From the IMG/VR virus record IMGVR_UViG_3300044252_000008, positions 1 through 53,527 of that record: 53,527 nt of DNA; one strand, written 5' to 3'. Positions 1 through 53,527 of the stretch are shown piece by piece. The stretch is from a virus. The position numbers were made by a program, and so were the translations under genes. The number at the start of each line of letters is the position of its first letter. Position 1 is the first letter of the stretch. The notes beneath the pieces are model-generated. The model was not told where the DNA came from. It ran no database searches and worked only from the letters and a program-made list of their open reading frames with translations.

Positions 1-127
1 ACATGCTGGTCCTCGGCGCCTGTCACAGCGTATGGCGTAGGCATCAGCCCTGACCCCAGTGCCGTGCCTGGAAGCCACTGGTACTGCGATGGCCCTTGAC
101 GTACCGTGGCCCACTCACGCCAGGGTG
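1..127. repeat. Terminal direct repeat, copy 1 (identical to 53401..53527). It closes the window into a 53,400-bp circle.
   Basis: Direct comparison of the printed lines: bases 1-127 equal bases 53401-53527 with no mismatch. Confidence 0.95.
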
Positions 128-2113
128 GCCGCCCGTGTCGAAGCGGTAGCCATTGGCGAAGTGGATGAACACATGCCCTGCGTGGTACCACACCGTATGT
201 TCCTCGCCCTCTCCGCCGCGGCCCCAGTTGCTGAACATCCCCGACGTGCGTGTCGTGGATAGGTCGTCCCACATGCCAGCCTTGTAGAGCGCCAGGCTGG
301 TGGAGCTACTACAGTCCAGCGGCCCGTGCACACTCATGCCACTGATGGCAGGCCCATGCCCACCGCCGTACACGTACGAGCGATCGAACGTCTTACAGAT
401 ACTAATCAGCTTCTCGGTCTTGCTGCCGCTGTCCGGGTCAGTGTGGTCGCTGCCACCACCCGTGCTGGCCCGCGTGACCTTCTCACTAGCAGGTTCCATC
501 TTGGCCCTGCCAGGCTGCTTCAGGTTCACTTCCGCCACAGGCTTGAACCAATCACGGTGGATGGACCCCACGAGCCAGCGACCGTCGGGGAAGCCCCAGC
601 CATCCAACTCCACCACACTACCGGGCGGGGCACCCCAACGGTCCAGCGTTACAGATAGGCTGCACTCACTGATGGGCCTGCCCCAGTCTACGTCGTACGA
701 CAGGTCTAAGATAGTGTTGTCGTCCGGCCGGAAGGTGTAGCGGATGCGCCGGTTGTACAGCTGCTCTTCGCTCATGAAATACACGGCCTGGCCAACGATG
801 AAGAAACGCCAGCCCACTTCCTCAGCCAGCCGCGTGATGCTGGCGTACGCGCTCTCTCCGCTCTTGCGGCTGTACTGGTAACTCTTGATGTAGCTGCCAC
901 CGCCACTGCTACCACCCTCAGGGCTACCACCCGCACCAGCCCAATGACGCAGCAGTTCCTTAGCGGCACGCTCGGTCTTGTCGTAACGCTCGGGGAACCC
1001 ACTGCCCTGGATTGTCTGTGCGATCTTACCTGCCGACCAGTCGGGGTGCGCCTTGGCTAGATCCACTGCACCCTTGCCACCTTCAGCGCCAGTCCACGAG
1101 GGTCCTTTGAGAAAGCGGCCCACGCACCACTCGATGTCCGTGGCCTTGGCGCCGTGCATGTTGCGCCGCACCTGTAAGATGCCCTGGCTGTCCCTGTCGC
1201 CACTAGCTGCGTTAGACCACTGGTTCTCTATGTTGCACGCTTCCACCAGCGCCAGCCGCGGCTTGGGCTTGTCAGTAATCTCGTCAGCAGCGTTCAGGAC
1301 AATGACAGCGTTGCGCCGCTTGTCACCTGTGATGGGATAGAATGATCCATTGGCGTCTTGCCCGCGCAGCCTGGAGTTCGGGCTGAAGCCGCCGTCCCCA
1401 CCACTGCCGCCGCTGGTGGCCTTGGTGCTGGTGCTGCCGGTGCTGTCCGGCCTGTCGATGGGCTGCTTCACCATCAACTCAGGACAGATGAACGGTGGCC
1501 GCATGCTCTTTACTTCGCGCAGCTGGCTGAGTACGAACTGGGCACGCGTGACTTTCTTACGGCTGGCCTTCCTGGCCCCGTACTTTCGCTTCAGCAGGTA
1601 CACGATCTCATCTTCGAATGTGAGCGTGGCCTTCTGGTCCAGGTGGCTGTACGACACCTTGACCAGCCGGAAGCTGGCTCCGTCCAGGTGCACCTCTGCT
1701 GCGCGGCCCCGCCTGTACGGTGGGCTGATGGGGTCCCACGCCTCATCGATGTCCACAGGCTTCAGCCGCTCCTTCTTGATGGCCCTGCGCTGTGCAGGTG
1801 TTAGCCGACTAGTGGTGTAGCGGCCGGTGCGCCCACTTGAGAACAGTGTGCGGCGTGGGTCAGATACCACGATGGTAAGCACACTGGGGCCGTCCATGTT
1901 GCGCTCCAACACCACAGATTCGGCAGCATTCAAGATGTCCAGCCCACGCACCGCTGGGTCCAGCCAGCGCAGGTCAATGTGGTCCAGGCTCAGCCGTGGC
2001 GCCAAGCCCACCTTCTCCCAGCGCTCCCACTGCTTCCGCCTGCGCCACGTGCTGGCACGCCAGCGGTACTCGTCGTCCTTGCGGGCCTTCCTCTTAGGGC
2101 TGGTCTTAGGCAT
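44..2113 (-). CDS. Baseplate hub / tail-associated lysin with lytic-transglycosylase-like and NlpC/P60-like domains
   Basis: 689-aa ORF. Its ATG shares one base with the upstream stop (TGATG, 2111-2115). Central ACNIENQWSN..DSQGILQV resembles the SLT Glu/GLxQ motifs. C-terminal YVYGGGHG..GPLDCSSS..HAGHVFIHF resembles the NlpC/P60 Cys-His pair. It follows the tape measure and LysM genes, like Mu gp44 / P2 gpD hubs. Confidence 0.7.
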   Translation of the reverse strand: MPKTSPKRKARKDDEYRWRASTWRRRKQWERWEKVGLAPRLSLDHIDLRWLDPAVRGLDILNAAESVVLERNMDGPSVLTIVVSDPRRTLFSSGRTGRYTTSRLTPAQRRAIKKERLKPVDIDEAWDPISPPYRRGRAAEVHLDGASFRLVKVSYSHLDQKATLTFEDEIVYLLKRKYGARKASRKKVTRAQFVLSQLREVKSMRPPFICPELMVKQPIDRPDSTGSTSTKATSGGSGGDGGFSPNSRLRGQDANGSFYPITGDKRRNAVIVLNAADEITDKPKPRLALVEACNIENQWSNAASGDRDSQGILQVRRNMHGAKATDIEWCVGRFLKGPSWTGAEGGKGAVDLAKAHPDWSAGKIAQTIQGSGFPERYDKTERAAKELLRHWAGAGGSPEGGSSGGGSYIKSYQYSRKSGESAYASITRLAEEVGWRFFIVGQAVYFMSEEQLYNRRIRYTFRPDDNTILDLSYDVDWGRPISECSLSVTLDRWGAPPGSVVELDGWGFPDGRWLVGSIHRDWFKPVAEVNLKQPGRAKMEPASEKVTRASTGGGSDHTDPDSGSKTEKLISICKTFDRSYVYGGGHGPAISGMSVHGPLDCSSSTSLALYKAGMWDDLSTTRTSGMFSNWGRGGEGEEHTVWYHAGHVFIHFANGYRFDTGGHPGVSGPRYVKGHRSTSGFQARHWGQG

Positions 2114-2880
2114 CAGTGGTGACCCTTGCGGTGCGGCTTGGCCTTGCGGTGCTTCTTCGGGTGGTCAAGTATGGTCACGTTGATCTTAGCGCCCACATGG
2201 AACGGCGTGCCCTTGTGTGGCTGCTGGTTGGCCCGCTTGATCACACCCTTGCGGTTCACCTCGCGGATGTCTTTCCAGTCACCCCTGCGATGCTTGGCGA
2301 TCTTGGCCGGTGTGTCACCCTTCTTCACTGTGTACACCACCGTGCGCGGCCTGGCCCTGCCCAGCGCACCGCGGCGCAGGCTATCGTACTCGGGCGGCTG
2401 GTACTCCAGAAAGGTGATGGTCGCCAGCTGGCGGATGCGGTGCATATCCACTTTGCGCCGGATGACATCGCCCCAGTCGATGTTCTGTATTACCCACCTG
2501 TCAGCAGGCAGGCCGGGCACCCCATCGATATACACGATGCCAGGCACGTGGTCAGCTGTGCCACGAGCGCAGTCCACAAGCGTGCGGATATTGTGTTCAA
2601 TGGCATCTTCCTCTGACAGGTCCCTGCTGCCCATCAGTATGTTCAGTGTCAGTTCCGCTGGCGGCACACCCGTCCACACTGTCATGCCGATGGCCCGTGG
2701 GCGCTGGGTGGTCTCCCACCCACCAAACCCAGCAGACAGCACAGGTGGATCTGGCCCCATGCGACAGTTCAGGTTCAGCGGTGGGTTCAGGCAGTGCAGG
2801 TTCACCCAGCCCGGCCCCGTGTCCTGCTCACGGTACCGCTGCCGCGTGGCCCCGCCGTACCCGCGCAGTGACACAGGCAT
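2113..2880 (-). CDS. LysM-domain tail/baseplate protein
   Basis: 255 aa. C-terminal YTVKKGDTPAKIAKH..WKDIREVN is LysM-like. The ATG directly abuts the tape-measure stop (TAGATG), and the gene sits between tape measure and hub. Confidence 0.65.
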   Translation of the reverse strand: MPVSLRGYGGATRQRYREQDTGPGWVNLHCLNPPLNLNCRMGPDPPVLSAGFGGWETTQRPRAIGMTVWTGVPPAELTLNILMGSRDLSEEDAIEHNIRTLVDCARGTADHVPGIVYIDGVPGLPADRWVIQNIDWGDVIRRKVDMHRIRQLATITFLEYQPPEYDSLRRGALGRARPRTVVYTVKKGDTPAKIAKHRRGDWKDIREVNRKGVIKRANQQPHKGTPFHVGAKINVTILDHPKKHRKAKPHRKGHH

Positions 2881-5028
2881 CTACACTGCCCTCCCCTTGC
2901 GTGCCGCTTGGTCTGTGCTGTACTGCCCCACGGCCAGCGCGATCTGTCGTCTGTCAAGGAACACCGGCACCTCGATGGTGAACGCGCCGCCACCCTGCGC
3001 CAGCGGCTGCACCACAGCCGCCTGCGGCAGGCTCACTAGCTCGGGGCCGCGCTCCCCCACCAGCGCCGTGCCGCCACGCATGATGGTGCCGCCTTCAGCC
3101 AGCGCCGGGATGGTGAAGCCCACGCTCTTACCCAACACCTTGAACTCCACCCTGTCACCGAACGGGGTGTTGGCGTTCAACCAGTCTGCCAGCCCGCGGC
3201 CCAAGCCCGCAACGAAGTCACCGGCATGGAAGATGCCACTGATGAAGGTCTTGATCTTACCGAACCAGGACTTGACGGAGTTGTACACCGACTTGGCGCC
3301 TTCCTTGATCCTGTCCCAGTGTTTGATGACCATGCCCACGGCCAGGCCGATGGGGCCAGCGATGATGCCCAGCAGCAGCGGCCAGTTCTTCTTCACCCAG
3401 TTGAACGCATCCATGGCAGCCCGCTTCACCCACCGGAAGGCGGCATCTACGATCGTACGGAATGTCTCGCTCTTCTTGTACGCCAGGATCAGCCCCGCCA
3501 CCAGCAGCATGATGCCCGTCACAACCAGCATGATGGGGTTGGCACGCATGGCAATATTCAACAGCCACTGCGCCGCGGCCCATGCCTTGGTGGCTGCTGA
3601 GCTAGCCAGCGTCGCGATCTTGCTGGCAATGGTCGCGGCCGTGTAGCGGATGGTTCCGATGAGACCCATCTGCTGTGTGGCGTTCTGCTGTGTCATGGCG
3701 ATGGCCTGCGCCTCGGTGGCACCGGCCGCGGCTGTGTCGGCCCCGGTCTGGAGCATGCGCGCGGTGCGGTACGCGAGCACCTGCGTGACCAGCTGCGCCA
3801 TGGTGGTGGTCATGCGCACACTCTCGATGGCCAGCGTGCCGAATGTGCTTAGCAGCCCACCCATCATCTTGTTCGCCAGCATGCCAGCAGCCGTCAGTGC
3901 CAGCAGGCCACCCACAGCCTGCGGCGCACCTGGCAGGCCCATCAGCTTATTGAACAACCCGACGATAGTGAACAGCACCGCTGCGAACGGCTGGGCAACT
4001 GATGACAGCGTGCCGAAGAACGTGGCCCAGTCGAAGCCCCTGACGTTCTTGCGCATGGTGCCAAGGAAGTCTGCCGCTGTCTTGAGGACAGCAGCCAGGT
4101 CCGCACCCTTGCCAGCCGCACCCGTAAGGGTCTCGATCATGGCTTTCAACCCACCCTGCTTCCCTGCCTTCACCAACTGGTTGGTGATCTTGATCAACCA
4201 CGGGAACACCTTGGCCTGCAACCACTTGAACAGCGGCTGCACTGCTGTACCAAGGATCATGTTCAGGTTGTCTTTGATGGTAGACAGCATGCCCGTGAAC
4301 GTCTTGGACTGAGCAGACATACTGCCCTTGTACCGCTTCTCCATACCCGTCAGGATGGCGGCCACAGCCTTGTCCGCGCCCAGTGCACCCTTCTGCATCT
4401 TGTCCGTCAGCTGTGCACCAGTTAGGCCCAGTTCCTTCTGCAGGATCTTGAACGCCGGGATGTTGCGCTCGGCGATCTGCTGTAGCTCCTCCGCGCTCGC
4501 CTTCCCCTTGTTCTGCATCTGGGTGAGCGCGGTGACCACGCCCATCACATCCTCAGGCGCACCACCCACAGCCGCCACAGCGTCACCCACACTGCGCATG
4601 GATGGGATGACAGACTTGGCACTGTTGCCCACACCCACCCAGCGCTGTGCGGCACTCACCAGCTGCGCCTGCTCGAACGGCGTCTCGGCCGCGAATTTCT
4701 GCAACCGGCCCATCATCTTCTCAGCTTCATCCTGGCTGCCCAGCAGGCCCTTGAATGACACAGTGGCCTGTTCCATCCCTGCGTTGTACTTCAGGCCCAT
4801 CACGGTGGCAGCCGTACCAGCCGCAGCCAAGCCCACGGCTGCCGTCTTGGCCGCTGACTTGATACGCGGACCCCAGGTGCCACCCTTCTTCGACATCTCT
4901 TCGCCCTGCACGGCCGTCTGGTCAGCCGCGTCTCCGATGCCTTTGACATCCTTGCTGGCCTGCTGTGCGTCACGGCTGAACTGACGCTGGCCTTCCAGGC
5001 GCAGGCGGGCGATGATGGTGTCAGCCAT
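2881..5028 (-). CDS. Tail tape measure protein
   Basis: 715 aa, Ala/Gly/Met/Leu-rich with several hydrophobic segments. It lies directly after the chaperone pair and before the baseplate genes. It is the largest structural ORF apart from the portal. Confidence 0.85.
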   Translation of the reverse strand: MADTIIARLRLEGQRQFSRDAQQASKDVKGIGDAADQTAVQGEEMSKKGGTWGPRIKSAAKTAAVGLAAAGTAATVMGLKYNAGMEQATVSFKGLLGSQDEAEKMMGRLQKFAAETPFEQAQLVSAAQRWVGVGNSAKSVIPSMRSVGDAVAAVGGAPEDVMGVVTALTQMQNKGKASAEELQQIAERNIPAFKILQKELGLTGAQLTDKMQKGALGADKAVAAILTGMEKRYKGSMSAQSKTFTGMLSTIKDNLNMILGTAVQPLFKWLQAKVFPWLIKITNQLVKAGKQGGLKAMIETLTGAAGKGADLAAVLKTAADFLGTMRKNVRGFDWATFFGTLSSVAQPFAAVLFTIVGLFNKLMGLPGAPQAVGGLLALTAAGMLANKMMGGLLSTFGTLAIESVRMTTTMAQLVTQVLAYRTARMLQTGADTAAAGATEAQAIAMTQQNATQQMGLIGTIRYTAATIASKIATLASSAATKAWAAAQWLLNIAMRANPIMLVVTGIMLLVAGLILAYKKSETFRTIVDAAFRWVKRAAMDAFNWVKKNWPLLLGIIAGPIGLAVGMVIKHWDRIKEGAKSVYNSVKSWFGKIKTFISGIFHAGDFVAGLGRGLADWLNANTPFGDRVEFKVLGKSVGFTIPALAEGGTIMRGGTALVGERGPELVSLPQAAVVQPLAQGGGAFTIEVPVFLDRRQIALAVGQYSTDQAARKGRAV

Positions 5029-5194
5029 TACTTCTTCTTCTTATTGGCGTCGGCCACCAGCTTGTGCACCCGCTCGCAAACCTCGAGAAGCAGCATGCGC
5101 TCATCCTCATCCGCATGTAGTACATGGTGTGGGTCGATGCCAGCGAGTGCACACATAGCCAGTCGGTTCACCCAGCCGCGACCTAGTCTTCCCC
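5028..5194 (-). CDS. -1-frame extension ORF after the tail chaperone (putative gpT part of a G/GT frameshift pair)
   Basis: Hand translation: the -1 frame is open from about 5225 through the chaperone stop (TAG 5183-5185) to TAA 5028-5030. That TAA overlaps the tape-measure ATG (TAATG). The frame ends ..ERVHKLVADANKKKK. It is below the ORF-track size cut-off. Confidence 0.35.
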
Positions 5195-5737
5195 CACCGA
5201 TTGTTCGGGCTCCTCGGTGGGGTCCTGCATCCAGCTTGCCAGTTCGTCACCGTGCGTGGCGATCATGGCGCCGTTGTGCCCGAACAGCGTTTCGATCACC
5301 TCATGGCTTGTCATGCGCACACCCTCCGGCCGAGGCAGGTCCAGCAGCACAGCCAGCCGGTGCTCCAGCTTGACAGGGCCGTCTACGTCTGCCAGCACTT
5401 CCTCCTCGCCATCGAAGCGGCCCACCACAGCCACACAGGCGCGGGCCATCATGTCCATGGTGGCTGCGGTGGCGCTGATGTCCTTGATGTTCACACCCTG
5501 GCGGGCAGCCACGAACTTGTCCATCTGCGCCGGGGCCAGCGGCTTATACCGGATGTACAGGCTCTTGAACTCCCCACCCACCAGGAGAGTGGTGGTCTTG
5601 CTGCGCTGCTGGGCCTGTGCCTGCGCGCGCAGCCTGGCCACGATGCTACCGGGCATCGGCTCCTGCACGACGGGCACAGGCTCTCCCATACCGTCCAGCG
5701 TCTCTTGTGGCCCGTGCAGTGTTACGCGTTCAGCCAT
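5183..5737 (-). CDS. Tail assembly chaperone (gpG-like)
   Basis: 184 aa from ATG 5737, which overlaps the tube stop (TGATG). Acidic C-terminus. Canonical slot between tube and tape measure. The longer 345-aa track ORF is an upstream shadow. Confidence 0.6.
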   Translation of the reverse strand: MAERVTLHGPQETLDGMGEPVPVVQEPMPGSIVARLRAQAQAQQRSKTTTLLVGGEFKSLYIRYKPLAPAQMDKFVAARQGVNIKDISATAATMDMMARACVAVVGRFDGEEEVLADVDGPVKLEHRLAVLLDLPRPEGVRMTSHEVIETLFGHNGAMIATHGDELASWMQDPTEEPEQSVGED

Positions 5738-6153
5738 CAGCTCACCGTGTCGATCGTGAACTCCATTTCCACGCGGGCCTCGTCCGACCCCGTGCTGTCC
5801 GGCTCCGGTGGCGTCACAGCCTTGAGCGTACCGCTGTACGTGAGCACCTTGCCCTGTGGGTTCTTGTAGATGTCCATGGCCTGTTGGCCGATGGTGCCAC
5901 GGGCGCTGCCCGCCTTGGCCATCCATGTGCTCATCTTGGGCCAGTCCCGCGCCCAGTCGCAGTACCGGCTGATGGTGACGTTGCCCAGCGTCTTGCGGCC
6001 ACCCATGCTGATCTCGTCCACCATGCCACCGGGCGGGTACTTCAGCTCCTCCGAGTCTGCCTCGCCACCCTCCTTCTGATCCCAGATGCCCTCGTCGGTC
6101 CCGTCCAGCATCAGTGTCACTGTCCAGGTGTCTTCGCGCGTTGGCGCTGCCAT
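5737..6153 (-). CDS. Tail tube protein
   Basis: 138 aa. SD AGAGAGGGG upstream. Immediately downstream of the sheath gene. Confidence 0.65.
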   Translation of the reverse strand: MAAPTREDTWTVTLMLDGTDEGIWDQKEGGEADSEELKYPPGGMVDEISMGGRKTLGNVTISRYCDWARDWPKMSTWMAKAGSARGTIGQQAMDIYKNPQGKVLTYSGTLKAVTPPEPDSTGSDEARVEMEFTIDTVS

Positions 6154-6171
6154 GAGTTCTCAACCCCTCTC

Positions 6172-7596
6172 TTACACCTGCCGCGTGGGCGGCACCTTGA
6201 CGATGTCCAGGGTCACCCATTCGGCGATCCTGCTGGTCTTCAGGCGCACCGTGGCGTGGATCTCGCCAGCCGCGGCTGTCTGCACTGTGTTCACTCCGGG
6301 GTACGACGTGTCCACCGAGAAGGCCTCGCTGGCCAACTCACCGAACAGCGCGTTGGCCTGCCAGTACCGCTGGCAGATGCCGGTGAGCGCGGCGGCCACG
6401 CGCACGAAGATCTTGCCCCGGCCGTCGATGGTCTGCAACACGAACTCCTCCATGGCGGCACCGCACTCGTGTGCCACACCCATCACCACACGGCTCTCCT
6501 GCCAGAACACCCAGTTGGGTTCGTTCAGCCCGGCCGCCGTGCGGTAGCCGTACGTGCGCAGCTGCCCGTTCACCATCTTGCCCAGCGAGATGCCCGCGTA
6601 GTTCATGTCCTCACGCTGGGCGTCTGTCCAGTTGCGCTTCACCCCGAGCGCCAGGCGGCTGATGCCGTTGGTCCCGGCCGCCACTGCGCTGGGGTCGCCG
6701 CCTGCGTCGGCACGTGCCACCAGACCCATCTGTAGGCCACTGTACGGCACTTCCCACACGACGCCAGGTGTTTCCCCAGGGTACGTGGGCACGTCGCCCA
6801 GGGCCAGCAGCTGGCGGGCACCCTTGCCCGCCGCGGCCAGCGTGGCGATGGTGGTCTTCAGCAGGTTATTGTCTGCTGTGTCCGGCAGGTCCACGATGCC
6901 GACGCGGTGGTTGGCCTCGCAGTGCGCCGCCAGCGCCGCGTGCTGTTCCGGGTCCCGGCTGCCAGGGATGGCCACCTGCCCAGGCCCGTACGCGTAGCCG
7001 ATGGTGTTGAGCGCGGCAAGGATCTCGGCGTCTGTTGGCGCCGCGCCGTTGGCGCCTGCCGTCAGGGCCAGGATGGCAGTGGCCGCCGTGTCCGCCAGGT
7101 ACGTGGTACCCAGGCTGGTCGGCGTCACGATGCTGCTGTTCCACCCAGCCACGTCCGCACCCTGCATCGGCGAGGACTGCTCCTTGAGAACGCCGGACTC
7201 CTTGACGCTGACGATGAACGTGACAGGGTTGGTGCCGTTCTGCGGGTCGATCTCCACAGACAGGTTGTTCCCGTACGTGCCGGGACCCTTGGCGTCGAAC
7301 CGCACCCAGCCCGCCTGCGTGGCGCTGGCCGCCACTGCGCCTGTGCCCGCGGCACGAATGACGTACAGGAACAGCCCGCCCTCGTTGAAGAAGGTGTAAG
7401 CCGCCTTGTACATGTCCGAGCCGCCAGCCAGGCTGCCGAACTTGTCCTTGTAGCTTCGGAAGGACGTGACCAGCGTCGGCAAGCCTGCCGGGCCACGCTC
7501 TGTCACACCAACGATGAAGCCAGTGCCGGTGTTGATAGCTGCGCCGCTGGGCGCAACATCATCCACCACATTGACTGTCACTCCTGGTCTGGGCAC
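6172..7596 (-). CDS. Contractile tail sheath protein
   Basis: 474 aa. The N-terminus PGVTVNVVDD..INTGTGFIVG..TSFRSYKDKFG is typical of phage sheath proteins. The tube gene follows. Confidence 0.9.
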   Translation of the reverse strand: MPRPGVTVNVVDDVAPSGAAINTGTGFIVGVTERGPAGLPTLVTSFRSYKDKFGSLAGGSDMYKAAYTFFNEGGLFLYVIRAAGTGAVAASATQAGWVRFDAKGPGTYGNNLSVEIDPQNGTNPVTFIVSVKESGVLKEQSSPMQGADVAGWNSSIVTPTSLGTTYLADTAATAILALTAGANGAAPTDAEILAALNTIGYAYGPGQVAIPGSRDPEQHAALAAHCEANHRVGIVDLPDTADNNLLKTTIATLAAAGKGARQLLALGDVPTYPGETPGVVWEVPYSGLQMGLVARADAGGDPSAVAAGTNGISRLALGVKRNWTDAQREDMNYAGISLGKMVNGQLRTYGYRTAAGLNEPNWVFWQESRVVMGVAHECGAAMEEFVLQTIDGRGKIFVRVAAALTGICQRYWQANALFGELASEAFSVDTSYPGVNTVQTAAAGEIHATVRLKTSRIAEWVTLDIVKVPPTRQV

Positions 7597-8253
7597 TTAG
7601 CCCTCCTCCTGTGTTGGTACCTTGTCGATGGATGGATGCACTGTCAGGGCCACCGGCCATACCGGCCTGTCAGGTGGCGGATCCACTTCCGGCTCTGGCG
7701 GCCAGTGTGGCTCGATCGGTCCCTCACCCCACTGCGCAGCGCCATCCGTCACCAACTGGAAGCGGCAGGCACTGATGCAAGTGGTGCGGTCATCCTCGCT
7801 GTCCAGCACTGACTGCGGTGTCTCGCCACGCCAGTCTGTCATGCCGATGATGCCGTCGTCGTCACGTTGCTGGATGAGCGCCAGGCGCAGCGCCAGGATG
7901 TGCATACGGGCCAGCGTGAGTGCGCGTGGCGTGGCGTTGGTGCGGCTGCCCTTGGCCACCACCTGCACGCCGAAGTCCATCTCCCACATGGCCAGGTAGA
8001 TGCTGTCCCCATGCTTGACTGGTGGCTCTGTCACCCCGCGGTTCACCAGCATGACGCCGGGCAGCTGGTCCTCCGGCATGCGGGCTATCTCGCTGGTCAC
8101 ACGCCAGCTGCGGATAGGTTGCAAGTGCTCCGGCGCCATGCCCGCCTCGCGGCTCACCTCATGCTGGTATGTGGGCATCCACTTCCACAGCAGCTGTAGC
8201 ACCGCCGCTTCCACGTGGTGTGCGCCGACGAACTGACCGAACATCAGCGTCAT
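7597..8253 (-). CDS. Neck / tail-terminator-type structural protein
   Basis: 218 aa. ATGA overlap with the upstream gene, and its stop abuts the sheath ATG. The call is positional only. Confidence 0.45.
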   Translation of the reverse strand: MTLMFGQFVGAHHVEAAVLQLLWKWMPTYQHEVSREAGMAPEHLQPIRSWRVTSEIARMPEDQLPGVMLVNRGVTEPPVKHGDSIYLAMWEMDFGVQVVAKGSRTNATPRALTLARMHILALRLALIQQRDDDGIIGMTDWRGETPQSVLDSEDDRTTCISACRFQLVTDGAAQWGEGPIEPHWPPEPEVDPPPDRPVWPVALTVHPSIDKVPTQEEG

Positions 8254-8690
8254 ATCATTTCCTCTATGAGGTACCGCTGTATGATCTTCACTGTCTCCCG
8301 CTTCTCGTTCTCTGTCAGGCGCATGGGCCGGGCAGCCATGCGTGACGTACCAGCCTGATGGAACGCACCTGGCACAGCAGGCGCCACCACAGTCATCTCA
8401 CTGTCGGTGGTGTGCGTGGTCAGCTCGGTGGTAAGGGCCTTCCGATATTCCCCGCTGCGCGTCAGGATGGGGCCGGGCGGGTAGCCCTGCGCGATGCGGC
8501 TGCGGATGGTGCTGGCCTTGAGCGGCGCCCAGGCTGGCCCCTGCTGTGCGAAGTTGCGCTCAAAGCACTTGGCCAGGTGGTCTTCCACGGCATCCCACAC
8601 CGGGCTCATGTTGCCCACCACCTCGCCTGACCAGCGCAGCAGCTTGCGGCTGACCAGTTCGTCGCCATACAGATCGATATCCACCCTCAC
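8250..8690 (-). CDS. Virion morphogenesis / tail-completion protein (Mu gpG-like)
   Basis: 146 aa. GTG start in a GTGA overlap. ..FERNFAQQGPAWAPLKASTIRSR..GPILTRSGEYRKAL.. resembles the phage virion morphogenesis family. Confidence 0.55.
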   Translation of the reverse strand: MRVDIDLYGDELVSRKLLRWSGEVVGNMSPVWDAVEDHLAKCFERNFAQQGPAWAPLKASTIRSRIAQGYPPGPILTRSGEYRKALTTELTTHTTDSEMTVVAPAVPGAFHQAGTSRMAARPMRLTENEKRETVKIIQRYLIEEMI

Positions 8691-8884
8691 GACGGCCTCC
8701 TGCGCCGTGGCGCGGGCCAGGGCCGTCGTACAGGCGCCTGTGGGGCCGCCTGCCGGGCGCTACGGGCGCCAGGCGGCCCAGCGGCCAGGCAAGGCCCCGC
8801 ACGGGCGCAGGCGGCCCTGTAGGCCCGTCGTAGGCGCCGCACCCAGGTGCGCACCTGCCAGGTGGCGAAGCCCTTGGCTACCAC
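8687..8884 (-). CDS. Small Arg-rich ORF, coupled at both ends (uncertain)
   Basis: 65 aa from GTG 8884, which overlaps the upstream TAG. Its TGA overlaps the next GTG (GTGA 8687-8690). GC3 is high, but another frame is also GC3-rich. The sequence carries GC-rich repeat units like those in the early intergenic regions. Confidence 0.3.
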   Translation of the reverse strand: MVAKGFATWQVRTWVRRLRRAYRAACARAGPCLAAGPPGARSARQAAPQAPVRRPWPAPRRRRPS

Positions 8885-9393
8885 TTGGTCTGCCACCCCA
8901 CCATGCCACCGGCATCCAAGGGGAAGGCCCAGCTGGCCGCAGGCACACTGACGGCCCCATCCTGTCCGGCACCAGGATCGGGTTCCACTACACCGGCAGC
9001 GCACTCAGCGACAGATGCGACCAGCTGGGGCATGAACGTCTGCCAGAGCGCAGCGTACTGTTCGTACGCGCTGCGGTTGCTGGCCACCTGCTCTGGGAAG
9101 TACGACAACTCCACGAACATGGCGCCCAGCAGGGCCACGGCAGTGGCGGCCTGCGCGCGCACGTCGTCTGCGGTGTCGCACATCAAGTTGTCTAGGCTGC
9201 CTGTCTGCCCGAGCACCATGCTCTGCGTCATCGACAGGATGCGCTCAACTTCCATGTATGTCGGGCGCGTGTCAGCCGTCCACGCACCCACCTCCACGTC
9301 CGAGCCGTCCTGCGTACGCGCACGCAGCAGTGCCGCAATGTCGTCAGGCGTCGCAGGCCAGGTGATCTCGAGCGCAGGGGTGGGCGGTGTCAT
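8878..9393 (-). CDS. Head-tail connector/adaptor protein
   Basis: 171 aa. TAATG junction with the upstream gene. It lies between the capsid genes and the tail-completion genes. Confidence 0.45.
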   Translation of the reverse strand: MTPPTPALEITWPATPDDIAALLRARTQDGSDVEVGAWTADTRPTYMEVERILSMTQSMVLGQTGSLDNLMCDTADDVRAQAATAVALLGAMFVELSYFPEQVASNRSAYEQYAALWQTFMPQLVASVAECAAGVVEPDPGAGQDGAVSVPAASWAFPLDAGGMVGWQTKW

Positions 9394-9836
9394 TACTCCT
9401 CCTCCTCCGCATCTGTGAGGATCTCGTTCAGACCACGGATGACAGCCTTGCGGGGCTGCCCGCCCGTGGCCTCTTGCTCGGCAGCCAGTAGCGCTTCAGC
9501 CTTGACAGGGTCGTCACCAGCAGCATCCACGACTTCAGCTGCGGTGGGCTTGTCATGCTTGATCCACCAGACCATGTTGTCGTGGCTGTTGAAGTCAGGA
9601 CCGCCCGTGGCCGCCTCCTCGGCCACCGGGCTTTCCTGTTCCACCTCGTCTGGCTCAAACGCACCCGCGGCTTCTCCGGGTTCGATGTCTTCGCTCCTCG
9701 GGATCTCCACCGTGTCGCCGTAGAACGCATGGCGGACGGAGAGCACTTCCTCCTCCTCGCCTGTCTTACGGTTCAGGCGGGACTCCCCCGTGGGGACGAA
9801 GAACATGAACTGTGCTGCACGGATGGTCTTGCGCAC
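9393..9836 (-). CDS. Hypothetical head-module protein with an acidic centre
   Basis: 147 aa. It starts 3 nt after the capsid gene stop. No recognisable motif. Confidence 0.55.
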   Translation of the reverse strand: MRKTIRAAQFMFFVPTGESRLNRKTGEEEEVLSVRHAFYGDTVEIPRSEDIEPGEAAGAFEPDEVEQESPVAEEAATGGPDFNSHDNMVWWIKHDKPTAAEVVDAAGDDPVKAEALLAAEQEATGGQPRKAVIRGLNEILTDAEEEE

Positions 9837-9839
9837 TGC

Positions 9840-10802
9840 TCAGCCCGCCAGCCCAGTGAAGCGGAGGATGGCGAACTTATTGTCCACGAACCACAGCGGG
9901 CGGACGCTGGACTGCACCCACGTGCGCTCCGTCTTCTGCTCACGCCACGTCTCGGTGCCCAGCGGCTTCTCGATGCGCATCTGGCCCACCTGCCGCTCCG
10001 CCACGGCCAGCGCGGTGCCTGCCGCCTGCCGCGGGGTGCTGTAGATGGTCGGGATGCCAGGCGCGTTCAGCCCCGGCCCATAGATGGCCGTCAGCTGTAG
10101 CGCCTCTGCGGGGTTGACGATCCACAGGTTGTACGTGACGCCCATCTCCTCCTGCTCCGCCTGCATCTGCGCACGGCCGAAGTCGTACGCTGGCGACAGC
10201 TGCGGGGCACTGGTCTCCGGGTTGTACGTGGACCAGTTGTTCCCGACAACGTTGCGGGAGTTGTCTGCGAGGGCCGCGTTCACCTCAGCCACCGCGCGCT
10301 GGTTCAGCTTGCGCGTGATGGTGTTGGCCAGCTGACGCATCAGCTTGGTGAAGCCCGCGCCGTCGTTGCGGTCGCGAGCCTCATCGGTGACGAATGTCTT
10401 GCCACCCCACTTCTCGACCTCGGCCACCTTGGGCGCCAGCTGCTCAGCCGTGACGAGCGGGAACTCGGAGGCCACGGCCACCTGCTCCACGTCACGGTTC
10501 AGGTACATCTCGTTGGCTTGCGCCTCGTCGTAGACCACAGCCCCGCCCGTGACCCCACCACCGCTGGAGAACAGCCTGTCAGCGATGAAACGTTCGCGGG
10601 TGATATCCATGATCATCCGCGTGACGCGCGTGGGCTGGTTCAGCATGGTCTCGACCGTGATGTTCGGCCCAGAGACAGTCGGCGGCCCCAGCGGGTGGCT
10701 GGTGGGCATGGCATACGCAGTGGCTGCCTTGACGAAGTCTGCGTAGTCCACCCAGTCCTGCGCGCGATCGAACTGCACCGGCTGGAATGTGCTAGTGAGC
10801 AT
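9840..10802 (-). CDS. Major capsid protein
   Basis: 320 aa from ATG 10802, with a strong SD (AAGGAGGTG) just upstream. It follows the protease/scaffold and decoration genes. The longer 381-aa track ORF lacks an SD. Confidence 0.8.
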   Translation of the reverse strand: MLTSTFQPVQFDRAQDWVDYADFVKAATAYAMPTSHPLGPPTVSGPNITVETMLNQPTRVTRMIMDITRERFIADRLFSSGGGVTGGAVVYDEAQANEMYLNRDVEQVAVASEFPLVTAEQLAPKVAEVEKWGGKTFVTDEARDRNDGAGFTKLMRQLANTITRKLNQRAVAEVNAALADNSRNVVGNNWSTYNPETSAPQLSPAYDFGRAQMQAEQEEMGVTYNLWIVNPAEALQLTAIYGPGLNAPGIPTIYSTPRQAAGTALAVAERQVGQMRIEKPLGTETWREQKTERTWVQSSVRPLWFVDNKFAILRFTGLAG

Positions 10803-10818
10803 ATTCTTCACCTCCTTT

Positions 10819-11244
10819 CTAGAACAGTTTGACGACGCAGTCCTCATCGACTGCCGCGTCTGACAGGGCGAGGCCCTTGGCCACGCCGATGGAAGCGGCG
10901 ATAGCGGCCTTGCCGCCTGCGCCTGCGTTGATGAGCGCACCCGCCGTGATGGCCACCCCTGCCGTGACCGGCACGGTGAAGCCACCCGCCAGCACGGCCG
11001 TGGTCTTGCCCACCGCCGCGTCGTGCTCGGCCACGCCCAGCGTCTTGTCGTCAGCGGCAGCTGCCGGGGCGATCAGGATATTGCCGCCCGTGGCGCCAGC
11101 GTCCAGGCCACGGCTGCCAGGGTCCTTCTTGGCAGCCACCGCCACGAACCGCTTGCCCACCACCGCGGAACCGAACGCACGGCCAGTGATGCGGCTGCTC
11201 GGCTCGTAGTACGGCGTGCACAGGTTGGTCGTCTGTGTTCCCAC
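10819..11244 (-). CDS. Head decoration protein (DUF2190-like)
   Basis: 141 aa. Gly/Ala-rich beta pattern ..VVGKRFVAVAA..GVAEHDAAVGKTTAVLAGGFTVPVTAG..GKAAIA.. is typical of DUF2190 decoration proteins. It lies directly upstream of the capsid gene. Confidence 0.7.
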   Translation of the reverse strand: MGTQTTNLCTPYYEPSSRITGRAFGSAVVGKRFVAVAAKKDPGSRGLDAGATGGNILIAPAAAADDKTLGVAEHDAAVGKTTAVLAGGFTVPVTAGVAITAGALINAGAGGKAAIAASIGVAKGLALSDAAVDEDCVVKLF

Positions 11245-11247
11245 TGC

Positions 11248-12786
11248 TCACCCTCCTCTCTGGATCTCCGGCAGCCACTCCGCCGGGTAGGCTTCGATGG
11301 TCGTGTCCTCCAGCGGGCTGCTGTTGCCCACTGCGTCTGACACCGGCACGAGACCGGGCGCCAGGCCACCCTTCTCCACGCTGGCCGTCAGGGTGTGGCG
11401 GGTGCCGTCCTGGTCCTGCTGCCACAGGCGCTCCCAGTGCGCACGGCGGCTGGGCGGCACCTTGCCGTCAGCGATGGCTGCGCTGATGATGCGGCTGCGC
11501 TCTTCCATCTCTTGGTGGGTGCGTGCGATGTCGCCACGCTGGGCGCCGCTCAGCAGGCGGTTGTACGCCTCGCGGTCGAGCCGCACTGTGCCGTCGCTGG
11601 CCAGCACCGGCTCCACCACGCCAGCTTCACTCTCAGGGGCAGGCGCACGCTCCGGCTGCGCCTCGGCCGGATCGGTTGGGCCGCTGGGTGCGGTGTTGTC
11701 CCGCGGGTCGCCCGGCAGTTCCGCGCTCGTGCCCGGCTGCTCGGCAGCCACGGCACGGCCCGTCTCGTCCGTGTCTTCCCGGCCGGGCGGGGCGATGATA
11801 CCAGCAGATGCCAGTGCCGTCCGCACCTCTTCGTCGCTGGCGCCATCCGACAGCCCCAGGGAAGTGCGGAGGGCCACCGGATCCACGTCTGACTGCACTG
11901 TCATGTGGTCCTCCTGTTCAGGGCGACTCTCCGCCCGGTTTGCGTACACCACCAGCGGCCTGCCCTGCGGTGGTGCAGGTGCCACGAATGATGCTGATGC
12001 GGTTGTCTTCTGGTCCTTGGCAGGCTTGTCCTTGTAGACCACCTTGACGGCAGTGGGTTCACCGAACTCCACGCCCTCGCCCTTGGTCTCGAACGGCACC
12101 CGGAACAGGTCGCCGCTCTCCTCGTCCTCAACGATCAGCTCGTTGGGATCCATGAACATGGAACGAATCCACCACCAGAACTGGTCCGGCCCGGCCTGCT
12201 CGTAGTACGAGCGCCGCACCACCTCTGTGTCTACCTGCGCCTGCACCCCGCGGGCAGCGCGGGCCATGGTACCCTCCACCTCCTCCTTGGTTGTAAGAAC
12301 ACGGACGTTACTTGGCCCGCTGGCGCTGTACAGCGCCTCGATGTCTTCCAGGGTGCCGACGCCAGGCCACACCACACCCAGCAGTGCCAGGTCTGTCAGC
12401 ACGAGCCGCCAGTGGTGGCCGGTGTTGGTCTCCACACCCACGGCCGCCTCGATGCTGCGTGCCGGGTACGCGCTGGGCAGCACGTCCGCCAGCCACGTGG
12501 GCACGCCGACATAGTCCCCCACCACAAGATGACCGTCCTGCTCCAGACGCAGGTTCTGCACGGTACCGACCGCGGGCTGGCCGTCTTCCAACAGACCCAG
12601 GTTGGCAGTGTGCCCCAGCTTGAGCCGTGGCACCTTGACAGCTGCATCGCTCTGGCTTTCCACCAGATCCGCAAGGTCGTCAGTGGTGAACGTAGCCGGG
12701 CCAGTGCTGAGCGGGTACTCGATGCCCGTCTGCACGATCTCCACGTCGCGGATGGTGGTGGTGTTAGGTGTGGCGACAGCGGGCAT
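11248..12786 (-). CDS. Prohead protease-scaffold fusion (Mu gpI / S78-like N-terminus)
   Basis: 512 aa. N-terminal PRLKLGHTANLG..PAVGTVQNLRLEQDGHLVVGDY..YPARSIEA resembles prohead protease folds. The C-terminal half is Pro/Glu/Ala-rich and helical, like a scaffold. Confidence 0.6.
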   Translation of the reverse strand: MPAVATPNTTTIRDVEIVQTGIEYPLSTGPATFTTDDLADLVESQSDAAVKVPRLKLGHTANLGLLEDGQPAVGTVQNLRLEQDGHLVVGDYVGVPTWLADVLPSAYPARSIEAAVGVETNTGHHWRLVLTDLALLGVVWPGVGTLEDIEALYSASGPSNVRVLTTKEEVEGTMARAARGVQAQVDTEVVRRSYYEQAGPDQFWWWIRSMFMDPNELIVEDEESGDLFRVPFETKGEGVEFGEPTAVKVVYKDKPAKDQKTTASASFVAPAPPQGRPLVVYANRAESRPEQEDHMTVQSDVDPVALRTSLGLSDGASDEEVRTALASAGIIAPPGREDTDETGRAVAAEQPGTSAELPGDPRDNTAPSGPTDPAEAQPERAPAPESEAGVVEPVLASDGTVRLDREAYNRLLSGAQRGDIARTHQEMEERSRIISAAIADGKVPPSRRAHWERLWQQDQDGTRHTLTASVEKGGLAPGLVPVSDAVGNSSPLEDTTIEAYPAEWLPEIQRGG

Positions 12787-12788
12787 GG

Positions 12789-13145
12789 CTAGCCGTGGGT
12801 GGCGCTCCGCACCTGGCCAGCGATCTGCGCGGCCTTCTCGCGCTCACGCTGCTTCATCTGGTCAGGGGTCTTGGTGAACTTCTGCGGGTCGTACGCACGC
12901 AGCACCTCACCGACCACGACCTTGTCAGTGGTGCGCAGGTTGTTCCCCGAAGTCACCACTGAGAACACGCCACCGGCAGCGTACGTGTGGTTCGTCGGCC
13001 CCGCATGGCCGCCGCTGGCGATGCTGGCCGGTGCGGTGCCGTCACCCCAGTCGATCTTGAACGGCTGGTTCGGCTCACCACCATCCAGCGCAATAACCAC
13101 GCCGATGGCGCGCGTGGCACGGTTGACAGTAATGGTCGTCTTCAT
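12789..13145 (-). CDS. PKD-like domain protein
   Basis: 118 aa. FKIDWGDGTAPA..HTYAAGGVFSVV matches the PKD signature WGDG..H.Y...G.Y.V. TGATG junction with the portal gene. Confidence 0.6.
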   Translation of the reverse strand: MKTTITVNRATRAIGVVIALDGGEPNQPFKIDWGDGTAPASIASGGHAGPTNHTYAAGGVFSVVTSGNNLRTTDKVVVGEVLRAYDPQKFTKTPDQMKQREREKAAQIAGQVRSATHG

Positions 13146-15289
13146 CAGTAGCCCCTTTCACCCTTGTAGACGGCCACCACAGTGCCCCGACAGCGCGGGC
13201 CGCCATCGCACTGCACATAGCCGCCGCCGGAATACCACGTGTTCGCCTGCGTTCGCGTTAGCTGCTGGCCGTCGATGTACGCGCAGGCCGGGCATGTGTT
13301 GATGTCCAGTAGCTCGCTGGCGTACAGATCCAGGCTGCCCGGCTCGTCGTCTTCCACCGCACCGAACACGTCCAGCCGCGTGCGGTTGGTGCTCTCTTGG
13401 ATCATCCCCCTGTTCTGATCCACCGCCCAAGGGTCCTTTCGGCCCATTATCTCATCATGCACCTGTTCCGCCAGCAGCTTGGTGCTGTCGGCCCCAGCTT
13501 GCAAGCGGCTGGTCAGGCGCTCGGCCCCAGCCAGCAGCGTGGCCCGCAGTGCAGTGCCGCTGGCCGCGGCAATGACCAAGGCCTCGTCGAGCGGGCTGGC
13601 GATGAGCAGGCCGGTGATGATGGCTGCCCGCTTGACACCTTGGTTCAACAGTTCCCACTTGACGCGTTCCTTGGCAGTGCGCGATGCATCTTTCACAGCC
13701 TCGCTGCGGGCAGCGTCGCCAGCCTTGCTGAATGCCTTGTCCTTGGCCTCAGCGCTCAGGTTGTAGATGGCAGCCGTGGCAGCAGCTGCCTCCTTGGCAG
13801 CGGCGATATTCTCAGCGATCCAAGCCATCAGATCGCGCTTCTCGTCATCCCATGCCTTCTGTGCCTTATCCTCGGCCGCCTCGTTGTCTTCTTCCATGCC
13901 CTCGAAGTCTGTGCCCGCCCGCACCTCGTGGGCATAGGGCTGCCGGTGCAGCTTGCGTGCAGGCAGCCGCAGGGCCTGCGTAGGGGCTGGGTTGGTGCTG
14001 GGCGTGCTGTGGCCGCCAGGCAGCCCGCCAAGGTCGTCAGCGGCCCGTATGGGCGGCCTGCGGGGTGCGCGCAGGCCAGCCGCCACCTCCTCCGGTAGCT
14101 GAGCGCCACCGAAGTCTTGGGGCGCGGGTGCGCTCTGCGCGTCTGTCACGTAGCCCAGCCGTGGCGTGCGGTCGGTGGTGGGGTCCACGTTCCAATCCCA
14201 CCAGTCCTCGATCACATGCTCGGTGGTAATCCCAACCACCCAGTCGGCAATGTACGTCTGCTGTTCCTGGAACCAATCCACGAACGTCTGGCCCAGCGCC
14301 CGGCTGCCCGTCTCGGTCTGGCCCAGTTGCATGAACATCATGAGCATGGACTTGGCCATCTCTTCGTTCTGGAAGCGGATGGAACCTATCGTGTCCGGGA
14401 TCGAGCCTTCCGTACCCACCAGACGCAGGTGGGTACCAGCAGGCACAGCCCCACCACCGCGCTCGCCAGCCTTATACTCCTGCGCCATCTGGTCGAGTTC
14501 TTGGATGTCGACCTTGGTGGCGCCGGGCGGCGCCTCAACGACGGGCATGCCGACGCCATTTCGTTCATGTTTGATGGCATCGACACGCAGTAGCCTGTCC
14601 TTGATGAGCCAGTTGCGGTACATGGGACGGAAGATGCTACGGCCAACCCAGTTTCCCGGGTCCTGGTCCCATACGTAGGCGACGAGCCTGTCCACAGGAA
14701 TCTCTGGTGGTGGCTGCCCCGCCGATCCATAACCCTGCGTGATGGACACGAGACCACCATCGTCAGCCACCTTGATCTCAGTGATGGTGCGCGGGTGCCG
14801 CGGCCCCAGCTTGCGCAGCCGCCACACCTCCTCGCCGTTCGGGCCGTCCGGGGCGATCTCACCCACCTGCTCGAAGTAGAAGTGGCCGTAGTACAGCGCG
14901 CGCAGCAGCATGGCCAGGTGGTTGTACCAGCTGAAGCGATGGCTGCTGCGCAGGCGGGCACCCTTGCTGCCCTGCTGGAGTGCCGCCCGCGCCTCGTCCT
15001 CACCGACCACTAGGTTCATGTCAGCGGCCAGCAGACCGACGTAGAACGGGTCGCACTCGTTGGGATCGATGTACCACCCGTACCGGCGCAGCGCAGCGGT
15101 GCCGCCCAGGTACAGGCCCTGGCACTGTGCATCGTTGCGCATCTGGTCGAACTGCTGGATGCTGCGCGGCCACTGTAGATCCGGTGACCGCTCAGCCTCG
15201 TCCATGAACTGCGACCACGGCAGCACGCCGTTCCAGCTGAATGGGCTGGCTACTGCGGTGCCGCGCTCGGTGGTCGGTGCATCAGGCAT
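13145..15289 (-). CDS. Portal protein fused to a Mu-F-like minor head protein domain
   Basis: 714 aa. The N-terminal ~430 aa are portal-like (..WPRSIQQFDQMRNDAQCQG..). The C-terminal NTCPACAYIDGQ..YVQCDGGPRCRGTVV matches the Cys-rich end of SPP1 gp7 / Mu F head morphogenesis proteins. Confidence 0.85.
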   Translation of the reverse strand: MPDAPTTERGTAVASPFSWNGVLPWSQFMDEAERSPDLQWPRSIQQFDQMRNDAQCQGLYLGGTAALRRYGWYIDPNECDPFYVGLLAADMNLVVGEDEARAALQQGSKGARLRSSHRFSWYNHLAMLLRALYYGHFYFEQVGEIAPDGPNGEEVWRLRKLGPRHPRTITEIKVADDGGLVSITQGYGSAGQPPPEIPVDRLVAYVWDQDPGNWVGRSIFRPMYRNWLIKDRLLRVDAIKHERNGVGMPVVEAPPGATKVDIQELDQMAQEYKAGERGGGAVPAGTHLRLVGTEGSIPDTIGSIRFQNEEMAKSMLMMFMQLGQTETGSRALGQTFVDWFQEQQTYIADWVVGITTEHVIEDWWDWNVDPTTDRTPRLGYVTDAQSAPAPQDFGGAQLPEEVAAGLRAPRRPPIRAADDLGGLPGGHSTPSTNPAPTQALRLPARKLHRQPYAHEVRAGTDFEGMEEDNEAAEDKAQKAWDDEKRDLMAWIAENIAAAKEAAAATAAIYNLSAEAKDKAFSKAGDAARSEAVKDASRTAKERVKWELLNQGVKRAAIITGLLIASPLDEALVIAAASGTALRATLLAGAERLTSRLQAGADSTKLLAEQVHDEIMGRKDPWAVDQNRGMIQESTNRTRLDVFGAVEDDEPGSLDLYASELLDINTCPACAYIDGQQLTRTQANTWYSGGGYVQCDGGPRCRGTVVAVYKGERGY

Positions 15290-15292
15290 GAT

Positions 15293-15550
15293 CTACTTCT
15301 TGTCGCCCTGCTGTTGCGGCTGGCGCACAGGGCCACCCTTCTCCTGCGTGGTGGGCGCCTGGCCTTCCTGCTGCTCCTCCGCCAGCTGGTCGGTACCAGC
15401 CAGGCCGCCTTCGGCCTCCTCGGGGGTGCTCAGCTTGCGCTCCTGCTCCACGCGGTCGCGCTCCGGTGACTGCTGGCTGGGATGATCCGGGTCCACTTGG
15501 GTGGGGTCGTTCTCATCCAGCTGCTCCGGGTTGTTCTTCTGTTCACTCAT
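15293..15550 (-). CDS. Acidic Glu/Gln/Pro-rich, probably disordered protein
   Basis: 85 aa. AGGAAG lies upstream of ATG 15550. No hydrophobic core. Its stop is 3 nt before the portal ATG. Confidence 0.6.
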   Translation of the reverse strand: MSEQKNNPEQLDENDPTQVDPDHPSQQSPERDRVEQERKLSTPEEAEGGLAGTDQLAEEQQEGQAPTTQEKGGPVRQPQQQGDKK

Positions 15551-15568
15551 CGCTTCCTACCTTTCTTT

Positions 15569-15721
15569 TCAGGGTCCTCCGCGCCCACGCCAGCTGCTGT
15601 ACCCATACGGTGCAGCTGGCACGAACAGCAGGACGATACCGACGATTACGAGTACGATGCCGATCCACCAACTCAGCAGCAGCGCCACCACCAGCCCGAT
15701 GACAATGAGGGCCAGGCCCAT
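15569..15721 (-). CDS. Small two-helix membrane protein
   Basis: 50-aa ORF below the track cut-off, read by hand: MGLALIVIGLVVALLLSWWIGIVLVIVGIVLLFVPAAPYGYSSWRGRGGP. Its ATG is 3 nt after the upstream stop. Confidence 0.5.
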   Translation of the reverse strand: MGLALIVIGLVVALLLSWWIGIVLVIVGIVLLFVPAAPYGYSSWRGRGGP

Positions 15722-15724
15722 GGC

Positions 15725-16030
15725 TCAGCCCCGCCGCTGGCCCTTGCTGGCCGGTGGGGTCTCTTCGCCGCTGTCGTCGTACTGACTATCCGGCAGCTGG
15801 TCAGGCGGGTGCGGCTGCTCCTCCTGCTCTGCGTCGTCGATGGTGTCGTCTTCCTCCGCTTCCTCTTCGTCGAGAAAGTCCACGTCGGCCTCGCCGTCCT
15901 TCTCCAACTGGTCGGCCTCCTCCTGCCCCACCTGCTCGCCCTCCTCGGGCAGTTGCTCCTCGGGGCCGGGCTTGTCCGGCAGTTGGCTCTCGTCAGGCTC
16001 GTTGAGGGTGGCGTCTGGTTCTTGTCCCAT
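15725..16030 (-). CDS. Hyper-acidic protein
   Basis: 101 aa from ATG 16030 (SD AAGGGAG 6 nt upstream; alternative ATG at 16036). Hand count gives 38 Asp/Glu against 5 Lys/Arg. Confidence 0.65.
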   Translation of the reverse strand: MGQEPDATLNEPDESQLPDKPGPEEQLPEEGEQVGQEEADQLEKDGEADVDFLDEEEAEEDDTIDDAEQEEQPHPPDQLPDSQYDDSGEETPPASKGQRRG

Positions 16031-16032
16031 GT

Positions 16033-16683
16033 TCATCTCCCTTGTGAGTGGTACGCATGCGGTGCACGCCATGCGCGTCGTGTGGTAAGGGGTCCGGGGC
16101 TGTTCATGCTGTTGCCCCACTTGCCGGTGAACTTGTGCCAGTCACCGAACCCCAGCACGCGCGGGTGCAGCCGCTCGCCCTCCCCATCAGCAGTGTCGGT
16201 AACATCCTTCTCCGGCGCAAAGTAGTTGGCGTGGCTGTCGCGGGCCACGTACACCAGTGGCGAGCCGTCGTCGTCAAGGGTAACCCGCCACCATTCGCGG
16301 CGCTCGCAGCCGCCGTGCTGGCTGTAGCTGGCCAGGTGTGGGCGCGTCCCGGCCTTGTCGGAGCAACCCAGCTGTACCATCTCCCAGTCGCCCTCGTGCT
16401 CACCCCAGCCCTTGCCCGGCCCGTAGTTCTTGGGGTTGTAGGGCCACCAACTCCAGAACTGCTGCCAGAACAGCCCGCCTGCTTCAACCACCCGGTGGTA
16501 CCACACGAGTGAGAGCGTCTTGTCGGGCTCCAGCTTGGGCGGGAGGTCCAGCTTGGAAACTGCCTTGCCCTTACGGGTCCAGCTGTCTCCCTTCCAGGTA
16601 TACCCATGCTTGCCCATGGACTCATCAACACTGGCAGGACGCCACTGTTCGCGTGAGTCCAGGGCAAGCACAGGTGTCACCAT
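16033..16683 (-). CDS. Vps62/DUF946-like protein
   Basis: 216 aa. TAATG junction. GWGEHEGDWEMVQL resembles the HxGDWE core of Vps62-type proteins. Trp-rich. Confidence 0.55.
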   Translation of the reverse strand: MVTPVLALDSREQWRPASVDESMGKHGYTWKGDSWTRKGKAVSKLDLPPKLEPDKTLSLVWYHRVVEAGGLFWQQFWSWWPYNPKNYGPGKGWGEHEGDWEMVQLGCSDKAGTRPHLASYSQHGGCERREWWRVTLDDDGSPLVYVARDSHANYFAPEKDVTDTADGEGERLHPRVLGFGDWHKFTGKWGNSMNSPGPLTTRRAWRAPHAYHSQGR

Positions 16684-17492
16684 TAGAACTGCACCATATT
16701 CCTGGTGATGCGGCGCGAACTGGTGACGTACCAGATGCGCACCGTGGGCCGCACACTCGGGTTCGAGCGACGACCGATGATGATGTGACGGCCGCAGCGG
16801 ATCCCGCGCATGTTCACGAGAACGTAGCGGATGCCCTCCGGGCTGGTACGCACACGCGTCCAGCGGCCGGGGCCACCATCCACCCGCACACGGATGTGGC
16901 CGAAGCGGCCCAGCCTACGCGGCAGGTTCATGTGCGCGATGCGCGTGCTACGGCACGGCCGGGTGGCGCCCGTTCCCGTGTCGGTGTTGCCACCGGGCAG
17001 GGTGGTGTCATTGTCGCCGTTGTCAGGCGCCTCGATGGTGATGTTATTGTCGATGATGATCGACGACCCATCAACACCGGGGAACACGTCGTCCGACGTG
17101 CCCGGCAGGCCGTCCTGCCCAGGCTCACCTGGCACGCCAGGCAGGCCCGGCTCACCGGGCGAACCAGGCGGCCCCGGCAGGCCGGGCAGGCCAGGCTGTC
17201 CGTTGCACACGAAGAACACGTCCGGCTCGTCGTGCCCTTCTTCGGTCTTGCCCTTCGGCGGATGCGTGACAGTTACCTTGATACCAGCGGCAGGGCAGTT
17301 CGTACCTTCAGGCTCCACTGCCACTGTAATGGTGTCACCCTTGTCCCGGTCACAGCGGTCCTTCGGGATCTGGAAGCCCCAGCAGTAATGGTGTTGGTCC
17401 GGCTCGCCGCCAGGCTTGTCGTCACCCGCCAGGGCCACACCAGCTGGCACCAGCAGGAACGAGATTGCGGCTGTGGTTAGTAATCTCTTCAT
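16683..17492 (-). CDS. Secreted protein with a short collagen-like segment
   Basis: 269 aa from ATG 17492. Signal peptide MKRLLTTAAISFLLVPAGVALAGDD. 11 G-X-Y triplets (GQPGLPGLPGPPGSPGEPGLPGVPGEPGQDGLPG). Arg-rich C-terminal domain. The SD is weak. Confidence 0.6.
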   Translation of the reverse strand: MKRLLTTAAISFLLVPAGVALAGDDKPGGEPDQHHYCWGFQIPKDRCDRDKGDTITVAVEPEGTNCPAAGIKVTVTHPPKGKTEEGHDEPDVFFVCNGQPGLPGLPGPPGSPGEPGLPGVPGEPGQDGLPGTSDDVFPGVDGSSIIIDNNITIEAPDNGDNDTTLPGGNTDTGTGATRPCRSTRIAHMNLPRRLGRFGHIRVRVDGGPGRWTRVRTSPEGIRYVLVNMRGIRCGRHIIIGRRSNPSVRPTVRIWYVTSSRRITRNMVQF

Positions 17493-17511
17493 CAGTGTGT
17501 GAGAGGACGCT

Positions 17512-17542
17512 GGGCGGGCAACGATGAGGACGCCACCCGCCC
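17512..17542 (-). terminator. GC hairpin GGGCGGG-17 nt-CCCGCCC between the two secreted-protein genes
   Basis: Arms at 17512-17518 and 17536-17542. The same arm sequences recur at 42009-42038. Confidence 0.35.
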
Positions 17543-17556
17543 AAGACCTTGCTTGC

Positions 17557-18099
17557 TTAGACCACCGGCTCCGGGGCGAGATAGTCCCCACGCGGAACGC
17601 GGGCACACTCGACGAAGCGCAGCGTGGCGCTCGGGGTAACCGTCGGGCCACCCGTGATGGACAGTGCGCCCAGGCAACCGAAGTTGCGGACGCGGACGCG
17701 ACGGTCACGGCCACGGTTACCGTGGTCATCGCCGTGCCTGCTCTTCAGGCGGCTGCTGTGGCCCCAGTCGCGGCCACGCTCCCAGACCGATGCGCGCAGG
17801 GTGAAGATGCAGCCGAAGCGGTCTGCGATCACCGGGTGCTCCAGACACCTGGCCTGCACGTCGGTGACGCGCGTGCGGCGGCGATCCGAGTTGAGGAAGC
17901 GCGACGCGTTGCGAGACGCGTAGTTCTGCGTGAACGACTCAGCGGTGGCCACGTCGGTCACCGGAGTCGGCGTGGGCAGGGTGAACGCGGGCGGCAGGGT
18001 GCCGTCCGGCGCAGGGTCGTCTCCCGCCATGGCGCTGGCCGGGGCCAGCAGGGACGCCGCGGCCACTGCCGCGATCAGGATGCTGCGGGTGCTACGCAT
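17557..18099 (-). CDS. Secreted protein of unknown function
   Basis: 180 aa from ATG 18099 (SD GGGGGAG). Signal peptide MRSTRSILIAAVAAASLLAPASAMAGDD. Four Cys residues. Confidence 0.6.
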   Translation of the reverse strand: MRSTRSILIAAVAAASLLAPASAMAGDDPAPDGTLPPAFTLPTPTPVTDVATAESFTQNYASRNASRFLNSDRRRTRVTDVQARCLEHPVIADRFGCIFTLRASVWERGRDWGHSSRLKSRHGDDHGNRGRDRRVRVRNFGCLGALSITGGPTVTPSATLRFVECARVPRGDYLAPEPVV

Positions 18100-18120
18100 A
18101 ACGGTCTCCCCCGTTACGTG

Positions 18121-18152
18121 GGTTTGTAGGACACCACACCATCCAGGTGTGG
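18121..18152 (-). promoter_or_regulatory. Hairpin plus CCTACAAACC leader motif upstream of the secreted-protein gene
   Basis: Stem CCACACC / GGTGTGG (18134-18152) is followed on the minus strand by CCTACAAACC (18121-18130), then the SD. This is the same architecture as the early cassettes at 38.6-39.4 kb. Confidence 0.4.
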
Positions 18153-18183
18153 CTCCCCCTAGTCTGCCCTCGGGCATTTCTTG

Positions 18184-18591
18184 TCAGCCGCGCCAGTCTG
18201 CTTTGTAGTCGCGGATGTCCACATGGACGAAGCTGCTGTACAGGCCCAGCCCACCCTTGCCGCCGCGCTTGCGGCTGCGGATGCCTGCCAGGTACGCGTG
18301 CCACTGGCTCGGGCTGCCTCGGCGGCAGGTGATGTCAGCGGCCTGATCGTTGCCGTCATGGATAGTGTAGATGTGGAAGCTGTTGCTGGCCCCGCCGATG
18401 GAGCGGTTGTAGCTCTGCGTGCGGTAGCCGCTGTTGACGTGCACGCTGCCGTACTTCGCGCGCAGCGGTTCGAGGAACTTGCGGCACAGGTACTCCAGGC
18501 CGTCGTAGTCCCGCTTCTGCACCTTGGTACCATCGTGGCAGTCGAACTCTTCCACGACGAAATGCTTACTCAGTCGGTGTCGTGTTGCCAT
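18184..18591 (-). CDS. Endolysin, zinc peptidase of the M15 (D-Ala-D-Ala carboxypeptidase-like) type
   Basis: 135 aa. SD AGGAGGAGGG. SGYRTQSYNRSIGGASNSFH..DQAADI..SFVHVD matches the M15 H-D-H zinc pattern. Confidence 0.85.
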   Translation of the reverse strand: MATRHRLSKHFVVEEFDCHDGTKVQKRDYDGLEYLCRKFLEPLRAKYGSVHVNSGYRTQSYNRSIGGASNSFHIYTIHDGNDQAADITCRRGSPSQWHAYLAGIRSRKRGGKGGLGLYSSFVHVDIRDYKADWRG

Positions 18592-19328
18592 TACCCTCCT
18601 CCTGTCGTAGCTTGGTTCAATGCGCAGGCCACGATGGTCGTCTGCCCACCTGGCCCATTGACGATGACCGACTGTGGCGTGGTACCGGCCGGGCAGGTGG
18701 TGGCCCCAGCTGGGCCAGCTGGACCCTGCGCACCGGCTGCACCGGCCGGACCCTGTGCACCTGCTGGTCCGGCAGGACCTTGCGCGCCGTCCTTGCCTGC
18801 GGGGCCGTCTTTGCCAGCGGGGCCTGCGGGGCCGGGCAGGCCGTCCTTGCCCGCCTCGCCAGCTGGCCCTGTGGAGCCGACAGGGCCGACGCTACCGGCC
18901 TGCCCGGCCATGCCAGGGGTACCGGCCTGCCCAGCTGTGCCGGGCAGGCCAGCGGGGCCTGTGGCGCCCTTGGGGCCAGGATCGCCCTTGGGACCCAGAG
19001 ACCCTTCACTGCCAGGCTGGCCGGGGCTACCGTCCTGCCCGTTCGCGCCGGGCACACCGGGGATGCCCGTCTCGCCGCGCAGGTAGGCCGTGATGTCGTC
19101 TGTGTCCTGGGTGGCGACGGTTGACTGCTCATGGGCCACGCGGGCGATGTCGTCCGTCTGGTCCAGGTTGGTCTGGGCTGTGTGCAGGGCTAGGAACAAG
19201 GCCAGCCCCGTGACGATCGCAAGTAGGGCGAGACAGACCCACGTGCCGAGGAACCTGTGCCGTGCATAGCGCAGGGCCAGGCGCGTGTTCTCACTGATCT
19301 GCTCAAGTAGTTCATCAGACGTTGTCAC
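18591..19328 (-). CDS. Type-II membrane protein with a long collagen-like triple-helix repeat
   Basis: 245 aa (GTG start). TM segment WVCLALLAIVTGLALFLALH. About 42 uninterrupted G-X-Y triplets (aa 85-210, nt 18699-19076). Short Cys-containing C-terminal domain. TAATG junction with the endolysin gene. Confidence 0.8.
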   Translation of the reverse strand: MTTSDELLEQISENTRLALRYARHRFLGTWVCLALLAIVTGLALFLALHTAQTNLDQTDDIARVAHEQSTVATQDTDDITAYLRGETGIPGVPGANGQDGSPGQPGSEGSLGPKGDPGPKGATGPAGLPGTAGQAGTPGMAGQAGSVGPVGSTGPAGEAGKDGLPGPAGPAGKDGPAGKDGAQGPAGPAGAQGPAGAAGAQGPAGPAGATTCPAGTTPQSVIVNGPGGQTTIVACALNQATTGGG

Positions 19329-19551
19329 CCTTCAACTCCCGCACCTGTTCGCGCAGTGCGTCGCGCTCGCTGCGCAGCTGCACAGCGGTCTGCCGCAGTT
19401 CCTCGTTGATGCCACGCATCTCTTGCATGATGGTGTCCTGCTGTGCCAGGATGGCAGTGGTGTCGTCGCGCCGGTAGCGCAGGGCTGTGAAGACCAGCCC
19501 ACCCAGGCCCATCACAGCTATGCCGAGGCTGACGAGGGAAGGTATATCCAC
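19315..19551 (-). CDS. Membrane-anchored coiled-coil protein (lysis-cassette component)
   Basis: 78 aa (GTG start, SD GAGAAGGA). N-terminal TM IPSLVSLGIAVMGLGGLVFTAL, then heptad-like QQDTIMQEMRGINEELRQTAVQLRSERDALREQVRELK. Confidence 0.65.
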   Translation of the reverse strand: MDIPSLVSLGIAVMGLGGLVFTALRYRRDDTTAILAQQDTIMQEMRGINEELRQTAVQLRSERDALREQVRELKGDNV

Positions 19552-19554
19552 GCA

Positions 19555-19812
19555 TCAACGGTCCTTCTCAGCGCTGGTGCGGTACGTGGTGCCTGCGGGC
19601 TGGGCGGGCACGTTGCCCGCCGCGGCCTTGGGTGTGGGCACGACCGTCTGCCTGATGCCCAGGCCAGTCAGCAGCGGGGCCAGCACAGCCACCACCGCCT
19701 CCCAATCCCAGTCTGTGTCTGTGGCGAAGGCACCGGCCGTCAGCAGCACAGTGACCAGCAGCCCGATGAACGCGGCAGGTTCCAGCCACAGCTTGGTGAG
19801 TACGGTCTTCAT
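19555..19812 (-). CDS. Holin-like two-TM protein
   Basis: 85 aa from ATG 19812. Hydrophobic helices LEPAAFIGLLVTVLLTAGAF and WEAVVAVLAPLLTGLGI. It lies in the cassette with the endolysin. Confidence 0.6.
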   Translation of the reverse strand: MKTVLTKLWLEPAAFIGLLVTVLLTAGAFATDTDWDWEAVVAVLAPLLTGLGIRQTVVPTPKAAAGNVPAQPAGTTYRTSAEKDR

Positions 19813-19910
19813 AGCACCCACTTCCCAATAGCCAGCCCGATGACCATACCCCACACCAACATGAGCAGCAGGCCCCAGAGGTAGCCACTGATACCTGGCT
19901 TGTCATCCAC
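19809..19910 (-). CDS. 33-aa single-TM peptide
   Basis: Read by hand from GTG 19910: VDDKPGISGYLWGLLLMLVWGMVIGLAIGKWVL. ATGA overlap with the next gene. It is below the track size cut-off. Confidence 0.45.
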   Translation of the reverse strand: MDDKPGISGYLWGLLLMLVWGMVIGLAIGKWVL

Positions 19911-19912
19911 GG

Positions 19913-21400
19913 CTACCACTTGCGTTCCATCAGGTCGGCGGTGAGCGTGTGCTGTTCGCCCTCTGCAGGGCGGATGGCGGGAGGTACCCAGAACTCCGCT
20001 GCACCGCCGACCGTGGACTGCATCGCGGCATCGGCGCGGTCGGGGGAGGGCATTCCCCGCGCCTCCATGTCATCCTTGCTCTCTATGAGGATGCGCCCGT
20101 CTGACCGGATGCGGTACTTGATAGAGAGGAGTTGGCTAACCAGCTGGTCGTCCTCGCCATCAGGTGGTAAGTCATACAACCCCTGTTCCATGCCTTCACG
20201 GAAGGCCCACCACTGTTCGGCCCTGCGGTTGGCGAACCGCTTCTGGCCATGGTGGTCGGTAGGCTTCTCACTGGCCACGAACGCAATGACGGGGAAGCCC
20301 TGCTCGCGCAGCCTGTCGTACACCCCGCCACCCACACCGATGGTGTCCACGTGGCACGGGGCATAACCGAACGTCTCGTTCAGGCTCTTGGCCATGTGGC
20401 CTGCGGTTTGCATGGTGTCTTGCTTCCGTGTGACCCACTCCTGGCGGATGTAGCCCGCGCGGTTGCGGTAGCACGCCGTCTCGTTCGCACCCTTGCGCGC
20501 CACGTCCAGCCCGAACACACCGGGGTCGCCGACTGCGTAGCTGCTGAGATCCCGCTCTTGGGCGGCTCGTATCCAGCTGGGGTAGAACAGAGTTTCCTCT
20601 GTCACCTCGGGGAACAGGCCCAGCACCTTGCTGATGTATAGGGGCGAGTCCTCACCCCAGGTGCGCTTGCGTTCCTCAACCCACTCCGGAGAGACGAGCC
20701 GATCAAGGAGATCCTGTGGGCAGGACTCGCCGGTGAAAGCTGGTGTGTCAAAGGCGCTGATGAAGATCTTGTTCCATGCGCTGCCAGGTGCACTGACCTT
20801 GGCGAACTGGCTGGTGGGGTCATCGGGGTTGCCGATGGCCAGCACCCTATTCTGCGGTGACGTAACGAGTGTGTCAACAGCCGTCCACAGCCACGGGGGA
20901 ATACCACCAGCCTCATCCATGATCACCAGCACGTACTTCGCATGGATGCCCTGGAAGGCAGTGGCTGCCTCCTCAGCGTTCCGCAGATCTTGGGGCTTGC
21001 GGCCGTACCCCACCAGCGTGGCGCCGGGCATCTTCCATTCCGGCGTGTCCGCCTCTGTGATGTAGCCCGGCATGTTCAGCTCGCGCTTGGCCTTCTTGAT
21101 GTAACGCCACAGGATGGCCTTGATCTGTGTGACAGATGGGGCTGTGGTAACCACGAACACATCATCATTGGGGTGCACATCCACCCACCACGTGGCGGCC
21201 TCGGCACTGATGTGGCTCTTGCCCGTGCTGTGCGCACTCACCACAGCGGTGTACCTGTGGTCGCGGATGCTCTCCAGCACAGCGCGCTGTGCGGACCACG
21301 TGTGGCCCTTGCGGCGCTCGTGCACCCACTCCACCGGCCTGCCCATGTACGGGTCCGGCGGTGGCGCCAGGTGGTCTGCAACGCGGCTCAGCAGGCTCAT
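19913..21400 (-). CDS. terL: Terminase large subunit
   Basis: 495 aa. Walker A-like SAHSTGKS and Walker B VLVIMDEAGG. C-terminal nuclease-like region. ATGA overlap with the small-subunit gene. Confidence 0.9.
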   Translation of the reverse strand: MSLLSRVADHLAPPPDPYMGRPVEWVHERRKGHTWSAQRAVLESIRDHRYTAVVSAHSTGKSHISAEAATWWVDVHPNDDVFVVTTAPSVTQIKAILWRYIKKAKRELNMPGYITEADTPEWKMPGATLVGYGRKPQDLRNAEEAATAFQGIHAKYVLVIMDEAGGIPPWLWTAVDTLVTSPQNRVLAIGNPDDPTSQFAKVSAPGSAWNKIFISAFDTPAFTGESCPQDLLDRLVSPEWVEERKRTWGEDSPLYISKVLGLFPEVTEETLFYPSWIRAAQERDLSSYAVGDPGVFGLDVARKGANETACYRNRAGYIRQEWVTRKQDTMQTAGHMAKSLNETFGYAPCHVDTIGVGGGVYDRLREQGFPVIAFVASEKPTDHHGQKRFANRRAEQWWAFREGMEQGLYDLPPDGEDDQLVSQLLSIKYRIRSDGRILIESKDDMEARGMPSPDRADAAMQSTVGGAAEFWVPPAIRPAEGEQHTLTADLMERKW

Positions 21401-21930
21401 GCCGCCACCGGATCCTGTACGGCACCGGCCTCGAGGAGCCTGCGTAGTTCCTCACCGACACGCACCACCTGCTCAGGTGGGACGCCAGCTGCCTCACACG
21501 CTTCCCGCATGGCACTGGCCACCATGACAGCGTGGGCCTCCTCCACCTGCACCATGCGCTCAGCCAGGCCCAGGTCCACCATGCGTGCCGCCAGCTTGAC
21601 GGCCTCGTCCCGCATGCTGCGCTCCAGCAGGAACCACTTGTTCGGCTCAACTCGTACATTGCCCTGACCGTCCAGGTACTCCACCCAGAACTTGTCCTCG
21701 GGCACAGCCTCGGCCTGCTGTGCAGCCCACAGCATGCCAGCATGCACACGGCGCAGCGCCCAAGCCAGCAGTTCTCCAGTGGTTAGTTCTGGTGCAATGA
21801 CAAGGTCGCCGCGGGCCTTGGTGGCCGCCAGCACAGCATGGCGGACATCTGTCTTAGCATCGGAGCGGTAGCGACGCGCTCTTTCCCTACGCTTGGTAGA
21901 GATGGCCCGTGTCCTTGGTTGGCCTGCCAC
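21397..21930 (-). CDS. terS: Terminase small subunit (start uncertain: GTG 21930 or ATG 21978)
   Basis: Basic N-terminus ..AISTKRRERARRYRSDAKT.. and a helical remainder. It is coupled to terL. A -10-like TAGGTT at 21939-21944 would make GTG 21930 a leaderless start. Confidence 0.55.
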   Translation of the reverse strand: MAGQPRTRAISTKRRERARRYRSDAKTDVRHAVLAATKARGDLVIAPELTTGELLAWALRRVHAGMLWAAQQAEAVPEDKFWVEYLDGQGNVRVEPNKWFLLERSMRDEAVKLAARMVDLGLAERMVQVEEAHAVMVASAMREACEAAGVPPEQVVRVGEELRRLLEAGAVQDPVAA

Positions 21931-21938
21931 AGGGCCGC

Positions 21939-21954
21939 AACCTAGCACAGCTGG
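21939..21954 (-). promoter_or_regulatory. Promoter-like box CCAGCTGTGCTAGGTT in front of the terminase operon
   Basis: The 16-mer is identical to 39466-39481, and a close variant (CCAGCTGCTAGGAT) lies at 41997-42010. TAGGTT fits a TAnnnT -10 element. The -35 region is poor. Confidence 0.4.
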
Positions 21955-22060
21955 CGGGGCAAGGAAGATCTCCACCATCGCGCGCGATTACCGCGCCCGA
22001 ATGCGTGCGCGCGCGAGGCGGCCCCGGCAGCAGGGGGCAGGCCACCCCGCTCTGTGGCCC

Positions 22061-22369
22061 CTACTGCTGCTGCCCAGCCCTATCCCACAGCATCATGGCT
22101 GCCACCCCAACATCCCCAGCATGCTCCTGCACCACCTCCCACGACCCGTCCTCGCCACGCTCCGCTGCCACCGTGGCCCCACCCAGCTTGGCCACATGGT
22201 AAGCCAGGTCCCGCACCAGCCACCCCAGGTCCGCACCACCCCACTCAGCCCCACTCCGTCCTCCCTTGTACGCGTTGTCCCGAAGCGTCCTGCGCATCTG
22301 CACCACGAAAGTACCCATGACCACCGCACACTCGCACGGCACTTCCCCACCACAGATTAGGCAGCCCAT
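22061..22369 (-). CDS. Hypothetical protein
   Basis: 102 aa. The ATG overlaps the resolvase gene end by 13 nt. N-terminal CLICGGEVPCEC. Function not assignable. Confidence 0.5.
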   Translation of the reverse strand: MGCLICGGEVPCECAVVMGTFVVQMRRTLRDNAYKGGRSGAEWGGADLGWLVRDLAYHVAKLGGATVAAERGEDGSWEVVQEHAGDVGVAAMMLWDRAGQQQ

Positions 22370-23052
22370 GGTCGCGTCCTCCCTTTCCTTACCACCGGAT
22401 TGTCCGAGCTACCCAGGGGCGCCGCCTTCACCGACACAGCACCACCCCTCTCCGTCATCACCACACCCAGCCTGAAGCACAGGTGCCGCAGCGCATCCCG
22501 CCTGTGCTCCGACACGCGCCCACCACCGCGACCAGCCCCACCACCACACACCCGCAGCATGCGCCGTCGCCCAAGCCACTCTTCCAACCGTTCCCCCGTG
22601 GCGAACCGCATGGCATCCGCGGGCTGTTGAAAGTACACCCCAGCGCCGAGGGCATACCTACCCATCCCCACCCCACCCTGCCCCGACACACCCAGTTCCC
22701 CACGCAGCCCGGCTGCCCGTGGCACCAGCAGGGTCGTAATCCCTGACATAACCATGACAGGATCCAGGTCTACGTTCTGTGTACGAAGACGGAAGTCTTC
22801 AATACACAGCGCCACCTCTTCACTCATGGAACCCGCCATCACAACACCAGACTTCACCAGCCCATGCACCCAATCCCCGAACTCAGCACAGATTTCCCAT
22901 GCCTGCACCGGGTGCGGCCCCTCCACCTCCCACGTCTCTAGCTCTACCACCGACGCAAGCGCATCACGCATGCCCGCCTCCATGCCCGGCCCGAAGATAC
23001 CCCGCGCCACACCCGTAACCTTCCCAGGGTCAATAGCCATGATGGCGATCAT
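22357..23052 (-). CDS. RuvC-like Holliday junction resolvase
   Basis: 231 aa from ATG 23052 (ATGA overlap). MAIDPGKVTG, LCIEDF and EHRRDALRH fit the RuvC-fold acidic catalytic residues. Confidence 0.75.
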   Translation of the reverse strand: MIAIMAIDPGKVTGVARGIFGPGMEAGMRDALASVVELETWEVEGPHPVQAWEICAEFGDWVHGLVKSGVVMAGSMSEEVALCIEDFRLRTQNVDLDPVMVMSGITTLLVPRAAGLRGELGVSGQGGVGMGRYALGAGVYFQQPADAMRFATGERLEEWLGRRRMLRVCGGGAGRGGGRVSEHRRDALRHLCFRLGVVMTERGGAVSVKAAPLGSSDNPVVRKGRTRPWAA

Positions 23053-23237
23053 GCCACTTCTAGCCCCAGCGCCTCGGTCGGTGACACCAGCGACAGGTAC
23101 TCTCTGGCCGGTGCTGGCACTGCCGTCCAGTAGCCCCACTCGTCGCCGATACGCCAGCAATGCACCATGCCCGATGCCCACTGCACACGAACCACCCCAG
23201 CGCAGTTGTCTCGTACGTATGCTTCCCAGTCAATCAT
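23049..23237 (-). CDS. Hypothetical small protein
   Basis: 62 aa from ATG 23237 (SD AAGGGGA, 4 nt spacing). Trp-rich. The longer 114-aa track ORF runs into the repeat-rich intergenic region. Confidence 0.5.
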   Translation of the reverse strand: MIDWEAYVRDNCAGVVRVQWASGMVHCWRIGDEWGYWTAVPAPAREYLSLVSPTEALGLEVA

Positions 23238-23261
23238 CAAATCCCCTTTCCAACACTGGCG

Positions 23262-23415
23262 GCAACCCCGCCCGGTTGGGCAGCCCCTCGAGGGGCTGTG
23301 CCCCACCAACGGGCCGGGTTGGGCACGGGCAACCCCGCCCGCAACCCCGCCCACCATGGTACGGGTTGCCCCAAATCGCCTGCAAATGAACACTTTCTAC
23401 TCATGGGCGGGGTTG
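23262..23415. repeat. Iteron-like array: GCAACCCCGCCC three times direct plus one inverted copy
   Basis: Direct copies at 23262-23273, 23329-23340 and 23341-23352. Inverted CAACCCCGCCC at 23405-23415. A partial copy lies at 23361-23372. Confidence 0.6.
23281..23298 (-). terminator. Perfect 18-bp palindrome CAGCCCCTCGAGGGGCTG after the primase gene
   Basis: 7-bp GC-rich arms around TCGA, in the 163-bp gap downstream of the primase stop. Confidence 0.5.
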
Positions 23416-25287
23416 GTCCCATCCGTACCCCACACCCCAGCGCTGGCGCCGCACCACACGGCCACCCTCGGGCTGCGCTACTGCGCGCTCCTGCACCCAC
23501 CCCTGTGTCTCCAGAGAATCCCACACCTTGCTGAAGACTTCTCGGTTCCCACCGACCTTGGTACGAATCTGGTCTTTGGTGAACTCGAACGGGTGCTCTT
23601 CTGTCAGGTCTCGTATGTCGCGCTCCACCCGCTGCCACCCATCGCTATGGCCCTCCGCATCATCACCCATGTGTTTGCGCACCGCCCATGTAACGGCACC
23701 CGTGTGCTCACCAGCATCTTCATCAAAGGCACCAACACACAGGTCTAGATCCCACTCCTTGCCACCCCACTGTCGCCCGCCAACTTCCAGCAGCAACTTG
23801 AACTCACCCGCTTCCACATCGGGCTTCTCACGATGTGTGATCAATAGCCAGCCATCCGCCCACTCCGCCATGCCCGTCATGGTCAGCCGCTCTAGGCCGC
23901 GGCCAGTGCCCGTCTTATTGAAGTGATCTACGATGTTGACAGACACACCAGCGGCAGTGCACGGCTCGCTCAGCTGGCGCAGCATACGACCGCGCTCGTA
24001 CAGGTTGGCTGCATTCACGTCAGCGTGGAAGGCATACAGCGGATCTATGCTGATGCGTGCGTAGCCCCGTGCCAGGTCTTCCTCCAGCCACTGCCGGAAC
24101 GTACGGCTGTTCACAGGCGCCGTCTCGAACTGCACCTCTAGCGGAACCTGCTTCAGGTCCACACCCATGGCTGCGGCCACGCGCTCCAAGCGCCGTGCGT
24201 ACGGGCCTGTGCCACCCTCGCCTACGTAGACCTTTACCGGCCGCGGCTCCGGCACGGCAAACCTGCCCAGGATGGGCACGCCAGCAGCTAGGCCCACGTT
24301 GACGATGGTGTCCACATACGACTTCAGCGTCTTCTTCACCCCACCAGTGACTGTCTCGCTGCCAGCCACCACCAAGCCCTGAACTAACCACGTGAAGGCG
24401 TGATCCTGCGCCACTAGTTCGTGCCCGCGCCACACCATGCGTGGGTCTACAGGCTGCTCGTCTACGATGCGTTGCTTGGCTACCTCCATCCCACGCAGGC
24501 GCATGTACTGCCTCCGCGCTTCTGCTTGGTACGCAGCCTCGCCACGGGGCTGTTCTGCCACCCACTTGACGATTCCATCCACCTCTTGCTGCACACCCGT
24601 CTTGGGCTGCGGGAACTGCCGGTTGATGGCGTGCAGCGCTTCCTTGATAGCATCTGGCTCCAGGCCCGCATGCCACAGCGTCATGCCTGTGTTGAACAGA
24701 CTCTCATGCCGCCCGCCCACCTCGATGGAGATCTCACCGAAGTCGCCGTCGGTGCCGTTGGTGCGCCCGGACAGCAGCTTTGCCACCCACGCTGCGGGCA
24801 TAGGGGTGAAGCCACTCAGCTGCTTCCAACGCTCGCCCATGCGATACGGCACACCATCCTCATCGGCACTGGGCGGCAGCAGCACGAACCCGCCGTCTCC
24901 GCGCACATCCACGCCACCCATAGCACTGAGCCGGGTAGGCTTGCCCGGTGGCGCCTGGTCGTTGTGAATGTCAATGCCAGGGTGGTCGTAGTACAGGTGC
25001 AACCCACCGCGCGGTGTGATGACACCCTTGGTCTCAGGTGGCACCAGAGCGCCCAGCGCCGCTCGGTTATCCACGTCCACTACCACCCAGCCATTATCCT
25101 TGCCGGTGGGCGCGGCGATGTTGGCCAGCGGCCACTTCTCCCACCAATCGCGGATGACAGCCAGGTCGTCTGTAGCCCCGTCCTTCCACTTCACGTATGG
25201 CTTCTTGGTGCCTGGCATGCACGGGAAGATCTTCACATGCCTGCGCGCCCACCACAGGGCCGCCCGGCGCATACTGGTGCCAGGCAT
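23401..25287 (-). CDS. Bifunctional primase-polymerase fused to a RepA/DnaB-type (AAA_25-like) helicase domain
   Basis: 628 aa. N-terminal WVVVDVD.. and GGLHLYY.. ..GGVDVRGDGGFVLLPPS are prim-pol motifs. The C-terminal half is P-loop-like (..GGVKKTLKS..). Confidence 0.85.
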   Translation of the reverse strand: MPGTSMRRAALWWARRHVKIFPCMPGTKKPYVKWKDGATDDLAVIRDWWEKWPLANIAAPTGKDNGWVVVDVDNRAALGALVPPETKGVITPRGGLHLYYDHPGIDIHNDQAPPGKPTRLSAMGGVDVRGDGGFVLLPPSADEDGVPYRMGERWKQLSGFTPMPAAWVAKLLSGRTNGTDGDFGEISIEVGGRHESLFNTGMTLWHAGLEPDAIKEALHAINRQFPQPKTGVQQEVDGIVKWVAEQPRGEAAYQAEARRQYMRLRGMEVAKQRIVDEQPVDPRMVWRGHELVAQDHAFTWLVQGLVVAGSETVTGGVKKTLKSYVDTIVNVGLAAGVPILGRFAVPEPRPVKVYVGEGGTGPYARRLERVAAAMGVDLKQVPLEVQFETAPVNSRTFRQWLEEDLARGYARISIDPLYAFHADVNAANLYERGRMLRQLSEPCTAAGVSVNIVDHFNKTGTGRGLERLTMTGMAEWADGWLLITHREKPDVEAGEFKLLLEVGGRQWGGKEWDLDLCVGAFDEDAGEHTGAVTWAVRKHMGDDAEGHSDGWQRVERDIRDLTEEHPFEFTKDQIRTKVGGNREVFSKVWDSLETQGWVQERAVAQPEGGRVVRRQRWGVGYGWDQPRP

Positions 25288-25343
25288 GCCCTACCGGCCC
25301 CGCGTGCCCGCAGGCGGCTCTACAGTCGGGTCGTAGGGCATGC

Positions 25344-25631
25344 CTAGCACAGACGCTCCATCCACGCCACGCTCAGGGCCGCCACCTGGCTCAGTTCCTT
25401 GGCCAGCGCGTCGTCGCCCACGTCCCCATCGGTTACCAGCCCGTCCCGAGCCATAAGGTTCCTGGCCACTTCCCCGACTTCCTCAATGATCGCGCCCAGC
25501 CGCTGCCAGTCTGTCATCTCGGGATCACTGGGTGTGTACTTGAAGCGGCCCTCGGCCTTCAGCCGGTGTTGGCGTTCACGCTCGTGCGCCACCATCAGCA
25601 GAGTTTCAACGGGCAGCACTACCTGATCCAC
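25344..25631 (-). CDS. MazG-like nucleoside triphosphate pyrophosphohydrolase (small, phage type)
   Basis: About 95 aa (GTG 25631; other starts possible). LGAIIEEVGEVARNL .. ALAKELSQVAALSVAWMERL fits the EExxE helical MazG core. Confidence 0.55.
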   Translation of the reverse strand: MDQVVLPVETLLMVAHERERQHRLKAEGRFKYTPSDPEMTDWQRLGAIIEEVGEVARNLMARDGLVTDGDVGDDALAKELSQVAALSVAWMERLC

Positions 25632-26497
25632 CCGGCCGTGGGGTCGGCCAACCACTCCTTCTCGTCGATCTCATCCCACCGCCCGGCATCCACACGCTCG
25701 CGGATAGTGCACCCGCGATCGAAGTCTGCCTGGAACGGACACCGGCCCTGCGCGTAGCACACGGGCTTGAACAGCCCGCTCTCTGCGATGTGCCGCCACT
25801 GCCACCTGGCGCGCTCACTGCCGTCTACCCCGTTGTACGTCATGCTGCCCTCGTACTCCCAGATGGCTTGCACGATCTGCGCGCCCACCAGCCGCCACTC
25901 GAACTGCGCCTGCGTGCACAGCCGGTTGCCCAGGTGGTCCACGAGGTTGCGCAGGTTCGTCTTGTAGTTCAGGCGCGTCAGTGTGTCGTGGGGCAGCAGC
26001 CCGCGCGCCTCCTCAGCTGGCACACCCATGCCGATCAGGTGGTTGTACACCTCCCACGTGCGGCGCGTGTGCTCCACCCATAGCTTGTTCGCAGAGCGGT
26101 TGGACCGCATCATCGGCCCCGGCCTGGCAGCGATCTCCTCCTTCACTGCGAAGCGCATGCTCTCCTGCGCGTACACCGCCGTGCGCTGGCGCACCATCTG
26201 GTGGGTGAAGGCCCGCGTCACACCCTCCACCATGAAGTGCAGGTCCACCGCCTCCAGCGGCGCCTTCAGGTGCGTGGCGTTGGCCTGGTCCCACGCCCAG
26301 CGGCGCTCGTCGTCAGTCAGCTCTTGCAGGTTGCGCACCACGCGCCCGGTGTACATGAAGCAGAACGCAGCCATGGCGCCCAGCGGATCCGGGGTGGCGG
26401 ACAGCAGCGTAACCCGCGGCATCAGGTCGGGCATGGGTTCTGCCTCGTACATTGCCCTGTCCACGTACGTGCTAACTTCTGTACTTGGTTCAGTCAT
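25619..26497 (-). CDS. thyX: Flavin-dependent thymidylate synthase ThyX-like, with RQR in place of RHR
   Basis: 292 aa from ATG 26497 (ATGACTGA overlap with the upstream gene). ..VEGVTRAFTHQMVRQRTAVYAQESMRF.. aligns to the ThyX RHR(x)7S signature, with Gln replacing His. Confidence 0.75.
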   Translation of the reverse strand: MTEPSTEVSTYVDRAMYEAEPMPDLMPRVTLLSATPDPLGAMAAFCFMYTGRVVRNLQELTDDERRWAWDQANATHLKAPLEAVDLHFMVEGVTRAFTHQMVRQRTAVYAQESMRFAVKEEIAARPGPMMRSNRSANKLWVEHTRRTWEVYNHLIGMGVPAEEARGLLPHDTLTRLNYKTNLRNLVDHLGNRLCTQAQFEWRLVGAQIVQAIWEYEGSMTYNGVDGSERARWQWRHIAESGLFKPVCYAQGRCPFQADFDRGCTIRERVDAGRWDEIDEKEWLADPTAGWIR

Positions 26498-27164
26498 ACG
26501 ACACCTCCACATAGGGGTACAGCCGTTCCAGTAGGTCCTGCTCTCCAACTGCCACACCCATCTCATCCACACTTGACATCCGTACTGACCGGATGGGTGT
26601 GGGCAGGCACCCGCCCACGAACCCGCGGTTCCACTCGTAACCGTCCGCCCAGCGGCGCACGGCCTTCTCCTCCAACCCAGCTGCATCTGCCAGGGCCAGG
26701 ATGCCACCCATCTCGCGGGCCTTGGCCAGCACCCACATCCTGAACGGTATGAGTTCCAACTCGTGGTCGTTGAACAAGTGCTTGCGCCGTTCCACTGACA
26801 TGCGGGCCATCTCCACAGCTGCCACTGCCTTGTCCCGGCGGCGCCGTGCGTGCTCGTTGGCCCGCCTGCCCAGGGCTTGCTTCTCAGCAAGTGGCATGCG
26901 CGCATACCGCGCGCGGCCTTCGCCCCGCCTGCACGGCTGGCACACAGTGTCAATGGTGGGGTTCTTGGCCCGGCGCACCCGGCCGCCAGCTGTGCGCCCA
27001 CGCTTCCGCCAGCGCCACTTATAGTCCACCGCGTGCCGCCAGCGCCCACATTCACCAGCACATATGCGGCGGCCACAGATGATGGGGTTGTCAGTCATGC
27101 CACGCCCACCATGCACCCAGCAGCACGAGGCACACCAGTAGCCCGATGAAGTACCACATATCAC
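26490..27164 (-). CDS. Cys-rich protein with a C-terminal HTH-like segment
   Basis: 224 aa from GTG 27164 (GTGA overlap with the dnaE stop; alternative ATG at 27098). ICGRRICAGECGRW .. CQPCRR. GILALADAAGLEEKAVRRWADG is HTH-like. Confidence 0.55.
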   Translation of the reverse strand: MICGTSSGYWCASCCWVHGGRGMTDNPIICGRRICAGECGRWRHAVDYKWRWRKRGRTAGGRVRRAKNPTIDTVCQPCRRGEGRARYARMPLAEKQALGRRANEHARRRRDKAVAAVEMARMSVERRKHLFNDHELELIPFRMWVLAKAREMGGILALADAAGLEEKAVRRWADGYEWNRGFVGGCLPTPIRSVRMSSVDEMGVAVGEQDLLERLYPYVEVSYD

Positions 27165-30100
27165 TCATCGGGGTCTATCACCCACATGCGCCGCACATTC
27201 AGCTGCTGGCTGGACGCGTACGACGGTCGTATGCCTTCCACCAACAGCAGGTCCAGGCCCGGCCTGCACCCGAAGATCATTTCTCTGTATCGCGGGTAAC
27301 GCCAGCGATCCACCTTTACCACCACCCGGTCGTCCACGTCTGTGCAGGTCATGCTGGCCTGCTCTGTCAGGTGTGCGTCGCGCACGGTGGCAGGGTCCAG
27401 GTCCCGGCCGCGGGCACGTGACAACTCGAAGATGTCCTGGATGTTGGGCTTGGCCACCAAGGTGCCTAGCCATACCACCTTACCCACCCCGCTGACAAGG
27501 CCCTCCGCCGTATGGGTTGGCGCAGGTAGCGGCCCTAACGTGCCAGCCGCCAGCGCCGCCTGCACAGCTGCGATGTCCTTGCCCAGCTTGAACGCACCGA
27601 ACGGGTCCTCCGAGTCTACCCAGTCTATGATGTTCTGCACTGTTACCTTCCCGAAGCCCTTGAGCGCCAGCAGGTCTTCCCACTGGAACGTGTCGCGCCC
27701 GGCCTCCCACTGCTGGTCGCGCCACGCGATCACCTGCTGCGACTTCTTGGCACCCAGGCCCCGCACCTGGCGCAGGCCCGCGCGCAGCACCTTGGTGCCC
27801 ACGTTGCCCCACGTCGGCTCGCTGTGCTCCAAGTGGGGTGGCAGGATGGTCAGCCCATGCTTGTCTGCGTCACGCAGCAGGTCGTGCGTGCGCTCTGCGT
27901 TACCCGTGGCCTCGTGCAGGCAGGCCGCGAAGAACACAGCTGGGTGGTGCACCTTGAACCACATGGTCCAGTAGCCGATGAGCGCGTAGCTGGCACAGTG
28001 TGCTGCGTTGAAGCTGTACGCACCGCTGGTGGCCATGCCCGTCCACATGGCGTCAGCCACCACCTCGGGCACACCGCGCTCAGCAGCCCCGTCCAGGAAC
28101 TGCTGGCGCCTGGCGTAGAACAGCTGCTCGCCTTTCTTACGTGAGATGATGCCACGGATCTCGGCCACGCCTCTTGGGTTGAAGCCGCCCACCTCCCGTG
28201 CCAGGGCCAGGATCTGTTCTTGGTACACCAGCTGGCCCTTGGTGCTACTGGTCAGCCGCTCGTACAGCGGGTGCTGTATGGGTGCCACCTGGCGCCCGGC
28301 CTTGGTGGCTGCGTATGCCGACGCAGCGCCGTTCAGGATGGGGCCTGGCCTGCACAGTGCGATGCAGTCCATGATCTCGCTGAACTTCTCAGGCCGGATG
28401 GACTGTGTCACGTACCGGGTGGAGCGGCCCTCGAACTGGAAGATGCCCATAAGGTCGCCACGCTGGAAGCCTGCGTACACCTCGGGGTCATCCAGGGGCA
28501 GGTCGTACAGCGCCTGCACGGGCATGCCCAGGCGCTTGGCGCACGACCACAGCATGCCCATGGTGTTCAGCCCCAGGAAGTCCATCTTCAGCAAGCCCTG
28601 GCGCGCGGCTCCCCACTTGTCTAGCGCTACCACCTGCACCACGTTGCCGCTGCCCTTGGGAACCTCTCGTTCCATGGTGGTGGTGTAGTTGGTGATGGCT
28701 TGGTTGCTGAGCACCAGCCCGGCCGCGTGCACACCCACACCCTTGACGTTGCCCTCGATCAGCTGGGCCTTCTTCAGGTCTGGGTACTTCTCGAAGATCT
28801 CGGCAGCCTGTGGGAACTGGTCCACCGTGTCTTCAATAGTTGACGAAGCCCGCAGGTCGCCGGACGACCGCTCGATCAGGTAGTTCTTGAGTGTCTCCAC
28901 CTCGTACTTAGGCACGTTGAACACACGGGCCACGTCGTCCACGGCCAGCTTGTTCTTGAAGATGGTGAACGTGCCCACATTGCCCACGCAGTCCTCGCCC
29001 AGCATATCCACGTAGAACCGCCGCAGGGCTGGCCGGGCATCGGGCGGGAAGTCCAGGTCCACGTCGGGCAGGTCTTCTCGCGTCACATCGATGAACCTGT
29101 CAAACCGCAACAGGCCCTCGAACTCGTTGCGCAGTGGGTTCACCTCTGTGATGCGCAGCAGCCAGGCGGCCAGGCTACCGGCTGCGCTACCACGCGCAGG
29201 CCCCACGGGTATGCCCTGGTCTTTCATGAACACCACGCCGTCTGCCACCAGCAGGAAGTAATCCACGTAGCGCTTGCCTTCGATCAGGTCCATCTCATGG
29301 CGCAGCTGCTTCAGGTACCGCATGCGCTCGGCGCCGCGCAGCTGGTGGCAGCCCCGCCTGCGCCAGCCCGCCTTGAGCCGCCTGCGCCACTCGCTAACGG
29401 CATCGCCGCCCGGCCACTGCACCATGGGCTGTTTGGGCAGCACAGCCGTGCACGACTGCGCTACTTCCTCTGTGGACACCATGGCTTCCACGGCCTCAGC
29501 CTTACTCAGCCCTGTGGCGCGCAGCTTGCGGTAGATGCTGGCGTCGTTGGGTGGCACACACAGCTGGGCTGTGTAGCCCCAGTCGCGCACCTGCTGTTCC
29601 AGTGTGCGCTTCTCTCCAGGCCGCAGGTTGTGCAAGATCTGCTGTACTTCCCGCTCCTCGAGAAGTGTGTAGTGGCAGTCCATGGTGGCCACCAGTCGGC
29701 AGCCCACCGCCCGCGCTATACGTCCGGCTTGCGCGTTGAACCTGCGCGTGGTCTCGAGTTCCGGGAACGCCTGTACCTCGACGAGGTAGCTGTCGGTGCC
29801 GAACGTACGTGCGAATAGGCGCGCAACACGTAGGCCACGGCGGTACGACGCTTCCTCTGCTGGTATGCCCTTGCCTCCGACGGTAGCACAGCAGAGCAGG
29901 CTACCCTGGCAACCGCTCAGTACAAACAGCCCGGCCCTGTGCGCCACCAGCTGCGCCCACGTGACGACTGGCTCGTAGTAGAAGTCCCGCCAGGCACCCG
30001 ACACGAGCGTTAGCAGGTTGCGGTACCCCACTGCGTCCTTGGCCAGCAGTGTCAGGTGGTGTTTGCTCTGTGTCTCGGCGCCATCCATCCACTGCGGCCC

Positions 30101-30442
30101 CGTGGGCATGTACACCTCGCAGCCGAACAGTGGCTTCGGCCCACCCATCTCGTCGCATGCTTTCTCCAGTGCCACGTGGCTGTCTATGTTCCCATGCTCT
30201 GTCATGGCCAGGTGACTCATGTTCAGTTCCATGGCCCGGCGCACGTGGGCCTCGGGCAGCTGGTACCCGTCCATGTAGCTGTACGTGCTGTGGTGGTGCA
30301 GGCTGACGAACCGCATGGGCTTGCGGTTGCCCGTGGGCCTGCGCCGTACCGCCAGCGCAGGCCCGCCGTCCTTAGCCTTCCACGCCACCTTGACAGACGA
30401 CACATCGTGCCCGCCGTAGTGCAGTGGCTTGGCTTCTGTCAC
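27161..30442 (-). CDS. dnaE: DNA polymerase III alpha subunit (DnaE-type replicative polymerase)
   Basis: About 1093 aa from GTG 30442 (GTGA overlap; alternative ATG at 30316). PHP motif FVSLHHHSTYSYMDG. The size and order of the conserved blocks are typical of DnaE. Confidence 0.9.
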   Translation of the reverse strand: MTEAKPLHYGGHDVSSVKVAWKAKDGGPALAVRRRPTGNRKPMRFVSLHHHSTYSYMDGYQLPEAHVRRAMELNMSHLAMTEHGNIDSHVALEKACDEMGGPKPLFGCEVYMPTGPQWMDGAETQSKHHLTLLAKDAVGYRNLLTLVSGAWRDFYYEPVVTWAQLVAHRAGLFVLSGCQGSLLCCATVGGKGIPAEEASYRRGLRVARLFARTFGTDSYLVEVQAFPELETTRRFNAQAGRIARAVGCRLVATMDCHYTLLEEREVQQILHNLRPGEKRTLEQQVRDWGYTAQLCVPPNDASIYRKLRATGLSKAEAVEAMVSTEEVAQSCTAVLPKQPMVQWPGGDAVSEWRRRLKAGWRRRGCHQLRGAERMRYLKQLRHEMDLIEGKRYVDYFLLVADGVVFMKDQGIPVGPARGSAAGSLAAWLLRITEVNPLRNEFEGLLRFDRFIDVTREDLPDVDLDFPPDARPALRRFYVDMLGEDCVGNVGTFTIFKNKLAVDDVARVFNVPKYEVETLKNYLIERSSGDLRASSTIEDTVDQFPQAAEIFEKYPDLKKAQLIEGNVKGVGVHAAGLVLSNQAITNYTTTMEREVPKGSGNVVQVVALDKWGAARQGLLKMDFLGLNTMGMLWSCAKRLGMPVQALYDLPLDDPEVYAGFQRGDLMGIFQFEGRSTRYVTQSIRPEKFSEIMDCIALCRPGPILNGAASAYAATKAGRQVAPIQHPLYERLTSSTKGQLVYQEQILALAREVGGFNPRGVAEIRGIISRKKGEQLFYARRQQFLDGAAERGVPEVVADAMWTGMATSGAYSFNAAHCASYALIGYWTMWFKVHHPAVFFAACLHEATGNAERTHDLLRDADKHGLTILPPHLEHSEPTWGNVGTKVLRAGLRQVRGLGAKKSQQVIAWRDQQWEAGRDTFQWEDLLALKGFGKVTVQNIIDWVDSEDPFGAFKLGKDIAAVQAALAAGTLGPLPAPTHTAEGLVSGVGKVVWLGTLVAKPNIQDIFELSRARGRDLDPATVRDAHLTEQASMTCTDVDDRVVVKVDRWRYPRYREMIFGCRPGLDLLLVEGIRPSYASSQQLNVRRMWVIDPDE

Positions 30443-30801
30443 CAATCCCACCGCCCATCGCGGTCGCCGTCCCGCACACACCGGATGGCGAACACTGCGT
30501 TATTGATCACGTCTAGCAGGTCATCCACATCCGCCGCCTGCACTTCCTCGTGGTTCCAGATGGTACGCCATGCGCGCTCCACCTTCCAGCGCAGCTTGAA
30601 CAGGTTGCCGCGAGCGCCTTGGTTGCGCCAGTTGTCCTCGTACTTATCGTTCCGCTCTATGAACAGGTCGTACGCTTCCAGCAGCACCTTCATGTGATCG
30701 TCAGCTGGCTGGCTGCTACCGCCCATGTATGTGATGGGTGGTCTGTTGGGCGGGTGCCCACGGCCGCTGCCGGTCATTGTGATTGGGTCGTCAGAACCCA
30801 C
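30439..30801 (-). CDS. DUF1599-like all-helical protein (nucleotide-modification-associated family)
   Basis: 120 aa (GTG start; start uncertain). ..FIERNDKYEDNWRNQGARGNLFKLRWKVERAW .. DDLLDVINNAVFAI resembles the DUF1599 pattern KxxDYG..G..G..R..DK..R .. D..NYA as I remember it. Confidence 0.5.
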   Translation of the reverse strand: MGSDDPITMTGSGRGHPPNRPPITYMGGSSQPADDHMKVLLEAYDLFIERNDKYEDNWRNQGARGNLFKLRWKVERAWRTIWNHEEVQAADVDDLLDVINNAVFAIRCVRDGDRDGRWDW

Positions 30802-31150
30802 GCGGCTGCACCTCCACGCGGATGCCGCCCGGCCCGTACAGCCACAGCCGCTTCAGCGGGCTGTCCGGGTTGTGCCGGATGAGCCACGGGCTGCGTGTGC
30901 ACAGGGCCATGCGCGTGTCTGTCACCTTCAGGCACAGGTGCCCGTAGCCCATGGGCAATGGGTCCATGCCTCGGCCCACGATGTGGATGAGCAGATCGGA
31001 ATCCATATCCTGCCACCAGCGCACCACGTACTGGTCGTCCAGTGCCTCATCCGGTTGCACCTCATACAGCCCCAGCATTTCCATGAAGTCTGTCAGGGCT
31101 TGGGTGTGCACCACGTCCTCGGGCACTTGGTAGTTCACGTGCGCGATCAT
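30791..31150 (-). CDS. VOC (glyoxalase/bleomycin-resistance/dioxygenase fold) family protein
   Basis: 119 aa from ATG 31150 (TAATG junction). IAHVNYQVPED..FMEMLGLYEV .. GHLCLKVTD .. GPGGIRVEV show the paired beta-alpha-beta-beta-beta module pattern, with His/Glu at the metal positions. Confidence 0.65.
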   Translation of the reverse strand: MIAHVNYQVPEDVVHTQALTDFMEMLGLYEVQPDEALDDQYVVRWWQDMDSDLLIHIVGRGMDPLPMGYGHLCLKVTDTRMALCTRSPWLIRHNPDSPLKRLWLYGPGGIRVEVQPRGF

Positions 31151-31857
31151 TAGCGCACGCCACCGTACAGCGACAGGCCCGTGCCGCTGAGCCACGGGGC
31201 CACCGGCTCGTCCAGTAGCCAGCACACCACACGTGCGATGTCGCTGGGGTGCAAGTGGTCTTTCAGCCGCAGGTCCTTGCGCTGGTACTCCTCCGCCTCC
31301 CTGAGCCCGAAGCCGCGCTCTTCCATCATGGCTGCCACCACGCGGCCACCCATGGGCGTGCTGGGCACGTGGTACGGGTGCACTATGTGGAAGCTGTAGC
31401 CCAGCTGCGTCAGCTCCCAGGCCAGGCCCTGCACGGCGTGCGCCAGCCCCGCCTTGGCCGCGCAGTACGGCACGCAGCTGGTGGGGCTGTGATCGTACGC
31501 ATACGACCCGATCAGCACGCACTTGCCACCTTCCTCGCCGCGGGCTTCCACCCACGCACGCACACACTGCAACGGTAGTGTGAGGTTGGCGTGCACCAAC
31601 TCTGCGATGGTCAGGTCGTCAGTGCGATCGAACGGGGTGATACCCTCTCTGCCCAGCGTGACCACCAGCGCGTCGAAGTCGGCGAAGGCCACGTTCGGCA
31701 CACTGTAGATGGTGTCGTCGCCAAGGTCTTCACTACAGTCGTGCCAGGCCACGTCCCAGCCGTCCATGTCCAGCCGGTTATAGATGGCCTCACCAATGTT
31801 GCCGGTGCCCAGCCTGGCGCCCAACACCATGGCCTGGCTAATACTTGCGTGACTCAT
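31150..31857 (-). CDS. Short-chain dehydrogenase/reductase (SDR)
   Basis: 235 aa. Gly-rich dinucleotide motif LGTGNIGEAI and catalytic YCAAKAG (YxxxK). Confidence 0.8.
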   Translation of the reverse strand: MSHASISQAMVLGARLGTGNIGEAIYNRLDMDGWDVAWHDCSEDLGDDTIYSVPNVAFADFDALVVTLGREGITPFDRTDDLTIAELVHANLTLPLQCVRAWVEARGEEGGKCVLIGSYAYDHSPTSCVPYCAAKAGLAHAVQGLAWELTQLGYSFHIVHPYHVPSTPMGGRVVAAMMEERGFGLREAEEYQRKDLRLKDHLHPSDIARVVCWLLDEPVAPWLSGTGLSLYGGVR

Positions 31858-32494
31858 GCTCTTCGCTCCATTGTGCTAGTAGATTGCTGATGTCGGCCCA
31901 GGCCACTGACAGATTTTCTGCCGTCATCCCGTTCCAGTCGGCCTCGTAGTTGTAGTCCGTGCGGAGTAGAATAGGTGCTCCACGCACCACACTCAACAGC
32001 ACGCGTGGTTCGTCATCCAACACAGCCACCACGCGCCCAGGGTCCACACGTCGGTATAGCTCATGCACCTTATCTTCGTCAAACAGCAGCCCGTCGTACG
32101 GAATGCGGTTGCGCCGCAGCCACTCCACCGTGTCTGGGTCCACGCGGTCGTACCTGTCGTGCGGGCGGGTGGTCGTCACCCACACCTCACACAGCTTGGC
32201 CAGCCCTTCCATCATGTCCACTGCCCCCGGACGCGGTGGCATGCTGCGCTTCAGCCCGCTCTGTCGGAACGCCAGCTTGATGGTGCGGAAGGTGGTAGTG
32301 TCCACACCATATGCCTGGCAGAACCAGACCCGGTACCGCCAGCGGCCGTCATAGTGGCCAGCTTCAATCTTCTGTGTTCTACCCAGCCAGTCCTCGGCGA
32401 ACAGCTGGAAGTGCCGGTGCCAGTCACCTAGCGTGCCGTCCAGGTCTATGGCCACCACTGGGTGTACCACCTCACTACATTTCGTGCACAGCAT
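31838..32494 (-). CDS. HAD-superfamily phosphatase, 5'(3')-deoxyribonucleotidase-like
   Basis: 218 aa (alternative GTG start at 32470). VAIDLDGTLGD is the HAD DxDxT motif. The size and the late Asp pair (VLDDEP) fit the phage NT5C-type nucleotidases. Confidence 0.7.
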   Translation of the reverse strand: MLCTKCSEVVHPVVAIDLDGTLGDWHRHFQLFAEDWLGRTQKIEAGHYDGRWRYRVWFCQAYGVDTTTFRTIKLAFRQSGLKRSMPPRPGAVDMMEGLAKLCEVWVTTTRPHDRYDRVDPDTVEWLRRNRIPYDGLLFDEDKVHELYRRVDPGRVVAVLDDEPRVLLSVVRGAPILLRTDYNYEADWNGMTAENLSVAWADISNLLAQWSEEHESRKY

Positions 32495-33221
32495 TTTCAG
32501 CCTTCCTGTACGCGTGGTGCAATAGCACGCCAGGTGTCCACGTGCCCCAGCGCCCGATACGCACGATGCGCTGGTGGCACGTGCAGTCCGTCTGCATCAC
32601 CTTCCTGCCCACCCGCGCACCCTCTACCTCATGCGGGTACTCAGTGACGGCTACATCGAACACCCTGCTGGCCCGGAACCACTGTTCACTGCGACGGCCG
32701 TTGTACACCATGTGCTGGTGCTGCACGATGCCGGGCGCATCATCCACGTACCACACGCGACGCTCAGGGAACTTGTGCCCGATGTTCTCACACAGCTTGT
32801 GGGCCGGTGCGCTGTTCAATACCAGCGTGTAGGCTGCCGCCAGATCCCTGGCCTCCTGCTGCCCCACTGCCAGCTGGTACACAGCGGCCCCGTACAGGCC
32901 CCACAGGGCCTCGTACACGGGACGCAGCGCCCAGGCCGGGTGGTTGCCCTGCGCCAGCCGCTGCCAGCTTGTGCGGGCCTGTGGGTCGCCGTACACCTTC
33001 TCCGCATACACACCACCCTCGCCCAGCTTGGTGAACTTGATCAGCCCGTCGGGCCTGCCGTTGCTGATGCCAGGTGTTGATGCGTGCAGGTACACGCCAC
33101 CGGCCACAGGGCTGGGCTCTACCACGTTGCTGTACACCACCGGCTCGTGGCCTGCGCGTGCCACCGCGTGGGCGGCCAGCAGCCCGGCAGGGCCACAGCC
33201 GATAATGGCCACCTGTGTCAC
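32475..33221 (-). CDS. Small FAD/NAD(P)-binding Rossmann oxidoreductase
   Basis: 248 aa. GTG start in a GTGA overlap. N-terminal VAIIGCGPAGLLAAHAVARAGHEPVVY is a GxGxxG beta-alpha-beta motif. Confidence 0.7.
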   Translation of the reverse strand: MTQVAIIGCGPAGLLAAHAVARAGHEPVVYSNVVEPSPVAGGVYLHASTPGISNGRPDGLIKFTKLGEGGVYAEKVYGDPQARTSWQRLAQGNHPAWALRPVYEALWGLYGAAVYQLAVGQQEARDLAAAYTLVLNSAPAHKLCENIGHKFPERRVWYVDDAPGIVQHQHMVYNGRRSEQWFRASRVFDVAVTEYPHEVEGARVGRKVMQTDCTCHQRIVRIGRWGTWTPGVLLHHAYRKAENAVHEM

Positions 33222-33505
33222 TGTTCCGGCTCCTCAAGCCGCAGGAACGCATATAGCTCGTTGCGCACTTGCCTGAGGTACGAGTTGTACCTGCGTGGTT
33301 CCACCAGCGCCTGGCCGCTGTTATAGTCTTCCAGCAGTACCTTGAAGCGCGGTGTGACTGTGTACACCCACTCGGCCTGGTCACCCCTGTCGCCAGGGTA
33401 CTCCACCAGTTCCATGGTCAGGTGCCTGATCCCATGCGCGCGCAGGTACGTGGCCAGTGCCAGGTCGTCTGTCCGGTGGGCCTCCATGTTCGGTATTACG
33501 CTCAT
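33218..33505 (-). CDS. Hypothetical protein (DUF5659-like)
   Basis: 95 aa. DLALATYLRAHGI.. resembles the DUF5659 N-terminus. It is the first gene after a hairpin. Confidence 0.5.
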   Translation of the reverse strand: MSVIPNMEAHRTDDLALATYLRAHGIRHLTMELVEYPGDRGDQAEWVYTVTPRFKVLLEDYNSGQALVEPRRYNSYLRQVRNELYAFLRLEEPEQ

Positions 33506-33526
33506 TCTCTCTTTCTGGGTTTGGGT

Positions 33527-33558
33527 GGGGTGCCCAGGCCCGCAGGCCCAGGCACCCC
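33527..33558 (-). terminator. Hairpin GGGGTGCC-16 nt-GGCACCCC after the SSB gene; the loop holds CAGGCCC twice
   Basis: 8-bp arms at 33527-33534 and 33551-33558, 9 nt downstream of the stop at 33567. Confidence 0.45.
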
Positions 33559-33566
33559 TGTCTGTA

Positions 33567-34364
33567 CTAGAAAGGCTCTTCGCCGTCGTCGGCGCGCAGC
33601 CTGGCGATGAGCACCTTACGGGCGCCGTTGGTCTTCAGCTCCCGCTCCTTCAGTTCCTTCTTCAGGTCGGCGACTGTCATGTCGTCGTACCCGTCATCGT
33701 CGGCCTCGGCCTCGGCTTCGTCTTCCTCGTCTTCTTCCTCTTCCTCGTCTTCGTCCGGCTCCTCTTCGTCCTCTTCGTCCTCGGGCCAGGCTTCCACCAC
33801 CGCCTTGCGGATGTCGTCGTCGCTCATGGACTTGAGCACCTTCACGTCCAGGCCCTCGGTCTTGATCAGGGCCTTCAGCTGGGCGCGCGTCATGCTGTCC
33901 AGGTCCAGGCCGTCGTCGCCCTCGTCCGGCTCGCCTTCCTCTTCCTCGGCCTCGTCCTGCTCGGGCATGGCCATGACCTTGCTGATCTTGGGCCGGTAGT
34001 CGCCGTCCTGGTCGCTGTCACTCTTCAGGCGCAGCTGTGCGGCCTTGCCCACCAGCTTCTCGGTGTCCAGCGTGCCCTTGGCGCCCAGGCCCAGCGCCAG
34101 CATGAACTCTTTGGTGCGGGCCTTGCTGACAGGGTGCGCGTCCGCGCCCAGCAGCGGGTAGTACCACACGGGCATGAAGCTGCCGTTCAGTGCCTTGCCC
34201 GCCGCGTCGTGCGTCAGGTCGAAGATCACTTCCAGCATCTGGTTGCCGCTGCTGCTGGGCTTGGGGCCGTCCACGGTGCGGACCTTGGCCCGGTACACAC
34301 CCACGGGTGCGTGAGCCTGTGTGACATCCTCTACGTCACTGAAGTCGTACTTTACCTTCGGCAT
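33567..34364 (-). CDS. DUF669-type single-strand DNA-binding protein with acidic linker and C-terminal SAP domain
   Basis: 265 aa. The N-terminal ~130 aa are DUF669-like (..APVGVYRAKV..MLEVIFDL..). There are long Asp/Glu runs. MTVADLKKELKERELKTNGARKVLIARLRA is a SAP motif. Confidence 0.7.
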   Translation of the reverse strand: MPKVKYDFSDVEDVTQAHAPVGVYRAKVRTVDGPKPSSSGNQMLEVIFDLTHDAAGKALNGSFMPVWYYPLLGADAHPVSKARTKEFMLALGLGAKGTLDTEKLVGKAAQLRLKSDSDQDGDYRPKISKVMAMPEQDEAEEEEGEPDEGDDGLDLDSMTRAQLKALIKTEGLDVKVLKSMSDDDIRKAVVEAWPEDEEDEEEPDEDEEEEEDEEDEAEAEADDDGYDDMTVADLKKELKERELKTNGARKVLIARLRADDGEEPF

Positions 34365-34379
34365 AGTGTAACTCTCCGG

Positions 34380-35201
34380 TTAGCTTGTGCGCCTGCGTAG
34401 GCGCCTGACATTGCTGGGCTTGCTGCTGGCGGCCGGGCTGCCCAGCGGTGCGCCACGGCCTGCCTCCATCAGCTGCACCAGCTTGGGCATGGTGGGGTCC
34501 ACGACGCGGTGCGTCTTGGTGTCCATGTCAAACTGGTCCTTCGCGTAGTACCTGTCTGTTGCGTGTGTTCGTAGCACTCTCCTGTTCTTCTGCCCTCCGA
34601 TGGTTGTAACTTCCATGAACAGCGTAGCGTTGGTGTAGCCACAGAACTTGCTGCTCATGTTCTTGCCTTGCACCCAGGGCATCAACTTGCGATCTTCCTC
34701 TGGGTCCTCGCTGGGTAGTAGCTGCGCGCAGTGCGCAGTCCAGCCGAAGTTGAATGTGTCCGGCCCCACCACATGCCGCATCCACACACCCAGCCGGTGC
34801 ATGTTGATGCCGTACTCGCCTTTGTCGGGGCCGTACCTGGCACGGGCGGGCTTCTCATGCACCACCGTGTCCCAGATGTCATCAAGCAGATGGTCCTGCA
34901 TCAGGGACACGCTGTCCAGCCACACCCAGCTGTACTGCTCACCATCTTGGCGCAGGTAGTCCAGCATGCTGTTCATGCCTTCCCAGTCGTACAGCACAGC
35001 CTCTTCCACCTTGCCCGCATCCTCGGGCAGCATGGCGTCGGTGTGGTCGGTGGGTGGCCGGATCAGCAGCGTCTTACCCAGGCGCGCGCTGGTGCCAGCC
35101 AGCCGCGTCTTACCCACGCCAGGGTCGCTGTACACGCACACGCGGGCATGCTTGCTGGGCGTCGTGGCAGGCTGTATGGCCGGGTGCTTAGCCACAGCCA
35201 C
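34380..35201 (-). CDS. AAA_24 / Sak4-like recombination ATPase
   Basis: About 273 aa from GTG 35201 (or 35195). Walker A VYSDPGVGKTRLAG and Walker B-like WVWLDSVS. The track start at 35213 would overlap the zinc-ribbon mini-ORF. Confidence 0.8.
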   Translation of the reverse strand: MAVAKHPAIQPATTPSKHARVCVYSDPGVGKTRLAGTSARLGKTLLIRPPTDHTDAMLPEDAGKVEEAVLYDWEGMNSMLDYLRQDGEQYSWVWLDSVSLMQDHLLDDIWDTVVHEKPARARYGPDKGEYGINMHRLGVWMRHVVGPDTFNFGWTAHCAQLLPSEDPEEDRKLMPWVQGKNMSSKFCGYTNATLFMEVTTIGGQKNRRVLRTHATDRYYAKDQFDMDTKTHRVVDPTMPKLVQLMEAGRGAPLGSPAASSKPSNVRRLRRRTS

Positions 35202-35289
35202 TCGTCTCCCCACATTGCGTGCACGTCACACACGTGCCTGTCTGGATCATCAGCCCACCACACCTCTTGCAAACCTCGGTACGATTCAT
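35188..35289 (-). CDS. 33-aa zinc-ribbon mini-protein
   Basis: Read by hand: MNRTEVCKRCGGLMIQTGTCVTCTQCGETSGCG. SD AGGAG 6 nt upstream. The ATG shares a base with the upstream stop (TGATG). It is below the track cut-off. Confidence 0.5.
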   Translation of the reverse strand: MNRTEVCKRCGGLMIQTGTCVTCTQCGETSGCG

Positions 35290-35504
35290 CACAGGCTCCT
35301 ACGCGCACGGCTGGCGGCCAGGCTGGCCATGCACTCCTCTTCGATCTCGCTGAGGGCATAGGGGCCGCCGTTGCGTTGGGCGCTGCCGTACACCAGCGTA
35401 CGCAGGGCCTGACGCTCGCGGTGGCGGCGCACGATGCCCACAGCCAGCCAGGTGAAGCTAGCCACCCACACCGCAGCAGCGGCCACGATCAGTATCCAGA
35501 GCAT
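35289..35504 (-). CDS. Small membrane protein
   Basis: 71 aa from ATG 35504 (SD AGGAG). TM helix MLWILIVAAAAVWVASFTWLAVGIV. Confidence 0.5.
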   Translation of the reverse strand: MLWILIVAAAAVWVASFTWLAVGIVRRHRERQALRTLVYGSAQRNGGPYALSEIEEECMASLAASRARRSL

Positions 35505-35511
35505 AGTTCTC

Positions 35512-35877
35512 CTAGTTGTTCGGGGCCGCGTCACGGCGCCTTTCGGTTACACACTCTTCGCAGTCACAGTGGGCGCTGAGCCAGAACAACTGGTACGCAG
35601 CGTTCGCTGCTGCATCGAACGCCACCTTGGCACCCTTGACGGCATCCAGCATGGCCTTGGCCAGTTCTGCGTGTTCAGGCGAGTCGCTGTTGCCCGCCAG
35701 GCTGGCAGCACACCGCACCAGTTCGCGGCTGTGCTGGTACACCTGCGTGGTCAGCGCCAGGTGCTGGGCAATGGGGTCACCCTCAGTCAGCATCTCCACC
35801 ATGGCTCCAGGCCCCATGCCCAGCGCCATGCGCTTCAGGTCGTCTACAGTAATATCTTCATCGGTCATGGTCGTCAC
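35512..35877 (-). CDS. Hypothetical protein
   Basis: About 118-121 aa (GTG 35877 or ATG 35868; it overlaps the nuclease gene end). C-terminal CDCEEC. Confidence 0.55.
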   Translation of the reverse strand: MTTMTDEDITVDDLKRMALGMGPGAMVEMLTEGDPIAQHLALTTQVYQHSRELVRCAASLAGNSDSPEHAELAKAMLDAVKGAKVAFDAAANAAYQLFWLSAHCDCEECVTERRRDAAPNN

Positions 35878-36892
35878 TCAGTTCGTGGTCAGCGTATGGG
35901 TTCCAGGTGATGGTGGTCTGGGCCAGGACCTCTTGCCAGTCCCCACCCGTCTCATGTAGCTCGCACGCCTCACGCACGGCGCAGCCCCGGCAGTTGGGGA
36001 ACATCAGGTAGCCAGGGTTCTTGTACAGCGGCAGCTGCCCGGCACGGGCCAGCAGCAGTTCCTGTGCCTCCTGCACCACACGCTCGTGCATGTTGCGGCG
36101 GTCTGTCTCATCGCGGTACACAGGCACGCGTGAGAAGTACGGCGCAGGCTGGCGCTTGCTTACACTGCCGTCCTTGTTCAGCAAGTGGCCCTCAGCGTTG
36201 CGCCGTGCATCCGGGTCAGGCGCGCTCTTGCGCAGGAACGTGTACAGGATGTCGCTAAGCATCTCACCAGCAGCCAGCAGGCCCTGCCGGTGCAACCACT
36301 TGGGTCCGTATGTCCAGTACATGCCAGCCTGCTCATCCATGGGCAGCCCGTCCAGGCTGATGGCCGTGCACGTCTTGAACTCTTTGAACGACAGGCGCTT
36401 GGTCTTACGGTGGCGCCACACCCCGTCGAAGGTACCGACTGCCTTGAAGGTGAAGGGTGGGTACACCAATGCGCTCTTACCCTCCTCCAGCCATACACGG
36501 CGCTCGGGCACACGCACCGGCAGCTGGAACGTCTGCTCACTGCTGATCACCTCGTACTCCTCGTCCTCAGCTGCGTACCGTTCAACGTACCCGTGCAGCA
36601 TGGCCTGGCCTAGATCCAGCGCGTTCACCCACTCTTCATCCACAAACACATCAAACCCACGGTCCTTCTGTTCAGCGGCCTGCTCGTAGTACAGCTTCTC
36701 AAACACATCCCACGGTCGTGGGCCGCGCTTGGTGCCGGGCACGTAGTACGCAGCCAGCCCAGCATGGACCAAGCTGCCGAAACGCAAGGCCCCGGCAGCC
36801 TGTGCCGCTTGCCGCGCATCACGGTAGGTCCAGGCCCACCTGTGGCGGCAAGTCTTCCACGCCTGCACTTCACTGTTCCGCACCAGAAGCAC
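35858..36892 (-). CDS. Cas4/RecB-like PD-(D/E)XK exonuclease with four-Cys cluster
   Basis: About 344 aa from GTG 36892 (downstream of TACAACC and GGAGG). FDGVW..SFKEFKT is the D..ExK motif. Cys in WKTCRHRW plus CRGCAVREAC matches the Cas4/AddB iron-sulfur Cys pattern. Confidence 0.8.
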   Translation of the reverse strand: MLLVRNSEVQAWKTCRHRWAWTYRDARQAAQAAGALRFGSLVHAGLAAYYVPGTKRGPRPWDVFEKLYYEQAAEQKDRGFDVFVDEEWVNALDLGQAMLHGYVERYAAEDEEYEVISSEQTFQLPVRVPERRVWLEEGKSALVYPPFTFKAVGTFDGVWRHRKTKRLSFKEFKTCTAISLDGLPMDEQAGMYWTYGPKWLHRQGLLAAGEMLSDILYTFLRKSAPDPDARRNAEGHLLNKDGSVSKRQPAPYFSRVPVYRDETDRRNMHERVVQEAQELLLARAGQLPLYKNPGYLMFPNCRGCAVREACELHETGGDWQEVLAQTTITWNPYADHELSDDHDR

Positions 36893-36911
36893 GCTCTTAG
36901 ATCCTCCATTA

Positions 36912-36970
36912 GGTTGTACACACACCGGGCCAGCCCGCGCACACTACCACCCCGCAGTGGCAGCGTGCAG
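36912..36970 (-). promoter_or_regulatory. Putative promoter CTGCAC-18-TAGTGT with TACAACC leader for the nuclease operon
   Basis: -35 at 36965-36970 and -10 at 36941-36946. TACAACC at 36912-36918, then GGAGG. The same -35 sequence and spacing occur at 39466-39495. Confidence 0.4.
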
Positions 36971-37008
36971 GCTGGCCCCCAAAGCCGCTGCACTGTGCGG
37001 CAAACCGC

Positions 37009-37557
37009 CTAGCAGCCCACCCAGGCGCCAGCGCCTTGAGCCTGCCACACCCTGGCCGCACACTGCTCCTGGCCAGCCGGACCGCGATCCAGCCCAGCGC
37101 AGAGCGCCGCCCACGTGCTGGGGATGACCTGATACTTGCCATACGCACCCGACGATTCGTTATACGCGGAGTAACTTCCGCCGGACTCGGGCCGCCATGT
37201 GCAGTCGGGCAAGGCCGCCTGATTGAAGTCACTCTGCACCCCAGCCGGTGGCTGCGGCGGTGGCACGGCTCGGCTGAACATGGTAGGCTCGGGCACGCGC
37301 AGCAGCTTGCGCAGCTGGGCGCGGCTGCGCCGGATCTCCCCACAGGTTGCGGTGAACACCACCTTGCGGTACAGCACGCCGTACCTGCGGATGTTGCGGC
37401 CGGGCGCACGCGTGCCATGCTTGTGCGCCACTTGGTGGTACGCGCGGCTGTACGACTCCTCCAGCGGCTTGGGACAGTCTGCCTTGTCGGCCTCGGCAGG
37501 TGTGGCCGGTATGACCACAGCTGCGGCGGCCAAGGGTGCTGCTAGCAGTGCCTTCAC
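37009..37557 (-). CDS. Secreted Rpf-like / transglycosylase-like domain protein
   Basis: 182 aa (GTG start, SD AAGGAGG). Signal peptide MKALLAAPLAAAAVVIPATPAEA. C-terminal DCTWRPESGGSYSAYNESSGAYGKYQVIPSTW..AARVWQAQGAGAWVGC resembles the Rpf core CExxG..N..G.YG.xQ...TW....G..AW..C. Confidence 0.75.
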   Translation of the reverse strand: MKALLAAPLAAAAVVIPATPAEADKADCPKPLEESYSRAYHQVAHKHGTRAPGRNIRRYGVLYRKVVFTATCGEIRRSRAQLRKLLRVPEPTMFSRAVPPPQPPAGVQSDFNQAALPDCTWRPESGGSYSAYNESSGAYGKYQVIPSTWAALCAGLDRGPAGQEQCAARVWQAQGAGAWVGC

Positions 37558-37569
37558 ACTATCTCCTCC

Positions 37570-37758
37570 TTAGTGGATGAGTCCAAGTACTCGTTGACAG
37601 AACGTACAGTCTGGGCGTCCTTTCTCACCCGTTGGCTTGATGTCGTCCATGTTGTACGGGTCGTCTTTGAAGTATTGCCAGCAATGCGTCTTGCCGTTGG
37701 GCATCAAGCTGTGGGTTGCCTTGCCTGCGCCCAGCTTCGCAAGTATGTACTGCTTCAT
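37570..37758 (-). CDS. Hypothetical small protein (lower GC)
   Basis: 62 aa. TGATG junction with the upstream gene. CW..CTFC cysteines. Confidence 0.5.
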   Translation of the reverse strand: MKQYILAKLGAGKATHSLMPNGKTHCWQYFKDDPYNMDDIKPTGEKGRPDCTFCQRVLGLIH

Positions 37759-37997
37759 CAGATGCCCTCCAGGGCTTCGAGCGCACGTTCCAGCCGGGCA
37801 ACCTCTTCCACGGCTGGGCGCAACTGGTCCATGCGCAGCTGTATGTCGTAGCTGATGGTGGCAGCGTTGACCACGCGCGGCTTGCGCGGCAGTGGCAAGT
37901 GCACACGCGCGGGCTGTTCCTCCAGCTTGCCCAGCACGTACCTGGCAGGGTCGCCCGGCACGTAGTCATCTTCTTTCACCATTCGCACAGGTGTCAC
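37758..37997 (-). CDS. Hypothetical small protein
   Basis: 79 aa from GTG 37997 (GTGA overlap; alternative ATG at 37982). Helical C-terminus. Confidence 0.5.
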   Translation of the reverse strand: MTPVRMVKEDDYVPGDPARYVLGKLEEQPARVHLPLPRKPRVVNAATISYDIQLRMDQLRPAVEEVARLERALEALEGI

Positions 37998-38194
37998 CGA
38001 CGCCACCCCACCTGCACCGCCTTGGTGACGCCGTAGCAGGCCGCGCCGAAGGCCGCGCCCGTACCGGCAGCGCAGCCCACGCACACGGCGGCTGGCGCGC
38101 TCACAGCGCCCAGCCCTGCACCCAGGGCCACGTACAACACGGCCTCGGGGTCAACGCGCACCGGCACGGCACGTACCAGCTTCCAGGCGTTCAT
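37994..38194 (-). CDS. Small Gly/Ala-rich hydrophobic protein
   Basis: 66 aa. ATGA overlap with the RHH gene stop. Confidence 0.4.
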   Translation of the reverse strand: MNAWKLVRAVPVRVDPEAVLYVALGAGLGAVSAPAAVCVGCAAGTGAAFGAACYGVTKAVQVGWRR

Positions 38195-38640
38195 GATGCC
38201 TCCTTCTGTTGTAGCTTCTCAGCCAGCCGGGCTTCCTTGTCATCCGCCTTGGCACGATACGACTTGGCTTCCTCCCTGTCCCGGCCGCGTGTGTTGCGCA
38301 GTTGCTCGATGCGCTCTAGCTCACGCAGGTCTTCCTCGTCCTCTGCGATTACCTCGGGCATGTGCCTGTCCAGGTATTCCCATAGCGCCTCGCGCATGAT
38401 GCCTGCGCGGCTGCTGCCGTAACGGCGGCGCACAATGGTGTCCACGTCCATCCACCACGCAGGTGGCACACGCAGGCCGATGCGCTTCCACTTGTGTTCT
38501 TCGGGCACCGGCAGGCCCGCCAGCGCGCGGCGGAACGCTGTGCCCCAGTCCTCGCCGGGGATGTGGTCTTTGGTGCTGGTGATGGCCGCCTGCCGGGACT
38601 GTTCCCAGCGGCGCACCCTTACACGTGGCTCGTCTGTCAT
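38191..38640 (-). CDS. Ribbon-helix-helix (CopG-like) DNA-binding protein with coiled-coil tail
   Basis: 149 aa from ATG 38640 (SD AAGGAG). RRRYGSSRAGIMREALWEYLDRH is RHH-like. The C-terminus is charged and helical. Confidence 0.65.
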   Translation of the reverse strand: MTDEPRVRVRRWEQSRQAAITSTKDHIPGEDWGTAFRRALAGLPVPEEHKWKRIGLRVPPAWWMDVDTIVRRRYGSSRAGIMREALWEYLDRHMPEVIAEDEEDLRELERIEQLRNTRGRDREEAKSYRAKADDKEARLAEKLQQKEAS

Positions 38641-38665
38641 GGTTGTCTCCTTGTGTTGTAGGGGT

Positions 38666-38687
38666 GGCCCCGGCCGTAGCCGGGGCC
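38666..38687 (-). terminator. Hairpin GGCCCCGGC-4 nt-GCCGGGGCC
   Basis: 9-bp perfect GC stem between two cassette genes, flanked on both sides by (C)CTACAAC(C). Confidence 0.6.
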
Positions 38688-38696
38688 GGTTGTAGG

Positions 38697-38951
38697 TTAG
38701 GCAACCACCTCGGCGGGTGCCTCCTCGGTCTCTTCGGCGCCCTCCCTGCCGAACTTGCGCAGTTGCGCAGCCAGGCGGATCAGCTCCAGTGCCAGCTGGT
38801 CGGCCTGGTCGGCGCACAGGAACAGCGGTTCGTACCTGCCCTTCAGCAGCTGGCGGGTGCGCACATACATGGCCACCGACACTAGTGCGCCGTTTTGTGT
38901 CCTCAGGCCCGGTTCGATGGTGTCACCATGCTTGATACCGATAATGCTCAC
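38697..38951 (-). CDS. Hypothetical early protein
   Basis: 84 aa from GTG 38951 (SD GAAGGGAG). Bounded by hairpins on both sides. Confidence 0.55.
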   Translation of the reverse strand: MSIIGIKHGDTIEPGLRTQNGALVSVAMYVRTRQLLKGRYEPLFLCADQADQLALELIRLAAQLRKFGREGAEETEEAPAEVVA

Positions 38952-38982
38952 TGCGTACTCCCTTCTGGTTGGTTGTAAAGGT

Positions 38983-39015
38983 GGCCCGGCCACCACCCGC
39001 GATGGTAGCCGGGCC
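38983..39015 (-). terminator. Hairpin GGCCCGGC-17 nt-GCCGGGCC
   Basis: 8-bp arms at 38983-38990 and 39008-39015. The minus strand then reads ACCTTTACAACC followed by the SD. Confidence 0.45.
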
Positions 39016-39025
39016 GGGTACTGCC

Positions 39026-39343
39026 CTACTGCCGTTCGACCAGGCGGCCCAACACCTTGGCCTTAGCCTCCTCGGCGCTAGCCTCGGCACCGTCCCAGTC
39101 CGGCTGGCCGCCGCGCAGGTCGCCAGCGGCTTCCGGCATGTCCACCTCGTGGCCTGCGTACACCACGTGGTACAGCGATGTGACTTGGCCGTAGTCGCCT
39201 TCGCCACTGATGCTGGCCAGCAACGGCTGGCCCTCCAGGTGGTCCAGCAGCCAGTTCTCCAGCACGTGTGTGGTTGGCCGTACTTCGCCAGCCACGTGTG
39301 ACACCTGCACGTGCAGCGTTACGGTCGCGCGTTGCGCTTCCAT
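39026..39343 (-). CDS. Hypothetical early protein
   Basis: 105 aa. SD AGGAGG. Preceded by TTTTACAACC. Confidence 0.55.
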   Translation of the reverse strand: MEAQRATVTLHVQVSHVAGEVRPTTHVLENWLLDHLEGQPLLASISGEGDYGQVTSLYHVVYAGHEVDMPEAAGDLRGGQPDWDGAEASAEEAKAKVLGRLVERQ

Positions 39344-39465
39344 ACTTACACCTCCTGTGGGGTTGTAAAAGAACGCGGTGCCGCACCCTACAGGGTTGCG
39401 GCGGTGGTAGCGGCCCCGGCCATGCCAGGCACGTTGGGGTGGCGGCGCAGCCGGGGCCTACCGGC

Positions 39466-39495
39466 AACCTAGCACAGCTGGGCGGCCCCGTGCAG
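39466..39495 (-). promoter_or_regulatory. Putative promoter CTGCAC-18-TAGGTT with the CCAGCTGTGCTAGGTT box
   Basis: -10 at 39466-39471. The 16-mer is identical to 21939-21954. A structured leader of about 120 nt follows. Confidence 0.4.
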
Positions 39496-39606
39496 GCCCC
39501 GTGCGGGCCGCCTGCGGGCCTGCGCGCGTGTGGGGCAGCCCAGCCTACCCGTGCGCCGCGCAGGGGCTTAGGCGGGCCGCACGGGCGCCGGGCGGGCATG
39601 GCCCTA

Positions 39607-40116
39607 CTAGCCGCCATGGCGTAACGAACGCCGCTGCCGGTAGGCCGCCTGCCTGCACGGGCTGCTGCAATACTCGCCGCTGCGGCGCACGGGTATGAAC
39701 CACCGGCGGCAGCCCTCGTACGCGCAGCGCAGGCGCATGTGCGCGGGCACCAGCGTCTCCACGTCGCGCTGTAGGTCCAGGTGGTGCAGCAGGTGGTCCT
39801 GGAGCCAGGCGATGTCGGTGCGCACACCTTCAAGCCAGTCCACCACCTCCTCCACGTCAGGCAGGGTGTTGCCCTCCTCGCGTGCGTACGCGCGGGCCAG
39901 CTTGCGGAAGGCAGTGGCCAGGATGGCGTTCTCTGCCTCTTCCATGGCACCCTTGGCCAACGACCACACGCTGTAGGGGTGTGGTGCGTGGTAGATGACC
40001 TTCCGCTCCACCTCTTCCAGATCCTCGGGCGGCTTCTTGCGGTTGCGCCTGTGCGCAGGCTCACCCATCATCTTGCGGTACTGGGTCTCTTCTTGTTCTG
40101 GCTTCTTCTGGGTCAT
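39607..40116 (-). CDS. Hypothetical protein with a C-terminal zinc-ribbon-like motif
   Basis: 169 aa. SD GAGGAG. CAYEGCRRWFIPVRRSGEYCSSPCRQAAYRQRR. Confidence 0.6.
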   Translation of the reverse strand: MTQKKPEQEETQYRKMMGEPAHRRNRKKPPEDLEEVERKVIYHAPHPYSVWSLAKGAMEEAENAILATAFRKLARAYAREEGNTLPDVEEVVDWLEGVRTDIAWLQDHLLHHLDLQRDVETLVPAHMRLRCAYEGCRRWFIPVRRSGEYCSSPCRQAAYRQRRSLRHGG

Positions 40117-40148
40117 AGGTGTTTCTCCTCGTTACGCTAACGTCGCTA

Positions 40149-41951
40149 TTACCGCCCGGCCAGGGCCTTGCCCAGGCCGAGGATGTTGGCGTTATTGATG
40201 GCCTTGCCAGCGGCCACCTCTTGCACGTACTCTTGGATCGTGCCAGCCGTGCGGTAGTACAGGCACACGAGGCTGGTGGTGCGGTTGCGCATGCCCCGGT
40301 CTTCCAGCTGCTCCTGGTCGTCGGGGTTCCACGTCTCGTCCAGGATGTGGATGCTGCCTGTCATGCCCAGGTTCAGGCCCACGCCACCCGTCTGTGTGGT
40401 CATGACCAGCACACGCGCGTCCTCGCTGGGCGCCTTGTACCAATCCAGCACAGCCGTGCGCTTGGCGCCGGTAACGGTGCCGTCCAGCCTGCGCGCGTTG
40501 ATGCCTTGGTCCGCCAGCCAGTCACACACCATCTCCACCATGCGCTGGCTCTCGCTGGCCACCATGGCACGGGCGCCAGGCTGGGCACTGTCGCCTACGC
40601 CACAGCCATGCGTGTCCAGGCGGTCCAGCAGTACCGGCAGCTTGCCGGACTCCTCAGTGGGGAACAGCTTGCCGTCCTTCTCCACCGTGCACAGTGCGTT
40701 CGCCAGCTGCTTCAGCCGGGCGAACTCTGCCAGCACGCCAGTGGCGCTGATCTTGCCACCCTCCAGGTCCACCATGGCCTGCTTCTCGAACTGCCGGTAC
40801 ACCTTGGCCTGCGTGGGCGTCATGGGCGCCTGCACGTCCAGCACCACCTTGGGCGGCAGGCCCGGCAGCACGTCGGCACGGTCGCGGCGCACCATGTGCT
40901 GCGCGTGCGCGTCGTGGAAGGCCGCGTCACGGCCGGGCAGCAGCCCGCCGATCTTCTTGCCGTAGCCGTTGTCGCTGACCACCAGCCACTGCTCGGCCCA
41001 GCGCCACTTGCTGGTGTACAGCTGCGGCTCGATGAAGTGCAGCACACCCCACAGGCGCACAGGCTTGCCACCCATGGGCGTGCCGCTCAGCGCGTACCGA
41101 CGGCCAGCGTTCCGGCCCAGCGCGTCCACTGCGCGGGCGAACAGGGTGTTGCGGTTCTCACCCAGGCCATACTTGTGGAACTCGTCAAGTGTCAGGCTGG
41201 CCCACTGCACCTGGAACAGCGGTGCCACATCGTCCTTGGCCACGTACGCGTTGCCCTTGTGGTCGCGGCTGAGCACCGGGCGCGTGTCGTTCTCTTCCGC
41301 GCGCTGCGTGCGGATCATGTCAGGGTTGACGATCAGCCAGGTGGGGTGCCCGGCCTTGATGTCAGCCAGCGCAGCGTGCATGGCCTTGCGCCTGGCGGCC
41401 GGTGTCTCACCCCAGTGCACGCGCGTGCCCTTGGGCGCATGGGCTGCCAGTTCGTCAGCCCATGGATCCTTGTGCAGCGTGATGGGTGCGATGACAAGGT
41501 GGGCGCCGCCAGCCACGCCAGCTTCCTGCGTGGCGTAGATGACTTCCACGGTCTTGCCGGTGCCCGGCTGGTTGGTGTTCAGCACGTTGGTGCGGGCCAT
41601 CATGGCCACGTCGGCGCGCTGGTACGGGCGCAGCCACGCAGCGGCCTCGTCAGCCACGCGCGCCAGCTGTGCGTCATCCGCACCGGCCACCTGCGCCAGC
41701 GACCGCGCAGCCCGCACCTGCTCGCGGCCCCATGCCTTCAGGCCGTCGCCCAGCTGGAGCGCGCCACCAAACACCTCGCGCAGGCGCTTGGCCGTGGTCA
41801 GGTCCGCTGGCACTGTCCAGTGCTTAGGCGCCGCGTCACCAGCGAAGCGGCGGCCGGGGATCTCCTTCACCGCGGCCACCGCGCTGGGGTCGTACTTGAA
41901 GTACACGCAGATGCGCGTGCCCTGCTCGTTCAGTTCGGCGAAGATCTTCAT
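40149..41951 (-). CDS. SNF2-family helicase/translocase
   Basis: 600 aa. LRPYQ, Walker A QPGTGKT, DExH box TLDEFHKYG, and C-terminal helicase motifs (..TTQTGGVGLNL..). Confidence 0.9.
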   Translation of the reverse strand: MKIFAELNEQGTRICVYFKYDPSAVAAVKEIPGRRFAGDAAPKHWTVPADLTTAKRLREVFGGALQLGDGLKAWGREQVRAARSLAQVAGADDAQLARVADEAAAWLRPYQRADVAMMARTNVLNTNQPGTGKTVEVIYATQEAGVAGGAHLVIAPITLHKDPWADELAAHAPKGTRVHWGETPAARRKAMHAALADIKAGHPTWLIVNPDMIRTQRAEENDTRPVLSRDHKGNAYVAKDDVAPLFQVQWASLTLDEFHKYGLGENRNTLFARAVDALGRNAGRRYALSGTPMGGKPVRLWGVLHFIEPQLYTSKWRWAEQWLVVSDNGYGKKIGGLLPGRDAAFHDAHAQHMVRRDRADVLPGLPPKVVLDVQAPMTPTQAKVYRQFEKQAMVDLEGGKISATGVLAEFARLKQLANALCTVEKDGKLFPTEESGKLPVLLDRLDTHGCGVGDSAQPGARAMVASESQRMVEMVCDWLADQGINARRLDGTVTGAKRTAVLDWYKAPSEDARVLVMTTQTGGVGLNLGMTGSIHILDETWNPDDQEQLEDRGMRNRTTSLVCLYYRTAGTIQEYVQEVAAGKAINNANILGLGKALAGR

Positions 41952-41996
41952 GCTGGCTGGTGCCTCCTTGGGGTCGTAGTGGGCGCTGCGCGCTTC

Positions 41997-42025
41997 ATCC
42001 TAGCAGCTGGGCGGGCAGGCGCCAA
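41997..42025 (-). promoter_or_regulatory. Sigma70-type promoter TTGGCG-17-TAGGAT
   Basis: -35 at 42020-42025 and -10 at 41997-42002. Downstream: AGCGCGCAGCG, CACTACGACC, the SD, then ATG 41951. Confidence 0.55.
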
Positions 42026-42045
42026 GCCCCACCCGCCCACACGCG

Positions 42046-42258
42046 CTAGGCGGCTCCCTTTCTCTTCTTGGGCTGCTCCTGCTCTTCCACGGACCAGTCA
42101 ATGGTGCTGTATGTGCTGTCGTTCTCGGTGTACCACGTGCCCTCGTCGGCGTTCTCTAGGGCTTCCTGCACCTGCGCCTGTAGGTCGTCGCGGCTGGCGA
42201 ACTTGCCCTCGTCCCGTTCCAACACCACGGTTATGAGAAAGCTGAACATGCTAGCCAT
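42046..42258 (-). CDS. Small acidic early protein
   Basis: 70 aa from ATG 42258 (SD AGGAGG, preceded by CCTACAACC). Confidence 0.55.
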   Translation of the reverse strand: MASMFSFLITVVLERDEGKFASRDDLQAQVQEALENADEGTWYTENDSTYSTIDWSVEEQEQPKKRKGAA

Positions 42259-42262
42259 GCTG

Positions 42263-42514
42263 CTACCTCCTGTTGGTTGTAGGTCTACGCTTGGCGCCGC
42301 GCAGCCGCGGCGGGATCTTGGCGGTGCGCCAGCAGTATGTGCAGGGTCTCGTCGCATAGCCTCCGTGCGGCCACGCTGCCGTGACTTGCGCCTCGCCCTG
42401 GCAGCTGGGGCAGCACACGGTCAGGCCGGGCTTAGGCGGGCTAATACCGACCACCCACGTGGGCAGGCTGCCACCCTCCACGGGCGGCAGCTGCCCTGTG
42501 CGGCGCTTGGTCAT
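42263..42514 (-). CDS. Small zinc-ribbon protein
   Basis: 83 aa from ATG 42514 (ATGA overlap). CPSC-19 aa-CTYC. Confidence 0.55.
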   Translation of the reverse strand: MTKRRTGQLPPVEGGSLPTWVVGISPPKPGLTVCCPSCQGEAQVTAAWPHGGYATRPCTYCWRTAKIPPRLRGAKRRPTTNRR

Positions 42515-43551
42515 GACGGCAGGCCCTTGGTCTGGTTGCCCACGCGCTTGCCAGGGTGGCCCTGGATGTCGGCCTTGCGCCCGGCCACCCGGCCGCTGCC
42601 GTAGGCCTCGCCGCTGAACGCCACCTCGCGGGTGGGCAGCGCCCGGCCCTTGCCCTTGCGCGGCTCCGGCGTGGGCCACATATCCTCGTACAGGTTCTCC
42701 ACCACCTGGCGGATGTCACGCACGGCCAGCGCCATGCTGCCGGTGCTGCCGCCCGTGGGTGCCTCCTGCTCCGCCCGCATGGCGCGGAAGCGGGTGCGCA
42801 CCTCTGTCACGTAGCCCGCGCCGAAGCTGCGGTGCCACACACGCGGGTGCACGTGGGTGGGCACCGGCTGGCCCGTGCGCTCGGCCTCCTCATTGATGGC
42901 ACGGCGCACGCGGCCGACCAGGCTCTTCTGGATGGGGCTGGGCAGTTCGCGCCACGTGGTCTCCGGCGTCACGTACGGCACCTTCGCCTGCTGGGCCTTG
43001 GTGAGCGGCAGCATGCCCGCACGCCACAGCAGCGGGGCCATGCTGTCGCGGCCCTCACGCATGCCCATGCCTGCCAGGCGCATGCGCAGCGCGTTGGCGC
43101 CCAACGTCGCACGCGTGTCCACCTGCGGTGCCATCTCACGCTGCATCTGCAGCATCAGGTGGGTGAACAGCATGTCCATGTAGTCCAGGTCGCTGGGCAG
43201 GCCGATGACAGGCATCGTCTGGTAGCTGCCGCCGCTGCCGTAGCCGCGCGTGGCCACCACACAGCGGCAGTGCCGGGCCACGTCGTACATCAGGTCCCAC
43301 AGGTGGTCGCGCAGGCTGTGCCCGTTGTACCACCAGCTGAAGTCCACGTGGCGCACCTCCGGCTCCGGCCGGGCGGTGTTCTGCGCCGCGTCCACCTGCC
43401 ACTGCTCGATGGCGTACGCGGTCATCAGCTCATCGGCCTTGGCGCGGAAGCTGTTGGCCTCCTCGGGGAAGTTGGTGCCGTCGGCCTTGGCCAGCAGCGC
43501 GCGCACGCGCTCCAGCATCTTGGCCTTGCGGGTGGTGGTGTCGGTGGTCAT
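42511..43551 (-). CDS. DUF2786-domain protein
   Basis: 346 aa. N-terminal KMLERVRALLAKADGTNFPEEANSFRAKADELMTAYAI matches the DUF2786 pattern. Confidence 0.75.
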   Translation of the reverse strand: MTTDTTTRKAKMLERVRALLAKADGTNFPEEANSFRAKADELMTAYAIEQWQVDAAQNTARPEPEVRHVDFSWWYNGHSLRDHLWDLMYDVARHCRCVVATRGYGSGGSYQTMPVIGLPSDLDYMDMLFTHLMLQMQREMAPQVDTRATLGANALRMRLAGMGMREGRDSMAPLLWRAGMLPLTKAQQAKVPYVTPETTWRELPSPIQKSLVGRVRRAINEEAERTGQPVPTHVHPRVWHRSFGAGYVTEVRTRFRAMRAEQEAPTGGSTGSMALAVRDIRQVVENLYEDMWPTPEPRKGKGRALPTREVAFSGEAYGSGRVAGRKADIQGHPGKRVGNQTKGLPS

Positions 43552-43572
43552 AGCGGTTCTCCTAGTGGTAGT

Positions 43573-43595
43573 GGGGCCGCCCGTGTGGCGGCCCC
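43573..43595 (-). terminator. Hairpin GGGGCCGCC-5 nt-GGCGGCCCC
   Basis: 9-bp perfect stem between the stop at 43612 and ATG 43551. The minus strand then reads ACTACCACTAGGAG. Confidence 0.55.
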
Positions 43596-43611
43596 GTGTG
43601 GGTGGCGTAGC

Positions 43612-44214
43612 TTACAGCCCCAGCTGCGCGCGGCACACCGGGCCAATGCCCAGTTCGCGGCTGGTCTCGTCGGTCAGGGTGCGGCCACAGTGCCCGCACT
43701 TGCCGATCTCCTGGCCGTAGCGCAGCATGGCAGCCGTGGGGTCCACGGCGATCTTGGCCAGCACAGCCTTGGCGGCGCCGCCGCGCACCGGGTGCAGTTC
43801 GTCGCTGGCCTGCACCTTGACGAACGTGTAGCCCGCCCACTTGCCATCGGTCGGGCGGTCCACGCGGTAGAAGGCCAGGTGCCCAGCCTCGGTGTCCACC
43901 GCGTACCGGCCAGCGGGCACGTCCACACGCGGCTGCTGGGTGCGCGGGGCCATGGCCTCGGCGGCAGCGGCCAGGAACGCGGGGTCGTGCGGCTCGTCCT
44001 GCTGCTGCGCCTTGCGGGGCAGGTCCTTCATGGCCGTGATCATCTTGCTGGCCTCAGGCTTGGTGGGGCCGATGTCCAGCAGGTGCTCGGCGCGCTCACG
44101 CCAGCTGGCGGGCATCTCGCGGGTGGCGACCAGGTCGCGCACCCATGCGATCTGCTTCTCGCTGGCTGCGTTGTCGGCGGTGAACTGGGCGGGGATGGGG
44201 CTGCGGTTGTACAT
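43612..44214 (-). CDS. DUF6011-type protein
   Basis: 200 aa from ATG 44214. C-terminal GKCGHCGRTLTDETSRELGIGPVCR matches the CxxCGRxLTDxxSxxxGIGPxC motif. Confidence 0.7.
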   Translation of the reverse strand: MYNRSPIPAQFTADNAASEKQIAWVRDLVATREMPASWRERAEHLLDIGPTKPEASKMITAMKDLPRKAQQQDEPHDPAFLAAAAEAMAPRTQQPRVDVPAGRYAVDTEAGHLAFYRVDRPTDGKWAGYTFVKVQASDELHPVRGGAAKAVLAKIAVDPTAAMLRYGQEIGKCGHCGRTLTDETSRELGIGPVCRAQLGL

Positions 44215-44250
44215 GGTGCCTCCGGGCGGTTGTAGGTTGCTGCTGCGCTC

Positions 44251-44279
44251 ATCATAGCGCGGGCCTCGCGCGCGGGCAA
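44251..44279 (-). promoter_or_regulatory. Sigma70-type promoter TTGCCC-17-TATGAT
   Basis: -35 at 44274-44279 and -10 at 44251-44256. Downstream: AGCGCAGCAGC, CCTACAACC, GGAGG, then ATG 44214. Confidence 0.6.
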
Positions 44280-44298
44280 GGGCGGATCTCTGGGCTAC

Positions 44299-44318
44299 GT
44301 ACAGGCCCGTACAGGCCC
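44299..44318. repeat. Tandem GTACAGGCCC x2 (a third, inverted copy lies at 44419-44428)
   Basis: Read directly from the sequence. The repeats lie 20-40 bp upstream of the -35 at 44274-44279. Confidence 0.7.
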
Positions 44319-44400
44319 GCTGGCGCCCAGGGGTACCAGCACCCAGCCCCAGCGCGCGCTGGCCCGTAGCGGGGCCGCAAGGGTCCCCCAGAGACGCGTA

Positions 44401-44424
44401 AGGCCCCGCAGCTGGGCGGGGCCT
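44401..44424 (-). terminator. Hairpin AGGCCCCGC-6 nt-GCGGGGCCT
   Basis: 9-bp perfect stem 12 nt downstream of the stop at 44436. Confidence 0.6.
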
Positions 44425-44435
44425 GTACATGGTGG

Positions 44436-44642
44436 TCACAGCAGCACCAGTTCGCTGGCGCGCACGGTGCGCATCTTGCCGCGGCGGCCTTCCGTGAACT
44501 GCACCAGCGTGTGCGGCCTGTCGCCGCCTGCGGTCATGGGGCCTGCGGGCAGCCACCTCACCAGCCGCGTCACGTGGTACACGCTCTCCTCCAGGCCACC
44601 GCCAGCAGCCTTGCGGATGTGGCGCACCTTGCGCCCGTCCAC
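44436..44642 (-). CDS. Hypothetical protein (start uncertain)
   Basis: 68 aa from GTG 44642. GC3 is very high in this frame. A terminator hairpin follows. Confidence 0.5.
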   Translation of the reverse strand: MDGRKVRHIRKAAGGGLEESVYHVTRLVRWLPAGPMTAGGDRPHTLVQFTEGRRGKMRTVRASELVLL

Positions 44643-44677
44643 CAGCTGCTGGCGGTCAGCCAGGGTTAGGTCGGCCG

Positions 44678-45697
44678 CTAGGAAGGGTCCGCCGCGGCGG
44701 CCTTGGGCTTGCGGCTGCGCTTGCGCGCGGCAGGCTTGGCCTTGGCCGCCGCACGGCGCTTGCGGCGCAGCCGGGCACGGCGCTCCGCCGTGGTCTCCTC
44801 GGCGGCCTCGGCCTCGTCCTCCTCCTCGTCCTCCTCCGGCTCCACCTCGGCCTCGGCGGCCTTGGCCTTGGTGCGCGTGCGCTTGGCCGCGGCGGGCTTG
44901 TCGTCACCGTTGCCGAACTTGGCACGCCACTCGGTGGGCGTCAGGCCGTCGGGGTTGTCCTGGCCCTTGCTGCCGAAGCCGTGTTCGCGCAGCGCGGCGC
45001 GCACCTTGCTGCCGTCGCTGTGGCCGAACTCGGTGCGGATGTCCTTCATGGTGTCGCCGTTGCGCAGCCGCTTGGCGATCTCCTTGGCCTGCGTCTTGGT
45101 CAGGCTGAACGCGGTGCGCCCGTTGCTGGCGGGCTTGGTCGCCGCGGGCTTGGTCGCCGCGGGCTTGCTGGCGGTGCTACGGGGCTTGCGGGCCATGGTG
45201 GCCTCCTCGGTGTGGTTGGTGGTGTTCTCCGCCTTGGCGGCGGGCTTGGTGTTGGTACGGCGGGGCTGGGCACCCATCTCGCGGCCCACGCGGTCCAGCA
45301 GGGCCTGGCCCATCTCCAGCTGGGTCATGTCAGCGCCCAGCTGGCGGGCCACACGCGCAGGCTCGGCCATGCTGCCGCCGTTGCCCACATCGGCCATCCA
45401 GCTGCCGTGACGGTTGTGCAGGGTGGCCGTGCGGTCACCGTTGCTGACATCCACCAGCCAGGTGGTCCCATCCTGCCGTGCGTTGTGGAACCGCACGCCA
45501 GCCAGCGCGAAGTCGTGCGGGCTGGTGGCAGGCACGGCCGTGGCCTTGGTGCGCGGCTTGCCACGGCGCGCGGGCTTGCTGCGCTTGCGGGCAGCTGCCT
45601 CGTTGCGCTCACGGCCGGTGCGCGTGTCCAGTTCGGCCTTGGTGGCCTTGCGGGTGGTGATGGGCTTGCGGGTGCGGCGGGGCTTGGTGCTGGGCAT
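44678..45697 (-). CDS. Highly basic DNA-binding-like protein with a Lys/Ala/Pro-rich tail; possible internal start at 45196
   Basis: 339 aa (SD CAGGAG). KPAATKPAATKP and ..AAAKAKPAARKRSRKPK tails with an acidic run. An in-frame AGGAGGCCACCATGGCC sits at 45180-45196. Confidence 0.65.
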   Translation of the reverse strand: MPSTKPRRTRKPITTRKATKAELDTRTGRERNEAAARKRSKPARRGKPRTKATAVPATSPHDFALAGVRFHNARQDGTTWLVDVSNGDRTATLHNRHGSWMADVGNGGSMAEPARVARQLGADMTQLEMGQALLDRVGREMGAQPRRTNTKPAAKAENTTNHTEEATMARKPRSTASKPAATKPAATKPASNGRTAFSLTKTQAKEIAKRLRNGDTMKDIRTEFGHSDGSKVRAALREHGFGSKGQDNPDGLTPTEWRAKFGNGDDKPAAAKRTRTKAKAAEAEVEPEEDEEEDEAEAAEETTAERRARLRRKRRAAAKAKPAARKRSRKPKAAAADPS

Positions 45698-45738
45698 GTG
45701 GTAGCTCCTGATTGGGTCGTAGGGGTCTCGCTGCGCTC

Positions 45739-45767
45739 AACCTAGCACGCACGCGAGCCGGGCACAA
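45739..45767 (-). promoter_or_regulatory. Sigma70-type promoter TTGTGC-17-TAGGTT
   Basis: -35 at 45762-45767 and -10 at 45739-45744. Downstream: AGCGCAGCGAG, CCCTACGACC, the SD, then ATG 45697. Confidence 0.55.
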
Positions 45768-45777
45768 GGCCCGGCTC
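45755..45777 (-). terminator. Hairpin GAGCCGGGC-5 nt-GCCCGGCTC, overlapping the -35 of the next promoter
   Basis: 9-bp perfect stem 29 nt downstream of the stop at 45806. Confidence 0.5.
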
Positions 45778-45805
45778 GGCACGGCTGGTATGGGCTGCAC
45801 GCGGG

Positions 45806-46327
45806 CTAGGCGGCGGCCTTGGTACGCGGGGTGCGCTTGCGCGGCGCCTTGGCGGGCTTGGCCTCGGCCGCGGCCAGCTTGCGCAGCAGCTTGGCCAGGT
45901 AGTTGGGGCTGGCGATACCGGCCGCCGCGGCCACCTCCTTGCGCGTCAGGCCCTTGGCCTTGGCCGCCTTGGCCTTGCGGATCTGCTCCGGCGTGTAGCG
46001 CGGGCCGCCACCGCCCGGCCGCGTGGTGCCCTTGTCGCTGCGCGGCCACAGCTGGGCGAACTCCGCCTTGCCAGCCGCCAGCGCGTCGCTGTCGTTCTCC
46101 ACATCGTGGTTGGTCTGCCAGGTCAGCACGCGGTCCTCGTTCACGTGGGTGCTGGCCACCAGCCCGCGGCGCTCCAGCTGGCGCAGCAGGGTGTTGACGC
46201 GCTTGGCGTCCATGCCCACCTGGTCGGTGATGTCGCTGGCGTGCACGGCCCAGTTCTCGAGAACGGCCACGTAGACCTTGCGGGCCTGGCTGCGGATGGT
46301 GATGGTCTTGCCGTTGGTGCTGGCCAT
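45806..46327 (-). CDS. Winged-helix transcription regulator with a second C-terminal HTH and a basic tail
   Basis: 173 aa from ATG 46327 (SD AAGGAGG). ..VAVLENWAVHASDITDQVGMDAKRVNTLLRQLERRGLV.. is MarR/wHTH-like. GLTRKEVAAAAGIASPNYLAKLLRK is HTH-like. Confidence 0.7.
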   Translation of the reverse strand: MASTNGKTITIRSQARKVYVAVLENWAVHASDITDQVGMDAKRVNTLLRQLERRGLVASTHVNEDRVLTWQTNHDVENDSDALAAGKAEFAQLWPRSDKGTTRPGGGGPRYTPEQIRKAKAAKAKGLTRKEVAAAAGIASPNYLAKLLRKLAAAEAKPAKAPRKRTPRTKAAA

Positions 46328-46367
46328 GGTGGCCTCCTTGCGGGTAGTAGGGGTGCTGCTGCGCTGA

Positions 46368-46396
46368 ACTGTAGCGGAGGTCCTGGGGCAGAACAA
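46368..46396 (-). promoter_or_regulatory. Sigma70-type promoter TTGTTC-17-TACAGT
   Basis: -35 at 46391-46396 and -10 at 46368-46373. Downstream: AGCGCAGCAGC, CCCTACTACC, AAGGAGG, then ATG 46327. Confidence 0.55.
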
Positions 46397-46399
46397 CCC

Positions 46400-46415
46400 C
46401 GGATCTCCAGATCCG
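46400..46415. promoter_or_regulatory. Inverted repeat CGGATCT-2 nt-AGATCCG abutting the -35 (operator candidate)
   Basis: Read directly from the sequence. A half-site, CGGATCT, also abuts the -35 of the 44251-44279 promoter (44283-44289). Confidence 0.4.
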
Positions 46416-46555
46416 CCTACCGGCAGCCGTGGGGACCAGCAAGGAGGCATCCTGGAACGCGCTGAGGTGCGTCAGCACGTACGCAGCCACCAGCAGCAGC
46501 ACCACCAGCAGGCAGGCCACGCAGATGAAGAAGACGAACCAGTCGTCGCTATGCA

Positions 46556-46882
46556 CTACAGCCCGTGCCGCACGAGCCACCCGTGGCACACGCGGTAGCG
46601 CAGCACCGGGTACATGATGCTGCGCGGGTTCTTGCTGTGGCCCCTACCGGCCAGGTGGCCGTACTCGTGCACCAGCACACACTGCGCTTTCTCACGCGGC
46701 CATGCGCTGGCCGGGCGCTTGTCTACGACGATGGTGCCCGGCTCCTTGGCTACGGCCAGGCTCCCCGGCTCCAGGTTCCGGTATTTCACGTGCACATCGT
46801 CGACGGGCACCGGCCCGAAGGCCAAGGCCGCGGCAGTGATGGCCGGGCCGATCCAACTCTGCGGGAAGACGAAGAACGCCAC
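46556..46882 (-). CDS. Miniature metzincin-like zinc metalloprotease with an N-terminal hydrophobic leader
   Basis: 108 aa (GTG start overlapping the upstream TAG). VLVHEYGHLAGRGHSKNPRSIMYP is HExxHxxGxxH plus a Met-turn-like SIMYP. N-terminus AFFVFPQSWIGPAITAAALAFGPVPV. Confidence 0.7.
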   Translation of the reverse strand: MAFFVFPQSWIGPAITAAALAFGPVPVDDVHVKYRNLEPGSLAVAKEPGTIVVDKRPASAWPREKAQCVLVHEYGHLAGRGHSKNPRSIMYPVLRYRVCHGWLVRHGL

Positions 46883-47499
46883 TAGCCCGGCCTGTTCTCA
46901 CTCTGGCGCTGGTACGTGCTGAACTTGGCCGTCTGCTGTGCGTACGTGTCGCCAGTGTCTGTCTGGGCTTGGTAGTCCCACCCCACCACCTGGCGGAAGG
47001 CCAGCACCAGCCCGCCAGGCTTGAACATCAGCAGTGCGTTCAGCGTGGCAGTGGGGTTCGGTGTCTCGCTGGTGAGCGTCACGACTTCCAGCCGGTACGC
47101 ACTGCCGTCCCGTTCACGGAAGAACACTGTGGGCGCATCACCTGTCAGGGTGGGCAGCATGGCGCTGTACATGCTGCGCGTGGTGCCTGCCGCCTGGCCA
47201 GCCACTGCCTTGATCGCTGCCCGTGCGCTCTCTTCGTCGGCGTCGGCAGACACGACGGCACCCACTGCTTGCGCCAGCCAGGGCAGTGCCCAGGCCGGGC
47301 AGCTGTCCACATCGAACAGCGGACCCCACGGCGGCATGGGGTCCTCGGGATCTGTCAGCTCCGCCACCTGTAGAAACGGCTGCGCCAGCGCCTCACACAG
47401 GATGGCGTGCGCCCAGCCGTACTGATCGTCGTCAGGCTGTAGCGGCTGGGTGCGCTCGCGCAGGCGGGCACCCCACGGGCTGTGAATGGGCTCAGGCAA
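46882..47499 (-). CDS. Baseplate protein, P2 gpI / DUF2313-like
   Basis: 205 aa. 8-nt overlap with the gpJ-like gene. The call rests on its position after gpW and gpJ and on a loose resemblance. Confidence 0.6.
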   Translation of the reverse strand: MPEPIHSPWGARLRERTQPLQPDDDQYGWAHAILCEALAQPFLQVAELTDPEDPMPPWGPLFDVDSCPAWALPWLAQAVGAVVSADADEESARAAIKAVAGQAAGTTRSMYSAMLPTLTGDAPTVFFRERDGSAYRLEVVTLTSETPNPTATLNALLMFKPGGLVLAFRQVVGWDYQAQTDTGDTYAQQTAKFSTYQRQSENRPG

Positions 47500-48727
47500 C
47501 TGTAATCACGGGCGCAGCCCCGACCTTGGGCATGGGCACGGCGCCACCCAGCTGGATGTCCGCTGCCGCCCACGTGCTGTCTGTGCTCTTCTTCATCTCC
47601 ACGCTCACCACATAGTGGATGACGGTTGCCCGGTTGATCCACTCCACTGCCTCGTAGATGCGCACCTTGTCATCCACCGCCCACTCCGCGGCGGTTGCGG
47701 TGCCCGGCACCACACCCCAGGTGCTGGCGCTGAGCCATTGCGTGATCTGGTCGGCGGCCTGCGCCTGCGCATCCGCTGGATCCACACCGGGATAGGGGTG
47801 CACCGTGGCCCGCACATCAATGCCTGTGTACGTACCGTTCTGTCCGGGCGGGATCACATACACCAGAAAGTTCACCTCGCGGTTGGCATCCAGATCGGCC
47901 CACACATCTTGCATGAGCACCGGGTCTGGTGCTGCACCATCCGGACCAGTTACCACCACTGTCACACAGCGCTCCACGTTGGTCTGGGCCGTGGCGCCAC
48001 GCGGGCTGCCGTAGCCGCCTTCTGTGGTGGCAGGCTGGTACAGGTCCAGGGCCACCGCCCGCTCGACGCCAGGGTTCAGCTGCGCGCGCCTGGCGAAGTC
48101 GATGGGCAGGATCGGCCGGGCTGTAAGGATGGTCAGGTATGTGCTGAAACGGGCTAGGTAATCAGTCGGGTCTTCCGCATCCGCACCGCCCAGTGTGGTG
48201 TTGACAACGATGGCCTGAACCCCATCGTGCTCTTCCTGGAACTCGGCAGGCCCATAGCAACCGTTCTGGGCGCTGCCGTACTCACTGGCGATGACCAGGC
48301 AGGTTAGTGCACCGCCACCCTCCGGTGCCACTAGATCTCTGTCTGTCTCGAACAGGAACGGGGTGCCGCTGGGGTGCGGTACCGACACCTCACTGCCTTG
48401 GTAGATGGTCATTGCTGGCGTGTTCTGCGAGAAGGTGACGGTAGCGTTGCCCCGGCTGGGTGCCCCGTCCAGCATGGGGAAGCCATAGATGCTGGTGCCC
48501 AGGTACGCCATAGCCTCGTCAGGCACGCTGGCCGCCTGCGCCACCACCTCGCTGGCCATCTGTGCATTGGCCTCCATCATGATGGTCTCGGGGTTGGCGG
48601 GCTGCCCCACCCACCCAGGGATGGCCGTCTCCATGTACTCCAGGCTGTACAGCGTCAGCTGGTCCGCATCTATCAGCAGGCCCAGGTCTGTGTACTCAGT
48701 ACCGATGTCAGACTGATCACTCACCAC
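47492..48727 (-). CDS. Baseplate J-like protein (gpJ / T4 gp6-like)
   Basis: 411 aa. ..GFPMLDGAPSRGNATVTF..IYQGSEVSV..LFETDRDLV.. is typical of Baseplate_J. It follows the gp25-like gene. Confidence 0.85.
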   Translation of the reverse strand: MVSDQSDIGTEYTDLGLLIDADQLTLYSLEYMETAIPGWVGQPANPETIMMEANAQMASEVVAQAASVPDEAMAYLGTSIYGFPMLDGAPSRGNATVTFSQNTPAMTIYQGSEVSVPHPSGTPFLFETDRDLVAPEGGGALTCLVIASEYGSAQNGCYGPAEFQEEHDGVQAIVVNTTLGGADAEDPTDYLARFSTYLTILTARPILPIDFARRAQLNPGVERAVALDLYQPATTEGGYGSPRGATAQTNVERCVTVVVTGPDGAAPDPVLMQDVWADLDANREVNFLVYVIPPGQNGTYTGIDVRATVHPYPGVDPADAQAQAADQITQWLSASTWGVVPGTATAAEWAVDDKVRIYEAVEWINRATVIHYVVSVEMKKSTDSTWAAADIQLGGAVPMPKVGAAPVITVA

Positions 48728-49046
48728 TTACCTCCTCACTGGTGGGCACGCTGACATCCAGCCGTATGGACACGCGGCCGTCAGGTGTGATCTCTTGGTA
48801 GATGGCGACGGCAGCACGCTCCTCGTAGTCGGCCAGGGCCTGCGCTATGTCGCCAGTGTCTATGGGCATGGTTTGAAAGGTGGGGTCTGTAATACCAAAG
48901 TCCGGATCCTCTATGCGATAGCCCCGCTCGAAGGCGCACACGTTGCGTACACACTGTGCCACCTCTTCTTCGGAGTCCTGTTCCACCAGTACCCACTGTG
49001 CACCCTTGAAGCGCAGGGGCATGGCCAGGTGCGGGATATCAGCCAT
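48717..49046 (-). CDS. Baseplate wedge protein gpW / gp25-like
   Basis: 109 aa. ..ERGYRIEDPDFGI.. fits the GPW_gp25 pattern. Confidence 0.75.
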   Translation of the reverse strand: MADIPHLAMPLRFKGAQWVLVEQDSEEEVAQCVRNVCAFERGYRIEDPDFGITDPTFQTMPIDTGDIAQALADYEERAAVAIYQEITPDGRVSIRLDVSVPTSEEVSGE

Positions 49047-49696
49047 CAGCCCATCCTGATGATGTAGTTGACGACCACGAACGGCGGAAGGTTCTCATGC
49101 GCTGCACTGGAACCGTTGTTCTGAACAGAGACGTTAGTCGCAGCACCAAGAACGCCGATCGCAGACCAGAAGCCAGCGTCACCACCAACTTGAATCATAT
49201 TGCCACCAACGCCAACCCCACCCGCAGAGCCGACCAGATAGTTGCCGCCATGGCCGACCAGCGTGGCGCCGCCTGCGGACTCGCCGTTCATCGCGTGAGC
49301 ATGCCCAGGATCGTTGATGCCGTGTGCATGTGCTGGCATCTGCGCCGTCGATAGCGCCACCGTTTCTGCGCCACCCGTCTGCCCCAGCGTATGCCCACTG
49401 CCTACACCCAGGGGCACGCGCCCACCCAGGTTGGGCAGCGTCACCTTGCCACCGGACTGCCCTAGCAGCGTCGCCAGCTGCGGATAGGTGGCGGCGTCCA
49501 CCTGTGCGCCGTTGCACATTGCCCAGCCAGCCGGTGCTGTGGAAGTGGGCCACATCATCATGGCACCCACAGGCACCATGCCCATGGTGTCCAGCTTCTC
49601 TGCCAGGGCCTTGGTGTCCCGTGGCGAATCTACGTTGTCGTCCGGAGTGGGATACGGCAGGGCTAGCCTGCTCGTGACTCCGCTAGGTCCCGCCAT
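49046..49696 (-). CDS. Phage tail collar domain protein
   Basis: 216 aa. PVGAMMMWP..APAGWAMCNGAQVDAATYPQLATLLG..VTLPNLGGRVPLG..LSTAQMPAHAH matches the tail-collar pattern. Confidence 0.85.
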   Translation of the reverse strand: MAGPSGVTSRLALPYPTPDDNVDSPRDTKALAEKLDTMGMVPVGAMMMWPTSTAPAGWAMCNGAQVDAATYPQLATLLGQSGGKVTLPNLGGRVPLGVGSGHTLGQTGGAETVALSTAQMPAHAHGINDPGHAHAMNGESAGGATLVGHGGNYLVGSAGGVGVGGNMIQVGGDAGFWSAIGVLGAATNVSVQNNGSSAAHENLPPFVVVNYIIRMG

Positions 49697-49708
49697 AGTT
49701 TCTCCTCT

Positions 49709-49924
49709 TCATCGAATCACCCGCATCTGTCCAGTGGACTCGCACTTATTGCAGAACGGTGGCATCCCTTCAGGCTGCGAGTTGCCGCTGCCACCACACT
49801 TATCGCACAGCGTCGTGGCCTCGAGCGCAGCCAGCGCCGCGTCCTGCTCAGCTGCGGTGATCGCCTTGGCGTCGCGCAGTGCCTTGATCGCTCTAACCTC
49901 ACCAGGATTAGCTGGTCGTGGCAT
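49709..49924 (-). CDS. Small DnaJ-type zinc-finger protein
   Basis: 71 aa. CDKCGGSG .. CNKCESTG (CxxCxGxG-type pair). Confidence 0.6.
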   Translation of the reverse strand: MPRPANPGEVRAIKALRDAKAITAAEQDAALAALEATTLCDKCGGSGNSQPEGMPPFCNKCESTGQMRVIR

Positions 49925-50437
49925 CTAAGCGTAAACCCCCTCGCCGACTGTCCAGCCGACCATGCCGATGTGATCGGACGATGCGTAGTACTGACCGCCA
50001 CCACCACTGCTAAGCATTTGCACGTAATAGTTGATCCCAGCAGATACCTGGAAGTCTGTTTCTAGATTCACCTGGTGCCACGATGAACCGTGCGCCTCAC
50101 TGGACGTGTAGGCGATGGCCTGGGAACGGTTTGTCTGATCAACAATTCCAGACCCACCCTCCTGCACCAGTTGCAGCCGTAGGACATTAGCCTCCCAGCC
50201 CTCAATGATCGTACGCGCAATGCACCAGCAGCGAGCGTGGAGGAAGAACGTGCCTGTTGTGGAAACGAATGGACCCACCTGCATCGCCACTGACAGCGCC
50301 GGGGTGGCGTAGAAGAAGTTATCAATGACCGGCCAGTTGACCACGCCGGAGCCAGAGCCAACTACACGCTGCACCTGACCAGTTGGCAGCGGAGCCGCGG
50401 AGGACCTAGCGCCGAGATTGACAACCGCCGCCATCAC
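49925..50437 (-). CDS. Fibre-tip / receptor-binding-like paralog 3
   Basis: About 170 aa (GTG 50437 or ATG 50434). It shares LG..(P)..P.P..Q, (R)CW.(I/V).R and a G(E)GV C-terminal pattern with the two upstream genes. Confidence 0.6.
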   Translation of the reverse strand: MMAAVVNLGARSSAAPLPTGQVQRVVGSGSGVVNWPVIDNFFYATPALSVAMQVGPFVSTTGTFFLHARCWCIARTIIEGWEANVLRLQLVQEGGSGIVDQTNRSQAIAYTSSEAHGSSWHQVNLETDFQVSAGINYYVQMLSSGGGGQYYASSDHIGMVGWTVGEGVYA

Positions 50438-50907
50438 GGCACGCCCTCGCCGTGGATGACACCGATCATGCGCGAGTACTGAGAGCCGCCGTAAGTCTGC
50501 TGGATGCCGCCGGAGGAATAGCCAGCAGCAAGCCAGGCAGTGTAAGCCGTGTTCGCAGCAAGCTGGAAGACCGCGAGCCCGTTGTAAGACAACCAGCCAA
50601 CAGTGCCCGCGTCGTAAACATCACTGACAACCTGCACATGGTTCAGCCCAGCAACATCGGCGGGGCTGATGTAGATCGAGTAGTCCCAGCGCTGCCAGCC
50701 GCCGTTGACGCCAGCGACAATCTGGTTAGACCGGATCACCCAGAAGCACGCATACCGCGTCGTGTATGTGATCCCCATGTTCGGCAGGCCCGTCCCCGCG
50801 TCCCCCGCCTGCCAGTTGTTCGCGCCCTCGTAGACGCCGATGGCGATCTGACAGCGCTGGTTTGGTACCGGCTGTGAGGATGGCAGCACGCCGAGCGGGG
50901 TTGGCAT
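50434..50907 (-). CDS. Fibre-tip / receptor-binding-like paralog 2
   Basis: 157 aa. LGVLPSSQPVP.., ..YACFWVIRS.., ..ISPADV.., ..LAANTAYTAWLAAGYSSGGIQQTY..GVIHGEGVP. Confidence 0.6.
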   Translation of the reverse strand: MPTPLGVLPSSQPVPNQRCQIAIGVYEGANNWQAGDAGTGLPNMGITYTTRYACFWVIRSNQIVAGVNGGWQRWDYSIYISPADVAGLNHVQVVSDVYDAGTVGWLSYNGLAVFQLAANTAYTAWLAAGYSSGGIQQTYGGSQYSRMIGVIHGEGVP

Positions 50908-51392
50908 CAGAGCGCGCCCTCCCCAATCAGCTCACCCTCGATATAGTGGTAAACCGGGTGACAATGGTACGTCTGGTTGTAGCCCGACGAGTAACCCCAC
51001 ACAAGTGAGCAGTAGTAAGTGGTATTGGCCTCCAGCGTCCACAAGCCGTCTAAGGACACCGACTGCCAACTAACAGCCGAGTGCATTGAATGCTGTGTCC
51101 GGAACGTGTTGTAGTAGTTGAGGTCGGCGGGCTGAAGGAACAGCCACACCTCGAAACTCATCCACACCGCTTCCACCTGCGCCCACAGCGTCTGGCCATG
51201 CACAAGCCACCAGCAGCGCCGTGTCGGCGTGACTGAGATGGTCATGTTGCCACCAGCACCATCCTGTAGCACTGTGCCGAACGTGACAGTGTTATTCCAC
51301 GTGATTGTGGTATTGGCAACACCGCGCTTGTTCTGTACCATGCCAGTTGGTGCAGGTTGGTTGGATGGCAGCTGGCCAAGCGTCTGCGTCAC
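50907..51392 (-). CDS. Fibre-tip / receptor-binding-like paralog 1
   Basis: 161 aa (GTG start, GTGA overlap). LGQLPSNQPAP.., ..RRCWWLVHG.., ..LQPADL.., ..LEANTTYYCSLVWGYSSGYNQTY..GELIGEGAL. Confidence 0.6.
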   Translation of the reverse strand: MTQTLGQLPSNQPAPTGMVQNKRGVANTTITWNNTVTFGTVLQDGAGGNMTISVTPTRRCWWLVHGQTLWAQVEAVWMSFEVWLFLQPADLNYYNTFRTQHSMHSAVSWQSVSLDGLWTLEANTTYYCSLVWGYSSGYNQTYHCHPVYHYIEGELIGEGAL

Positions 51393-51691
51393 GGCGCAAT
51401 CATCCCCGCGGCCTTCATGTCATCAATCAATGTGCCGAGTACCGTTGCCACTTCATTCAAGGTGGTGGCAGTGGTGTTGAACGCACGGTCCTTGGTGTAA
51501 CCAGCAGTGACCGAATACGTGGTAGGGATCTGTGCACCACCGCCACCAGAGCCTGTGGCGTCCACCCAGACCGTACCACTCCACCACTGCAACTTCGACG
51601 TGGCTGTGTTGAAGAACAGCTGGCCCTGCACTGGTGAAGCAGGCGCCGTGGCCGCACGCGGTGGTTTCAGGGTTCCAGGAAACTCAGGCAT
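51389..51691 (-). CDS. Short fibre-like protein sharing the N-terminal motif of the long tail fibre
   Basis: 100 aa from ATG 51691 (TGATG junction). PVQGQLFFNTATSKLQWWSGTVWVDA parallels PVTGQLFYNSADNTLYWWDGSAWVSA in the upstream gene. Confidence 0.6.
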   Translation of the reverse strand: MPEFPGTLKPPRAATAPASPVQGQLFFNTATSKLQWWSGTVWVDATGSGGGGAQIPTTYSVTAGYTKDRAFNTTATTLNEVATVLGTLIDDMKAAGMIAP

Positions 51692-53016
51692 CAGCCCACG
51701 ACCGTTATGACCTTGGAGTTGGCTGTGACAGACGCACCCCACGTGACCGTGACGTTGCCGCCGCTGTCCACGACGATATCGGGCAACTCGACGGCGCCAG
51801 AGGTCGCGTCCTGAATCTGCACGAGCAGCGCGCGCCGGGCAGCGAGGCCGTGCACGCTCTTGGGCACCGACCACGTCGTACCAGCACCAGGCGGCCCCGC
51901 CGACCAGTACCACAGCGCCGCACCCAGCGCGGTTGCTGCCGCTGCTGGCGTCGTCGCCCCGGTGCCACCGTTGGCGATCGGCAGCGTACCCGTTACGTCC
52001 GCTGTGCCGACGTTGATCGCGCCGTCCGCGATCATCGCGTTCGTGATGCCGTTGTTCGCGACCTGGATCGTGTCAGCGTTGACGGTAATGCCTGCTCCCT
52101 GCCCCACGTCAAGCGTGTTGCCAGTCTTCGTCAGGCCCGCGCCGCTCGTGATCTGTCCCGCACCGCTGAACTGCGACCACGGAACATTCGTGGTGCCCAG
52201 CGTGCCACCTTGGTCGGCCTGACAGACCCAACCGGAGTCCATGTTTGCAGTGCCCTGCTCCACGAACACAAAGGCACTGACCAGTTCGTTCCAGGTGTCG
52301 GCGTCCGTGGCCCGCGTCCACGCGCCCGACTGAACAGTGTAGATCCCGTTCTGGCTCGCCGTCGTCTGGTCCTTGACCAGCACGCGGGTGCCGACGATGC
52401 TAGGCGTCTGGTTGTCGATCACCAAGGCGGTGCCGGACAGCGAGATGTTGGCGGTCGTGGCACAGTACACGGATGCCTTGACATCAAGGCCCTCCGCGAC
52501 GCCATCCACGTAGCGCTTGTTCGCGGCGTCCTGCGCGTTCGTCGGGTCGGCGACGCTGAGCAGCTTATTGCCACTCATGCTGATGTTACCGCCGACGCCG
52601 TTGATCGACGCGAGTTGATCAATGCGCACGTTGCCCGGCATCGCCTTCTGGCTGAACGTCAGGTCGTAGCCGAGCGTGCGCAGCGACGGCGTGCCCTGCG
52701 CACCATCTTTGTTCGCCGCGTTCACATCAGCGTCTGTGATGACGCCAGCGGCGATCTGTGGGCTGGTGGCGGTGCCTGCCAGGTCCCCTGCCAGCTGTAT
52801 GGTGCCCAGGGCGCCTGTGGTGGCTGGTGGGGTGGCTGAGGCCCCGCCACGCGCACTAACCCAGGCGCTGCCGTCCCACCAGTAGAGCGTGTTATCAGCA
52901 CTGTTGTAGAACAGCTGGCCCGTGACCGGCGTCGCTGGCGCCGTACCCAGGACGTGGGCGCGGAGATTGCGTGCCTCGTACTTAGCGAAGTCCAGTGCGT
53001 TGCCGAGCGTCGGCAT
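51691..53016 (-). CDS. Tail fibre protein
   Basis: 441 aa. ..SVADPTNAQDAANKRYVDG.. is the common fibre motif. Gly/Thr/Ala-rich beta repeats. Confidence 0.85.
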   Translation of the reverse strand: MPTLGNALDFAKYEARNLRAHVLGTAPATPVTGQLFYNSADNTLYWWDGSAWVSARGGASATPPATTGALGTIQLAGDLAGTATSPQIAAGVITDADVNAANKDGAQGTPSLRTLGYDLTFSQKAMPGNVRIDQLASINGVGGNISMSGNKLLSVADPTNAQDAANKRYVDGVAEGLDVKASVYCATTANISLSGTALVIDNQTPSIVGTRVLVKDQTTASQNGIYTVQSGAWTRATDADTWNELVSAFVFVEQGTANMDSGWVCQADQGGTLGTTNVPWSQFSGAGQITSGAGLTKTGNTLDVGQGAGITVNADTIQVANNGITNAMIADGAINVGTADVTGTLPIANGGTGATTPAAAATALGAALWYWSAGPPGAGTTWSVPKSVHGLAARRALLVQIQDATSGAVELPDIVVDSGGNVTVTWGASVTANSKVITVVG

Positions 53017-53444
53017 CAGTTCACATATGCCTTTCCAGAAGTCGCTGAGCCGAATGTCAGCTGCACAGTATTCACGTCGATGTAGCTGACGTTCGGTAAC
53101 ACCACCGAGTCGCCGGTGTCAACTACACTCACAGCCGGGAACTTGCCTAGCCCGTGCACCACATTCCAGATCGTGTTCGGTGCAGACTGAATATGCACGT
53201 AGTTACTGTCACCTCCTGTGGCTGTTGCCTTACCGTCCCCTGGCCACACGACGTACATAGTGCCCTGCTGGCCCACAGCCACACACACACGGTCACCGGG
53301 CAGGGCAATGCTGTCGTTGTTCAGTGGCCCGAACAGCTGGGCCTGGCCGTCCACACGCAGCCACCAACCACCACTCTGTTGCACCAGAATGCCGTCCAGC
53401 ACATGCTGGTCCTCGGCGCCTGTCACAGCGTATGGCGTAGGCAT
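53016..53444 (-). CDS. Baseplate spike/gpV-like protein; its 5' end lies in the terminal repeat
   Basis: 142 aa. The ATG (53442-53444, equivalent to 42-44) shares a base with the hub gene stop (44-46). PGDRVCVAVGQQGTMYVVW resembles the OB-fold of the gpV/gp5 N-domain. Confidence 0.5.
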   Translation of the reverse strand: MPTPYAVTGAEDQHVLDGILVQQSGGWWLRVDGQAQLFGPLNNDSIALPGDRVCVAVGQQGTMYVVWPGDGKATATGGDSNYVHIQSAPNTIWNVVHGLGKFPAVSVVDTGDSVVLPNVSYIDVNTVQLTFGSATSGKAYVN

Positions 53445-53527
53445 CAGCCCTGACCCCAGTGCCGTGCCTGGAAGCCACTGGTACTGCGATGGCCCTTGAC
53501 GTACCGTGGCCCACTCACGCCAGGGTG
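53401..53527. repeat. Terminal direct repeat, copy 2 (identical to 1..127)
   Basis: Direct comparison of the printed lines. Confidence 0.95.

Follow-up and report, generated by a model that had tools for sequence, protein, structure and literature searches.

Single-TM accessory proteins of both membrane topologies are required for efficient lysis by actinophages, as demonstrated genetically (PMC13056207; PMC13123898). The N-in/C-out type is represented by LysZ of the corynephages Cog and CL31, a single-TM protein of reported N-in/C-out orientation whose extracytoplasmic body is elongated and includes a proline-rich stretch and a small element at the C-terminus, and which is needed after the wall has been degraded (PMC13123898). 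Genes resembling lysZ occur in phages of the Mycobacteriales and Micrococcales (McKitterick, Lyerly and Bernhardt, PNAS 2026; PMC13123898). The opposite orientation is found in LysF1a/LysF1b of the F1 mycobacteriophages and LysA2a/LysA2b of phage D29 (gp11/gp30), pairs that have been established by genetics (Pollenz et al.; PMC13056207; bioRxiv 10.64898/2026.08.27.747656). In these, a two-TM protein of ~80 aa with N-in/C-in topology is followed by a one-TM, N-out/C-in partner, and proteins of the LysF1b type act on the two-TM protein (PMC13056207). The lysis genes of D29 are split, with the one-TM gp30 lying among the tail genes (bioRxiv 10.64898/2026.08.27.747656). A further arrangement is presented by the Cutibacterium (Propionibacterium) phage PA6, in which gp18 and gp19 immediately precede the genes for the endolysin (gp20) and the holin (gp21). 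The annotation of gp19 is that of a collagen-like minor tail protein, and for its counterparts in PA6 relatives a tail role was predicted from similarity alone (PMC3094311).

The locus described here belongs to an uncultured myophage, the complete genome of which constitutes the window (the whole 53.5-kb stretch of DNA analysed), and the host is probably an actinobacterium. Its large terminase is 37-44% identical to annotated terminases of Arthrobacter and Streptomyces phages (tblastn), and five translationally coupled genes on the minus strand separate terL from the portal gene (Table 1). All of their reading frames are backed by GC3, and neither a promoter-like site nor a minus-strand terminator-like site is present inside the cassette. 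The original prediction of a lysis cassette at this site is borne out, in that the sole clear endolysin of the genome adjoins holin-like membrane proteins, and the five products it named are all present. Its description of them as a fully coupled set was correct as to the coupling but not as to the extent, since the coupled block runs past 18184 with exported and acidic proteins up to the portal gene at 15289. No lipobox-bearing ORF occurs in any minus-strand frame of 15201-20000, again as predicted, nor does a cutinase-type LysB in the window. The placement within a packaging/head operon had been called unusual, and rightly so, because terL is directly followed by the portal gene in the cultured terL relatives Amigo and UNTPL and in the uncultured L021. 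The region 15000-21500 had no match among 50,697 phage records (megablast), and GTDB genomes scanned for prophages gave one weak match, located on a 4.9-kb MAG contig.

Table 1. Genes, junctions and protein segments of the terL-portal region, with positions in the window
Feature	Position or junction	Strand	Basis or remark
terL, large terminase, upstream cassette border	19913-21400	-	annotated terminases match (tblastn)
terL / TM peptide junction	overlap with GTG 19919; ~1-nt gap with GTG 19911		
TM peptide, 33 aa	19809-19911	-	ORF, hydropathy; 36 aa with alternative GTG at 19919
TM peptide / two-TM protein junction	ATGA		
Two-TM protein (p99 as ORF)	19854-19555; likely 19812-19555	-	ORF, hydropathy
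Two-TM protein / p78 junction	3-nt gap		
p78, TM and coiled coil, 78 aa	19315-19551	-	hydropathy, homologues
p78 / p245 junction	14-nt overlap		
p245, predicted type-II membrane protein with collagen stalk, 245 aa	18591-19328	-	Pfam Collagen, alignment, AF2
p245 signal-anchor TM helix, aa 27-48	19185-19250	-	hydropathy 2.63; preceded by basic YARHRF
p245 collagen repeat, aa 85-210, 42 G-X-Y triplets	18699-19076	-	sequence, Pfam
p245 two-Cys knob, aa 211-245	18594-18698	-	CPAG, beta-hairpin, then Cys
p245 / M15 junction	TAATG		
M15_3 peptidase, 135 aa	18184-18591	-	PF08291, phrog_894
Continuation of coupled block to portal	15293-18099	-	ORFs, signal-peptide-like N-termini
Exported 180-aa protein	17557-18099	-	signal-peptide-like N-terminus
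Exported second collagen protein	16683-17492	-	Collagen E 1e-6
Vps62-like 216-aa protein	16033-16683	-	weak Vps62 match
Acidic 131-aa protein	within 15293-18099	-	ORF
50-aa TM peptide	15569-15721	-	ORF
Acidic 85-aa protein	within 15293-18099	-	homologue at same place in L020

The M15 peptidase is the endolysin of this phage. It matches PF08291 (E 1e-15, 58.2 bits against a cut-off of 23.2) and the endolysin family phrog_894 (E 1e-25), displays the SFH...D and VHVD motifs and bears no signal. The terminal codons of p245 (GGAGGAGGG) also provide the endolysin gene with its ribosome-binding site. At the other end of the cassette, the TM peptide reaches a Kyte-Doolittle maximum of 2.23, and a 34-aa TM peptide occupies the matching position in L020. 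The two-TM protein that follows probably starts at ATG 19812, ATGA-coupled to the peptide, and would thus comprise 85 rather than 99 aa. Its two hydrophobic segments are predicted to place both termini inside, and it is predicted to be holin-like or LysF1a-like. Matches to holin families are all sub-threshold, namely phrog_3428 (E 3e-3) for the protein itself and phrog_13404 (E 8e-3) and Phage_holin_9 (E 0.035) for its homologue in L028. Twelve homologues of this protein were found, and in L028 and L027 they adjoin p78-like and collagen genes.

The protein p78 is comprised of one N-terminal TM segment (aa 2-25), the basic sequence RYRR and a C-terminal helix of heptad-like register in which 39% of residues are charged (KRHDE). 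Because the basic cluster comes after the TM segment, an N-out/C-in topology is predicted, with the coiled coil in the cytoplasm. The motif ALR(F/Y)RRDDTTA is invariant across 8 homologues. Clustering at 90% identity divides the family into at least 310 clusters, and 173 representative clusters match at E <= 1e-3. LysF1b and LysA2b are alike in their small size, N-terminal TM, basic residues after it, charged helical tail and N-out/C-in topology (predicted for p78), whereas more than 50% of their tail residues are charged and neither system has a collagen partner overlapping the one-TM gene. Sequence similarity to these proteins was not detected; hhalign of p78 against D29 gp30 (LysA2b) returned a probability of 0.5%, with no match in the D29 record, and the comparison with PA6 gp18 was negative. 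The p78 profile found no match in UNTPL, Amigo, PA6 or D29, nor did p78 match cultured phages by tblastn.

The signal-anchor of p245 consists of 22 hydrophobic residues that follow the motif Y(S/A)RxR(F/L)LxTW, which is conserved in 15 homologues. As originally described, a collagen rod follows this membrane anchor and ends in a small two-Cys knob; the repeat counts exactly 42 uninterrupted triplets, with Pro at X in 13 and at Y in 8. It matches Pfam Collagen (PF01391; E 8.8e-21, 73.9 bits against a cut-off of 27.2), and the chance of such a register given the protein's own Gly content is ~2e-29. Provided that p245 trimerises into a triple helix, the rod would extend 126 x 0.286 = 36 nm, in keeping with the ~35 nm first estimated. 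In an alignment of 15 sequences R23, W30, C212 and C235 are invariant, and the Cys pair suggests an extracytoplasmic disulfide. An AF2 model of the monomer, in which the collagen repeat is left unmodelled, has a single helix from aa 4 to 84, with pLDDT 87-95 in the TM part, and folds the C-terminal knob into a beta-hairpin (strands 216-225 and 228-237, pLDDT ~73). The positive-inside rule, together with this helix, predicts an N-in/C-out topology. Conservation is highest in the juxtamembrane motif and the pre-collagen helix (QTDDIA...DTDDITAYLRGE), not in the stalk sequence. Matches of p245 in PHROG and BLAST are confined to the collagen repeats. Against cultured phages p245 gave no tblastn match because the repeats were masked, and its N-terminus gave only a chance Bacteroides match (E 0.3). 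As the tblastn and megablast searches were empty, the p78/p245 family appears absent from cultured phages at this search sensitivity.

Of the described systems, LysZ resembles p245 in cassette position, predicted single-TM N-in/C-out topology and elongated body, a likeness drawn by description. The body of LysZ is a long α-helix with a C-terminal helix, whereas p245 combines a 35-aa helix with 126 aa of collagen and a putative disulfide-closed beta-hairpin; a helical body with proline-rich linker and C-terminal helix is not found in p245, since its predicted helix spans aa 4-84 only. LysZ is also without a p78-type partner, its frequent neighbour being the four-TM LysY. In PA6, gp18 resembles p78, being a small protein whose hydrophobic N-terminus is followed by RRR and a helix. 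PA6 gp19 has the build of p245: a TM and a linker lead into exactly 42 G-X-Y triplets, and a short Cys knob follows, albeit with three cysteines instead of two. Outside the repeats there is no detectable homology between gp18-gp19 and p78-p245. Trimeric, uninterrupted G-X-Y stalks without hydroxyproline are known from Streptococcus Scl1/Scl2 and Bacillus BclA, which likewise hold a globular head away from a cell-surface anchor at a set distance. These, however, are attached by the C-terminus or by an exosporium leader, their distal head is N- or C-terminal, and they are adhesins or coat proteins rather than products of phage late genes; the p245 knob is a different and much smaller domain. Lambda Rz/Rz1 shares with p245, in the latter case by prediction, a membrane-anchored, N-in/C-out, elongated and oligomeric form of envelope-crossing length encoded in a lysis cassette. 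Unlike p245, Rz/Rz1 includes a lipoprotein partner, the i-spanin rod is a periplasmic coiled coil rather than collagen, and the host here is probably an actinobacterium. The original prediction had likened the p78-p245 pair to spanins on account of the coiled coil, an analogy that fails because the p78 coiled coil is predicted to be cytoplasmic. It had also held that no lysis component of this kind was described, which is true in part. Indeed, LysZ and LysF1b/LysA2b share the topologies (PMC13123898; PMC13056207) and PA6 gp18-gp19 share the build, yet the literature searched holds no description of a collagen-bearing version of such a module.

Adjacent genes for a p78-like and a TM-collagen protein were found in all of the ~19 metagenomic phage loci inspected, and they overlap wherever the junction was read. 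Despite indels, 15 of the 16 anchored homologues have a stalk of 36-46 triplets. The short two-Cys knob recurs in L007, L009, L010, L014, L020, L024 and L027. The idea that the p245 knob is a long knob truncated by insertion of the endolysin gene was rejected, the short knob being a recurrent variant. Knob proteins with cleavable-looking signal peptides are encoded in L020, L024, L027, L011 and L025, and their existence implies that the knob works outside the cytoplasm. Since these carry just 7-27 triplets, a fixed reach is not universal. Long knobs had no PDB match below E 1 (Foldseek) and a weak likeness in BFVD to tail-fibre tips and H-type lectins (E 0.02, TM 0.5-0.57).

The closest relative, L020, has a terL 74% identical to that of the myophage. 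Its genes between terL and portal encode a TM peptide, a TM protein whose tail is charged, a collagen protein shorter than p245 that bears the CPAG...C knob, and an endolysin from an unrelated family (phrog_12609, E 1.5e-18; resembling the PA6 amidase, E 3e-6). Retention of a cassette and two-Cys knob at the same site beside an unrelated endolysin, together with the conserved stalk length, strengthens the identification of a lysis cassette. In L025 the order is p78-like, TM-collagen, TM protein and endolysin (phrog_9589, E 4e-8). In L028 a 228-aa protein precedes the p99-like, p78-like and TM-collagen genes; it has no match in Pfam or PHROG, but its position and a lectin-repeat C-terminus in common with the L020 endolysin make it an endolysin candidate. 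The complete 113-kb genome G006 encodes a p99 homologue and, ~2.2 kb downstream, an endolysin that shares 43% identity with the L025 one, and it places the p78-collagen pair after the tail genes, a splitting of lysis genes like that in D29, where gp30 lies among tail genes as p78-like genes do in most relatives.

In most loci the pair comes after the last tail gene, both in siphophages of 105-113 kb (L005, L006, L010, L013, L014 and L016) and in ~40-kb temperate phages (L007, L017 and L034), and for several kb around it no gene for an endolysin or holin could be recognised. Family searches with M15_3, Amidase_2 and M23 in the records of five such relatives were empty; M15_4 gave two sub-cut-off matches alone, one within a giant ORF, and Phage_lysozyme2 matched only within giant, tape-measure-sized ORFs. 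Such searches located no endolysin in the ~40-kb temperate relatives. Two loci set the pair among glycosyltransferase genes.

Building on the observed gene content, coupling, pair conservation and repeated endolysin neighbourhood, the reading preferred here, to which an even chance is given, is that p78-p245 constitute an accessory module for lysis, akin to LysF1a/LysF1b and LysZ. We infer the topology, trimer formation, timing and lysis role of p245, the last of these because the pair is not beside an endolysin in most loci. The block from terL to the M15 gene would be a lysis cassette transcribed within the late packaging/head operon. The M15_3 peptidase would cut peptidoglycan, and the 85-aa two-TM protein with p78 would constitute a holin/lysis-regulator pair of the LysF1a/LysF1b and D29 LysA2a/LysA2b kind. 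Inserted N-in/C-out and trimerised via its 42 triplets, p245 would hold a disulfide-closed knob ~36 nm outside the membrane. It may then act as a third-step accessory factor, like LysZ or a spanin, that engages or disrupts a layer beyond the membrane once the wall has been cut, be it wall- or membrane-linked glycopolymers or an outer layer.

The alternative that survives best, although judged unlikely, is that p245, with p78, is a late, membrane-anchored, lectin-like surface fibre with no part in lysis, which could mask or occupy wall receptors against the loss of progeny on debris, exclude superinfection, or modify the cell surface during infection or lysogeny. The weak resemblance of the long knob to receptor-binding fibre tips and H-type lectins agrees with this, as do the secreted paralogues (one more of which is encoded in the window), the neighbouring glycosyltransferases in two loci and the position of the pair at the tail/lysogeny border of temperate relatives, the usual site of accessory (moron) genes. 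Such a fibre would not, however, account for the translational coupling of p245, within a late operon, to the endolysin and to genes of holin-like proteins, nor for the continued association of the pair with lysis genes in L020, L025 and L028, where the type of endolysin differs, and outside the collagen repeats the p245 knob has no similarity to the phage's own fibre proteins. More doubtful still is a role of p78 and p245 in regulating or placing the endolysin or holin, without action on an outer layer. The stalk could, for example, tether the signal-less M15 peptidase at the wall or concentrate it there, or p78 alone could be the lysis regulator, modulated by p245 through its conserved membrane-proximal segment. 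The concentration of p245 conservation near the membrane, the gene overlap, which hints at a fixed stoichiometry, and the action of LysF1b-type proteins on a two-TM partner (PMC13056207) are consistent with such a role. Endolysins beside the pair come from unrelated families, however, which makes a specific docking partner unlikely, and the conserved stalk length and knob would go unexplained. It is very improbable that p245 forms part of the virion, as a tail fibre, whisker or decoration, and that p78 assists its assembly. In favour are the usual annotation of collagen-like phage proteins as such, the PHROG matches of p245, which all fall in tail-fibre families although only through the repeats, the location of the pair behind tail-fibre genes in most relatives, and the minor-tail annotation of PA6 gp19. 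Against it, p245 has a canonical signal-anchor with a conserved basic juxtamembrane motif, knob proteins with Sec-type signal peptides would be exported whereas tailed-phage virions assemble in the cytoplasm, the invariant Cys pair hints at a disulfide formed outside it, and in this myophage a long distance separates the gene from those for tail and baseplate.

An extension of the preferred reading, an accessory lysis module, is offered tentatively and as unlikely. In it, p78-p245 would represent a new class of envelope-spanning lysis device in phages of actinobacteria: a membrane-anchored, trimeric collagen ruler of 36-46 triplets (~33-39 nm), tipped by a small disulfide knob or a lectin-like beta-sandwich, would reach through the wall to an outer layer and work in the final stage of lysis together with a coiled-coil protein on the cytoplasmic side. 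On this view the current annotation of PA6 gp18-gp19, and of similar "collagen-like minor tail proteins" in cultured actinophages, would be wrong, and these proteins would belong to the class through convergence or deep divergence.

How actinobacterial phages exit through the envelope beyond the peptidoglycan is an active question, and LysB, LysZ and LysF1b were each reportedly found via unexplained membrane proteins near endolysins. To these the pair adds a well-delimited and widely conserved two-gene module, and its anatomy of anchor, conserved-length rod and knob gives clear, testable predictions. The comparison also suggests that the "collagen-like minor tail proteins" adjoining the endolysin in phages of Cutibacterium acnes, which are therapy candidates, may be mis-annotated. 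If stalk length tracks envelope thickness, the module would provide a read-out of the host envelope for uncultured phages.

The five genes lying between terL and the portal gene are the lysis cassette of this phage, set inside the packaging/head operon, as judged from their content, their coupling and the presence among them of the genome's only clear endolysin, an M15_3 peptidase. This bears out the original prediction of such a cassette, and each of the elements that it listed is present. The first gene, encoding a transmembrane (TM) peptide, either overlaps terL or follows it after about 1 nt, depending on which GTG is the start, and joins the gene of the holin-like two-TM protein at an ATGA whose ATG is the likely start of the latter. 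A 3-nt gap leads to p78, a TM and coiled-coil protein of 78 aa, whose gene overlaps by 14 nt that of p245, the 245-aa membrane protein with a collagen stalk, and p245 abuts the peptidase at a TAATG. The sequence GGAGGAGGG codes for the C-terminal Gly tail of p245 and also serves the endolysin gene as its ribosome-binding site. Scans of the cassette interior found neither promoter-like sites nor, on the minus strand, terminator-like ones, and a search of the complete genome for a second clear endolysin gave only a LysM-bearing tail protein. Past the endolysin lie genes for two exported proteins with signal peptides. The first protein has 180 aa; the second, collagen-like as p245 is, has the signal peptide MKRLL..., a C-terminal domain of 135 aa and about 11 G-X-Y triplets. 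In the metagenomic loci L011, L024 and L025, too, secreted paralogues of the collagen-knob type stand beside the p78-p245 pair.

Coordinates of features in the window and in related loci
Feature	Position	Strand	Remarks
terL	21400-19913	-	upstream neighbour of five-gene cassette
TM peptide	19911 or 19919 to 19809	-	33 or 36 aa
Two-TM protein	19812-19555	-	85 aa
p78	19551-19315	-	one TM, coiled coil
p245	19328-18591	-	type-II membrane protein, collagen stalk
M15_3 peptidase	18591-18184	-	PF08291 E 1e-15; phrog_894 endolysin E 1e-25
Exported 180-aa protein	17557-18099
Second collagen-like protein	16683-17492
Acidic proteins, window	15293-16120
Portal	13145-15289		PHROG scan
Protease	11248-12786		PHROG scan
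Major head	9840-10985		PHROG scan
Sheath	6172-7596		PHROG scan
Tape measure	2881-5028		PHROG scan
LysM-bearing tail protein	2113-2880
Rpf-type protein	37009-37557		PF06737, E 1e-6, 29.8 bits (cut-off 27)
Metzincin-like protein	46556-46882
Baseplate wedge	47492-48727		PHROG scan
Fibres	49046-53016		PHROG scan
Acidic proteins, L020	3444-3626, 4513-4683
Acidic protein, L025	12694-13005
Acidic protein, L028	5815-5979
Acidic protein, L030	9249-9488

At 53,527 bp and with direct terminal repeats, the window is a complete virus record of IMG/VR. Its G+C content is 65%, the minus strand carries essentially all genes, and PHROG scans recognise a myovirus structural set and a replication block. The top cultured relatives of its terL are Arthrobacter, Streptomyces and Microbacterium phages, all below 45% identity, and a free-standing secreted protein bears an Rpf-type Transglycosylas domain; together these point to a probable host among the Actinobacteria. 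A cutinase-type LysB was looked for in the window and not found. The last gene of the baseplate operon encodes a small HExxH metzincin-like protein, with an apparent 168-aa counterpart, matched by eye through its N-terminal and HEYGH motifs, in a 77-kb relative (L026 6714-7220), again upstream of fibre genes and a p78-collagen pair.

The position of the cassette, which had been flagged as unusual, is indeed so, given that the portal gene directly follows terL in two cultured relatives, Amigo and UNTPL, and in L021, an uncultured one. The junction of L022 is filled with 3.4 kb of unrelated cargo genes, one of which encodes a MauE/DoxX-like membrane protein. The nearest relative, L020 (terL 74% and portal 58% identical), carries a cassette at the same site. 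Its first two products are TM-bearing, a peptide of 34 aa and a 53-aa protein whose tail is charged; next is a 131-aa protein that has a signal-anchor or a signal peptide and carries 19 G-X-Y triplets together with the knob (the C-terminal two-Cys domain; SCPAGFVPGDVIINHPGGQVTIYGCIK). An acidic protein comes fourth, then an endolysin of 285 aa whose family differs from that of the window enzyme (phrog_12609, E 1.5e-18; distantly PA6 amidase-like, E 3e-6), and last a second acidic protein homologous to the 85-aa acidic protein of the window (E 8e-6). This varying content marks the terL-portal junction as a site of variable cargo, occupied in the lineage of the window and L020 by lysis genes; there the knob protein is retained alongside these genes while the endolysin is swapped. 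Small, very acidic proteins adjoin the endolysin in the window and four relatives, and may be endolysin-associated factors.

The membrane-anchored collagen rod of some 42 triplets was likewise confirmed. The predicted cytoplasmic, basic N-terminus of p245 precedes a 22-residue hydrophobic core (aa 27-48), and exactly 42 uninterrupted G-X-Y triplets (aa 85-210, nt 18699-19076; Pfam Collagen E 8.8e-21) lead to a 35-residue tail with two Cys. Homologues display two knob forms: a short one, with about 22-25 residues between the Cys, modelled by AF2 as a β-hairpin (pLDDT ~73), and a long one, with about 54-58, modelled confidently as a six-stranded β-sandwich (pLDDT 92). The long-knob domain, of about 85 residues (e.g. 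L005 10631-10906), has two Trp and a pair of Cys that are all invariant (alignment A4); structure searches found no significant neighbour in the PDB and only weak ones in BFVD, namely fibre tips and H-type lectins (E 0.02, TM 0.5-0.57). The stalk comprises 36-46 triplets (median 42, ~32-42 nm) in 15 of the 16 anchored, p78-partnered homologues and 56 in the other, a length kept despite 42-53% sequence identity, indels and differing interruption sites; signal-peptide knob proteins have 7-27. This suggests, and does not prove, that the reach of the anchored form is under constraint, the alternative being shared ancestry.

Queried with its non-repeat N-terminus, p245 has three homologues (52-59% identical), each overlapped by an upstream p78 homologue. 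When the best 8000 candidates were scored, a p78 profile matched at least 310 of the 90%-identity clusters; among representative clusters, made at 50% identity, it matched 173, and 71 of these reach E <= 1e-10. The matches are metagenomic throughout, with none from cultured phages or GTDB genomes. In all of the roughly 19 loci inspected (L005-L017, L024-L026, L028, L033 and L034), the p78-like gene lies directly 5' of a gene encoding a TM anchor, helix, collagen and knob. The one in L024 (10326-10967) runs out of frame beyond 8 triplets, through either pseudogenisation or assembly error, and is followed by a signal-peptide collagen protein with a short knob. Conserved are ALR(F/Y)RRDDTTA directly past the TM of p78, Y(S/A)RxR(F/L)LxTW ahead of that of p245, (Q)TDDIA...DTDDITAYLRGExGIPGVPG, which spans the entry into the collagen, and the two Cys of p245, invariant among its homologues. 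From this invariant gene overlap, p78 would act together with p245.

The surroundings of the pair vary. In L028, genes for an acidic protein and a 228-aa protein sharing a lectin-repeat C-terminus with the L020 endolysin precede the two-TM, p78 and p245 homologues; in L025, the pair and a TM protein precede a 352-aa endolysin (phrog_9589, E 4e-8). L027 encodes a homologue of the two-TM protein, then a TM coiled-coil protein of 74 aa and, last, a 94-aa protein in which a signal peptide is combined with 7 triplets and a short knob. The complete 113-kb siphophage G006 encodes a two-TM homologue shortly past terL and portal and, 2.2 kb farther, an endolysin that shares 43% identity with the L025 enzyme, with the pair some 30 kb away past the tail genes; this split arrangement is shared with D29, where LysA2b (gp30), the one-TM regulator, is encoded amid minor tail genes (bioRxiv 10.64898/2026.08.27.747656). 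In this region of G006 (L030, C1:51000-63000), the holin-like homologue and endolysin are remote from the tail end, the usual expected site of lysis genes. At most other loci the pair directly follows the last tail gene (105-113-kb siphophages; the ~40-kb temperate L007, L017 and L034), and no neighbouring endolysin was found at these tail-end loci, which is the chief weakness of the lysis reading. Glycosyltransferases lie near the pair at two loci.

A pair of similar build is found in the Cutibacterium phage PA6, where gp18 (79 aa; hydrophobic N-terminus, SKSRRRLRR, helix) and gp19 (TM, linker, exactly 42 uninterrupted triplets, Cys knob) are encoded directly upstream of endolysin gp20 and holin gp21. 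The two pairs share triplet number and endolysin adjacency, with no detectable homology outside the repeats. The gp19 frame is open upstream of the annotated GTG (L019 5572-5630), with basic residues ...EEKRQRRNFEKAS before the hydrophobic helix, so the true start probably lies upstream, which would yield a type-II anchor. The tail-protein label given to a gp19-type protein in the literature has collagen similarity as its sole basis (PMC3094311). In Arthrobacter phage Amigo, a 142-aa protein upstream of the amidase has one TM and a long helix but, unlike p245, no collagen.

Published actinophage genetics has shown a system in which lysis is under the joint control of two proteins, one N-in/C-in with two TMs and the other N-out/C-in with a single TM and a charged helix (LysF1a/LysF1b, LysA2a/LysA2b; PMC13056207), which the 85-aa protein and p78 resemble in build and gene order. 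LysZ, with one TM, a reported N-in/C-out topology and an elongated body, is required past wall degradation in overcoming lipoglycans (PMC13123898); p245 is alike in position and predicted topology, with collagen in place of the helical body. Because of these likenesses, p245 is proposed to be an accessory envelope factor acting late, in which a trimeric stalk would hold the knob a set distance out from the membrane. Rival accounts make p245 an exported fibre serving in receptor masking or in exclusion, or a regulator working through its membrane-proximal part alone; a third rival, a virion fibre, is argued against by the signal-anchor, the paralogues with signal peptides and the invariant Cys pair. 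The original interpretation as a lysis component is upheld as to the cassette and stays provisional for p245 itself, whose function is read from context. As a late envelope factor, p245 would form with p78 a conserved, uncharacterised addition to the accessory membrane lysis factors, a kind already known, into which the p245 form would bring a collagen body.

Follow-up and report, generated by a model that had tools for sequence, protein, structure and literature searches.

A flavoprotein, phosphatase, and Nmad1-like gene core as a possible nucleotide-directed accessory block of a phage DnaE and ThyX replication module

Our analysis suggests, with about even confidence, that a run of small-enzyme genes adjoining dnaE in the virus DNA IMGVR_UViG_3300044252_000008 (the window, 53,527 nt, analyzed over its whole length) is an ancient nucleotide-directed accessory block of a DnaE and ThyX replication module. 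This reading builds on observed folds and motifs, conserved gene linkage, domain fusions, and a phage-restricted distribution, while the term nucleotide-directed is assigned through guilt by association. In comparison with related loci, the conserved core consists of a flavoprotein, a HAD phosphatase, and a DUF1599/Nmad1-like protein, and an SDR and a VOC-fold protein form an optional two-gene unit. The island is not unique to this phage and appears to be its copy of an old and widespread set that adjoins the polymerase and thymidylate synthase genes in hundreds of phages. The run comprises ten contiguous genes at 25344-33505, which are listed here in the order of transcription.

33218..33505, minus strand: DUF5659 protein, 95 aa, first in the chain and not an enzyme of the set (Pfam PF18903, 6.9e-7)
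32475..33221, minus strand: flavoprotein-like oxidoreductase, minimal FAD/NAD(P)-binding, 248 aa, core (phrog_8720 family)
31838..32494, minus strand: HAD phosphatase of the NT5C / PNKP-phosphatase type, 218 aa, core (Pfam NT5C)
31150..31857, minus strand: classical SDR, 235 aa, optional, pairs with the VOC-fold protein (Pfam adh_short, 2.2e-12)
30791..31150, minus strand: VOC-fold (glyoxalase / Fos-type) protein, 119 aa, optional (AF2 and Foldseek)
30439..30801, minus strand: helical DUF1599/Nmad1-like protein, 120 aa, core, directly upstream of dnaE (phrog_1485, 1.2e-5)
27161..30442, minus strand: DnaE-type replicative DNA polymerase with PHP, polymerase core, fingers, and HhH (Pfam, PHROG)
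26490..27164, minus strand: Cys-rich protein, 224 aa (homologues follow dnaE in five related loci)
25619..26497, minus strand: ThyX flavin-dependent thymidylate synthase, RQR variant of the RHR motif (Pfam Thy1, 8.1e-29)
25344..25631, minus strand: candidate MazG-like all-alpha NTP pyrophosphatase, 95 aa (EEVGE motif; phrog_2831, 4e-6)

The first-pass annotation had described these genes as chained by overlaps, and all nine of its junctions were found, as were all of the peptide motifs that it had quoted. GTGA joins the DUF5659 stop to the flavoprotein start (33218-33221), the Nmad1-like gene to dnaE (30439-30442), and dnaE to the Cys-rich gene (27161-27164). Overlaps of 20 nt link the flavoprotein to the HAD gene (32475-32494) and the HAD gene to the SDR gene (31838-31857), TAATG links the SDR and VOC genes (31148-31152), and shorter stretches are shared by VOC and Nmad1-like (11 nt, 30791-30801), Cys-rich and ThyX (8 nt, 26490-26497), and ThyX and MazG-like (13 nt, 25619-25631). 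Several of the overlaps are decided by the choice of start codon. The JGI gene calls place the flavoprotein start at 33212 (245 aa) and the SDR start at 31830 (226 aa), which turns the flavoprotein and SDR overlaps into gaps of 5 to 7 nt. The flavoprotein start at 33221 is served by a GAGGAG Shine-Dalgarno sequence, and it agrees with the N-terminal consensus of its family. For dnaE, any start between 30442 and 30388 is possible, and tblastn similarity to phage PLot begins at residue 22. The ten genes are contiguous under either choice, with no gap above 7 nt. Inside the run, searches for promoter- and terminator-like sites gave nothing beyond chance expectation, which is consistent with a single transcription unit. 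Such packing does not by itself show a common function; a crude gene prediction over the full window has 55 junctions, of which 17 overlap and 26 have gaps of at most 10 nt, so that the nine successive tight junctions form the genome's longest run, with the same type of packing as elsewhere.

The flavoprotein carries an N-terminal GCGPAG dinucleotide motif and matches phrog_8720 at 7.4e-41. Its Pfam FAD-family matches cover residues 2-48 only and all lie under the gathering cut-offs, and our searches found no characterized relative beyond this dinucleotide-binding motif. The AF2 model (pLDDT 97.6) has the fold of FAD enzymes, in keeping with the original description of a 248-aa Rossmann flavoprotein, and Foldseek returned VioD, DAAO, UGM, PHBH, and Tet destructases at TMq of about 0.55. 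The family comprises 1,046 clusters at E<=1e-10 and occurs in 124 actinophage records, and it is remotely homologous to proteins of 320-335 aa in Pbunavirus, Wifcevirus, and Serratia phage MTx (hhalign 95.6%, E 1.2e-8). A scan of 185,579 species (one genome each) with a single peptide pattern returned two full-length matches, both on MAG contigs that carry the same module, and the family thus appears to be essentially restricted to phages.

The HAD protein, first described as deoxyribonucleotidase-like, has DLDGT as motif I and proved to be of the NT5C type (Pfam 2.9e-9; score 37.5 bits, cut-off 24.8), with a match to phrog_415 "polynucleotide kinase" at 8.6e-14. The helical protein has no direct Pfam match, and its proposed DUF1599-like identity was recovered through transitive homology, given that 7 of 53 family members match PF07659 (best 1.6e-6). 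Its tentative assignment to the all-alpha NTP-pyrophosphatase fold comes from a nonsignificant match (2p06, E 0.26). In Pbunavirus, MTx, and Wifcevirus the Nmad1 domain is fused to the HAD (Pfam HAD_PNKP 1.3e-10 in Pbunavirus crassa_57; hhalign 78%, E 1.8e-5), and one related locus (L030) encodes an in-frame VOC-Nmad1 fusion.

The SDR was confirmed by Pfam and carries the cofactor motif LGARLGTG and the catalytic motif YCAAK; its best PDB matches are generic ketoreductases (1e-9). Metagenomes contain at least 171 of its relatives with lengths near 230 aa, those listed all on contigs of 115 kb or less, and further relatives occur in MTx and Wifcevirus Bas98 (HMM 1.6e-47 and 5.5e-48). The VOC-fold protein has no sequence match in Pfam, PHROG, or PDB and only 8 relatives in a search of 5.8 billion proteins. 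Its proposed fold is borne out by an AF2 model (pLDDT 85) with two beta-alpha-beta-beta-beta modules and by Foldseek matches to FosA, FosX, FosB, GloA2, and L-DOPA dioxygenase (E about 1e-5, TMq 0.6-0.74). The protein shares the predicted paired modules of VOC metalloenzymes (FosA/FosB/FosX, glyoxalase I, and extradiol dioxygenases), although it is shorter, at 119 aa, and lacks a sequence match to their Pfam or PDB members. Its invariant residues H4, H71, and E113 lie where metal ligands would be expected, a His/His/Glu set that we take to be the FosA-like metal-binding triad, and the protein is probably metal dependent.

Downstream, DnaE matches DNA_pol3_alpha (1.6e-53), the finger domain (7.9e-33), and PHP (1e-29) in Pfam and phrog_405 at 2.7e-256, and it shares 41-42% identity with the DnaE polymerases of Mycobacterium phage PLot and Microbacterium phage Hiddenleaf. 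The Cys-rich protein, taken as a putative HTH protein in the first-pass annotation, has no Pfam, PHROG, or NCBIfam match. The ThyX assignment stands on Pfam Thy1, with a TIGR02170 score (79.3 bits) slightly below the cut-off of 87.9. The MazG-like protein, which has no Pfam match, holds as a candidate through phrog_2831 and through its family profile, which matches B. subtilis YpjD (2gta) at E 0.0086.

The linkage of these genes to dnaE and thyX is conserved, including in phages of Gram-negative hosts. In every one of the 70 related loci that reach far enough, the flavoprotein gene is found upstream of dnaE and on its strand (median gap 1.9 kb), and 63 of these loci carry Nmad1 and 54 the HAD. 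Across all 82 related loci, the Nmad1-like protein is present in 68 and the HAD in 65, immediately following the flavoprotein, and DUF5659 homologues occur in 31, mostly about 3 kb upstream. ThyX follows in 44 of the 45 loci whose downstream DNA extends for at least 9.9 kb. In isolated phages, the numbers of flavoprotein and ThyX records nearly agree by genus (Mycobacterium, 32 and 32; Microbacterium, 36 and 36), and DnaE itself occurs in 1,166 records. The core proteins are kept together at 31-50% identity. In relatives, the interval between the flavoprotein gene and dnaE also contains other nucleotide and DNA enzymes (UDG-like, dCTP-deaminase-like, and methyltransferases), in line with a nucleotide-directed role. 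Within actinophages, much of the linkage could stem from a syntenic replication module being inherited vertically rather than from selection on a joint function. The SDR is present in 27 of the 82 loci and the window-type VOC protein in 6, each time following the SDR. An MTx gp071-type VOC-like family follows the SDR in L002 (Ajin), L064, L066, L068, and L038/L040 (BLASTP 1e-8 to 1e-20) and has no detectable sequence relation to the window protein, such that the SDR-VOC pairing recurs with two sequence-unrelated VOC-like families. The first-pass annotation had treated five enzymes as a single island, and the run is real, but the five do not form an obligate set, given that the SDR is sometimes located after dnaE and the window-type VOC is rare; a core of three with two optional genes fits the comparison better.

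The same gene set and order are found in cluster D mycobacteriophages (Troll4, PBI1, and PLot; Dclasvirinae) and in relatives infecting Gordonia, Microbacterium, Streptomyces, and Arthrobacter, which also share the exonuclease and Sak4-like recombination genes upstream. Troll4 encodes the flavoprotein (gp61), a nucleotidase-type HAD (gp62), the Nmad1-like protein (gp64), a FabG-like SDR (gp65), DnaE (gp66), and ThyX (gp68), and the annotations of Rooney and Ajin read "oxidoreductase - phosphatase - ... - DnaE". The earlier suggestion of an undescribed system is weakened in that genes of the set already bear annotations ("oxidoreductase," "phosphatase," "FabG-like reductase") in the genomes of more than 100 isolated actinophages. 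The window differs from these phages in that its proteins are only 28-42% identical to theirs, with no nucleotide-level match, and in its short 119-aa VOC family and MazG-like gene, where the Troll4 interval has a methyltransferase. A more distant arrangement, an independent recurrence in Pbunavirus (PB1-like), Wifcevirus, and Myosmarvirus (MTx), includes the remote flavoprotein, ThyX, the HAD with its Nmad1-like domain, DnaE, and a MazG-like protein, and in MTx and Wifcevirus there is additionally a FabG-like SDR with a VOC-annotated protein after it. These are myoviruses of Gram-negative hosts, and they differ in the fused HAD and Nmad1, the longer flavoprotein, a ThyX located upstream of the polymerase, and a separate epsilon-type exonuclease subunit. 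Our literature search found no functional work on the cluster D-type genes and no published pathway with this set, in agreement with the original remark that the enzymes combine in no familiar phage pathway.

Known systems acting at the nucleotide level include the Z-genome pathway (PurZ/DatZ/MazZ/DpoZ), the 7-deazaguanine DpdA pathway, and thymidine hypermodification through 5-hmdU kinase, aGPT-Pplase, and flavin-dependent lyases. They resemble the island in that a dedicated polymerase is accompanied by a cluster of small nucleotide enzymes, among them a MazG-type pyrophosphatase and a phosphohydrolase, and one pathway class has a flavoenzyme, but none of their defining enzymes was found in the window. 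We considered that the flavoprotein, alone or together with the SDR and VOC proteins, could make a noncanonical (deoxy)nucleotide before replication, with the HAD, MazG-like, and Nmad1 proteins clearing or channeling pools and DnaE incorporating the product into partly modified DNA. One of the core proteins does belong to the Pfam family "Nucleotide modification associated domain 1," and the set is always linked to a dedicated polymerase and ThyX. The full set is also carried by Wifcevirus phages, which are reported, with no protection mechanism known, to be insensitive to the tested restriction systems except EcoP1_I (published work; the S2 Table of the Wifcevirus paper apparently gives 36 EcoRI sites in Bas98, with the column order inferred), and this makes the question testable in E. 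coli. Against this, restriction-type palindromes are very strongly avoided in the window (observed versus expected: GCCGGC, 0 versus 50; GGGCCC, 0 versus 31; CCCGGG, 1 versus 24; AGGCCT, 3 versus 27; ACCGGT, 0 versus 15; CTGCAG, 3 versus 20), a signature of restriction-exposed DNA, and the window lacks a recognizable dNMP hydroxymethylase, dNMP kinase, DNA transferase, DpdA, or PurZ. Global hypermodification is unlikely given these two results, which weaken the earlier proposal of protective modified DNA, and a genome-wide protective modification is probably not the end product in this phage. In addition, the core-bearing Pbunavirus is routinely cut by restriction enzymes and can be rebooted from yeast-cloned DNA (PMC4482731; PMC10913387), and ThyX implies ordinary dTMP synthesis. 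We therefore regard even partial tailoring as unlikely.

The region upstream of dnaE could instead be a permissive slot for unrelated accessory genes, with the packing a matter of phage economy. Interval content differs widely between relatives (UDG-like, dCTP-deaminase-like, and Asn-synthase-like proteins, SAM and DNA methyltransferases, and many ORFans), overlapping or abutting genes are frequent throughout the window, and the SDR is not confined to the flavoprotein-to-dnaE interval. We consider this a shade less probable than tailoring, given that the three core genes persist together and recur rearranged in a distant myovirus lineage, that both kinds of Nmad1 fusion exist, and that an SDR is repeatedly followed by one of two nonhomologous VOC-like proteins. 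Least probable, in our view, is a broadened form of the other earlier proposal, in which the SDR, VOC, and perhaps flavoprotein would inactivate DNA-damaging compounds during replication, either antibiotics of the host or electrophiles of endogenous origin, such as methylglyoxal. The nearest structures of the VOC protein (FosA, FosB, FosX, and glyoxalase I) and its retained His/His/Glu set are in line with this, as are tetracycline destructases and PHBH-type hydroxylases as flavoprotein neighbors and polyketide ketoreductases as those of the SDR. These are generic superfamily matches, however (TMq 0.55-0.74, 10-21% identity), and the flavoprotein has neither the size nor the motifs of group A monooxygenases, which it matches in sequence only at the N-terminal Rossmann motif. 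The SDR-VOC pair, always within a nucleotide/replication block, is found in phages of Escherichia, Serratia, Xanthomonas, Pantoea, Erwinia, Aeromonas, and Microbacterium, a poor fit to a defense specific to antibiotic-producing hosts, and the set extends to phages of Escherichia, Serratia, Xanthomonas, and Pseudomonas. Antibiotic detoxification is thus poorly supported, and the core appears to travel with ThyX and DnaE rather than with host chemistry.

In summary, we favor an accessory block of the DnaE and ThyX module built in two layers. The core layer would pair a minimal FAD-type flavoprotein with a 5'(3')-nucleotidase / PNKP-phosphatase-type HAD and a DUF1599/Nmad1-like helical protein that may serve the phosphatase as a nucleotide- or phosphate-binding partner, and we infer that the three share one metabolite. 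The optional layer would consist of the SDR followed by the putative VOC-fold metalloenzyme, and the MazG-like pyrophosphatase and ThyX would complete the set. The block, which would be expressed together with the polymerase in a single compact unit, may act on (deoxy)nucleotides or on their small-molecule derivatives and would thereby condition the precursor supply of the phage polymerase.

The first-pass annotation had drawn attention to the ten minus-strand genes at 25344-33505 as a tightly chained set of redox and nucleotide enzymes around the replicative polymerase DnaE, and this is a correct, useful observation of a real, conserved phage enzyme block. All nine junctions of the island were re-read in the sequence and are exactly as listed there, and all of the quoted peptide motifs were found in the translations. 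The SDR, HAD, and ThyX identities that it had proposed are upheld by motifs and by Pfam scores above the cut-offs, and that of DnaE by its Pfam matches. The small enzymes at the center of the analysis are the following.

32475-33221, minus strand: flavoprotein, matched by phrog_8720 over its full length (7.4e-41), with an N-terminal GCGPAG
31838-32494, minus strand: HAD phosphatase, Pfam NT5C at 37.5 bits against a cut-off of 24.8 (residues 12-184)
31150-31857, minus strand: SDR, Pfam adh_short at 47.3 bits against a gathering cut-off of 26.6 (whole protein)
30791-31150, minus strand: VOC-fold protein, 119 aa, recognized from its AF2 fold and Foldseek
30439-30801, minus strand: DUF1599/Nmad1-like protein, 120 aa, recognized by transitive homology to PF07659

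The GCGPAG of the flavoprotein is a GxGxxG beta-alpha-beta motif and, together with the two-domain fold, places the protein with the FAD oxidoreductases of the glutathione-reductase type. Foldseek aligned its AF2 model (pLDDT 97.6) with VioD, D-amino-acid oxidase (DAAO), UGM, and PHBH at a probability of 1.0 (E ~1e-7, TMq ~0.55) and also with the tetracycline destructases; these solved neighbors share 10-17% identity with it and are 100-150 residues longer. No specific characterized FAD subfamily emerged from Pfam or NCBIfam, in which the matches spanned only residues 2-48 and all fell below the cut-offs, and in the PDB, whether queried with the single sequence or with a profile, similarity was confined to the N-terminal Rossmann motif. 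UDP-galactopyranose mutase, suggested by Foldseek and by a C-terminal GRWGxW, was rejected at the sequence level (hhalign probability of 2% against E. coli Glf). As modeled, the flavoprotein would be a minimal two-domain FAD-type protein without a characterized relative.

The HAD phosphatase has the DxDxT motif I (AIDLDGTL) and belongs with the NT5C 5'(3')-deoxyribonucleotidase type; the PHROG and Pfam matches of its relatives indicate a PNKP 3'-phosphatase equally, and activity on dNMPs is a prediction. In the SDR, LGARLGTG (with Leu for Thr in TGxxxGxG), HANLT, IGSYAY, and YCAAK supply the cofactor motif and the Asn-Ser-Tyr-Lys catalytic residues, and these motifs align with those of the ketoreductase 3sju. 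The VOC fold claimed in the first-pass annotation agrees with both the AF2 model (pLDDT 85), which has two beta-alpha-beta-beta-beta modules paired in the VOC manner, and the Foldseek neighbors, namely, FosA, FosB, FosX, glyoxalase I (GloA), and L-DOPA dioxygenase (probability 1.0 to the Fos and GloA proteins, TMq 0.6-0.74). At the sequence level, the protein had no Pfam match at E<=0.1 and none in PHROG, and its family profile found no VOC structure in the PDB; H4, H71, and E113 are invariant across eight sequences and are putative metal ligands. PF07659 ("Nucleotide modification associated domain 1") did not match the 120-aa protein of the window itself, and it matched 7 of the 53 members of the same HMM-defined family (best 1.6e-6).

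Among the remaining island proteins, ThyX scored 101.2 bits with Pfam Thy1 (cut-off 24.8), carries the signature motif RQRTAVYAQESMR, an RQR variant, and reached 79.3 with NCBIfam TIGR02170, slightly below the equivalog cut-off of 87.9. The DnaE and ThyX identities are unambiguous. The candidate MazG-like protein has the EExxE motif as EEVGE and no Pfam match, and its family profile reached YpjD (2gta) at E 0.0086 and 5ie9 at 0.054, making the putative assignment weak but consistent. The Cys-rich protein had no match in the family searches, so that the HTH proposed for it in the first-pass annotation is only putative, and NCBIfam offered no specific equivalog for any small island protein.

The contig comes from a JGI metagenome (53,527 bp, ~64% G+C), and its convincing genes are all encoded on the minus strand. 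Both ends are taken up by structural and lysis genes (terminase, portal, endolysin, tail, baseplate), and with its single coding strand the contig has the appearance of a circularly permuted phage genome that is complete or almost so. Terminase, portal, and endolysin fall within 1-21400, and the baseplate, tail, and decoration-like genes fall within 42000-53527. The replication block in the middle of the window, which includes the island, also contains the following genes.

40149-41951, minus strand: helicase
35858-36925, minus strand: Cas4-type exonuclease
34380-35213, minus strand: Sak4-like ATPase
33567-34364, minus strand: acidic SAP-domain protein, 265 aa, with a C-terminal SAP DNA-binding domain (Pfam 3e-12) and long Asp/Glu runs
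23401-25287, minus strand: primase-polymerase/AAA protein, beside the island

The SAP-domain protein sits between the Sak4-like ATPase and a DUF5659 gene, the expected slot of a single-strand-binding or recombination accessory protein. The stretch between the terminase and primase-polymerase genes (21400-23400) is poor in convincing ORFs, with one for a 274-aa phrog_1981 protein and another of 102 aa; GC skew is at its strongest for the contig (-0.31) in the 2-kb bin at 22001-24000, where the AT skew is reversed (+0.07), and a repeat search at 21.3-23.5 kb returned only short, chance-level matches. A megablast search with the island found no nucleotide match among 50,697 phage records, and the nearest DnaE proteins, from Mycobacterium phage PLot, Microbacterium phage Hiddenleaf, and Streptomyces phage ShakeNBake, are only 41-42% identical; on this basis the phage is new and distantly related to a large group of actinophages.

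The nine consecutive tight junctions of the island are the longest such run in the genome. In a crude gene set for the whole window, overlaps are found at 17 of the 55 junctions and gaps of <=10 nt at 26, and the packing of the island is no different kind of organization from the rest of the genome. The overlap status of some island junctions depends on the start codon chosen, given that the JGI gene calls (flavoprotein of 245 aa, SDR of 226 aa) turn two overlaps into 5-7-nt gaps; a GAGGAG Shine-Dalgarno sequence accompanies the flavoprotein start at 33221, which agrees with the N-terminal consensus of the family. A promoter and terminator scan inside the island found nothing above chance. We read the island as one transcription unit, and packing alone is no evidence for a shared function.

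Linkage of the homologues to dnaE and thyX in other phages, which the first-pass annotation had named as a check, was borne out in 82 loci (80 from IMG/VR, plus Streptomyces phage Rooney and Microbacterium phage Ajin) surveyed with iterated HMMs built from the window's proteins. A dnaE gene lies downstream of the flavoprotein on the same strand in 70/70 loci with enough downstream DNA (gaps of 320-5,749 nt, median 1,865), the 12 loci without dnaE all stopping <=2.9 kb from the flavoprotein, and ThyX is present in 44 of the 45 loci with >=9.9 kb downstream. Nmad1 occurs in 63 of the 70 dnaE-bearing loci, HAD in 54, the SDR in 24, and the 119-aa VOC family of the window in 6. Every locus has HAD, Nmad1, or both, and the minimal arrangement is flavoprotein, Nmad1, and DnaE. 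In various relatives the same interval also holds other, unrelated genes of nucleotide and DNA metabolism, among them those for UDG-superfamily, dCTP-deaminase-like, and Asn-synthase-like proteins and SAM and N6/N4 DNA methyltransferases. Long Nmad1-like forms (315-400 aa) in Streptomyces-type phages were set aside as informative fusions, the extra part being a charged, low-complexity tail with no Pfam domain.

Under the annotation "oxidoreductase," the flavoprotein was also found in 124 actinophage isolates. Rooney and Ajin have the annotated order oxidoreductase, phosphatase, ..., DnaE, and Mycobacterium phage Troll4 encodes the flavoprotein (gp61), a nucleotidase (gp62), a methyltransferase (gp63), an Nmad1-like protein (gp64), a FabG-like SDR (gp65), DnaE (gp66), and ThyX (gp68). 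DnaE-like polymerases occur in 1,166 records of isolates, most of them without the flavoprotein, and we did not adopt the idea that it is an obligate ThyX/DnaE partner; to our knowledge, ThyX elsewhere functions without such a partner. The flavoprotein and ThyX counts are nearly equal by genus (Mycobacterium 32/32, Microbacterium 36/36, Gordonia 44/55, Streptomyces 9/12), and thus the flavoprotein tracks a ThyX-bearing subtype of the DnaE module, not DnaE generally. An exhaustive HMM search of 1.84 billion representatives returned 1,046 flavoprotein clusters at E<=1e-10, and the listed ones are almost all ~250 aa. A scan of one genome per species in 185,579 species gave two full-length matches, both on MAG contigs with the same module, with a single peptide pattern that divergent cellular relatives could escape. 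The family is essentially phage restricted.

The SDR and VOC proteins form an optional unit. In the close relatives of the window, the 119-aa VOC protein always follows the SDR. In Ajin and the fetched loci L064, L066, L068, and L038/L040, the ORF in that slot belongs to a second family, homologous to gp071 of Serratia phage MTx (BLASTP 1e-8 to 1e-20). This family is 150-180 aa long and comes after the SDR in some actinophages and in enterobacterial and Xanthomonas phages; its members, which also occur in L064, L066, L068, and L038, include the following.

10194-10652 of the Ajin locus: gp58
8483-9013 of the MTx locus: gp071

The second family is weakly VOC-like (Pfam Glyoxalase_4 0.011, PDB 3gm5 0.0097), has invariant FNY, HTN, and DT motifs, and occurs in 55 phage records from Escherichia, Serratia, Xanthomonas, Microbacterium, Pantoea, Erwinia, and Aeromonas; hhalign detected no homology between it and the VOC family of the window. 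The strongest sign that the SDR and VOC proteins work jointly is that two VOC-like families, apparently unrelated in sequence, share one slot behind the same SDR. The VOC and Nmad1 genes overlap by 11 nt in different frames in the window, whereas in IMGVR_UViG_3300046529_000421 a single 268-aa in-frame ORF (12379-13185) joins an N-terminal VOC domain of the window's type to an Nmad1-like domain (residues 172-265) through a linker of ~25 aa.

MTx, the sole non-actinophage SDR match, extends the set to a distant lineage. Its annotated region runs through a 318-aa hypothetical protein (gp077), thymidylate synthase (gp075), a HAD-superfamily "polynucleotide kinase" (gp074), a FabG-like SDR (gp073), a glyoxalase/bleomycin-resistance superfamily protein (gp071), an exonuclease subunit (gp070), DnaE (gp069), and a MazG-like protein (gp063). 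Wifcevirus Bas98 has this layout with the SDR and VOC protein, and Pbunavirus crassa has it without them. The 318-335-aa hypothetical proteins of the three phages (the PB1-type form) align with the window flavoprotein over 187 columns (hhalign probability 95.6%, E 1.2e-8) and share with it a C-terminal GRFATWRN/GRWGxW motif, and they are its remote homologues; their own profile matched solved structures at the N-terminal Rossmann motif only or not at all. The PB1-type form is present in 362 phage records (Pseudomonas 292, Escherichia 27, Serratia 9, and also Rhizobium, Xanthomonas, and others). In the annotated "polynucleotide kinase" proteins of PB1-like, Wifcevirus, and Serratia phages, Pfam found no kinase domain; they consist of an N-terminal HAD phosphatase part (HAD_PNKP 1.3e-10 in crassa_57) and a C-terminal Nmad1-like helical domain (hhalign 78%, E 1.8e-5), a domain fusion of two genes of the window's island.

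6734-7762 of the Pbunavirus crassa locus: HAD::Nmad1 protein crassa_57
9954-11378 of the MTx locus: HAD::Nmad1 protein gp074
5967-6842 of the Bas98 locus: HAD::Nmad1 protein Bas98_0050

The fusions, and the fact that the set turns up in two distant lineages, argue against a collection of genes with no joint function. A nucleotide-directed role of the block is the reading that we favor, as an association and not a demonstration, given the constant link to DnaE, ThyX, and a MazG-like protein, a HAD protein of the nucleotidase or 3'-phosphatase type, an Nmad1 domain in the core, and the nucleotide and DNA enzymes that otherwise occupy the interval. The first-pass annotation had also raised detoxification of DNA-targeting metabolites. 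This idea fits poorly: its one line of support comes from generic superfamily and structural neighbors, and the host range of the SDR-VOC pair, which takes in Escherichia, Serratia, and Xanthomonas, does not suit it.

The other proposal made there was that the enzymes tailor a (deoxy)nucleotide to yield modified DNA. In its strong form, in which the set makes protective modified DNA in this phage, this is unlikely given the near-elimination of type II-like palindromes from the window. TGCA is also depleted there (218 against 308 expected).

Palindrome counts in window 1-53527, with expectations from a maximal-order Markov model
GCCGGC: observed 0, expected 50
GGGCCC: observed 0, expected 31
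CCCGGG: observed 1, expected 24
AGGCCT: observed 3, expected 27
ACCGGT: observed 0, expected 15
CTGCAG: observed 3, expected 20
GACGTC: observed 0, expected 8.6

Such avoidance is typical of phages with restriction-exposed DNA, and that of GC-rich 6-bp palindromes here points to a long history of contact with type II restriction enzymes of the hosts. No known modification enzyme (dNMP hydroxymethylase, 5-HMUDK kinase, aGPT-Pplase, DNA glycosyltransferase, DpdA/TGT, or PurZ) appeared when the replication region and most of the window's larger ORFs were scanned with Pfam and PHROG. Pbunavirus genomes, moreover, are cut by restriction enzymes (PMC4482731) and are infectious from yeast clones (PMC10913387). 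On the other side, Wifcevirus phages, which carry the core and the SDR-VOC pair, are reported to be unaffected by the tested RM systems apart from EcoP1_I despite the recognition sites in their genomes (apparently 36 EcoRI sites for Bas98 in S2 Table of that report, with the column order inferred). As a correlation and no more, this leaves room for a role in modification or anti-restriction in those versions of the set that have the SDR-VOC pair. That the core and the SDR-VOC pair form an unrecognized pre-replicative nucleotide-tailoring pathway, whose product would be incorporated by the linked DnaE and would be the missing genome-protection mechanism of Wifcevirus, we regard as quite improbable.

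In summary, the gene set is not unique to the window and is already present in hundreds of sequenced phages under generic names, the flavoprotein occurring in its actinophage or PB1-like form in ~490 of the 50,697 phage genomes searched. Literature searches on DUF1599, Nmad1, FabG-like proteins in mycobacteriophages, and an oxidoreductase alongside DnaE and ThyX in actinophages yielded nothing beyond genome announcements and passing mentions in annotations, and we found no description of the core and optional structure, the distant relationship of the actinophage and PB1-like forms of the set, or the fusions in the papers searched. The carriers include Pbunavirus phages, which are reported to be among those most used for personalized P. 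aeruginosa therapy (PMC11990801), and the more than 1,000 flavoprotein sequence clusters include none with an assigned function. BASEL phages that are compatible with E. coli K-12 and show unexplained restriction resistance also carry the set, which brings the question within reach of cultured phages. New nucleotide chemistry, or a new form of dNTP-pool management during infection, could plausibly come from a conserved, phage-only set with such ties to the replicative polymerase and ThyX.
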